64,000 bases of DNA from Hormiphora californensis. Lineage: Eukaryota > Animalia > Ctenophora. The stretch spans positions 5,084,001 through 5,148,000 of the forward strand of contig CM035354.1 in NCBI GenBank assembly GCA_020137815.1, given 5' to 3'. The notes below the pieces were generated by a model. The model was not told the origin of the DNA. It worked only from the letters and a program-made list of their open reading frames with translations, and searched no databases. Shown here piece after piece: positions 1-64,000 of this stretch. Both the position numbers and the translations under genes were made by a program. Position 1 is the stretch's first letter. Each line of letters opens with the position of its first letter.

Positions 1-1289
1 TATTTCCTTACAAGATATGATCTTGTGCTTCTAGACTAATAAAATACAATCGATTTGCTACAAATTGGTCCCGGGTTTGTGTGATTTGGTCAAAAGCTTT
101 CTTTACTGTGGCCCATCAAAGATGGCCACTCTGCAAATACGTTTTTGGCTCCTGTGGCTGCAGATGTAAACCAAAAGAAGATTTATTATACACCAAAATT
201 TGCGTCTTCTCAAGGCGAACAACCTGGTTTTTACGAAATTTGATTTCATGCAGGCGTTCAAAAATTACAGCCGAAAAACTGGTACAGTGGATTTCGGAAA
301 TACCCCTACTTCAACAAACCCTAATCCAGATAAGATTTCGAAAAATATACAAATTTATACATGAAAATGAAGCTCAGACAAATGCCAACGTGATGAAAAA
401 AACGGGAAGTATGTAACTTATTTCGTTTAGAAGCTATAGCGAAAATAAAAGTGCTTATATTTGCCTTGAAAGCACCCTCTAAAAGCCCTGAAAAATAGCA
501 AATCTGTCTAAAAATGCAATACGAATAAAATGTCACCTCCAGTGCACCAACTTAGCCCCCTGTGGACAGAATTTGTTTGAAATTGTCAGAAATTGTCTAA
601 AAGTATGGTTTTTAGAGGGTGTTTTCAAGGCAAATATAAGCACTTTTATTTTGGCTATAGCTTCTAAACGAAATAAGTTACATACTTCCCGTTTTTTTCA
701 TCACGTTGGCATTTGTCTGAGCTTCATTTTCATGTATAAATTTGTATATTTTTCGAAATCTTATCTGGATTAGGGTTTGTTGAAGTAGGGGTATTTCCGA
801 AATCCACTGTACCAGTTTTTCGGCTGTAATTTTTGAACGCCTGCATGAAATCAAATTTCGTAAAAACCAGGTTGTTCGCCTTGAGAAGACGCAAATTTTG
901 GTGTATAATAAATCTTCTTTTGGTTTACATCTGCAGCCACAGGAGCCAAAAACGTATTTGCAGAGTGGCCATCTTTGATGGGCCACAGTAAAGAAAGCTT
1001 TTGACCAAATCACACAAACCCGGGACCAATTTGTAGCAAATCGATTGTATTTTATTAGTCTAGAAGCACAAGATCATATCTTGTAAGGAAATATTTTTAA
1101 AATCTCAAGAAAGCGTAAAAAGTCGAAAATCGCTGAAAATGACAGTTTTTGCCGTTTTACGCAAAAACCGCTACGTTTTCGATTTTAATTTTATGTTTTT
1201 CGGATTCCTCGGTCAAAAATACGTAACCTAGGTCCGGTCTCCAAAAAACTGTATCTAGTCGAGGTTTCACCTCCTTAAGGGACACCGTG
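1..1289. mobile_element. Large palindromic non-autonomous DNA transposon (Chapaev/CMC-like), left end outside the window
   Basis: 1-484 is the near-perfect reverse complement of 610-1093 (mirror ORFs 81..416+ and 678..1013-). The right end appears to be ...GGGACACCGTG at 1289, the same CCGTG terminus as the 5679-7018 element. It lies 14 nt before the AASDH acceptor at 1303. Confidence 0.75.
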
Positions 1290-1303
1290 TTCATTCTAAC
1301 CAG

Positions 1304-2332
1304 TTTCAAGTTCTAAGTCGATCCTACCTCTCCCTTTGTGTGGACAGCTCCCCCGTAATATTCTCCCTGCCAGACGGTACCAACTGTTTCTGTGTCGGGT
1401 CATCATGCAGGTATACTTCTGTGCTGCTACACTGCCTGATTCCCGTAACAATTTGGGAGACAGATCTCGGCAGTCGTATCAAGTCCTCTCCGTGTGTCCT
1501 AAAACAGTCTAGTATTTGTTGGAACCTATGGGGGTGAGATATGTGAGATATCCATGTTAAGTGGTGATGTGATACGGAGAGTGGTTAACAGGTGATCAGG
1601 TGACGTGTTCTCCCGTGGCATCAGTTAGTGTGGTGTACTGTGGTTCTCATGATGGGAGAGCTATACAGAATACCACCGGGAGGGAGTGGTGATGTGATCT
1701 CCGTATCCCTGAAAGACCCTGTGATATTGCTCTCCCTATCATTCTACCAAACAACTCTGTTATTGTCATCACTAGATCAGGTCGGATATCTCTGTTCGAT
1801 TCTAACTTGTCCACACGACTTAAAACCTTCTCAACGGAACGCTATACGAAGGCAAAAGGGTTATCATGTTTTTAGTAACCCAGTGTTAGGAGGTAATGGG
1901 TTTCTGTATGTTGCTACGGTATGTGGCACTGTGTTCCGACTACATTCAGCCACCCTTCAAGACTGTAAAACTAAGAGGGATTTAAAAACTGAGATATACT
2001 CAGATCTATTTTATCACGACAGCAGCTTGTTAGTGGCTGGTTGGAATGGGAGGGTATGGTGCCTGGATTCTACAACCCTTGATACCCGGTGGTGTACAAA
2101 CCTCCAGGGTTCTATATACGCAGCACCACGACCCACTACAACAGGCAGGATAGTGGTTGTAATGACTAGCGGTCAATTGTGGATGTTGGATGTGGCTTCA
2201 GGGAATAAAACTCCTGGTCAGTGCCTCCCTGGACCAGTTTACTCGACACCAGCACTATATGAGGAGGAGGGTGTAGCTGGTGTAATGGCTGTGGGGTGCA
2301 GGGACAGTTATTGTTATGTTTTACAGTTTTAA
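1304..2332 (+). CDS. AASDH: AASDH / beta-alanine-activating enzyme, C-terminal PQQ-type beta-propeller exon (partial, several frameshifts at ~1400-1660)
   Basis: Acceptor ctaaccag|1304. Motifs CVDSSPV, WETDLGSRIKSSP, VYCGSHDG (shifted frame) and the C-terminus LPGPVYSTP..AVGCRDSYCYVL resemble AASDH (CVDASP, LGDRIESS, GSHD, LPGEVFSSP..IGCRDNYVYCL). Confidence 0.75.
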
Positions 2333-3015
2333 CTACCTTTTAACCACTTTTTACAATTCAATAGTTCTGTTTATAACTACTGCCGTGTTTCATTGTCATT
2401 CCCCTAGTAGCTCCCCTAGTATCTCCCTATCTCTCACACCTGCACGCCCTCTGCAGGATGAATGGGGAGGTAGCGAAATGTGAGCAGCAGAGGAGACAAC
2501 TACACACCGAACTGGGTGATGAACACTTTGCTGTCTGGAGACAGGAACATGGTAGTGAGGTCCTTAATAAACACCAACAGGTTACTAGAAAACATAGTCC
2601 TCATTCCTCCCAATGATATGCGTTAAAAAGTTATATTTTTATTTACGTTGGAGTTTCATCTAATCTTTCTCATGGAATATGAACTCTTTATACAACAATT
2701 GCTAATCCTCATTTGACTTTCAGGCGCTGGTAGAGCAAGCAGATAAGATGTCACTGGAACGATCACCCTCCAACGAATCCAGATAGTTGACCAGAGTATC
2801 TAACTTGTAAACAGATATATTTATTTCCCAGATTTTACGAACTAAGTTATCAGAGAAAGAATGGTTTTTCATCAGTGTGTAAATATGTTATTTAAATGTA
2901 TATTTTTCCCCTTCTATTTTTCAAAACCCTTCCCTATGTCATCACCACCCTGCATCCCCCTACTCTCCTTTTTACCCCCCCCCCCCCCTCCTAACAAGCT
3001 CCCCTCGTAGCCACC

Positions 3016-5502
3016 ATGGCCCTATGTACACGACTCCAGTACCTATCTCCCCGGACCCTCGCCCTCTCCAGATGTCTCTCCTCCGAAATGGCCGACCTGA
3101 GGGACAAGTGGAACCCCTCCCCATCCTTCACACCCTCCAAAATGACACACTTCCTGGATGATCAAAACCAGGATCTCCATGCCAAAATGAGGGCCTTCCT
3201 CAGCACTGACAAGTTCTTTGTGCCCCGGTATAACATCCCCCTGGAGGAGGAACGAGAACTGGCCCTGGAGCGACTCCGTGCTCTCTGCGACAACAAATTC
3301 ATATCCGTCCACTTCTTCTCCACCAACCCAACGGCAGTATTCGCAGCTCATGAGAATGCATCAATCGTGGACGGGGCCACTGCAACCAAGATGACGGTTC
3401 AGTTTAATTTGTTCGGTGGTACAGTGTTGAAACTGGGAACAGCACGTCATAAGGAGGTCCTGGACGGTATTGACAGTCTCTCAAATATTGGGTGTTTTGG
3501 GCTCTCGGAACTGGGGTACGGTAACAATGCGGTTGAGATGGAGACCACGGCAACGTATGATGCGGAGGGTGATGAGATTGTGGTCCATACTCCGAGTGTG
3601 AAGGCCCAGAAGTATTGGATTACTAATGGGGCAGTTCATGCTAATCACATGGTGGTATTTGCACAGTTGATGGTGGATGGAGAAAATAATGGGATTCATG
3701 GGGTCCTGGTACCAATTAGGGATGCAGAGGGGAACACAATGCCAGGTAAGAGATATATGTAATTACTGATTTTTAGTTTCTTGGCTAATGATAATATCAC
3801 TTTAGTTCTCTGAAAGACTGCCAGTTGCCACCTTCGTCCTTCTCTCCCAAGTTATTCACTGTGTGTCATATGTTTTTACAATCTCTGCCCCAACAGGTGT
3901 CACTATTCATGATATGGGTATCAAGATGGGACTAAACGGTATTGACAATGCTAAGATATCTTTTGATAACGTCCGTGTACCCAGAACAAACCTGCTAAAC
4001 AGTGAGAGTGAGGTAATTCACGTGCAATTAGTTGACCATGTACACACTGTGTAGTATGTATTTGGCATGGTGGTACTGTAGATCGTGTTAAAATTTCACC
4101 AGGCACGCCGTGTGGTGTACGTGATATAGATAGTACATGACATGTTATATACAGTTACTATTTTCTGATACATTTGAAACACTCTATAATTACAGCTGCA
4201 CAAGGGGGGAGTGTACGAGACTAAAATTACTGGAAACAACAGGGCACGATTCCTAAAGGTTGCTGATCAGCTTCTCTCAGGAAGAATCTGTATCGCTTCC
4301 ATGTCCCAAGGTAACGTATATAGAAGTATTTTTATTATTTTTTTTCCTTTTTTGGTCAGCTCACTTTCTCGCTCTCTACTTCCATTATATTCAACCCCCC
4401 CCCCCTCTCAACTCCCTTTCTCTACATCTCCAGGTGCTACCAAGGCGTGTATGGCTATTGCCCTCCGTTACTCCGCTACCCGTCTAACTGCTGGCCCCAC
4501 TGGCAAGAGTGACTTCCCCATCCTCGGATACCAACTCCAGCAACGTGCCCTTATCCCCCTCCTAGCTAAAACATATATCTACGATATCGCCCTCAAGGAG
4601 ATACAAGCTATGTACGCCAAATACACTGTCCCATCTACCCAGAATGTCTACACAGTGTCCCACCGGGAAATTGTCATGATGTGCTGTGCCATCAAAGCTA
4701 TTACAGGATGGCATATCAATGAAGCGGCCACCATTTCCCGAGAGAGGTCTGGAGGTCAGGGGTATCTTGCCGCTAACAGGTTTGGACCTGCCATCGGGGG
4801 ATCTCATTCTAGTATGACAGCAGAGGGAGATAACAGCGTGTTAATGATGAAGGTTGCTATGGAGTATCTGGCTGATTTGGCTACCAAGATGGACCCTAAA
4901 AAGAATTTCAGTGGATCTATCGGGTTCCTTCTTCAACAAGTCACTCCAGGTGTGGTGCTGAGAGGTTTCAAGGGCGGTTCTGGTACCGATGTAGACTTCA
5001 TTAGGAAAATCTTGAAGATTAGGGAAGAACTTCTCTTCACCCAGCTAGCCAAGGTCATGATGGTGAAGGGTGGTAGTAAGGAGGAGAAGAGGGTGGCACG
5101 ATTTAAAATCTGGTCCCAACAACAACAAGATCTTGTTCAATCTGCCGCTCGAGCCTACTCAGAACGTCTTATCTCCGATTTGGCGATTGAGAAAATTGCA
5201 CTTGCTGATGCGGAGTTGCAGCCGATTTTGAAGAAAATGTACAACCTTTACCTATCTCACTCCTTCAAGAAAACATCGGATTCTTCCTTACTAACGGGCT
5301 AATCTCCAAGGGGGGCGCTAACTCTCTCAGGGGTGACTTTAACAAGTTGATAGCTGATATTTCACCTGAGGCCCTGGCTCTGGCTGAGGGATTCGGAATC
5401 ACGGAGGAGATGCTATCTGCACCCATTGCTAGAGACTGGGAGCTATATAACAGTTATGATAATGCCGGTGAAATGGATAAGTTCGAGGATTTAGTCCGAT
5501 AG
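3016..5502 (+). CDS. Acyl-CoA oxidase (ACOX family). Exons ~3016-3745, 3897-4012, 4196-4310, 4434-5502, with a 1-nt frameshift near 5262
   Basis: Motifs [72 protein letters not shown] and TAEGDNSVL. The shifted frame continues [12 protein letters not shown]...LAEGFGI..APIARDW..DLVR* to TAG at 5500-5502. Confidence 0.9.
4083..4112. mobile_element. Isolated 30-bp terminus of the 5679-7018 element inside an ACOX intron
   Basis: TCGTGTTAAAATTTCACCAGGCACGCCGTG is identical to 6989-7018. Confidence 0.8.
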
Positions 5503-5678
5503 ATATAGACGCTCAAATTGAACAGTTGTTGATTGTTTTTTTGTTGTTTTGAATTTGTATACAGCCCCTTTTTTGGTAGCACTGTTAGTCACAGTGACCC
5601 TCACACATCCACATTACATGTTTGGTGATCTAACGATTTGTTGCGTTTTAATCTTTCTATCTCTGATCCCACCCACTT

Positions 5679-7018
5679 CACGGCGTGCCTGGTGAAATTT
5701 TAACACGACCTAGCATGCGACGGGAAACCACCACTTGTACGTGGTAGCTGAGGGTCTACAGAATGGCGCTACGGTGCGGGAAAAAAAATCCATTCCCTAA
5801 AATCTTTTTTTTTACTTTTATTTGATTTGGGTCAAAATTGGCTATATTAAACGTGGTCCCAAAAAATCCATAATGACTTAGCACACGAAATATGTCACCC
5901 CCACCTATTTTTGCACGTAGAATCGATTGCCGTTGAAGTCGAATCTCTAAAATGACTGTAAAATGGTCAAAAGTTGATTTTTTATCATTTTTTGGAGGTT
6001 TTTGGCCCCTAAACCATTGAAAACGTTGAGATAGGAATTTGAAACTAGTGCCAATCGTTAAAATGGTCATTTTTCTACCAAGAACCAAGTTTTCGTGTAT
6101 ATCCGATTTATGGTTAGATTTGGGCAAATTGTTGAAATCTGCCAACTAGGAGAACCGTAACTTGATTTTCTTGTTTTTTGGATTTTGGAATTTTCGACAA
6201 ACTTCTGATTGAAATGGTCAATCGGGACCATGCTTAAGTTGTTTATGGGACAATTTTCGACTAAAATCCAAGATTTCATACCAATCCAATAACAGATCGT
6301 TGGTTTATAGAAAATTTAAGTAGGCAAAACGGTGAAAATAAGCAAGAAAAGTTGTCATTTTGACCGTTTTGCCTACTTAAATTTTCTATAAACCAACGAT
6401 CTGTTATTGGATTGGTATGAAATCTTGGATTTTAGTCGATAATTGTCCCATAAACAACTTAAGCATGGTCCCGATTGACCATTTCAATCAGAAGTTTGTC
6501 GAAAATTCCAAAATCCAAAAAACAAGAAAATCAAGTTACGGTTCTCCTAGTTGGCAGATTTCAACAATTTGCCCAAATCTAACCATAAATCGGATATACA
6601 CGAAAACTTGGCTCTTGGTAGAAAAATGACCATTTTAACGATTGGCACTAGTTTCAAATTCCTATCTCAACGTTTTCAATGGTTTAGGGGCCAAAAACCT
6701 CCAAAAAATGGTAAAAAATCAACTTTTGACCATTTTACAGTCATTTTAGAGATTCGACTTCAACGGCAATCGATTCTACGTGCAAAAATAGGTGGGGGTG
6801 ACATATTTCGTGTGCTAAGTCATTATTGATTTTTCGGGACCACGTTTAATATAGCCAATTTTGACCCAAATCAAATAAAAGTAAAAAAAAAGATTTTAGG
6901 GAATGGAATGTTTTTTCCCGCACCGTAGCGCCATTCTGTAGACCCTCAGCTACCACGTACAAGTGGTGGTTTCCCGTCGCATGCTAGGTCGTGTTAAAAT
7001 TTCACCAGGCACGCCGTG
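5679..7018. mobile_element. 1.34-kb fold-back non-autonomous transposon, Chapaev (CMC)-like
   Basis: Arms of ~660 bp are near-perfectly inverted around ~6340-6356. Termini are CACGGCG...CGCCGTG, with a 4-bp TSD ACTT at 5675-5678 and 7019-7022. Confidence 0.9.
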
Positions 7019-7396
7019 ACTTCCCCGTATCCGAAATTAAAATCCTGTCAAGTTTTCCCTTACCTGTCCAACTAAAACTCTATTTCTGTGTGTATTCAAG
7101 TGGCAGCACTGCGTCTACATCAGTCTTCACCACCTCTCACTTGACGTAAGGCGCTGTTGTGTCATTTTATGGGTTTATTGCGCGAGAAACGCGCAGTTTG
7201 TGCGCGCGCTCCAATTCTGGCACTGTCACTTCCCAGTTCCGAGCTCATGTGACATTCATTTCATGATGTCACGTCACCACGTACGCTCCATTTCAGAACT
7301 CTTGGCCAATATATCTCTTTCATCCATCATTCCCCATCCCCCTAACTGCTAACTGGACTCTCCTTTACGTGAGTGAGTAGAGTAACTTAACCTATC

Positions 7397-8943
7397 ATGT
7401 TATATCTAGCAATGATAAGACGAGGTGCAACTGCAGTGGGTAGAACGTGTTACCGACAGTGTGTTCGATACACCGCAACAGAACAACACAATGATGCTGA
7501 TCTCAGTGATGACGAATTTCCATCAGGTATGTAATGCACTGTCTACATAATCGCTGTCAGTATGACTCACTGTCAGTATGACTTTAATAATCGCTGTCAT
7601 TATCACTCTAGTAATCATATCATAATACAGGGTGGTTCAGAAACATGGAGCCACTTGGAGATAAAAGTTGGAAAAATACAATCCTCTCTATTGTACGGAT
7701 CAAAATTTCAACGTGTTACCCTGTCAGTTGACATGGACAGGCTGATAATTTTTATGAAAGAGTGACTCTCTGTCGATCTCAATCCTCAGGGGACACCTTT
7801 TCTAGTCAATAGACCGTGAAAATACGTTTTTAATTACACTGTACATTGGAGAGCGAACTGTATTGACACATTAGTTATCTCAAAGTGGCTCCATGTTTCT
7901 GAACCACCCTGTAAAATCGTGCTCACTCTCATTTCTACAGAAAAGTACGCTCCCTCTGAGGAAATGATCCAGCGGTTTATCAGGGTGGATCACGCTGGGG
8001 AAGTGGGGGCTAATGATATATATGCGGGACAACTGGCAATCCTGGGTCGAACAAAAGAAGCCCCTCTTATACAGGTAACGATTGAAGTTGTTCATTAATA
8101 TAAGTTGAGCTCAGTATATTCACTTTGCTTCACTGCCTTAGTCGTCCTTTTTTGTTGGTTTAGTACCGGTTTAAATCGCATCTCACGCTCACATCTGTAC
8201 ATATTTTCAGCACATGTGGGACCAAGAAAAAGTGCACAGAGAGAAAATGAACGAACTAATAGTGGAACATCGGATTAGGCCAACTGCTCTCCTTCCCCTC
8301 TGGAGGGTGGCTGGTTTTGCTCTCGGAGCGGGAACTGCTCTTATGGGTAAATTATATTCCATAACCTCTATTACGTCATACAGCAGGCCATTCTTTCCAC
8401 TGTTCTGGTCTTTCAATACAAGTATGCCAGATAAATTTAGGAGTGTGAAATATGAATCAGGGGCCACTCTACCAACATGTATTTTCAGGAAAGGAGGCAG
8501 CCATGGCGTGTACTGTGGCAGTTGAAGACACCATTGTTACACACTACACCGACCAAATCAGAGAGATTGTTGAACAAGGAAAGGAGGAGGAATATCGGGA
8601 TTTACTACAGGTAATTCAATGTTCCATGCCCCATACATATTTAACAATCCTCCAGCATCAATCATTTTTCCAACAATTAGTTTTAAATCACACTCTTAGT
8701 CTCACTAGTCACTAAGCACTATTCTGCCCTATCGATCCTTGTTGAGTATGTCGACCCCTTACAGTTACTCAACAAATCGATCCTATTTCTTTTCAGACGA
8801 TACAAAAGTTCAGAGACGAAGAGTTGGAACATCACGATACGGGGATAGAGCACGGTGCTGAACTTGCACCCCAGTATAAACTATTGACATCTGTGATAAA
8901 AATCGGCTGTTCGGCAGCCATTAAAATTGCCGAGAAGGTGTGA
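7397..8943 (+). CDS. COQ7: 5-demethoxyubiquinone hydroxylase COQ7. Exons ~7397(or 7412)-7526, 7941-8074, 8211-8346, 8489-8610, 8797-8943
   Basis: IRVDHAGEVGA..IYAGQ, HMWDQEKVH, RPTALLPLW.VAGFALGAGTALMGKEAAMACTVAVE and FRDEELEHHDTG di-iron motifs; GT-AG introns; Arg-rich N-terminus. Confidence 0.96.
7628..7911. mobile_element. Tc1/mariner-type MITE in COQ7 intron 1
   Basis: TIRs CAGGGTGGTTCAGAAACATGGAGCCACTT...AAGTGGCTCCATGTTTCTGAACCACCCTG flanked by TA on both sides. Confidence 0.9.
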
Positions 8944-9431
8944 GAAATTGTTAAACTATCTGTGACCCTTTTTGCAAACTCAAAGTGACCCTGTCTAGTG
9001 AATAATTGAATGATGTTATTTAAGGGCGAATAGCCCTATTTCAGAAAAACATAACTCGTTTCATTGAACTGTTGCTCTGCAGCTGTCTGTCCCTTGTCAG
9101 CGCTGAAAACTTACGCGCAAAACAAATCCGCGCGTTTTCAATCATTTAGTGCGCGCGTACTTTTATTGAATATCCGAAATAAAAACTAAAAATGAGGACA
9201 AAATTTTATCACTTTTTTTTTCTTTCTTTTTTCCTTTCTCTGCTGTGTCCTGTGGTTTTCGCTTAACAGCTGTCGCAGTTCAGGGATACAACCTCCCTGG
9301 CAATACCATGCATTATAAAGATCTACTGCTGCACCTAACTGAAGGCCAAATCACTATCATTCTTCTCGCGAAGCAGTAAATCGAAGCTCTGGAATGCCAG
9401 CGTTTGTTTGCCATGGCTTCCAAACTTCCAT

Positions 9432-9579
9432 GAGGCCCCTCGGAAATGTTCAAGTCATGCACAATCAAGTCGCGCCCACCAATCACAGCTCAGAACGCGC
9501 GGAGTGCTTCGCGCGTTCTGCGCTGTGCTTGGTGGGCGTGACTTGATTGTGCATGACTTGAACATTTCCGAGGGGCCTC
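9432..9579. mobile_element. ~150-bp hairpin MITE flanked by AT
   Basis: GAGGCCCCTCGGAAATGTTCAAGTCATGCACAATCAAGTC... and its reverse complement end at 9579; AT on both flanks. Confidence 0.75.
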
Positions 9580-9597
9580 ATTTTTAATCGGTTATGA

Positions 9598-10632
9598 TTC
9601 CTATCCATATAATAATTTCCAAAATGTTAGTCCGATAATTGTTTTCTCCCTACTCCTCCTACAGTTTTTGAGCTAGACCCCTGAAAATTTGTACACTGGT
9701 ACTTTGGACCAAGGCGGGTGTAAGTACGGGCTCAGATTTTTGATCCGATCTTTACAACAGTGACGTCACGGGGTGACGTCATTGCGACAAAAAGACTTAC
9801 ATTTTTCAAACGCTTCTAAGACCCTGAAAACGGCTCTAAATCAAAAAACTAACGCAATAGTGGGGAAAGAGAATCGTTTGAACTTCATTTTACCTGATAG
9901 CGATTTCCCGTAACTCAATGTTTAAGGGTCGTAAATCGCGTCGGGAAAGTTAAAAATGCCAAAAATGCGATATTTTTCACCGTAGCCACCCAAAATCTTA
10001 TCCAATCGATATGAAACTTGGTCGGTATGTGAATTTTAATGTCCTTTGGCCAGGGGTTCCTGGAAAACGGGTTGGCAAGATGAGAACTGACCGGAGTTCT
10101 TATAATTCACGAATTTGAAATTTTTCGTCGACTTTTTTTTGCGACATAAAACGCGAGGAAATTTTCAATGAATTTTAAAATTTTACACTGCGCGCGTAAT
10201 TTTAGGTTCCGCGCGGCGTAAAAAAGCAGCGCTTTTTTGGGAAAATTCGCGTGTTACAGTAAATGATTTACCCGCCTCGCCATTTTTTTCAAAAACCCAA
10301 TGTGTATGATAGTAGGAGCGGTTAGTGTCGAATTTTTTATTTAAGCGAGAGGCCGCCGCGCACTCAATTAGTTAATTGGTCATATCTCCGGTTCCTGATA
10401 AGATAAAGACTTAATCCTGGTTGCGTTGGAAAGATAAAATTTTTATCTTTCCAATGGCACCAGGAAAAAGTCGCTAGCTTATCAGGAACCGGAAATCGAT
10501 TTCAAGCGCTGCATTTTGATGCGCGGCGGCCTGTCGCTTAAATAAAAAATTGGACTTTAGATCACCACGTGGTTAAAGTCACGTGCCACCCCTTTTTGCG
10601 CATTGTCATAGGCCATAGCTCGGGTACTCTAG
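9598..10632 (+). mobile_element. Non-autonomous Helitron, copy 1
   Basis: Starts TCC(TA)TCCATATAATAATTTCC and ends GGGTACTCTAG|T (TC...CTAG termini, no TSD). About 700 bp are near-identical to the inverted copies at 48523-51238. Confidence 0.8.
10326..10556. mobile_element. Palindromic MITE nested in Helitron copy 1 (Kolobok/TTAA-type-like)
   Basis: Absent from Helitron copies 2 and 3 (empty site CGGTTAGATCACC). TTAG is duplicated at 10322-10325 and 10557-10560. The internal palindrome is centred near 10440. Confidence 0.7.
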
Positions 10633-10854
10633 TAAACTAAAATAATTAAAATGCACTATTCTTCCGACTTTTATAAAGAAACACGATTTGAATACAGGCC
10701 ACTGGCGCGGCCATTCCCCTGTGGCTATCACTGACAATGAACCGATCACAAGCCGTGTATGATTGCAAGGGGCTCATTTGGAGTCACAATTGTATGCGTA
10801 CAGACTCGAAGATTCGAATCAACTAATAATTCCCGCTTCATATCCTTGATATAG

Positions 10855-18231
<7,377 letters not shown>

Positions 18232-18745
18232 CGATGTTATTTCTGTAATACTTATGTAAAAATGTGGGATGAATTGAATGAGTGAGTGAGAGGTGAACGA
18301 ATATGTTGTTGAATGTTGAGAATGAGACAGAGAGAAAGGAACGGTGACAGACAGAGAGGGATAAAGAGACACAGAGAAAGAGTGACAGAGAAAGAGAGAC
18401 AGAGAAAGAGAGACAGAGTGACAGATAAAATGTGTGTTATCGTGACTCTATAACTCACAGTGTGAGATTTATTTTTATTGAACTGTTTTGTTTTGAAGAT
18501 TCTATGTTTCTGCAGTAAAATCCGCCTTGTTTTACTTTCTTGGTTGGTAATGGTTGATGGATATTGGGATATTAAAGTCCCACTCATGAGTGTGAGGCAG
18601 GTGGTGAGGGAGAACAGCAGGAATTTTCTTTGGGCACGTCGCGCCCCTCATGTTCACGCGCCCGAAGGGCGATCCCCTCACACAAGCTACGGGGCAAGAA
18701 TTTTCTTAAAAAATCGTCTGGATACTCCTTGATGGCAAACTACAA

Positions 18746-18889
18746 CTTTAGTGAAAACCGCATGTCTCTAGCACATGTCTCTAACACATGCGAGACCCAC
18801 CATAAATGGGCCCATTTATGGTGCATCTCGCATGTGTTAGCGAGCTCGATTTTCAAAAACATGCTAGAGACATGCGGTTTTCACTAAAG
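18746..18889. mobile_element. ~145-bp palindromic MITE abutting the satellite
   Basis: CTTTAGTGAAAACCGCATGTCTCTAGCA...TGCTAGAGACATGCGGTTTTCACTAAAG, centred on ATAAATGGGCCCATTTAT. Confidence 0.75.
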
Positions 18890-21800
18890 AGACTATCCCA
18901 CTTTGACCCTCCTAATCTCTAAAAAACTTTCCCACTTTGATCCACATAATCTCTAAGAAACATTCCCACTTTGACCCGCCTAATCTCTAAGAAACTATCC
19001 CACTTTGATCCTCCTTATCTCTAAGAAACTTTCCCAATTTGACCCACCTTATCTCTAAGAAACTTTTCCAACTTGACCCTCCTTATCTCTAAGAAACTTT
19101 CCCAATTTGACCCACCTTATCTCTAAGAAACTTTTCCAACTTGACCCACCTTATCTCTAGAAACTTTCCCAATTTGACCTACCTTATCTCTAAGAAACTT
19201 TCCCAATTTGACCCACCTTATCTCTAAGAAACTTTCCCAATTTGACCCACCTTATCTCTAAGAAACTTTCCCAATTTGACCTACCTTATCTCTAAGAAAC
19301 TTTCCCAATTTGACCTACCTTATCTCTAAGAAACTTTGCCAATTTGACCCACCTTATCTCTAAGAAACTTTGCCAATTTGACCCACCTTATCTCTAAGAA
19401 ACTTTTCCAATTTGACCCACCTTATCTCTAAGAAACTTTCCCAATTTGACCCACCTTATCTCTAAGAAACTTTTCCAATTTGACCCACCTTATCTCTAAG
19501 AAACTTTTCCAATTTGACCCACCTTATCTCTAAGAAACTTTCCCAATTTGACCTACCTTATCTCTAAGAAACTTTCCCAATTTGACCCACCTTATCTCTA
19601 AGAAACTTTCCCAATTTGACCCACCTTATCTCTAAGAAACTTTTCCAATTTGACCCACCTTATCTCTAAGAAACTTTTCCAATTTGACCCACCTTATCTC
19701 TAAGAAACTTTTCCAATTTGACCCACCTTATCTCTAAGAAACTTTCCAATTTGACCCACCTTATCTCTAAGAAACTTTTCCAATTTGACCCACCTTATCT
19801 CTAAGAAACTTTCCCAATTTGACCCACCTTATCTCTAAGAAACTTTCCCAATTTGACCCACCTTATCTCTAAGAAACTTTCCCACTTTGACCCACCTTAT
19901 CTCTAAGAAACTTTCCAATTTGACCCACCTTATCTCTAAGAAACTTTCCCAATTTGACCCACCTTATCTCTAAGAAACTTTCCAATTTGACCCACCTTAT
20001 CTCTAAGAAACTTTCCCAATTTGACCCACCTTATCTCTAAGAAACTTTCCCAATTTGACCCACCTTATCTCTAAGAAACTTTCCCAATTTGACCCACCTT
20101 ATCTCTAAGAAACTTTCCCAATTTGACCCACCTTATCTCTAAGAAACTTTCCCAATTTGACCCACCTTATCTCTAAGAAACTTTCCAATTTGACCCACCT
20201 TATCTCTAAGAAACTTTCCCAATTTGACCCACCTTATCTCTAAGAAACTTTCCCAATTTGACCCACCTTATCTCTAAGAAACTTTCCAATTTGACCCACC
20301 TTATCTCTAAGAAACTTTCCAATTTGACCCACCTTATCTCTAAGAAACTTTCCAATTTGACCCACCTTATCTCTAAGAAACTTTCCAATTTGACCCACCT
20401 TATCTCTAAGAAACTTTCCCAATTTGACCCACCTTATCTCTAAGAAACTTTCCAATTTGACCCACCTTATCTCTAAGAAACTTTCCAATTTGACCCACCT
20501 TATCTCTAAGAAACTTTCCCAATTTGACCCACCTTATCTCTAAGAAACTTTCCCAATTTGACCCACCTTATCTCTAAGAAACTTTTCCAATTTGACCTAC
20601 CTTATCTCTAAGAAACTTTCCAATTTGACCTACCTTATCTCTAAGAAACTTTCCCAATTTGACCCACCTTATCTCTAAGAAACTTTCCCAATTTGACCCA
20701 CCTTATCTCTAAGAAACTTTCCCAATTTGACCCACCTTATCTCTAAGAAACTTTCCCAATTTGACCCACCTTATCTCTAAGAAACTTTCCCAATTTGACC
20801 CACCTTATCTCTAAGAAACTTTCCCAATTTGACCCACCTTATCTCTAAGAAACTTTCCCAATTTGACCCACCTTATCTCTAAGAAACTTTCCCAATTTGA
20901 CCCACCTTATCTCTAAGAAACTTTCCCAATTTGACCCACCTTATCTCTAAGAAACTTTCCCAATTTGACCCACCTTATCTCTAAGAAACTTTCCCAATTT
21001 GACCCACCTTATCTCTAAGAAACTTTCCCAATTTGACCCACCTTATCTCTAAGAAACTTTCCCAATTTGACCCACCTTATCTCTAAGAAACTTTCCCAAT
21101 TTGACCCACCTTATCTCTAAGAAACTTTCCCAATTTGACCCACCTTATCTCTAAGAAACTTTCCCAATTTGACCCACCTTATCTCTAAGAAACTTTCCAA
21201 TTTGACCCACCTTATCTCTAAGAAACTTTCCCAATTTGACCCACCTTATCTCTAAGAAACTTTCCAATTTGACCCACCTTATCTCTAAGAAACTTTCCCA
21301 ATTTGACCCACCTTATCTCTAAGAAACTTTCCCAATTTGACCCACCTTATCTCTAAGAAACTTTCCCAATTTGACCCACCTTATCTCTAAGAAACTTTCC
21401 CAATTTGACCCACCTTATCTCTAAGAAACTTTCCAATTTGACCCACCTTATCTCTAAGAAACTTTCCAATTTGACCCACCTTATCTCTAAGAAACTTTCC
21501 CAATTTGACCCACCTTATCTCTAAGAAACTTTCCAATTTGACCCACCTTATCTCTAAGAAACTTTCCCAATTTGACCCACCTTATCTCTAAGAAACTTTC
21601 CCAATTTGACCCACCTTATCTCTAAGAAACTTTTCCAACTTGACCCACCTTATCTCTAAGAAACTTTCCCAATTTGACCTACCTTATCTCTAAGAAACTT
21701 TCCCAATTTGACCCACCTTATCTCTAAGAAACTTTTCCAATTTGACCCACCTTATCTCTAAGAAACTTTCCAATTTGACCCACCTTATCTCTAAGAAACT

Positions 21801-24505
21801 TTCCCAATTTGACCCACCTTATCTCTAAGAAACTTTTCCAATTTGACCCACCTTATCTCTAAGAAACTTTCCCAATTTGACCCACCTTATCTCTAAGAAA
21901 CTTTCCCAATTTGACCCACCTTATCTCTAAGAAACTTTCCAATTTGACCCACCTTATCTCTAAGAAACTTTCCCAATTTGACCCACCTTATCTCTAAGAA
22001 ACTTTCCCACTTTGATCCACCTAATCTCTAAGAAACATTCCCACTTTGACCCACCTTATCTCTAAGAAACTTTTCCAACTTGACCCACCTTATCTCTAAG
22101 AAACTTTCCCAATTTGACCTACCTTATCTCTAAGAAACTTTCCCAATTTGACCCACCTTATCTCTAAGAAACTTTTCCAATTTGACCCACCTTATCTCTA
22201 AGAAACTTTTCCAATTTGACCCACCTTATCTCTAAGAAACTTTTCAATTTGACCCACCTTATCTCTAAGAAACTTTCCCAATTTGACCTACCTTTTCTCT
22301 AAGAAACTTTCCCAATTTGACCCACCTTATCTCTAAGAAACTTTCCCAATTTGACCCACCTTATCTCTAAGAAACTTTCCCAATTTGACCCACCTTATCT
22401 CTAAGAAACTTTTCCAATTTGACCCACCTTATCTCTAAGAAACTTTCCCAATTTGACCCACCTTATCTCTAAGAAACTTTCCCAATTTGACCCACCTTAT
22501 CTCTAAGAAACTTTCCCAATTTGACCTACCTTATCTCTAAGAAACTTTGCCAATTTGACCCACCTTATCTCTAAGAAACTTTTCCAATTTGACCCACCTT
22601 ATCTCTAAGAAACTTTTCCAATTTGACCCACCTTATCTCTAAGAAACTTTCCCAATTTGACCTACCTTATCTCTAAGAAACTTTCCCAATTTGCCCCCCT
22701 TATCTCTAAGAAACTTTTCCAATTTGACCCACCTTATCTCTAAGAAACTTTCCCAATTTGACCCACCTTATCTCTAAGAAACTTTCCCAATTTGACCCAC
22801 CTTATCTTTAAGAAACTTTTTCAATTTGACCTACCTTATCTCTAAGAAACTTTCCCAATTTGACCTACCTTATCTCTAAGAAACTTTCCCAATTTGACCC
22901 ACCTTTTCTCTTAGAAAATTTCCCATTTTTACCCACCTTTTCTCTAAGAAACTTTCCCAATTTGACCCACCTTATCTCTAAGAAACTTTCCCAATTTGAC
23001 CCACCTTATCTCTAAGAAACTTTCCCATTTTGACCCACCTTATCTCTAAGAAACTTTCCCAATTTGACCCACCTTTTCTCTAAGAAACTTTCCCAATTTG
23101 ACCCACCTTATCTCTAAGAAACTTTCCCAATTTGACCCACCTTATCTCTAAGAAACTTTCCCAATTTGACCCACCTTATCTCTAAGAAACTTTCCCAATT
23201 TGAACTACCTTATCTCTAAGAAACTTTCCCAATTTGACCCACCTTATCTCTAAGAAACTTTGCCAATTTGACCCACCTTATCTCTAAGAAACTTTCCCAA
23301 TTTAACCTACCTTATCTCTAAGAACTTTTCCCAATTTGACCCACCTTATCTCTTAGAAACTTTCCCAATTTGACCCACCTTATCTCTAAGAAACTTTCCC
23401 AATTTGACCCACCTTATCTCTAAGAAACTTTCCCAATTTGACCCACCTTATCTCTAAGAAACTTTCCCAATTTGACCCACCTTATCTTTAAGAAACTTTT
23501 TCAATTTGACCTACCTTATCTCTAAGAAACTTTCCCAATTTGACCTACCTTATCTCTAAGAAACTTTCCCAATTTGACCCACCTTATCTCTTAGAAAATT
23601 TCCCATTTTTACCCACCTTTTCTCTAAGAAACTTTCCCAATTTGACCCACCTTATCTCTAAGAAACTTTCCCAATTTGACCCACCTTATCTCTAAGAAAC
23701 TTTCCCATTTTGACCCACCTTATCTCTAAGAAACTTTCCCAATTTGACCCACCTTTTCTCTAAGATACTTTCCCAATTTGACCCACCTTATCTCTAAGAA
23801 ACTTTCCCAATTTGACCCACCTTATCTCTAAGAAACTTTCCCAATTTGACCCACCTTATCTCTAAGAAACTTTCCCAATTTGAACTACCTTATCTCTAAG
23901 AAACTTTCCCAATTTGACCCACCTTATCTCTAAGAAACTTTTCCAATTTGACCCACCTTATCTCTAAGAAACTTTCCCAATTTGACCCACCTTATCTCTA
24001 AGAAACTTTTCCAATTTGACCCACCTTATCTCTAAGAAACTTTTCCAATTTGACCCACCTTATCTCTAAGAAACTTTCCCAATTTGACCTACCTTATCTC
24101 TAAGAAACTTTCCCAATTTGCCCCCCTTATCTCTAAGAAACTTTTCCAATTTGACCCACCTTATCTCTAAGAAACTTTTCCAATTTGACCCACCTTATCT
24201 CTAAGAAACTTTTCCAATTTGACCCACCTTATCTCTAAGAAACTTTTCCAATTTGACCCACCTTATCTCTAAGAAACTTTCCCAATTTGACCCACCTTAT
24301 CTCTAAGAAACTTTTTCAATTTGACCCACCTCATCTCTAAGAAACTTTCCCAATTTGACCCACCTTATCTCTAAGAAACTTTCCCAATTTGACCCACCTT
24401 ATCTCTAAGAAACTTTCCCACTTTGATCCACCTAATCTCTAAGAAACATTCCCAATTTGACCCACCTTATCTCTAAGAAACTTTCCCAATTTGACCCAAC
24501 CTTTT
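18890..24505. repeat. Tandem satellite, 34-bp unit (33-bp variants), ~165 copies
   Basis: Unit CTCTAAGAAACTTTCCCAATTTGACCCACCTTAT repeats continuously, with more divergent units at the edges. There are no unique spacers, so it is not CRISPR. Confidence 0.98.
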
Positions 24506-24881
24506 CCACAATTTGAAATCATGGAAACAATTGTTTTGCACAAACTCTTTTATTTTATTTTAAATAACAGTCTAACTTGGCAAGGAAACAAGGATATAAC
24601 AAATGAAAGAAATCACACTACAAGATGACAGGTGATCCACCCAGGAACAATTAGACAGGAGCTGACAACGTCTTATGAGAGGTATAAAGGCAGAGCTACT
24701 CATAGCATCAAATTGGCATTTAATTGTTCAAGGGTGGAACAACCAGCATTTTGTGGCGTGATTCTCTCTCCGAAAGATCTTCAAAGAAATTTAATTCACA
24801 ATCACAATTGTACAAAAACACCCGCACAAGAACTAATCCTAAGATAAAACTAAACGAAAACAGAAATCAGTCTTTTTGGTA

Positions 24882-24973
24882 ACATGAGATGCTGGGTCTC
24901 CTATCAAGAGATGCGATCTTCCCGTGTTGGGATTTAGATCGTCCCTGTCATATCTAAGACCCAGCTCACATGT
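24882..24973 (-). promoter_or_regulatory. SECIS element (type II) in the SELENOO 3' UTR
   Basis: Minus strand reads CATGTGAGCTGGGTCT-tagat-ATGA-CAGGGACGATCT-AAA-TCCC-aacac-GGGA-AGATCGCATCTCT-TGA-tagg-AGACCCAGCATCTCATG. This gives helix I, the AUGA/GA core, helix II, unpaired AAA and an apical mini-stem. Confidence 0.88.
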
Positions 24974-25175
24974 CAATCACTCGCCTTCTCTCACAACCAC
25001 AAACCACAAACCACCTCTTTTCTCTACATGTCAAGTCCAAACAGTACGACAACTCAAAACACGCAGAAAACACTGTCACTTGTCAGAGCATTGGTGAGAA
25101 AACAGCAAATGTCCCAAATGAGCTGTCCGACAATAGAAGTAGAAGGTGAGATGTGGTTACTTCAAGATGGCGAGA

Positions 25176-31108
<5,933 letters not shown>

Positions 31109-31338
31109 AAACACGCATACACCTAACTGTAACACATGGTGTAATAATGGAAACGGGTTGTTAGAGGTGGCGAGGGGGTCGGGTTGGCTACGAAATAACC
31201 TTCACGCGCTGACAAGGGAGGGGTAACTTCGTAACCAAGCGAGGGTCGGGTCACAATAAAACAAATCCCTAACGCTCAATAAGTTTACTAAAATGTGATA
31301 TTAATTTTACACAAACACACACACAAACACAGCTTTCA

Positions 31339-34300
31339 TTAAGTCTTTATTTCTGCAGATTTCAACTTGCTGACCAGGCTGTTAATTTTATCGTCACTGA
31401 AATAAGCAAGAAGTTGGTTAGAGTTATGAAAGTAATCAATGTATGGATAATGTTAGTTAGTAAGTTACGAGATGAGTCAAGATGAGTAGAGAGTCAATGT
31501 ATAGAACTGGTGATCAGTACGAGCTATTATGAAAACAAAACTGCCGTGATTCTCAGCCGGAAGAAGGCAATTTCTCAGAAACTTACTTCTCTTGAAGAAT
31601 AGCTTTCACTTTGGTCTGTTGATCCCCACTTAACGAGGGGAATTTACCAGCCGTAGCCTTCTGAAACTTTAATTTAGATCTCAATTGATCGGCATCAATT
31701 TTCAGACACTTCACTCTCTGAGAGAGCTCTGTCATCTCGCCCCTCAGAGAGTTCTCCGCATCTGACAGGTCCGGTAACAGGTTCTGGACGTCCCTCGTTA
31801 CACGTGATACCCTGGGAATATATACTTCTATTAGCTTGAAATACGAAGATATTTTGGTCCGTTTTACCGAGGTTCACGGTACGGCCGAAATATCATTTGA
31901 GATTTTACGGGGGGGATCCCATGGTATACTTTGGTATACTTTGGTATACTTTGGTATATGGAAAATCCCAAAAAAATATGTGGAAAGTACCAAAGTATAC
32001 CAAAGTATACCATATCTTTTTAATAACTTTAAAGTACTTTAAAGTGTTAATTTACAACAGTTAAGGCTTTAAAACATTTTATATAAACTTTCTTGACTCA
32101 TAAAATTGGACAATGGTGCTAAATAGGCTAAATTCATAGAATCGAGGGAAAATATTACCTATAAAATGGTGAGTCAGAAAACTGGGGTTTGACAAATTGG
32201 GACCCATTTGAGTATGATAAAAAAACTTTTAAAAAGTCAAGAAAATGTTCAAATAGTATTTGGTAGTCTCCAAAAATTTTTCAAAAATTGCCTTCACCGG
32301 GAATCGAACCCGAGTGGCAAGCCTAGAAGCACTAGCCGGATGATGTAACAAAAACGTAAAAATCGGTTTAATAAGCGTTATATTACCAACTTATAAAGAA
32401 ATAAGGATGTATTTTTACAAATTTAGTCATTTATGTTAACTTATCGCTTAAATTTTACCTTTTTCAAAATTTTTATGGTATACTTTGGTATACCTTGGTA
32501 TACTTTGGTATACTTTGGTATACTTTGGTATATGGAAAATCGCTGAAAAAGTTGTGGAAAGTGCCAAAGTATACCAAAGTATACCATGGGATCCCCCCCG
32601 ATTTTACCTATCTTGCAGATTTTGTTGTCGTTTTGATACATTAGATGATCGTTGCGATAGGGTGGTGCTTGCTGTTTTTAGTGTCGATATACTTTGCTCC
32701 AACTCCGCTAACTCTGCACGGTGTTGTGAGTGTTGGTCCTGGAATGAGAATCTTGTTAACAATAGAGAGAGGAAAATGTAGGAGAAAGTACTGAAGTGGA
32801 CCATGAAAGAGCCGTGTTTTGTTCAAACATGGTCGAGCAAGACAAAACGAGCCCTATTATTTATATGCTCTTTAAATTCACCTGTAGTAGTGTCATGTGA
32901 TGTAGTATTTCAGTTCGTGCCTTGCTCTGTCTCCCCACATACTCTTCCCTAAATACCGCAGTGCACTTTAGTAGCAGATCAAGGAGGGCTTTCTCAGACA
33001 TCCCACCAGCGTTACCACTCCTGGTAGGGGAGGGAGTGATGAAGGTGACATCATATATCAGTTATAATGACTTGGAGCTATAATTCATTTTTGTCATCAA
33101 TCATATCCCCCTTCACAGATTTGCAACAGCATAAACCAGTCATCCCCCACCTTACCTCAGTACGGGATTACTAGTGGTCCTATCCAGTAAAGTCTGTATC
33201 CTCTGACTGAATGGTTTGGTATACAACTGCTTCATAGGACTGGCAGGAGGCTCCTTCCCGCCCTCGCCAGCTGTAGTTAAGAGTGGTATAGTTTCCCTGG
33301 TAACACTCCTCAATGGTAACTGGATGAACTCAGCGTTGCTAATCAGAACTAGCAGGCTGCTCCCTAGGATTGAGTCTTGGAGGAGGGTAGCACCGAACAG
33401 ACATGTCGGGTCACTGACACCTACTGGTTGTACACAGAGGAGGTGTTCTACCGTGCTCTCACACTCTAGGTTTAGTTCACTTGTCTCATCTGAGGGGGAG
33501 GGGGTTGGAATTAGTATGTTCTGAAATAAACAGTATCATTATTGATAAGTGACTGCACAGTAGACAAGAAGTTGTGAACAAGTGAGATGATCTTACCTTT
33601 AGCGAATGTTTGCAGTCTATGTATGGAGGGTAGAACCACACTATACACGCCAGTAGCAGTCTTAACAAAATACCGATCAAATGAGCTGTGATCAGGTAGG
33701 AGCACTAACACACCCTCCTCCTCATCCCCTCCCTCACTGCTCCCTGCCTCCCTCTCTGGTAGGTCCAGGGAGAACATCTCCAGGAGATAGAGACATTCCT
33801 CATCTTCCTCGTCAGAAGAAAGGAGGGCCAGGTGGTGAACTGTGCCGGAGAGGGAGGCACAAGCTAGGACAGGGGGACTGCATCCTAGCACCAGAATCGA
33901 GGAAAAGTCTAGTTCGTAACAGTCGTTGTTGGGAGGCAGCACTCGAAGGGGTCCCTCTAACTTGACTGATTCACTGTGTGGTGAGAAAAAGGTCAGAGAT
34001 CATTCGAGGGGATAGGGCAAAATAAAATATTTTGAGGAATGATAACTTACTCTGTTGCTGAGAGAGGCATTCGTAATATGTGTACATCTGAATTCTCCTC
34101 CAAGGCAAAGATGGGGAAACCCTGCTCCTCGGGACCAAATGAAAACGAAGTCATGGCTCCTGGAAGTGGTGACCTACAACTATGGCTCATGCAACTATGG
34201 CTCATAAAATCTATGAGCCATAGATGCATGCAACTATGGCTCATAGATTTTATGAGCCATAGATGCATACAACTATGGCTCATAGAAATGTGATCTGATT

Positions 34301-37300
34301 AGGTTCTATGAGCCAAAGCTAGTGAGAGTGAGAGGGACGTTAGTGACACGTGAGTGACACGTGAGTGACACGTGAGTGACACGTGAGTGACATGTGAGTG
34401 ACACGTGAGTTTTCGAATCATATGTAATATTAAATGAGCACAAATGCAAACGATTAACATAATGATAAATCTAATATTACATAATTAAAATTACACTATC
34501 AGTTCATCTCGGATATAATGGTAAAAGGGGTCCTTCTTTGGACAGTTCATAGAGCATTTCACGTGAATCAGCAGCTCCTTAACACGATGTTTATGATCGG
34601 ATAGGTACTAAACAGCCACCTTGCATTATCACTATCAGGATCCACAGTAAAAAACTCTCCAACAGGTCTGATTTTCGAGAAAGTAGTATAGGTAGGATGT
34701 TCCCAGAAATTGCCTGGCTAAAGTTTCTGATCTTTCACACTCTTCCAAAACCTCCCGGTACTCGTTGAACGTTGTAGTGTTGTTCGTGACGTCGATAACA
34801 ATTATAGCTAGTGAATCCACTGACAAATTCTAATGAGTGGGATGAATATGTGACAGTGTCACATATCCACCCCCCTCACTGACACGATTCTGGGATGCGC
34901 CATTAGCAGAGTGAAACGATACGAGATACGAAATTTATGATTCGGGGGAGCTCATTAGCAGTGTGAGACGATAGGTATATGGAACATGATTCGGGGAAGC
35001 TTATTAGGAGTGTTAGACGATATGAGAAACGATTCGGAGAATGTTTTATCGCTCTTTCTATCTATCTCTATCTCTATCTCTATCTCTTTTTGTCAATTAT
35101 CTTGGACTTGAGAACCAGATGAGGTGCCTACCATTATACTATAATGCGAGCTGACGCTACACACTTGGTGAGTTTAGTGCCCTTATTTTTGGTAATAAGA
35201 GCCTATCGGCTCGCCTCATTGTTTTTAGGAGGATATGTTGTTTTAGATGGAATGCGTTCGGTTTTTTTTCGAGTCTTGCCAAACAGACCAAATTCAAACC
35301 ATTCCATCTAAAACAACAACATATCCCCCTAAAAACAACGGGGCTGAGCCGACATCCAGATAAAAAAGGAAAAGGAGTATGGACAAAAATAAGGGCACCA
35401 AAGTTTGTAGCTTCCTCGCATTAGTATGAGTAGGTATCTCATCTGGTTCCCAAGATAATTGACAAAAAGAAATAGAGATAGATAAAAAGAGCGATAAAAC
35501 ATTCTCCGAATCGTGTCTCATATCGTCTAGCACTCCTAATAAGCTTCCCCGAATCATGTTCCTGTTAAGGTGAATATACTGTGTCTGAATGAATGACCCT
35601 GCAAAACACACGTGCAACCGTACTGTGTAACCGTACCGTGTAACCGTACCGTGTAACCTAACTGTGTAACCGAACCGTACTGTAACCGTCCGTAGTATCA
35701 GGGACTCTCGCTAATAGCAGAACTGTATCTCGATCCTTGTTGGGCAAGGATCTGGACTGAATGAAAACTGGAGAAACACAAGAAATAAAAACTGTAAATA
35801 GATAAACTACAATCGGTAGTGGGTAGTAGTGTCTTGAAAGTGCGCTGGTTTAGCTCCCCCTCAATCCTTCCTCTTCCTCCTTTATACCTCCTCGTAGCTT
35901 GGTCTGCAGTCATAACATCTTCTTTGATGTCCAAACAAGTCCTCGGTGTTGTGTCTGCAACTAGCGCGTCTTGTAAACAATTATATCTTGACGTGGAGAC
36001 TGATGATGACGTGACTGCTCCAGCGCTGCATCTTAGATTGTAGATCTGACTTCGAGGTGACAAGACTCCTGCTGCGAGCATGCGTCTTCTTGACGTGGGG
36101 ATTGAGTTGCTTCTATATTCATTACTACTACTACTGGGTTGTGATCCTCTGTTGAGATCCTCTTCATAGGGTAACATGATCCTCTGTCTTGATCCTCTAG
36201 GAGAGTGCTTTGCACCCTTAACAACATGCACATGCCACACATACATGCAACACTCTCTCATATACTGCCAAATATCTTCACACTCAATATAACCCTTTCT
36301 CTGTATACTGCCAAATATCGCTTCACTCTCACACTGTATAAACCACACTACAACATTCCATATACCGTATCGTCTCACACTGCTAATGAGCTCCCCCGAA
36401 TCATAAGTTTCGTATCTCGTATCGTTTCACTCTGCTAATGGCGCATCCCAGAATCGTGTCAGTGAGGGGGGTGGATATGTGACACTGTCACATATCCATC
36501 CCACTCATTAGAATTTGTCAGTGGATTCACTAGCTATAATTGTTATCGACGTCACGAACAACACTACAACGAGTACCGGGAGGTTTTGGAAGAGTGTGAA
36601 AGATCAGAAACTTTAGCCAGGCAATTTCTGGGAACATCCTACCTATACTACTTTCTCGAAAATCAGACCTGTTGGAGAGTTTTTTACTGTGGATCCTGAT
36701 AGTGATAATGCAAGGTGGCTGTTTAGTACCTATCCGATCATAGATTTGAATAAACATCGTGTTAAGGAGCTGCTGATTCACGTGAAATGCTCTATGAACT
36801 GTCCAAAGAAGGACCCCTTTTACCATTATATCCAAGATGAACTGATAGTGTAATTTTAATTATGTAATATTAGATTTATCATTATGTAAATCGTTTACAT
36901 TTGTGCTCATTTAATATTACATGATTCGAAAACTCACGTGTCACTCACGTGTCACTCACGTGTCACTCACTCTCACTAGCTTTGGCTCATAGAACCTAAT
37001 CAGATCACATTTCTATGAGCCATAGTTGTATGCATCTATGGCTCATAAAATCTATGAGCCATAGTTGCATGCATCTATGGCTCATAGATTTTATGAGCCA
37101 TAGTTGTAGGTAATCCCTGGAAGTGTGTGGAGAGATAAGTGAGCTTTTCATGTGTTTTCTAAGAGGGAAAGGGCCGGAGTTGTATAGATTTTCCATACCC
37201 CACAGTTGTTGTAATGCTACTTGAGGGTTGTTACCTGTCTGTGCTGTTATAAGAGATGGACCAGTTGACACGTTGAGACAGTGCAGGTATGCTTGGATTG

Positions 37301-38358
37301 ATTCACTGTCAAATAGCGGATAACTAGCTATCGCGCAGTTAGGCTCCTCTGTACAATACAACCTGGAAATATAAATTGTTCAAACGGTCTCTAAAAAGCA
37401 GTTTGAATAGTAAATAACAAGGAATTTCAATAGTAATTCCAGAATCATTTTGTGACAAAGTATACCTCATAATGTTATCAGAAGTTAGAACTGCAATGTA
37501 GTTATCATCTGTAGAGCCAGGATGCCATTGGACGTCCACAGAGGACACCTTGGAGTGGGCCTCGTAAAACCGACACCCAACCTGGACACACCTGTTGATA
37601 GGGAAATACTGGGTCTCTGGAGAATAATGGGAAAGTAGAGAGCTGGACTCTGGACAGGTCTTCACTTCATCAGACTGATTCTGATCAGTTTTATTCAGAT
37701 TTGGAGCTGGGATAGCGCGAAAGGGCAATGCGCGCATGTTACTGCGCCAAGATATTGGTCCTTGTGTTGTAAGAAAGGAGCGGCGCGTGCCGTCAATCGA
37801 TAACACAAACAGCCTCTTCCCAAAATTGCAGCAGCCCCAGATCAGGAAATCAGGAAATCAGGAAATCTTGGACTGAGTTCCGATCATAGGAATTTTTTAG
37901 GAAATCATACCTGCACAAAGTAGGGCCCTTGGGTCGGCGTCGTTTTGGGACCTCTACAACAGCCACTCCCCGTTCCGACCAAAAAAGCAGTTTAGTACCA
38001 TTTGGTCCCATTGCAATGTGAGAGGGGGTGAAACCGGGTACTTGGGAGAGGACCAACTCCTGGGGGAAAACATGTTGTTTATATCAGCACAACTTACCCC
38101 ACCCCACAACACAGAATAAATAGCTCCCTCTATTAAATACAAATACATAGTACCCCTCTGTACCTGTATTACATATACACATACCTGTATAGAGGCTATC
38201 TTGCCTCCACTCAGATCCCTATAGTGGTAAGTGTAGATGTGACATGTATCAGGGTTACACACATAAACGTGACTATCATGTTGTGTAACCAGCTCACACC
38301 GGGTACTGCAGAATTCAACATCCTCCAGTTGAGAAAAGGGTACCGGCACTCGAGACAT
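31339..38358 (-). CDS. NUP88: Nucleoporin Nup88, multi-exon
   Basis: Propeller motifs LLFWSERGVAVVEVPKR, VQWHPGS..IAVLTSDNIMRLY, RGTPSSAASQQ/MLPPNNDCYELDFSSILVL..PPVLACASLSGTVHH and RYFVKTATGVYSVVLP. Then VEHLLCTQP, LLLKCTAVFREEYVGRQSKARTEI and a C-terminal coiled coil ending at TAA 31341-31339. Confidence 0.85.
31909..32599. mobile_element. MITE with 8-bp TSD and (TTGGTATACT)n subterminal repeats in a NUP88 intron
   Basis: TIRs GGGGGGGATCCCATGGTATACTTTGG...CCAAAGTATACCATGGGATCCCCCCC. TSD GATTTTAC at 31901-31908 and 32600-32607. Confidence 0.88.
34168..37116. mobile_element. ~2.95-kb fold-back DNA transposon (GG termini, 8-10-bp TSD; Merlin/MULE-like) in a NUP88 intron
   Basis: Arms of ~1.1 kb are inverted around ~35280. 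Subterminal palindromic CTATGGCTCATA repeats and (GTGACACGTGA)n. TSD CTGGAAGT at 34160-34167 and 37117-37124. Confidence 0.9.
35563..36355. mobile_element. Solo LTR (Gypsy-like) inserted in the right arm of the fold-back element
   Basis: TGTT...AACA termini with a 4-bp TSD TTCC (35559-35562, 36356-36359). The opposite arm shows the empty site. Confidence 0.82.
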
Positions 38359-38582
38359 TGCCTAATATTATAAGGTGTAGATTTGTTGTTATTGGGTAGA
38401 TATGGGCTACTTTTTATACGGTAAATATACACAAAAACGATTTTCTGTGGGCCATTTCGCTCTGTCTTTCATGTCGGTACCAGATATATAATTTAAAACA
38501 AGATAAAACATGTCTATATCAACAGTTTGTGTATTTGGAGCTTGTTCTTCCCTCTATTCCTCTCTCATCAGAAAGGCCATGA

Positions 38583-38975
38583 TCATGCTATATAACCCTT
38601 GAACTGAGTGAAACACTCCAAGATCTTTGGCTCGACCTCAGGGGTAAACAGGAGCGTCTGTAGTGTCACCATGTACCTATAGGGTATGGGGATTTGATAA
38701 ACAGAGGGGGTGTGACACAAACAGGGGGTTGGAGAAAAGGATGTGATACAAGAAGCTAGAGTTCTGGATAAGATTGAAAGAGTTATCACCGAGAAATGGG
38801 ACTTACCGTTTCACTTCCCGCCTATGTTTCACAAGGGTCTGTCTGAGTCTATCCCTGGTACACCTAAACCATAGAGTCTGGGTGTATCTTGATTCTTGTT
38901 CACTTCTCACTATATGGTCCGTTAGGATCATGATGAATCGCTGAGGGGGTAGTGTTAACAAGGGAGGGAAGAGAT

Positions 38976-39050
<75 letters not shown>

Positions 39051-42000
39051 GGAGAGAGAGAGAGAGAGACAGAGAGACAGAGATAGAGAGAGAGAGAGCA
39101 CCCTACTACCAGCACCTACCTGTACGACAATAAGGAAGACTTCTTTCTGGCTCAGTTCAGCATCCTCTAACAGTTTCACATAGTGACCCACCTCCTCCTC
39201 CGCAGCTTGGGTCAGAGCTTTCCTTTTCTCAGCGATATCTGGATCTGCAGCTACTGCCTCCTGGTCCTGAAGAGGGAGAATAACATGAGCAGTCAGTACT
39301 ACATGTACACATGTATACAATGAACATTGAAATTTGAACACTGTTGATATTCAAACTGTTGTTCTTCAGAGAGTCGCCGATTCCAGCTCCAAAATTCCAT
39401 ACCTTTTTCTCCTTCAACTTTGCTTTGCTCTTTTCCAGTTCAAGTTTTATCCTATCACACCTCTTGATGCAGTAGCAAATTGTGCTCTCCAGCATCTGCC
39501 ACAGATACAACCTATAGAGTAGGGGGGTTTAATGATTCGGCAGTTGTAATAAAAATACAAAATAATTTAGAATTGTGTCCATGTAAAAAACACTATTATC
39601 AAAAACGGATTAACTAACAACTAACACACTGTTACCTATTAAAATGAGGTAGCATATCAGGGCTGAATATCCAACTAACAATACAGCTGGGCTCTATCAA
39701 CTGGAAATTCAGATACTTTTCTATCATGATACACATTAGTTGGTGGTTGGTTTCGAAGAAGTTGAATGTCACCCGGAGACAACACACTTTGGCGTCCTGG
39801 TTGGGCATCACCTGGAGCAGCAGGTCTCGGAATCTGGATAATATAATGGGGTGTCATGATGTGTATCTCGGAACATGGATAGTAGGGTCAGGGAGTGGGT
39901 GTGGGGACGGTAAGGAAGTGGGAGGGATACGAGAGTGAGTAAGACAAGGGTAAATGACGTACCTATTCAATGCCACACTAAGATGGCTAATACTCTTGCA
40001 TCCCACTCTTAGAATGGTCTGTATCACAACCTCTAGCTTTGCTTCGGGAAACTGGGAATCCAAATCACGACCTAGGAGAGAGATCAAATATATCAGCACA
40101 TTTGCATTATGCATACAGCTCTGCAAATTAGGGCAGATATTTTTCGGAGAAATACAAGTTACATCTCCTAATAAGATGATATTTACCGTCGATTGAGCCA
40201 TCAGGTAGGGGCTCTAAACTAGCCATCATCATTTCAACGTCATCTTTGTTCTTGATACTCTCTATCAGAGCTTTCCCACATTTTGTCTGTAGATTCAACA
40301 AGCTATTCTCTGGAGCAGGTTCCGCGAATTTGTGGTTGAATCCCGGTTTACTGGGCAGCAGGGAGGAAAACTCATCCGGGATTACATCCGTTAACTTTTC
40401 ATAAAATGTCAACCTGAAAGTATTTTTTGTCATTGAACTATACAGGGCTCTTATCGTAAGCACTCACTAAGCTTAGTTTGTAGAAATTAGAAAATATATG
40501 GATCTACGATCGTCAGTTAGTTGTGAGATCACGATTTAATTAATTAATTAGCTACTTTTCCACTTCTTACCATAGCAGCTTTAGGAAGACCTCTTTGAGG
40601 AACTTTGGTTTGGGATGGTTGGGATCACTCTTGTTTAGTTTTATACACTCCTCCCACTCACTCCATGTCCAATGGTATCTGCAATAAAAATGTGGGGTAG
40701 ATTTAAATTGCATTCAACAGTAACTAAATAACAACTATTTGTTATATTGTATTTCCTACTTGAAGTTACTGAGGAAGTAGGCGAACCAAGATCCAAAGCG
40801 GTCCACTAGGACAGTGTTCATAGTGTCCAACCTCTCGTAAACATATGCCACTGCCTGGGCTAGCACCTGAATGGGAGGGGCGGAGATTAGAGTTGGCTGA
40901 GAGCACGTTTGAGTAAAGCTGTTAGTGAGAAGGATGGTTAAACAGTCAATACTGGTTGTTTTTTTACAGGAAGGCTAAACAATTGAGAGCACTCTGAACG
41001 TGTCATTTGATAGAAAACGAGTTTATTATACGAACCTGGGGGAGATGGTCTGCCATTAGTTGACACAGCTGAATCAGTATACTCCCGTAGAAGAGTTCTG
41101 GGTACCGGGGCATGGGGAGTTCCAACAGGCCTCCAAACAACACCTGATTAGAAGGAGTTAAATATGGCCAGAAACACAAAGGACACCATGTCAGCAAGTT
41201 CTTCAGAATTCATGCTTCTTTTTAGAAATCTTTGGGACGATTGGTGAACCCATGATAGACCGCGAAAAAAGACCTCTACAAATAGAGAGAAATAAGATGA
41301 AACAAACCTCGACCAGCATGTAATTGAGAGGCATGGAACTGCGACCCATAATCCGCAGTAAAGCCTCAGCACATTCCTTCTTAGTGAGGTTCCTACTGTC
41401 AATCACATTGATAATGGCATCCTCTACCAGGTACCTGTCAATACTGTTGAACCTCGGCAACTTGGGCACCTCAGGGCGGTTCGGTACATCCTGGGAGCGG
41501 GGCGGTGGGGGTTAGGGGAGGTACATCTTAAGGGGGGGGGGGGGTTAGGAGAGCGAATGGTAACTGTTGGATCTATTGAACGATAATTTGGCCGAGACAA
41601 AAATAATATTGATCACTTGTTAAAAGGTATCAATCCCAGCTAGTACTGACCTGAGTGTCGAATATTCTGAAGACAACATATGGAAGGGGGAACTGTGTAT
41701 GCTCAAGATCAGGGGGTAGTTCAAATTGTGGCAGGGGATGTTGGAGAGAACTCTCCAGCTTACTCTCAAAAGCAAGATAAGGTCGAACAATCCAGTTATC
41801 CTGAAATAATTAGTGTTGTTAGATTCAGGTGTTAACATGGTAACAGCGTAGTGTTGTTAAATTCAGGTGTTACCATGGCAACAACGTAGTGTTGTTAGAT
41901 TCAGGTGTTACCATGGTAACAGCGTAGTGTTGTTAGATTCAGGTGTTACCATGGTAACAGCGTAGTGTTGTTAGATTCAGGTGTTACCATGGTAACAACG

Positions 42001-44843
42001 CCCCCTGGCAACAGAGATACTAACCGTCCAGTTATTGTTGCGCATGTTTTTTATTTGCAGCCAAAGTGAGTCCATGTACTCAATTTGAGGCAGTGGATTA
42101 TCACTTGACCACACCCGGATAGATGCCATGTAATCCTTTTCTCTCTGCTCGATCTTCCTGAAGGTAATAAATCAAGTCAAATCCTAGCTAGAATATTAAA
42201 TTAAATAGACTCATGGTTGACTAAAGTAGTAAGAACCTAAAGTGTTATTCCTTACATTTCGAGCATGTCCAGAAGTCTATCGAACTCTGGATCGTCTTTA
42301 CTGTCATGGAAATGAAGGCCAATCCAGGGGAGGCATTGGAGCACAGAGTACAGTAGGAAATCTCTCATACTCTGGAGTAGGACGTTAATTTATCATTATT
42401 AGTTTCATTTCCAGTTTCCAATATCGAATTGATCGCTTACTATCCCTAATCCCTGTCCTTACATGGCAATTGAAGGAGTCACTTTTTTAAGGAGCACTAT
42501 TTACCGGTTTGACGCCAGGCACGGAGGCAGTGCTGATGAATGTAGTAAAGAGGGTGAGTAGGGAGGAGCCCATCACAACGTTACAGTTCACCATATCAGA
42601 CAGGAATCTGAGAAGTAGCTGCACATTCCTCCATTCTGCATCATCAATTAGAGAGCTCAACTTCTCCAGGACCAACATGAGGAACTGGGGGGGGGGGGGT
42701 ATTGCAGTACACGGGGTTATGGAAGTGGGGGTAGTAACTACGGAGTAAGGATGTCGGCTAATCCATCATCGACTAAATTCAAGGGAATAATATCAACACA
42801 TTTTAGAAACCAAATTGATTCATATCAATGGAGTACAATCAATGTACATCTGCATTGCATCTTTAGTTGGCCGTGTGACCAAAGTCACTATCATTACGGA
42901 GCAGTGAGCGTTTGCTTACCTCTCCGCCAGTGGAAAACATCTTCACATTGAGGAGTCCGACTAGAGTTGAGTATATTGTGATCTTATCTGGCTGTTCAAT
43001 AGCACTGAAACATAATGTGAATTGATGTCAGATCACATATATTTGTTATGATCTAATCCTCCTTTACACGGGCGGAGCACACGGAAAGAGGGTCGAGCAA
43101 GGCAAACATTGATTGCAAAACGGGAGGTACATACTTACTTTGAAATGAGAGAGTTTAGAATGAAGTCTTTCTTAGTCGCTATCTCCTGATCCAAAATGTC
43201 CACCAAACGCTCAATGTTGGTCTCCAGTGATTCCTGGCTCTTCTCTCCGATTCTCTTGATGAGCTCCTCAAGCCTTGTGTTGAGATCTGTAGAGAGAAAC
43301 TGAAGTTATTACGGTAGCGGTACCTTCTTTTTCGTACTTTTTAATGTATCAAATTAGTATAGAGATTACCAAAAGTGAAGGAGCTGAACCACCGGAGTAA
43401 CTGGCTCTCTAAAACGTTTCGCGCCCTACATACATGAAAGTTCAGTACCTAGCAGCTCAGCATTGTCACGTGATTAATACTAGCCCTAATCATTGGCTGA
43501 GCGATGATTGTGCGCCCCTCTTGATTGGGTGTTGTATTACCACGTGTACATCCCCGTGATCTGTTTTTAACCAATAACTGACCTTCCACATTCGCACCTA
43601 CACCCATCGTTCAGGCCCGCTAGCCGGTCTGATTCTAGAGAAGTAACAGAGAAAATTTAAAATGTATAGATCAAGAATAATAAGGAATGTTATTGAAATA
43701 AATTTAAAAATAATTATGCCTAAAACTAACAGAAATTAGTTGGCTGGAAAGGTGACCACTTTTTTTTGTACAACTGACACCTTTGCACCCTCCGGTTTTT
43801 TCATCATTATCTTTCCCTCTCTGATCCGGCTGTAGTTTTTGAGATAGAAATAGATGGAGTGAGATGCAGACAAAGTGAGTTGGAGACAGAGTGAGATGAA
43901 GACAGTGAGATGGAGACATAGTGAGATGGAGACAGAGTGAGATGGAGACATAGTGAGTTGGAGACAGAGTGAAATGAAGACAGAAAAAGAGATGGAGACA
44001 GAGTGAGTTGGATACAGAGTGAGATGAAGACAGAGTGAGATGGAGACAGAGTGAGTTGGAGACAGAGTGAGATGGAGACAGAAAATGAGATGGAGAAAGA
44101 GTGAGTTGGATACAGAGTGAGATGAAGACAGAGAATGAGATGGAGGCAAAGTGAGATGAAGACAGAGTGAGATGGAGACAGAGTGAGATGAAGATAGAAA
44201 ATAAGATGGAGACAGGGTGAAATTGAGACAGAGTGAGATGGAGACAGAATGAGATGGAGAGAGAGTGAGATGAAGACAGAGTGAGTTGGAGACAGAGTGA
44301 AATAGAGACAGAGTGACATAGATACAGAATGGGATTGAAACAGAGAGAGATGAGAAAAAGATAGACAGATTCCTTGATTTGAGATCAGTACGATCGCCCC
44401 AGTTCTACTAGTTTATTTAAATAATTTTCCTTATTATTCCTGAAATTTTAAAATTGAAATATTTTGAATCGTCTCTGTAGCTTTTTCTTTAGAATCAGTC
44501 CGGCTAGAGGGCCAGAACGTGTGTAAGAAGTGTAAGTGTGTAGGTCCCCCTATTGGTTAAAAACAGATCACGGGGATGTACACGTGGTAATACAACACCC
44601 AATCAAGAGGGGTGTACGGTCACCGGTCAACCAATGATTAGGGCTAGTTTTGGTCACGTGACAATGCTGAGCTGCTAGTTGTGAACTTTCATGTATGTAG
44701 GGCGCGAAAAAGTGTCTTGCTAGTTGTCACGGTGGTTCAGCTCCTCCGTTTTTGGTAATCTCTATAATAAATATTGATTTTCACTCACCATCATCCTCTT
44801 CAAATTTTCGTTTCCGATTGATCCTAACTTGTTCAACTTCCAT
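38583..44843 (-). CDS. NCBP1: Nuclear cap-binding protein subunit 1 (CBP80), multi-exon
   Basis: N-terminal NRKRKFEEDD, LIKRIGEKSQESLETNIERL, PDKITIYSTLVGLLN, LLLRFLSDMVNC, DRYLVED, PLNYMLVEVLFGGLLELP..ELFYGSILIQLC, DRFGSWFAYFLSNFKY.WTW, PKPKFLKEV, GCKSISH and WLRNQP. Ends PKILECFTQFKGYIA*. Confidence 0.95.
38977..39097. repeat. (GA)n microsatellite
   Basis: Directly visible. Confidence 0.9.
41811..42000. repeat. 38-bp minisatellite x5 in an NCBP1 intron
   Basis: Unit GTGTTGTTAGATTCAGGTGTTACCATGGTAACAGCGTA, containing the palindrome GTTACCATGGTAAC. Confidence 0.92.
43358..44766. mobile_element. Fold-back element with ~350-bp diverged TIRs and a central 16-bp degenerate tandem array, filling NCBP1 intron 1
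   Basis: TATAGAGATTACCAAAA...TTTTGGTAATCTCTATA; inverted blocks 43358-43700 and 44420-44766; (GAGACAGAGTGAGATG)n at ~43855-44350. Confidence 0.85.
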
Positions 44844-44953
44844 CCTGGTTAAAGTTATATTTAGTTAACTTTATGAACTGATTGGGTAGAATTATAGACT
44901 CAGAGTTTCAAGTTGAAATTGGAAATAACGTATTAGATTGTATGTAGTCGCAT

Positions 44954-44957
<4 letters not shown>

Positions 44958-44987
<30 letters not shown>

Positions 44988-45810
44988 TAAGTTTTTGTAT
45001 ACCGCCCAGGCAAAACAGGGCCAGCAAACTGAATTTTGACTGACACTGCTCAGCGTCAGAGCGGTATACCTAAATTATAACACCTTCCTTACTTATGACA
45101 CACACTATTAAAATCTGGATTTAAACACACCATAGATAGACTTTTATTGATGAAAATACGGGCCTCATAAAATACGAACCAACTTAGATAGGCATAAAAA
45201 TGCTCTCACACTGAATAAGCTAAATTACAAAGTCAGCAGCTCTCATGCTACTCAAAGACAGCAGCTCTCAAAGCTATTAAAAAGTCAGCAGCTATTACTG
45301 CAAGCCCGGTAAATGTAATGAGGAATAACACTGTCTAAATAAACGTCTGCCTAAGGGGAACACTAAACCCAGACCAGAACAGAACCAGTGACCCAAAGAC
45401 GAGATGACTCAGGTGCTACTGCTCTCTGGATCAACGAAAGCTTCCTTAAATAGCCGGGTCTTAAGCCTTGTCTTGAAGAGTTCAACAGGGTGAACAGACC
45501 TTAACTCCAATGGCAGGGAGTTCCACACTTCCGGCAGGAATACAGAGATCCTCCTCCTTCTTAACTTAGAATTCGCATTTACACTTGAGAGCTTTGGATA
45601 TTTCAACCTGAAGAAATCTGGAACTGAGGTAGATCGGGTAGGTTTTACAGGTTCAGGATTGTCATCACGAGGGACCAGGTCCATCAGATACTTGGGTGCA
45701 GTGCCTCGTACAATCTTGTACGCCAAAAGACATGCCTTGAAAGTCAGCCTCTGCTCAATAGGTAGAATGTGTGCCTCCTTGTAGTATTCTGTGTAGTCAT
45801 CCTGATGTCC
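44958..45810 (-). mobile_element. 5'-truncated LINE (CR1/L2 group): ORF2 C-terminus, 3' UTR and (TTA)n tail
   Basis: HILPIEQRLTFKACLLAYKIVRGTAPKYL...PEVWNSLPLELR...FKTRLKT is a typical CR1/L2 ORF2 end. The TAA repeat tail is at ~44958-44985. Candidate TSD CATATTA at 44951-44957 and 45811-45817. Confidence 0.88.
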
Positions 45811-45877
45811 CATATTACAAAACTTAATAATATCAATAAAAAACAGTCCATGCTAGTTGATATTTATAGCTCCAGTA

Positions 45878-48205
45878 CTACCACACCCTCAGTGTGTTCT
45901 CAGAAACATCAGAGATAACCTCACCCCACACTTCAAACAAGATTCCGTAGGTGTGGGATAACTTTGCTTTCTTTAATCGCATCTCCCTCCCTCTGTCGCG
46001 TCCTTCAAATATCGCCTTTTCTTTCTCCAACTCTTTTATCTTAGCTTGTTCCTGGGAATGGAATTCAGTTAACAACGATAACAACAAGATTGTTGTAATT
46101 AGCTAATAGACCGGTGATTTATCAGTCTAATAGCAGAGTGGTGAACCTACCAGTTCGATTTTCGTTTCAATCACTTCAGGTTTCTCTCCTTCTCGAAGTT
46201 GTTTTGTCAGATCTTCAATTGTTTTATCGATATTCTCGATATCACAGCTCATTTTATCAGAATGAGCGATCAACTCTTGTTTTTTGTACTGCCAAGCCGA
46301 CTCTCTGCGGAAAACAACAGTTTTCACTTTTTAGTGTGGATATTGTGATATATGTTGTTGTGTTCTAACACTCCTTTACATATTATGTAAGACATTTGTG
46401 AGTCAGAGCCGAACAAGGCAAGTGATATATCATTATGTACAATAGAATGAGAAATGATCCTGTTAATTTTGTCTGACCTTTTCTTTGATTCTTTCTCTGC
46501 CAACATCAAAGATTCCGTAGCAAACTTTTTATCGTCTTCAAGCTGTTCAGTCGAGTTCTTCAGAGCAAACAACTCCTTATCAATCTCAGCAAGTTCCTAA
46601 AAATGGGGTCATCAGATACCAAACCAAAGTAACAAAACAAGAAATGGACACATCATGATCTGCTCAGAACTCACCATATTGCTGTCTTGAAGAAAGTCTG
46701 ATATTCGGGAAAGAAGTGCATTTGCCTGGAGGATATTCTTGTTGGTTATCTGGTTATCAATGTCATACTTGGTGTCAGGGAATAATCGCTGTGCCTGGGT
46801 CAAGATCTGCCTTCCTCGACTCTGAAAAGGATGGAAGTTAGCGTTGAAGTAGGAACACGCCTCATAACGCGACGATACCCTTTCCCTTGGTCACTATTGT
46901 ATAACTAACGATATTATCAGTGGTAAGTTACTTGGTAAGTTACTACAGTGCACATTTATTTTTCGAAGGTTTCACTATACCTTGAGTTGTGCTTGTTTTC
47001 GTGTAAGTAAAATCTCCAATTCACCATCCTCCTTCTGTAGCTCTATCAACTCTTCCTCTATGACTGATTTCTACAGAATAATATTTAGATTTAGCTTCAT
47101 AACACCCCACGGACTAGAACAACAAAACAAGTAATTTAGTAGCATGTACCTTATCAGTTAGTGATTTGTAGAGTTGTTTAACCTTCTGAACTTCAGTCTG
47201 GGGTGGCTGTGCCATTATCACTTTCTCTAAAGACGCTATCTCCGACTCCTGGCGACGAGCTTCTGTTTCCAAGGTTACCTTCTCTTCCTCCTTGGTCGCT
47301 AGAAACTCTCTCAAAGATGCCACTTTCTCCTGTTGTGCTGTCAACATCTTCCCAGTGACATCTTTGTCTTCTTTGTGCTGTGCGATTTGGGCAGTTGTTT
47401 CCTCAATTTGACTGCTTATCGCGGCCTCTGTTTCCGGGAACTTGGCATTTTCCTCTCGTTTCACTACTAACTTGTTTTCCAATCTGTTCACTTCCGATTT
47501 CAGACTAGCAATGACCTTATCTGTGTTCATTTCCCGCAGGTACTTTTGTTTCAACTCCTCGAAATCTACATCTCCACCCATCTCCTGAGATTCCTTGTAA
47601 TACTTGGCCACCACTGCCCGGTGTTTCAATTCCTGGTCCGCTTGTTCCTCCGTCATGGTTAGTGTCCACATTTGGCTCATGTGTGAATACTCGTACTTGA
47701 TGTTACTGATAAACCCACACAACCAGGCCAACATCTCAAGGAGGTGTGGCCAACTGTGGGGACTACCGACTGGTTTGAAGTGGGTTGCTTTTAACACATA
47801 AGGGTAACCTAGATCAGTTACAAAATCAATGATATCCTTTTGAATGTTCAGGCAGTCCAGATTTGGCTCCACCTCTTGCATGATAAATCGGTAGATTGCT
47901 TTGAAAGTTGCCTCCGTTGGACTCAGAATATTCTTCTTCGTTATCACGGTAGGGTAGTCATTAGTGAGAAGAAAATCAAGGACGATTTTCACGTTTTTGT
48001 TCTGGTTTAACTTCACGTCAACTTTGGCGGCACCAGGAGCAATAGAGGGTCGTGAAAATCCGACGCTTGATTGGCGTGAAACTGAGGGACGGGAAGTCGA
48101 TGGTCGAGCCATTGATTGGCGAGATGTTGAAGGTCGTGCCATGGATTGTCTGCTGGTCGGAAGAACAGACTTCCTCGAGACACTCGGCCTCGGTAACTTA
48201 CTCAT
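45878..48205 (-). CDS. NDC80: Kinetochore protein NDC80/HEC1. Exons ~48205-47149, 47071-46982, 46822-46674, 46596-46478, 46305-46150, 46051-45878
   Basis: Basic Ser/Arg N-tail with RQS/RPS repeats; CH domain ILSPTEATFKAIYRFI..LGYPY..KPVGSPHSWPHLLEMLAWL; long coiled coil. Confidence 0.92.
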
Positions 48206-48522
48206 CCTAAATTCTAAAACTCGGGAAACTAGGTCAGTGGACAGTTAGCTCTTTGGTATAGGATACAGGCCCCTATACAAGCCACAAAGAACGTAGCATA
48301 AAGTATGCGGGGACTGACCTTGGCCTATGCTACAGGCCCTTAAAGAAGCCGTGGAAAACGCGCACACTTGGGGTCTGCAGCGCATGCCAAGGACTGACCA
48401 AGTGCTAGGAGCAGGCAGTCTACTGCAGTCCCTTTCAAATTAAGGAAAACGAGTTGTCTGTATACAAACTGTGTCAGTGCGGGATATAAACTGTCATTTT
48501 TATTATTATTATTATTATAAAA

Positions 48523-50156
48523 CTAGAGTACCCGTTTGCTGGGAACCCGTGACCTGGTAAATGGTAATTTATCCTCATATAACCGGTGACATTTGTGTTT
48601 GATTTTTAAAAGATAATTTGTTTGTTCCTTAGAGCAATGAGTCTCATAGTAGGAGCGGTTAGATCAGCACGTGCAGAAAGTCGCGCGACGCGCGCCACCC
48701 TAATCTCAGGTTACTCTCACGGCTTCATTTCGCATCCAATCCAAAAGTGACCTTCATAAAACCTGCAGTAGATCTCCTCAAGGAGAAGCGAAAACTTGAG
48801 GGACATTTCTTGATTGGATGCGACCTCGAGGAGCTATGACAATGCGCAAAAAGGGGTGGCACGCGACTTTAACCACGTGGTGATCTAACCGCTCCTACAC
48901 ATAGGGATCCCTAAAAAAGTTCAGTATTTACACAGAGTTTACACAGTCTTTACACAGTCATTACACCCAGAGGGGCGCCGTTACGATCTGGGTGTTTGGA
49001 GGCCTGTTTACAGGTGCGCGCTGCCAAAAAAGTTGATTCACTAAAATGGCTCTAACCGCCAAACCGTTTTGGCTGATTCAAAGTTTATCTGGTAGGGAAT
49101 GTCAAGGCCTAACACCAACCCAAACCCCAACCCTAACCCTACTTTAGCCCTAACCCTAAAAAACCGTTTGTCAGCACTCCCAAAACACCCAGATTTTAAC
49201 GCTGGCCCACCCAGAGCGGCGCGTGCTGCGTTTTGCGGCTTTTTCTAAGAAAATATTGGATTGTGTGCTGCACAATTGAGTAAATTGAGCGCTGCGGCGA
49301 AAAAAGTTTCCGAAAACGCTGCAAATCTAGTGCGAAAGACGCAGTCTTTACACCCAGAGCGGCGCGGGCGCTCTGGGTGTAACGACTGTGTAAAGACTGT
49401 GTAAACTCTGTGTAAATACTGAACTTTTTTAGGGATCCCTATTGGGTTTTTGAATAAACGGCCATTACAATTTTGGCGAGGCGGGTAAATCATTTACTGT
49501 AATGCGCGAATTTTCCCAAAAAAGCGCTGCTTTTTTACGCCGCGCGCGGAACCTAAAATTACGCGCGCAGTGTAAAATTTTAAAATTCATTGAAAATTTC
49601 CTCGCGTTTTATGTCGCCAAAAAAAGTCGACGAAAAATTCCAAATTCGTGAATTATAAGAACTCCGGTCAGTTCTCATCTTGCCAATCCGTTTTCCGGGA
49701 ACCCCTGGCCAAAGGACATTAAAATTCACATACCGACCAAGTTTCATATCGATTGGATAAGATTTTGGGTGGCTACGGTGAAAAATATCGTATTTTTGGC
49801 ATTTTTAACTTTCCCGACGCGATTTACGACCCTTAAACATTGAGTTACGGGAAATCGCTATCAAGTAAAATGAAGTTCAAACGATTCTCTTTCCCCACTA
49901 TTGCGTTAGTTTTTTGATTTAGAGCCGTTTTCAGGGTCTTAGAAGCGTTTGAAAAATGTAAGTCTTTTTGTCGCAATGACGTCACCCCGTGACGTCACTG
50001 CTGTAAAGATCGGATCAAAAATCTGAGCCCGTACTTACATCCGCCTTGGTCCAAGGTACCAGTGTACAAATTTTCAGGGGTCTAGCTCAAAAACTGTGGG
50101 AGGAGTTTGAAAAACCAATTAACGGACAGACTGACTAACATTATGGAATTTATTAT
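48523..50156 (-). mobile_element. Non-autonomous Helitron, copy 2 (carries a nested MITE)
   Basis: 3' end CTAG at 48523-48526 (plus strand ACTAGAGTACCCG); body homologous to 9598-10632. Confidence 0.8.
48903..49440. mobile_element. MITE with AT TSD (ISL2EU/PHIS-like) nested in Helitron copy 2
   Basis: TIRs AGGGATCCCTAAAAAAGTTCAGTATTTACACAGAG. The empty site CACATTGGG in copy 1 shows AT duplication. Internal CCCTAA-like repeats at ~49120-49160. Confidence 0.85.
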
Positions 50157-50157
50157 A

Positions 50158-51237
50158 CTAGAGTACCCGTTTGCTGGGAACCCGTGACCTGGTAAATGGT
50201 AATTTATCCTCATATAACCGATGACATTTGTGTTTGATTTTTAAAAGATAATTTGTTTGTTCCTTAGAGCAATGAGTCTCATAGTAGGAGCGGTCGCGCG
50301 CCACCCTAATCTCAGGTTACTCTCACGGCTTCATTTCGCATCCAATCCAAACTTCATCAAACCTGTAGATCTCCTCAAGGAGAAGCGAAAACTTGAGGGA
50401 CATTTCTTGATTGGATGCGACCTCGAGGAGCTATGACAATGCGCAAAAAGGGGTGGCACGCGACTTTAACCACGTGGTGATCTAACCGCTCCTACTATAT
50501 CATACACCTTGGGTTTTTGAAAAAACGGCCATTACAATTTTGGCGAGGCGGGTAAATCATTTACTGTAACGCGCGAATTTTCCCAAAAAAGCGCTGCTTT
50601 TTTACGCCGCGCGCGGAACCTAGAATTACGCGCGCAGTGTAAAATTTTAAAATTCATTGAAAATTTCCTCGCGTTTTATGTCGCCAAAAAAAGTCGACGA
50701 AAAATTCCAAATTCGTGAATTTAGAATTGTAAGAACTCCGGTCAGTTCTCATCTTGCCAATCCGTTTTCCGGGAACCCCTGGCCAAAGGACATTAAAGTT
50801 CATATAACGACCAAGTTTCATATCGATTGAATAAGATTTTGGGTGGCTACGGTGAAAAATATCGTATTTTTGGCATTTTTAACTTTCCCGACGCGATTTA
50901 CGACCCTTAAACATTGAGTTACGGGAAATCGCTATGACGTAAAATGAAGTTCAAACGATTCTCTTTCCCCACTATTGCGTTAGTTTTTTGATTTAGAGCC
51001 GTTTTCAGGGTCTTAGAAGCGTTTGAAAAATGTAAGTCTTTTTGTCGCAATGACGTCACCCCGTGACGTCACTGTTGTAAAGATCGGATCAAAAATCTGA
51101 GCCCGTACTTACACCCGCCTTGGTCCAAAGTACCAGTGTACAAATTTTCAGGGGTCTAGCTCAAAAACTGTAGGAGGAGTAGGGAGAAAACAATTATCGG
51201 ACTAACATTTTGGAAATTATTATATGGATGGATGGAT
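50158..51237 (-). mobile_element. Non-autonomous Helitron, copy 3, head-to-tail with copy 2
   Basis: Junction TTTATTATA|CTAGAGTACCCG at ~50157. The 5' end reads A|TCCATCCATCCATATAATAATTTCC on the minus strand. Confidence 0.82.
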
Positions 51238-51357
51238 TGTAAAAACGGCGACGGAATTCAGAAATTTTTTAAAAGTGGAGTTTTATTTTGGGATTTTAGT
51301 CAAGGTGGCGCGCACGAATTATTCATATTTCGCGCGTCACCAGACTGCATCGCTTAT

Positions 51358-51498
51358 GCTGAAACAGCGCGTCCGCGAGTTGGTGACATTGACAGTTAGT
51401 GCGTGCGAGATCGAGCTCGCACAGGCGGCCGCCTGTGCGAGCTCGATCTCGCACGCACTAACTGTCAATGTCACCAACTCGCGGACGCTGTTTTCAGC
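51358..51498. mobile_element. Near-perfect GC-rich hairpin MITE flanked by AT
   Basis: Loopless palindrome centred on GCGGCCGC (~51428), AT|GCTGAAA...TTTCAGC|AT. Confidence 0.75.
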
Positions 51499-52077
51499 AT
51501 GCTACCGCCCTGTCAGTGTCAGTGTCTCACAGTTTGTTGAGTAAGTTAAAGTTGGTTGACTTTGACTTTGAGTAAGTTACCCAACAACGCAAAGTATTGA
51601 CATGTTCCCAGTCTGTCTTGTTGAGTAACAAAGTCTGTCCGCCAGACATATCACAACGGTGTTCAGCCACTCACTCACTCCAACGGATGCCAAGTTTGTT
51701 CCCAATCCCACAGCTGTTTCGCCTCAATACAATACTACTTGTCATCTCAATTACCCCAATGCAACCTGTCTGGCGGCGCCAGACCCCAATTTGATGGGTC
51801 GCGGCGCCAGACAGAATGCAACTGCACCCTATTTTGAGTGGTTTAATTGTAACGCTATTCCACACCCCCTCTATTCCACAACCACTACTATAATAGTGCC
51901 ATTCACACCCTGACCCCCGCTCGATAAGTTTATTTAGTGTGTAATATAAGACGCATTTATATAGCTCACTCCCTCTAGGGCTCCACCACCTCGACCACCA
52001 CGCAGAGCTACAAGGAGCAATTAAGATATCGTATATCCTAGTGTGGTGTTATAGTGAAGGGGGCTTGATTGAGAAAC

Positions 52078-52083
<6 letters not shown>

Positions 52084-52161
<78 letters not shown>
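52084..52161. repeat. (GA)n microsatellite
   Basis: Directly visible. Confidence 0.95.
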
Positions 52162-52166
<5 letters not shown>

Positions 52167-52590
52167 AAGGCTCTTCTAGTTCTCGGACACACGGGCAGTC
52201 TTTGTTTAGTGCGGTTGTGGTGTTTTCCTTTGAAAAATAAAATTGATTTGTCTCATTTTCAGTTCATTAAATGTCATTTAAAAATCCCAAACTTTAGTAA
52301 TAGTGAATGAATCATTTTGTGACCCCTTTCTTGGGCCTCACTTCCATCTCGAATCTCCGCCGAACCAACGAATCCGGGGTAATTTTGACTGAAATTGTAC
52401 GCTTGAAATACCGTGGCGTATAACATGAACACTTGTCAAGATTTTTCATGAGTGCTACTTGGAACTAGATGGTAGAGAAAGGACAGCTTGGGCTAGAATA
52501 GCCCGTTCTGTAACTGAGCTTTATTTGATTCACAACTCCCAAATTACAAATCTGTCCCCCGTGCAGAGTGTTAAGAAAGGCCTGGATAAG

Positions 52591-53443
52591 ATGGGCCCAA
52601 GGAAATCATCCCGGAAAAGGAGGAAACTGAGTGGGATGAAGCGGATCGCTGCAACAACACGGGAAAGGAGTCGGATAGAACATCTTAACTGCGCTTTTAT
52701 TACGGTAATATATTCACCCAAAATTATAAATCCCTAAATAGGGAAGTTGAACAGATTTAGTAAGATCTGTATCTTACAATGCGACGTGGGCCACGATTTC
52801 ATTTAGTTTTCCTGCCCACCCTTGGTCACATGACACTGTGGGATGGGTCACATGACACCGTAGTCACATGACAGTTGACACCGTGGGATTGGGAATGGGT
52901 CACATGACACAATTTCACCCTCCACAGTTACGGAACAGGATCCCCACCCAACCATCTGATGTGAAGTTGACTAAAGTGGAGACACTCCGCCTGGCAATGA
53001 GTTACATTACCCACCTGGAGAAGTTGGTCAGAGAGATGAACAAAGGAGGAGGCGGTACTACCATGGTGAATATTAAGAAATCATTGGCATCGGCCGTCAC
53101 AGCCACTGATCCAACTTCTGTCTGGCCTAAAAAGGTAGGTATCACCATCTCCCTGAGAGACTTCCAAAATAATGGAGAATATTTTGAATTTTCCACTTGA
53201 TTCATGATATGCCCAATAGATAAAACTGTGTCTCTAAACCCCCTCGTCCCCCACCAGGAAGAGATAGGAGGATCCCAGCTACCGTGTGCACCCAGAGCAG
53301 TCCGTGTCAACATGAGACCTTCAGGGGCAGCATACACCGTGGACAGTAACGACTACCAGACAGTGGTGTCCTGGCCCTACGGAATGAGCGTAGTTCGACC
53401 CATCCCCACCGTTACATCTGTTATCCCTTCGGTAAAAAAGTAA
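52591..53443 (+). CDS. Class A bHLH transcription factor (paraxis/scleraxis/twist/hand-like). Exons ~52567/52591-52704, 52928-53133, 53258-53443
   Basis: KRIAATTRERSRIEHLNCAFIT|LRNRIPTQPSDVKLTKVETLRLAMSYITHL is a class A bHLH domain split by a GT-AG intron. Confidence 0.88.
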
Positions 53444-54202
53444 ATTTAATAATATTGTGGACTATAATTTGATGGAGTAATTTGATGGCTTTATTTGGTT
53501 AATTTTATTTTGAAAAGTGTACTTAACATACATTTAACTAAAATTTGTTTTTCATGACTAAAAAGTCACACACCACAACCACACACTGTACTATTCTTAC
53601 AAAGTATCCTCCGATACAGTGAAGATACACCCGTCTAGTTTGAACCCTGTCTGATCCCGATCTGAGTCTAAGAATCAAAACAGGGTGCCGCGAAACAGTT
53701 TGGACCGGAACCTCCTCCATTACATTAACATTCTGCTTTGAGCTTGATCTACCGAACCCTTACAGAGCACATTGTGAGCCACACAACTCTGAGCATCCCT
53801 GCCCCTCGTTAAAATCTAAACCAGTAACTTTATTTGTATCAGAACATGGGTTACAAAAATCATCAAAAAGCATCATAAACGCACACACACAGACGAGACT
53901 GAAAAATTTACAAACACAAACAAACATCTCGACATCTCTCTCGCATTGTCCTTTATTTTTAATTTTCATCAGTTCAAATTTAAATCAAAACATTTAACAA
54001 ACCGTCCCAATCACAACACAACACCCACAAAATCGTGAATTAGCTGGAAACCGCTACCGTATCGTCATACTAACTATCACCCAGATACGTCCAGAACCAG
54101 TCCTTCGCATCCCGATATCTTTACCGCCCATGACATTATATAAATTATTTGCCCCTTCCTATTTCCCAGCTCAATCCCATGGAGTCAGTATCCCAACACA
54201 CC

Positions 54203-57200
54203 TCACAGTGACAATATACATGATGAAACAATCTCAAATGATTCCTCGATATTGAAAGTGAGTGCCATGATGTGTTTGATTTCCAGGGCGATATCTCCAA
54301 ATAAGGGCCGTTTTGAGGGGTCGGCATGCCAACACCGGCACATTAAACCGAACATGTCATCATCGAATTCTACCAATCTCTCAGGTCTACCTCCCCGGAC
54401 CACGAAATCCTGAGTAGAAATATTATATGTTAGTTTGAAGAAGTACAGGTATCACTCAATACCGTATTCTGATCTATGGATACTGTTGTTGTCTGTCTGG
54501 CGTCGCGGACCCCATCAGAGCGCACTGTCTGAGAATCAAATCGGGGTTTGGCACCGCCAGGCAGGTTGTTGTGAGAAACGTTGAGAGTTGTAATCACCTG
54601 TAATTCAGGGAAAGTTCTGCAGTTAAAGTTTTTAGGTCGGTCCGCCCGTCCACTGCACAGGTACCAGAAAATAATACCGAACGCATAGATATCAACCGTC
54701 TTGTCGTACATACCTGAAATAGTGTTCATTTTAGTTGAGCTGTGATTTAGTGTTGAACTCATTTCGGATGCTGTTACACAATGTTGTTATATTTGGACAA
54801 AGTGGAACAAGGATTTTAAAGTTGATAAGCGAAAAGAATACTGATTTTATGAGAAACTAACATAACCTATGACAGACGTCCTAAAATAATAATACGCTCA
54901 GATTACACTGAAAATGTCTGGGATATTCAAGGCACACACCCACACCAAATCTGAACTGAGGAGAAGAACTCCCTGCCCAGGAGTCAGCACAATAACACCC
55001 AACTGTCCATGAATAACTCTGATATCTTCATTCTCCTCGACATTTCTCACAAACACCCAACTCTCGTTACCAGGGTGATTCTCCAGGACTCGGCTGGTTG
55101 CTAGGGAGTTATGGTGGGTTGCTAGGGAGTGATGGTGGGTTGCTAGGGAGTGATGGTGGGTTGCTAGGGAGTCATGGTGGTGGGAGATGGTGACCAGTAC
55201 CCTTGGATACTGAGAAGATACCAACCCTCTGAGAGGGATGTAGAAAGTAGGATGATATGTCACAACCACACACTGATCCATCTCAACAACACCATCCTCT
55301 CTGCTGCTACCACTGCAGTAGTCCTCAGCCAACTCCGGTCTTGTCCGCCCTATCGTCCTCAACTTCCCCCTGATATTCTTGTCATTAGGGTAGTGAGTTA
55401 GAATCTCATTCCTCACCTCCCCCACACCCTCTCTATCCTCCCACACCAAACACTCCAGATACGCCAGGTAGAACTCTACCCACATCTCCTCTCCAGGTAT
55501 CGTGAACGGTTCAGGGGAGGTCACCAGCTCGTTATCAGCAATCTCACCCCACCTCACACAACTGGCAGAGTCTTGTAGGGCGTGGGAAATACTCGTTAGG
55601 ACAATATAGTTACCAGGGTTGTAACTATCTGATTTCACACTGTAACCATGGTAACGGACCGCAGAGTTCAGATCCCGTACCGTCTCCGTTAGGTGATCTT
55701 GTGTCAAGGGAACTGATAGTAACCTGTCACCCACATTCAGCCCTAGATTCAGCTCTCCATCAAATAACTCTTCAAACATGGGCCAATCGTAGATAAACCT
55801 CTCGGCTATTTTAAACCTCTCTAGGGGGTCACGTGGCACTGTTACAGTGAGAGGATCACCCCATGGGTGCCCACTGTCCTCCAAGAGAAATGATACATAG
55901 AAACTAAGGTCACTGTCACTGGTGTCATACATGACTTCCTGTTGTAACTCCCTTGTTAACTGTCTCTCTATCTCCCCCGCTCTGATGATAATATCCTGGC
56001 GGTGTAGTGATGTTGAGTAGTGGTGGTCCAGGTAGGAGGGGGTGGAGAGGTGGAGGAGAGATGATAGGACGAGGATTATCATGGCTAGGAAAGGAGTAGT
56101 GAACTGTAGACATTTATAAAAAAACGAAACTTCAGCAGCTACCTTTCTAAAGTTGAGCAATAAAAAAAGGAAAGTTCAGCTGTAGCTACCCTTTCTAATG
56201 TTGAGCAATAAATAGAGGACGAGTAAACAGAGCTATGTCGGAGGTAAGAGAGAGTGTGTGCAGAGAGACGTAATTACACGCTCACGCATGGAAGAGAGAA
56301 TTGGAGAGAAGAGGGAGAGAAAAATAGTTATAACCCTACATGTTTCCTCGCCTCTAGCTCTTTGCCACCCCACCTCTCTATATGTATCTCGTAGAGCTCT
56401 CTATGCCCCTCTTTCTCGCTCACTAATGTACACACACACATAGAGAGATGGAGGAACTAAATGAGGGGCGACACAGAGATATTCAACAAGATATTGCTCA
56501 ACTGAAAACCTCATACATTGCAACAAAAGCAATAAAAACCATTGACAAGAAAAGGTAGCATACTATTTGGAGGAAGTCTTTGCAATGTATCATATTTCTC
56601 TTCCTCTAGTAAGATCGCATCTCAAAATAAGGCTACTCAAATTCGAATTATGTAACACAAAACGTGGACCTCGAACGCGGAGAGAGAGAGAACGTCTCCC
56701 AGCTACTGGAGAGTGGTAATATTATTATGCAAGTGTAGAAGGGTGATAATTTGGCAAATAGCCGCGGGCCGTTTTAGGCATAATGGGGCTCCCCACACAC
56801 ACAGACACACACGGACAGACAGACTGACATTTCCGTGACACATGCTAATAGTACCTGTGAATAATTCGGGTGCTATGTAGATGGGGGTGCCGACCAGGGA
56901 ACCAGACATCATTGCTTCTGGTTTACAGAACCCGTAATCAGTTATCTTGGCTTCATTATTAGCATCCAGCTGAAAGATGGAGGGGGTAGTTAGGATCGAT
57001 AGAGTTGTGGGTCTGAGTCAGACAGGGCTGGCATCTCCCATCTGTAGACAGTACAGTATGTGTGTGTGCGGAAATATGACCCCCTCTCTCAACTTGAGGG
57101 AGGGGGTGAAAAATTAGCACCTGCCACCCAGCCGCTGGGTATTGTTGAAACACGGCAATATGTACCAGTCATTTGTAACAGTACAGTATTATACCAACCC

Positions 57201-60200
57201 CTTCCTTCACATATATGCAGACTGAAGCACTTGGGGGTTCCCGTGTCATGGTATAGTTTGGAATATGAAAAAATTCGGGAAGGGAAGTTCAGAATATATT
57301 CCACTACAATCACCGACAACTCTGAACTTACCAGTACATTCTGTAGTTTGAGATCTCTGTGAACCAGACCCTGGTTGTGCAGGTACCGGGCCCCATCTAC
57401 AATACCAAGTGCCACACTGAACCGGGTCCGGGGATCCAGGGATTTGTTTTTCAGTGCTGCAAACAGATCCCGTGATAACCTGTCCATTATCTGAGGAGAG
57501 GGTGGAAGAGAGGTTAAATCATTTTACCATTCATTTAGAAATTCAACGACAAAAAGTCGTGATTTAATTTGGGATAACATCTGTTAAATAAAAGCAACAA
57601 TCAAGTGGAGGGTAATTACAGTTTCATACCAGGTAGGCGATGTTGTGTCCATTAGCCGACTCGTCGATAACCGCCCCGTGAAACCCACAAATATTCTTAT
57701 GCGCTGGGATATTCCTGGCATAATAGAATTCTAGCGCCAGACTACCCCAATGCTTGTCATCGGGTGGTACTACTGATTTCAGGGCAAGGGGTCCCTTTCC
57801 AGCCCACTTTACACATGAATATACGACCCCGAAATGTCCGCGACCAATCTCCCGGCCTTGTACTGGCAACCCATATTTCAACTGATCCCTATAAAAAGAG
57901 ATTTGAGTGTTATGTAATAGGAAACGGAAATTGTTTAATTAGAGAGTCTTTGATTAATTAATTGACTTTTTAATAAGTGTATGATGTTTTCTCGTACAGG
58001 AGGGATGTAGAGTAGAGAGCTAGACGGGCGAGTCTGGGGGCGTATTCTGTCCGTGTCCGGTGCCTGTCTTCCTCTGTCTAAGGGGAAGGATGGGATGGTC
58101 ACAACGTAGCCCCTTTCAAGTATTGGCATCGCGACCCACACCGGACTAAGCTAGGAGAGCAGTGAGGCTCACTGCACTTAGTGGAAATATGAGAAACTAT
58201 GAGGGAGAAGGGCAGGGAGAGAACTATACTATTACCTGTCCCAGTCGGGCTTGATGAAGTTTCAAGAGTTGATCCATACTGGATTCGAATATCTGATGGC
58301 TCTCGTTGAGTTTCTCTGTGAATTGTGTAGTGATTCCCTTTGACATAGGAGCTGCGTGTATCTTTGATAAAATAGCCTGAAATATCGTGTTTATAATCAA
58401 AAAGTGTTTATGTTTCGGAAATGTCACTCCATGATTCTGATTCAAGAGCGCTTTTCAGCGCTAAATCGTCTGCAGTAGTTCGCCAAAAATGGCGCGCGCA
58501 TTGCAGACCTTCGCGCGGGAGTTGTCTGACAAAACGACTCGCGCGTTACGCCAGGAGTGGAAGAATCAGGAAATGTCTGTCCCGTGTGTCCCACAATTCC
58601 AAGTACATACCTTGGCTGTATTTCGTTTAAACTCGGAGTTAGGGACGGGCTGTGGGAACCCCGAGTTGAACATCATTTTGAGACTCTCCCAGATAGCTTG
58701 TGCCATTGTGAACTGAGTAGAGAGGCGGAGATCCAGACCATACGCAGACGCCATGATCTTAGTTAGGGCTTGTCTCGCCTGACAGTGCTCCGCATCCTCT
58801 TGGTCTTCCTCCAGACGAGCCAGACATCTTGATAGGGTTCCTGGGGGTGGATAGTAAGAGATGGGAGGTGTTGGAATGGTAGGGGTAGAGTAATTTCCAG
58901 GGGGGGGGGAGAAACATGGACAGGAAGGGGACTGTGAGTCATTTTAGGAAGGAGAACGGGGTGTTTTACAATTTACTGGATGACTTTTAGGAGTTAGGTC
59001 TTAGGACATAGGGGAACTTTCACAATCAAGGGATGCACAAAAAGGGGGATAGCATGCACTGCTACCTAAATCAATCGACCCGGAAAGCGTGTGTCGTCGG
59101 GGTCGATCAGAAGACGAGGAGATTGAGGTCGAGGAGAGGGAGGGTGGAGAGAGGGAGTATCTTCTGCGCTTGAAGGAGGGTGAGGTCGGTGGTGATGGTA
59201 TCGGATCTAAAAGTGGGGCAGCAGTAGTCACTAGTCAGTTCTGGGGGTTGAAAATGCATGCAGGTATGTATACAGAGGTTAGAGCAGCCTGAGAGCAGCA
59301 AGATAATTGTAGATTTAAAACTCTCAAATAGCTTACCTACCTATCATGCTGTCTTGAAGACAGTTAGCGCTGTTGAAGATCTTCTTTGATACCACTTTGT
59401 TGAGTTTCTCAAGGACTAATCTCTCCAGCTGGTCGTTACACCGTCTAACCTGGCAATACAATGTGTCAGGAACAATGTTCCTTTAGTGCTGTAGTTGCAA
59501 CATATCTTGATAATGATCTACTTAACAAACTAATTTAATTAACTAATTAAAGCAAAGTTACCTGTCTAATGTCAGCTAACCGGCCATTTTCGCTTAACCT
59601 CAAGTTCTCAAACTCAAAGTTCTCTGACTCTTCCAAGATGGGTGGGGTAATTTCTGCAATACTCTCCTCTATAATCTGCATTATCTCTTGTTGGTTATCG
59701 TTTACCTGAAATAACACAGGTGTAACTGTAGGAGTTAAATACTTAATACTGCACACGCAGGTGTAATGTGGTCTGTGGACCTGTATGTAAAACAGGTGTA
59801 ACTAGGAGCTAAATACTTAATACTGCACACGCAGGTGTGGTAATATAGATAGCAGGTGTATACCCGATGAATGTGTACTGAGTACTCCTGTTCCCTCATT
59901 TTACACAAATGAGAATAACAAGATACTTGGCCACTACAATCTCTCAATATATATTCTGGGTGATTAGAAGTTAATTACCATTTCCAGCAGGTTATTATAC
60001 AGTTTCATTTCTTCACTTTTAACGTAATTAAATCTCCGGGGTGTAGTTTGAAGATCTCTGGCCAGTTTGAAGGCGTGGGTGATAAAGAAGTCCAGGGACC
60101 GGCAGTGTATCTGATTGATTTGTTTCACTGCCTCCAACAGCTCTTGCTTTAAATTTGTCTGAGGAAGAGAAATATGATGGTATCATTAGGGATATAAAAG

Positions 60201-60604
60201 GAAGATGTTTGCGTGTTTCATTATATCCTTTTCTCTCCCTCTCTCCCACTACATTCGGTGCGGTTAAAGAAAGGGTAGGATGAAGACATAGAGCTTCATT
60301 ATTTCAGGGTTAGGAGCTGGATAACTTCAAAATGTAATTTTTAGGATACATTCATACAAATCTCATTTCTTTCTCTCACCACACGTATCACCAAGCACAC
60401 AAACTACAGTAACAGTACCTGTATAAAACTGAAAAGTATCTTTTTGAACTCCTCAAATTGCTGAGCGAAGAAGTTTGAGGCCTTGTTCCGGCGGGCTGCT
60501 TTACATTGCCGGGCACTGATAGTAAAGAAATTATTACTGTCCGCAGGTAGGTGGGAGTCTTGCAGGAATCCCATCTCTTTTAACTTTTCGTGCATCTCTT
60601 TCTC
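54203..60604 (-). CDS. DSTYK: Dual serine/threonine and tyrosine kinase DSTYK (RIPK5), 3' portion; the 5' exons were not identified in the window
   Basis: [107 protein letters not shown] and [23 protein letters not shown]. Upstream [11 protein letters not shown]. Confidence 0.93.
54898..56082 (-). CDS. Intronless secreted 394-aa protein nested in a DSTYK intron on the same strand; degenerate prolyl 4-hydroxylase alpha-like
   Basis: Open 1.2-kb ORF with signal peptide [38 protein letters not shown] resembles the P4HA N-domain, followed by TPR-like [22 protein letters not shown] and EDYCSG. The catalytic region is truncated and carries a 21-nt His repeat. Confidence 0.7.
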   Translation of the reverse strand: MIILVLSSLLHLSTPSYLDHHYSTSLHRQDIIIRAGEIERQLTRELQQEVMYDTSDSDLSFYVSFLLEDSGHPWGDPLTVTVPRDPLERFKIAERFIYDWPMFEELFDGELNLGLNVGDRLLSVPLTQDHLTETVRDLNSAVRYHGYSVKSDSYNPGNYIVLTSISHALQDSASCVRWGEIADNELVTSPEPFTIPGEEMWVEFYLAYLECLVWEDREGVGEVRNEILTHYPNDKNIRGKLRTIGRTRPELAEDYCSGSSREDGVVEMDQCVVVTYHPTFYIPLRGLVSSQYPRVLVTISHHHDSLATHHHSLATHHHSLATHHNSLATSRVLENHPGNESWVFVRNVEENEDIRVIHGQLGVIVLTPGQGVLLLSSDLVWVCALNIPDIFSVI

Positions 60605-61739
60605 CTGCAAAATAAATAGATGATATATCGGGACGGGGGTAGGACTGCAGTGACTCTACTTTCACTTTTCATACTAATCACTCTACTTTCACTTTCAATG
60701 TAGTGATGTATAATTGCGACCCAACATATGGGCCCAGACAGTAATATTAGCATGTCTCACATTGCTGCTATCACACACATGGTGTTTCCTTACTTCTCCA
60801 GTTACACAAGCTTGGCAGGTTACACGGCCCTGGCCCCTGTCTCGATGTGAACCAGATATAATATTCACCAGATATGTACATAAGGTTATGGAACTCATGG
60901 GATTGAGGGAAAACATTGGCATTTAACAACTGGATCAGTAGATGTGTAGAGGGAGATGACGAGAGCAACTTATCTCTTCTAGTGTTCGGTTGATCACATA
61001 ATGAACGCACAGGTGCTCGATAGATAATCTTTGTTTACAATTATCATGCCAGAGCTTTATGATTTTTTCCCCGCCTGGGTGAATGCCGAAGGCATTCACC
61101 CAGATGCCTTTTGCAAAAAGGCATAGGGGTTTAGAATTCGACAATTTTACATACTAGTGATGTGTCACACTTTTTGTCCTGTAACGTAACCCGCTCAGTT
61201 GCGAGGGACAACGGTGTTGCTCCTTCATCAAATACGTCAAAGGCACGTTTTCAGGAAATGTGAGTTGTGCAATGTGGCGCACAATTTAGTGCTACTAAAA
61301 CACAAGGATTTGTTCTAATACGGTCTGAGTGATTCATAAATCTGTCTTGCCTTCACATTAGATGGTTATGAAAATAAAGGTTGGCGGGGAAACATAGCAT
61401 TATGAAACATAATGCAGTTATTCTTGGTTTTCTTCATATAATCAAAATCTCATGTCCATGAATGAGGCTAGGTGCCCAATGTGAACCATTCATTTTCTTC
61501 ACTGGTTGATGGTTCACTGCAGCAGTGTTCTCTCATAGCACATCCTTTCTTTCCCTCTAACGAGCTAAAGACACCACGCCTTTTCACAATGAATACCATT
61601 AGTGTTACTTTTTCTACATCCCTACATCCCTCCCTCTACTACTATTTTAGCAAACTTCTGTTGGGTCAGATGAGTGACACCTTGTCTGTCAATAATATCA
61701 TAAGAGCCCGACTACCTGAAAGTCATTCTCCCCGGCTAG

Positions 61740-62490
61740 CCATTGTCAGACTCAGACACCTCTTCAAACCGTCGGCTGATGGTGCTATCGATCCAGTCCG
61801 CCAGACCGCAATCTACCTCGACAAAGCTTTCTCTAAAAGACAGGAATTCACCAAAGATACGGGCTCATCTATCAATTCCCACCGAAACATTGAGCACTCC
61901 CAACACCCCGTTAGGATATGGATTCCATTACGGCAATCCAATCCAACTTTCACTAAACAACCCCAGTTGAGCATACTCAACACCAGCACCACTTTCCAGA
62001 AAGTCCAGGGCGGCTAGCCTTGGTCAGACTCAGACACCTCTTTTAACCGTCGGCTGATGACGAAGACAGGAATTCACCAGAGACATGGGTCCATCTATCA
62101 ACCCCCACTGAAACGTTGAGCCCTCTCAACACCCCGTTAGGATATGGATTCCAATGGAATCCAATCCAATATCTATTTATCCTTTGAGGTGATCATATTG
62201 ATTCTCATTGAAACGTTGAGCATTCTCAACCAACTGGTAGGTTATGGATACTAATCAAGTAACACCTTCCACCTTCGTTGAGCTGCGTGAGCTTACTCAA
62301 CCCCACCGAATCTGCTTTACCCAGACAGTGGGTAATACCCACCGAATCGTTGAGTACTCTCAACATCCCGTTAGGATATGGATTCCATTACGGCAATCCA
62401 ATCCAATATTATAACCTTAAAACAACCCTAGTTGAGCATACTCAACCCCAGCACTGTTTTCTTGAAAGTCCAGGGTTGCTAGCACCAAGA
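61740..62490. repeat. Degenerate ~230-280-bp tandem repeats, probably retroelement-derived
   Basis: GTCAGACTCAGACACCTCTT at 61745 and 62024. CCGTTAGGATATGGATTCCA at ~61908, 62135 and 62368. Confidence 0.7.
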
Positions 62491-63087
62491 ATTACCTCAC
62501 GAACTCTCTCATTTTTTTTTATGTGTGTCATATGTGTGTCTTTTGCCTGCCTACTGCATTTTTTACCCGTCCCCCTTAGATTTATTTTTCTTCGAGACTT
62601 GTTCTTTTTTTACTACTTTACGTTTTCTATTTTATATCGCTCCCACTTTTTACCCCCCTGTAATCCTTATCCCTGCCCTTGTTGACCACTTTACGCTTTT
62701 TAGCCTTTTTATTATGTATATTTTTATTATTTATTTATTCCCTTCACCTATGTTTTCCTTTTTTACCCGAGCGTGTCAATTTTGCCTAACAATATTAACT
62801 TTAAATTTAACTTTTAAACACCTTAGCATTTTTATTTAATTTATTTTTTTTTAAATCTCATCTGACAATGAAGTGCCATTATAGATGTATAATGTTTAAT
62901 TCCTGTAATTCCAATTCCTGTTTAATTCCTGCCTCTGTTGGACATTGGTTGGAGTCTCAATATATTTACTTAGATTGCAATTGTACGTACATCTTACAAT
63001 TGTACGTACATCTTACTATATAATGCGAAAAGGGGTGAAACTTGATCCCCCCCATGCATGTTTGGTGGTCCCTAAATCGTCGTCATC

Positions 63088-63260
63088 AAGATCAGATCAC
63101 ATCACCCAACATGCATGGTTAGATCACCCCACTGAGGATCAGATCCTCCCACCCATGATCAGATCATCCCATTGAGGATCACATCACCCCACCCATGATC
63201 AGATCACCCCACTGATGATCAGATCATCCCAGTGAGTATCAGATCCCACATTTCACCCAG
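63088..63260. repeat. Degenerate ~20-bp tandem repeat (GATCAGATCACCCCACTGA)
   Basis: About 8 GATCAGATC/GATCACATC units. Confidence 0.8.
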
Positions 63261-64000
63261 TAGTCCACTGTGCGTGATGAGATCCCCATATAGAGTAGAA
63301 AATTGGCGAAGACAGAGAGAGAAAGTGAGACACAGAGAGACAGACAGAGACAGAGAGAATGAGCGTCGCCGACGGGCCCGGCCCTTTTCGGCCGAAGGCC
63401 GAATTACATTGACTAGTTTCTATAAAAAAAGAAGTTACAAATACAATGCTAGTGCTCTCACAATCGATTGCAATCTCCCCTCTTTTTTGTTCCCGACACA
63501 CCCCAGACAGAACTAGAAAGCTCTCTTTTTATCTTCTAAGTTTAGATCAGGAACAATAGTTCCAACATTTTGCTTTCTTGTTGGTGTTGTTTGCTCCTCC
63601 CCTTCCGGCTTCTAGTTCTCTCCCCAATCCCAGAAGATAGTGCGTCACATTTTCTCTAAGTTGCTATCCAGAAAACTAACTCGGTCAAAGTCTTTGTTGT
63701 CTCCGGCAGATTCAGGGAAAGGGTGTGTTCAACAAAAAACAACTCCTTATCCCTTCAATTGGTTTAAATTTAATTTCGTTATAATAGGCCAGCATGACGT
63801 ACAGCAGTTTGATATTGGTACTACTGTCAACAGCTTGTATCCATCCATCATCACCAGGTTCGTGTGGAAATGTATAATGTGTTGATCACTGTACTAATCA
63901 CTGCATTAATTACATATTACATAATTATCAACTATCTTGCCAAAAACAAGACAAACGATACCCAGTGGTGATTTATGACATACAGAAAGAAATTTAGGGT

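What the first reader, a model, noticed from the sequence alone, without database searches (positions are those of the whole stretch)
34150..37240. A 3-kb fold-back transposon inserted at the NUP88 3' splice site and duplicated the acceptor AG
Seen: the TSD CTGGAAGT reads ACTTCCAG on the sense strand, which is the last 8 nt of the intron. The ancestral ~119-nt intron (donor 37235, tract CTTATCTCTCCACAC-ACTTCCAG at 37117) now leads straight into the transposon. Using that AG gives G-GG ATT ACC TAC AAC TAT GGC TCA TAA, an immediate stop. Full-length NUP88 requires the second AG at 34160, 3 kb away, which has a poor tract of its own. Inference: the ~1.1-kb arms fold out and bring the old branch point and tract next to the distal AG, so an essential gene would be rescued by RNA structure. 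The alternative is a deleterious allele.
Basis: partly seen in the sequence, partly recalled or inferred. Interest (0 to 1): 0.78.

Follow-up and report, generated by a model that had tools for sequence, protein, structure and literature searches.

The report
Hairpin transposon duplicates NUP88 splice acceptor
A 2.9-kb hairpin-shaped jumping element sits on a splice signal of the nuclear-pore gene NUP88 in what is likely a comb jelly and has copied that signal to both its sides; other sequenced copies of the gene lack it, so it is likely a rare, mostly broken allele covered by a normal copy rather than a gene saved by RNA folding, although partial rescue is untested.

Summary
The insertion is real. 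A 2,948-bp non-autonomous fold-back element (34168-37115) interrupts NUP88, an 11-exon, 649-aa gene, at the intron-4 acceptor. Corrections: the target duplication is most likely 9 bp (ACTTCCAGG, including exon base +1), not 8, which is Mutator/Foldback-like. One arm carries a 793-bp solo-LTR-like insert. The distal AG is not poor: it ranks 2nd of 215 AGs in the intron. All three DNA runs (two samples) that cover the site show only the empty allele, so nothing needs rescuing at population level. The long stem is predicted to form, but the proximal AG stays outside it, still first after its branch point, and is made 3 kb before the stem can close. Fold-out alone therefore does not explain skipping it. 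Best reading: a rare, leaky loss-of-function allele hidden by a normal copy (0.5). The most interesting rival is published SOS-type excision triggered by paired inverted repeats: exact removal after proximal splicing leaves 9 nt in frame (+3 aa). No RNA covers the junction. The scan noted similar insertions in other genomes, not this locus. Verdict: new member of a known kind, and a good natural test allele.

The parts
38185..38358 (-). NUP88 exon 1 (from ATG)
   Evidence: gene model; an RNA contig of X20 joins exon 1 to exon 2 (table 8)
37911..38059 (-). NUP88 exon 2
   Evidence: Pfam Nup88 E 6e-4
37466..37591 (-). NUP88 exon 3
   Evidence: Pfam Nup88 E 5e-7
37235..37362 (-). NUP88 exon 4, ends in phase 1; donor GT at 37234-37233
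   Evidence: donor scores 7.6 bits, typical
37117..37234 (-). ancestral intron 4, 118 nt, ending in the proximal AG
   Evidence: identical in empty-allele contigs of X2, X3, X5 (0 other letters over 37116-37250)
37139..37143 (-). likely branch-point motif CTCAC, A at -24 from the proximal AG
   Evidence: a second empty haplotype in X5 has CTAAC at about the same place (table 5c); function inferred
37116..37124 (-). target-site duplication, first copy ACTTCCAGG (proximal AG plus exon base +1)
34168..37115 (.). non-autonomous fold-back DNA transposon, 2,948 bp, asymmetric tips GATTACC / GGTGACC
   Evidence: arms at summed contig depth of about 5,000-13,000 against 11-37 in most flank bins of X1 (not a copy number); no Pfam match at cut-off in its ORFs of 70 aa or more
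36356..37106 (-). 5' arm, outer part; begins with 39-nt self-complementary repeats that form a local hairpin from +11 after the proximal AG
   Evidence: -71 kcal/mol for 36980-37116, z -11.9
37091..37093 (-). in-frame TAA reached if the proximal AG is used (200-aa product)
   Evidence: no GT before 37008, so no GT donor can remove it
35563..36355 (.). nested 793-bp insert, TG...CA ends, 4-bp direct repeat GGAA: solo-LTR-like (inferred)
   Evidence: X5 contigs skip it (35558->36356) and it has its own lower depth
34981..35562 (.). inner parts of both arms and the centre of the palindrome
34192..34984 (-). 3' arm, outer part
34159..34167 (-). target-site duplication, second copy ACTTCCAGG (distal AG ending 34160 plus exon base +1)
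34051..34159 (-). NUP88 exon 5; its first residues align with the conserved strand after the LG(E/D) motif
   Evidence: alignment with 34 homologues of 570 aa or more
33597..33973 (-). NUP88 exon 6
   Evidence: Pfam Nup88 E 4e-17
33156..33489 (-). NUP88 exon 7
   Evidence: Pfam Nup88 E 1e-11
32882..33020 (-). NUP88 exon 8
32608..32738 (-). NUP88 exon 9
31909..32599 (.). second, unrelated inverted-repeat element (691 bp) whose 8-bp duplication GTAAAATC copies the intron-9 donor GT; the real donor stays at the exon edge
   Evidence: empty in X1 and X5 (31900->32600); decoy donor 1.8 bits versus 7.4
31587..31811 (-). NUP88 exon 10
   Evidence: Pfam Nup88 E 0.0015
31337..31396 (-). NUP88 exon 11 with stop

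Best explanation
A hairpin-shaped, non-autonomous DNA transposon sits one base inside NUP88 exon 5 between two copies of the splice acceptor and is absent from the other copies of the gene seen, and the allele is likely a rare, leaky loss-of-function mutation carried next to a normal copy. Shown: the element, its duplication, the empty alleles, the stop after the proximal AG. Inferred: a Mutator-type transposase from elsewhere in the genome made a 9-bp staggered cut across the acceptor. On most transcripts the spliceosome would remove the old 118-nt intron at the proximal AG, which keeps its branch point and tract and is transcribed 3 kb before the distal AG. The element then becomes exonic and brings a stop after codon 200, so the RNA would be decayed, edited or retained. 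A minority of transcripts would still give protein through the distal AG or through inverted-repeat-triggered excision. The animal would be healthy because loss of NUP88 is likely recessive.
For: 3 of the 4 runs laid on the junction cover it (X2 and X3 of sample S1, X5 of sample S2) and each does so with an empty-allele contig. Over 37123-37194 the summed depth equals that contig alone, so no filled-junction contig was laid. X5 holds a second, diverged empty haplotype. The proximal AG ranks 1st of 215 AGs, 14.3 bits, above 25 of 26 native acceptors; the distal AG scores 9.8 and lacks a branch-like motif between -10 and -45, which 22 of 26 natives have. The 118-nt intron is typical (median 135.5 nt). 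The proximal AG is outside the predicted long stem. Heterozygous NUP88 carriers, including nonsense carriers, are healthy in humans (PMC6307818, passages). Landing on an AG needs no special cause: about 6% of intron-or-edge insertions would duplicate one, and the window holds a dozen or more inverted-repeat elements. One ctenophore genome has about 3.2% heterozygosity with many non-coding indels (PMC8527503, passages; background only).
Against: No RNA covers the exon 4-5 junction (X20 and X22), so the splicing outcome is not observed. The coding sequence of this haplotype shows no decay: 22 of 23 listed exonic differences from X1/X5 are synonymous; that fits either a young null or a working allele. 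If the solo-LTR-like insert arose after the element landed here, the allele is old and tolerated; its timing could not be tested. The 30 nt after the proximal AG are predicted more structured than after any of 26 native acceptors (unpaired 0.24 versus minimum 0.31), which could slow its use. The distal AG is a reasonable acceptor. In C. elegans exonic Tc1 is removed from 90-100% of mRNAs (PMC12779559). Contigs drop rare branches, so the allele's frequency and zygosity are not measured, and only two samples were seen.
Confidence: 0.5

Rival explanations
1. SOS-type rescue. The spliceosome would use the proximal AG, the element would become exonic, and its paired arms would trigger spliceosome-independent excision and re-ligation (AKAP17A, CAAP1, RTCB), or a hybrid join from the host donor to a cut near the 3' arm. 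Exact removal would leave the 9-nt duplication in frame, adding 3 residues at the end of a length-variable loop.
For: Inverted-repeat pairing is necessary and sufficient for excision in worm and human cells, independent of repeat sequence; hybrid splices occur when Tc1 lies 3 nt from a donor or 11 nt from an acceptor (PMC12779559). Exact excision gives 652 aa; a cut at the predicted stem base gives 663 aa. The loop before the junction varies in length among homologues. The stem is predicted.
Against: Not shown in ctenophores: the paper does not mention them, and I could not test whether the factors exist in this animal. SOS is imprecise: only 563 of 3,888 cut pairs within 54 nt of the ends give full-length protein, and 24 of 72 hybrid joins. 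Duplexes of about 750 bp are far longer than the 54-nt Tc1 repeats tested. No RNA data.
Confidence: 0.18
2. Ordinary use of the distal AG without long-range folding. The local hairpin starting at +11 would hinder the proximal AG, exon 5 would be defined by the distal AG and its own strong donor, and the whole 3,075 nt would be removed as one intron using a branch point near the 3' end. The allele would be close to neutral.
For: Distal AG is 2nd of 215 and above 16 of 26 natives. Local hairpin -71 kcal/mol, z -11.9, 0 of 200 shuffles as stable. 4 of 26 native acceptors also lack the branch-like motif. Introns of 796 and 1,502 nt swollen by elements occur in the two gene models. Earlier scan notes report many decoy splice-site repeats in this genome (unchecked).
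Against: The proximal site is stronger, native and made first. Sequence upstream of -32 from the distal AG is predicted to be double-stranded, leaving little room for a new branch point. Three other AGs lie within 30 nt upstream of the distal AG, all out of frame.
Confidence: 0.17
3. The two arms would pair over about 750 bp, loop out the element, and let the old branch point at 37140 serve the distal AG, so that RNA structure rescues the gene.
For: The fold is predicted: -2,036 kcal/mol for 3,312 nt, 791 pairs spanning more than 1,000 nt, stem base 37106 with 34192 at probability 0.98. [quoted passage not shown]
Against: The proximal AG is outside the stem and is still met first; the unpaired path from the branch point is about 24 nt to the proximal AG and about 66 nt to the distal one (counted). 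In yeast the skipped AGs are inside the stem. The stem cannot close until the far arm is made. The allele is not fixed.
Confidence: 0.1
4. The insertion is an assembly error or a somatic event in the sequenced animal and not an inherited allele.
For: No contig with the filled junction was laid in any of the runs tested.
Against: Both element ends match the ends of other copies and are flanked by a clean duplication, which assembly errors do not make. A second element in the same gene shows the same pattern. The tool states that contigs show presence, not absence. Whether the source animal is among the runs is unknown.
Confidence: 0.05

Closest known systems
Mutator/Foldback elements such as Tm1 of root-knot nematodes (PMC3169594, passages)
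   Same: Long composite inverted repeats with internal tandem repeats that differ in number between arms; short asymmetric motifs at the tips; mostly 9-bp duplication; non-autonomous members; empty sites; nested insertions.
   Different: Arms here are about 1.1 kb and fill the element. No sequence likeness was tested. No transposase partner was found, and the paper notes that Foldback shape also arises with P-type and Tc1-type transposases.
Tc1::dpy-19(n1347) and Tc1::Ngfp of C. elegans; SOS and hybrid SOS-spliceosome splicing (PMC12779559; parts 1-3 of 13, Discussion and Extended Data Fig. 9 passages read)
   Same: A DNA transposon lying a few bases from a host splice site; paired inverted repeats; possible partial rescue at RNA level.
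   Different: Those are laboratory alleles with measured transcripts, 54-nt repeats and no duplicated acceptor described in the passages read. Here the AG itself is duplicated, the allele is natural, and nothing is measured.
[quoted passage not shown]
   Same: A stem that would shorten the branch-point-to-AG distance.
   Different: Yeast stems are short and hide the cryptic AG inside them; here the competing AG is outside and the stem is about 750 bp.
Introners and transposon-derived introns (review PMC11282704, passages)
   Same: An acceptor AG supplied by the target-site duplication; inverted repeats at the ends.
   Different: This element supplies no donor in this orientation (first GT 108 nt in) and creates no new intron; it lengthens or breaks an old one.

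Membership tests
Mutator/Foldback-like non-autonomous element | Long composite terminal inverted repeats with internal tandem repeats | tested here: met
   arms of about 1.05-1.1 kb with 39-, 11- and about 50-nt repeats
Mutator/Foldback-like non-autonomous element | Target-site duplication of 8-10 bp, mostly 9 | tested here: met
   10-nt shared repeat; element end fixed at 37115 by other copies, other end supported by one contig; 9 bp most likely, 10 possible
Mutator/Foldback-like non-autonomous element | Multicopy and mobile (filled and empty sites) | tested here: met
   empty alleles and other flanks
Mutator/Foldback-like non-autonomous element | An autonomous partner with a Mutator-type transposase and the same ends | not testable with these tools
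   no genome held; metagenome scan gave two unrelated 19-20-nt matches
hAT element (implied by an 8-bp duplication) | 8-bp target-site duplication | tested here: not met
   other copies end at 37115, not 37116; the 8-bp rule is recalled
SOS-splicing substrate | Inverted repeats able to pair in the transcript | tested here: met
   predicted only
SOS-splicing substrate | Element lies in exonic sequence of the mRNA | tested here: inconclusive
   exonic if the proximal AG is used, intronic if the distal AG is; no RNA
SOS-splicing substrate | Imprecise non-GU-AG junctions near the repeats, dependent on AKAP17A, CAAP1, RTCB | not testable with these tools
   no RNA run covers the junction; factors not searched in ctenophores
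Introner (transposon that becomes an intron) | Donor and acceptor at the element edges allowing clean removal as a new intron | tested here: not met
   no GT until 37008; stop at 37093 precedes it
Solo LTR (nested insert) | TG...CA ends with a 4-6-bp duplication | tested here: met
   the rule itself is recalled
Solo LTR (nested insert) | Matches the two ends of a full retrotransposon elsewhere | not testable with these tools
   no genome held

The most novel reading that the evidence does not exclude
The filled allele makes working NUP88 because the element removes itself at RNA level: its tip hairpin delays the proximal AG until the arms pair, after which either the distal AG is used or an SOS-type system cuts the hairpin out, leaving the 9-nt duplication in frame. 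That would place structure-guided transposon removal in comb jellies, possibly the earliest-branching animals, and make long fold-back arms a built-in way for elements to survive in compact genes.
Probability: 0.2. Interest if true: 0.72.

Novelty: new member of a known kind. Interest (0 to 1): 0.3.

Why it matters
As it stands this is one polymorphic transposon insertion at a splice site, a known kind of mutation. Its value is as a natural test allele: three mechanisms predict different junctions that one long-read experiment would separate (proximal AG and stop; exact 37235->34159 join; ragged non-GU-AG joins, including a +9-nt product). If structure-triggered removal were found, it would extend SOS-type splicing, so far shown in worms and human cells, to ctenophores and help explain how genomes crowded with palindromic elements tolerate them in short introns.

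Tried and rejected
No whole genome is held for this window, so copies, a transposase partner and NUP88 paralogues could not be counted. RNA runs X20 and X22 do not cover the exon 4-5 junction; X20 covers parts of exons 1-2, 7 and 10 and 33 nt of the element, X22 only a 35-nt partial match; absence of cover says nothing. Run X7 has no contig beyond 37106. X1's contig stops 4 unmatched letters past 34168, which fits an empty allele but does not show it. A 19-nt arm pattern in metagenome contigs gave two loci with no further likeness: chance. Homologue searches with NUP88 exon 6 and the NDC80 exon found nothing among longer proteins; the named NUP88 relatives from the representative search were insects and a bryozoan at about 35-40% and do not place the organism. 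No Pfam match at cut-off in 11 ORFs of 70 aa or more inside or overlapping the element; no Rfam match in 31000-38500. The 8-bp duplication was rejected. Recursive splicing at the proximal AG was rejected: it is followed by GG, not GT. A rescuing mini-exon was rejected: no GT before the stop. Pairing of the proximal AG with the intron's own 5' part is predicted but is no better than shuffles (z 0.14) and is not counted as blocking. Look-ups of both elements among earlier findings by sequence returned nothing. Paper searches listed no paper on this element or on SOS splicing in ctenophores; most subscription journals are not in the library, and supplements were not read.
Full report
What is there. 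The region holds NUP88 on the minus strand. Five of twelve frames scanned hit Pfam Nup88, best E 4e-17. An 11-exon model that uses the distal AG gives an unbroken 649-aa protein, and its exon 4-5 join aligns with the conserved strand that follows the LG(E/D) motif in 34 homologues of 570 aa or more. The animal is likely a ctenophore: the best named match to a neighbouring SELENOO exon is Mnemiopsis leidyi at 86%, ahead of 79% for the next named protein (one 49-aa exon). Earlier scan notes say the same (unchecked).

The element. Between exons 4 and 5 lie the old 118-nt intron and then 2,948 bp of fold-back element. The outer arms, 36356-37106 and 34192-34984, are 98-100% complementary in blocks. 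One arm is split by a 793-bp insert with TG...CA ends and a 4-bp direct repeat, which I read as a solo LTR (inferred). With the insert left out, the arms align over about 1.05-1.1 kb with 968 matches, 30 mismatches and 155 gap columns, mostly repeat-number differences. The tips differ (GATTACC and GGTGACC). No ORF of 70 aa or more matches Pfam at cut-off. Summed contig depth on the arms is hundreds of times that of the flanks; this shows many copies but is not a copy number.

The duplication. The two junctions share 10 nt. Laying contigs on the proximal junction shows where other copies end: loose ends lie behind 37115 in 3 contigs of X3, 3 of X2 and 2 of X5, with unrelated flanks; 11 of the 26 listed pieces stop at 37115 and none at 37116 (185 pieces and 6 loose-end rows not shown). 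One X3 contig supports the other tip ending at 34168. Long composite arms, asymmetric tips and a 9-bp duplication match the description of Mutator/Foldback elements such as Tm1 (PMC3169594, passages). Superfamily membership stays open without a transposase.

The allele is not fixed. Of 22 runs listed, 7 were laid. X5 (sample S2) has a contig that skips exactly 2,957 nt, one element plus one duplication, and a second, diverged empty haplotype. In one search, 3 of 4 runs cover the site; each does so with a contig running from intron 4 into exon 5 (X2 1,019 nt, X3 2,084 nt, X5 238 nt), identical to the window over 37116-37250, and the depth over 37123-37194 equals that contig alone. No filled junction was laid. 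Contigs can drop a short branch into a high-copy repeat, and I do not know whether the source animal is among these runs, so zygosity and frequency are not measured. Clean ends and a clean duplication argue against an assembly error. Of the 40 differences shown (150 in all), I classed the 27 that are not in the element or in intron 2: 23 are exonic, and 22 of these are synonymous. The coding sequence of the filled haplotype has not decayed.

Which AG. A small model from 26 other introns of NUP88 and the upstream gene scores the proximal AG 14.3 bits (1st of 215 AGs in the long intron; above 25 of 26 natives) and the distal AG 9.8 (2nd; above 16 of 26). The proximal AG has a branch-like motif at -24. 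The distal AG has none nearer than -55, whereas 22 of 26 natives have one between -10 and -45, and its tract has 4 G against 0-2. The model is small and my gene models are by hand. Using the proximal AG gives a stop after 200 aa, and no GT lies before that stop.

The fold. The whole exon 4-5 pre-mRNA folds to -2,036 kcal/mol with 791 pairs spanning over 1,000 nt. The stem base pairs 37106 with 34192 (probability 0.98). The proximal AG lies 10 nt before the stem and the distal AG 32 nt after it. The branch point therefore still meets the proximal AG first, at about 24 nt against about 66 nt. In yeast, stems between branch point and acceptor are proposed to shorten that distance, but the cryptic AGs they silence are inside the stem (bioRxiv 10.1101/2022.07.22.501175, passages). 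The long stem also cannot close until 3 kb more is made, while short introns can be spliced soon after synthesis (recalled). That could delay the proximal AG; whether it does is untested.

A published alternative. [quoted passage not shown] Use of the proximal AG would make this element exonic. Exact removal would leave the 9-nt duplication in frame (652 aa), in a loop whose length varies among homologues. Across all cut pairs within 54 nt of the ends, only 563 of 3,888 give full-length protein, and 24 of 72 hybrid joins. The paper does not mention ctenophores, and I could not test for the factors. Earlier notes of ADAR-type edits in hairpin elements of this genome suggest that such arms do pair in RNA (unchecked).

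How it most likely works. No RNA covers the junction, so every splicing statement is inferred. The simplest account is a young or rare allele whose transcripts mostly use the proximal AG and are lost, with some leak through the distal AG or through excision. No rescue is required: human carriers of NUP88 nonsense and missense alleles are healthy (PMC6307818, passages), although the same paper reports a mild motor change in heterozygous zebrafish. Hitting an acceptor is not improbable: about 6% of intron-or-edge insertions would duplicate an AG given 143-nt introns, the window has many such elements, and a second element in the same gene duplicates a donor. I give this 0.5, SOS-type rescue 0.18, plain distal use 0.17, the fold-out model 0.10 and artefact 0.05.

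Novelty. Transposons at splice sites, acceptors supplied by target duplications (review PMC11282704, passages) and repeat-triggered removal are all described. The scan noted like cases in other genomes and judged them ordinary, and nothing at this locus. My searches listed no paper on this element or on SOS splicing in ctenophores; supplements were not read. Verdict: a new member of a known kind, interest 0.3. If RNA showed structure-guided rescue it would deserve about 0.7.

Noticed in passing
window 31901-32607: A second, 691-bp inverted-repeat element in NUP88 duplicates the intron-9 donor (8-bp duplication starting GT) and is absent in X1 and X5.
   Followed up: partly
window 43354-44770: A 1.4-kb inverted-repeat element starts 18 nt after the donor of NCBP1 intron 1; its duplication was not resolved.
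   Followed up: no
window 35563-36355: Solo-LTR-like insert inside one arm; whether it arrived before or after the element landed in NUP88 would date the allele.
   Followed up: partly
window 37984: The one non-synonymous difference among 23 listed exonic ones (residue 84, F in the window, L in X1 and X5): a private change or an assembly error.
   Followed up: partly
window 38583-44843 and 47144-48181 (minus); 29966-30112 (minus): Neighbours: an 18-exon gene read as NCBP1/CBP80 (name from recalled likeness; the one exon scanned had no Pfam match), NDC80 (Pfam E 1e-22) and SELENOO.
   Followed up: partly
window 1-1093, 4079-7019, 7626-7913, 9430-9581, 10327-10555, 18746-18889, 29150-29590, 29664-29826, 48646-50498, 51356-51500: Many further palindromic or inverted-repeat elements, some nested.
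   Followed up: no
window 18887-24503: A 5.6-kb array of about 166 copies of a 34-bp unit, 96% matches, starting at the edge of a small palindromic element.
   Followed up: no
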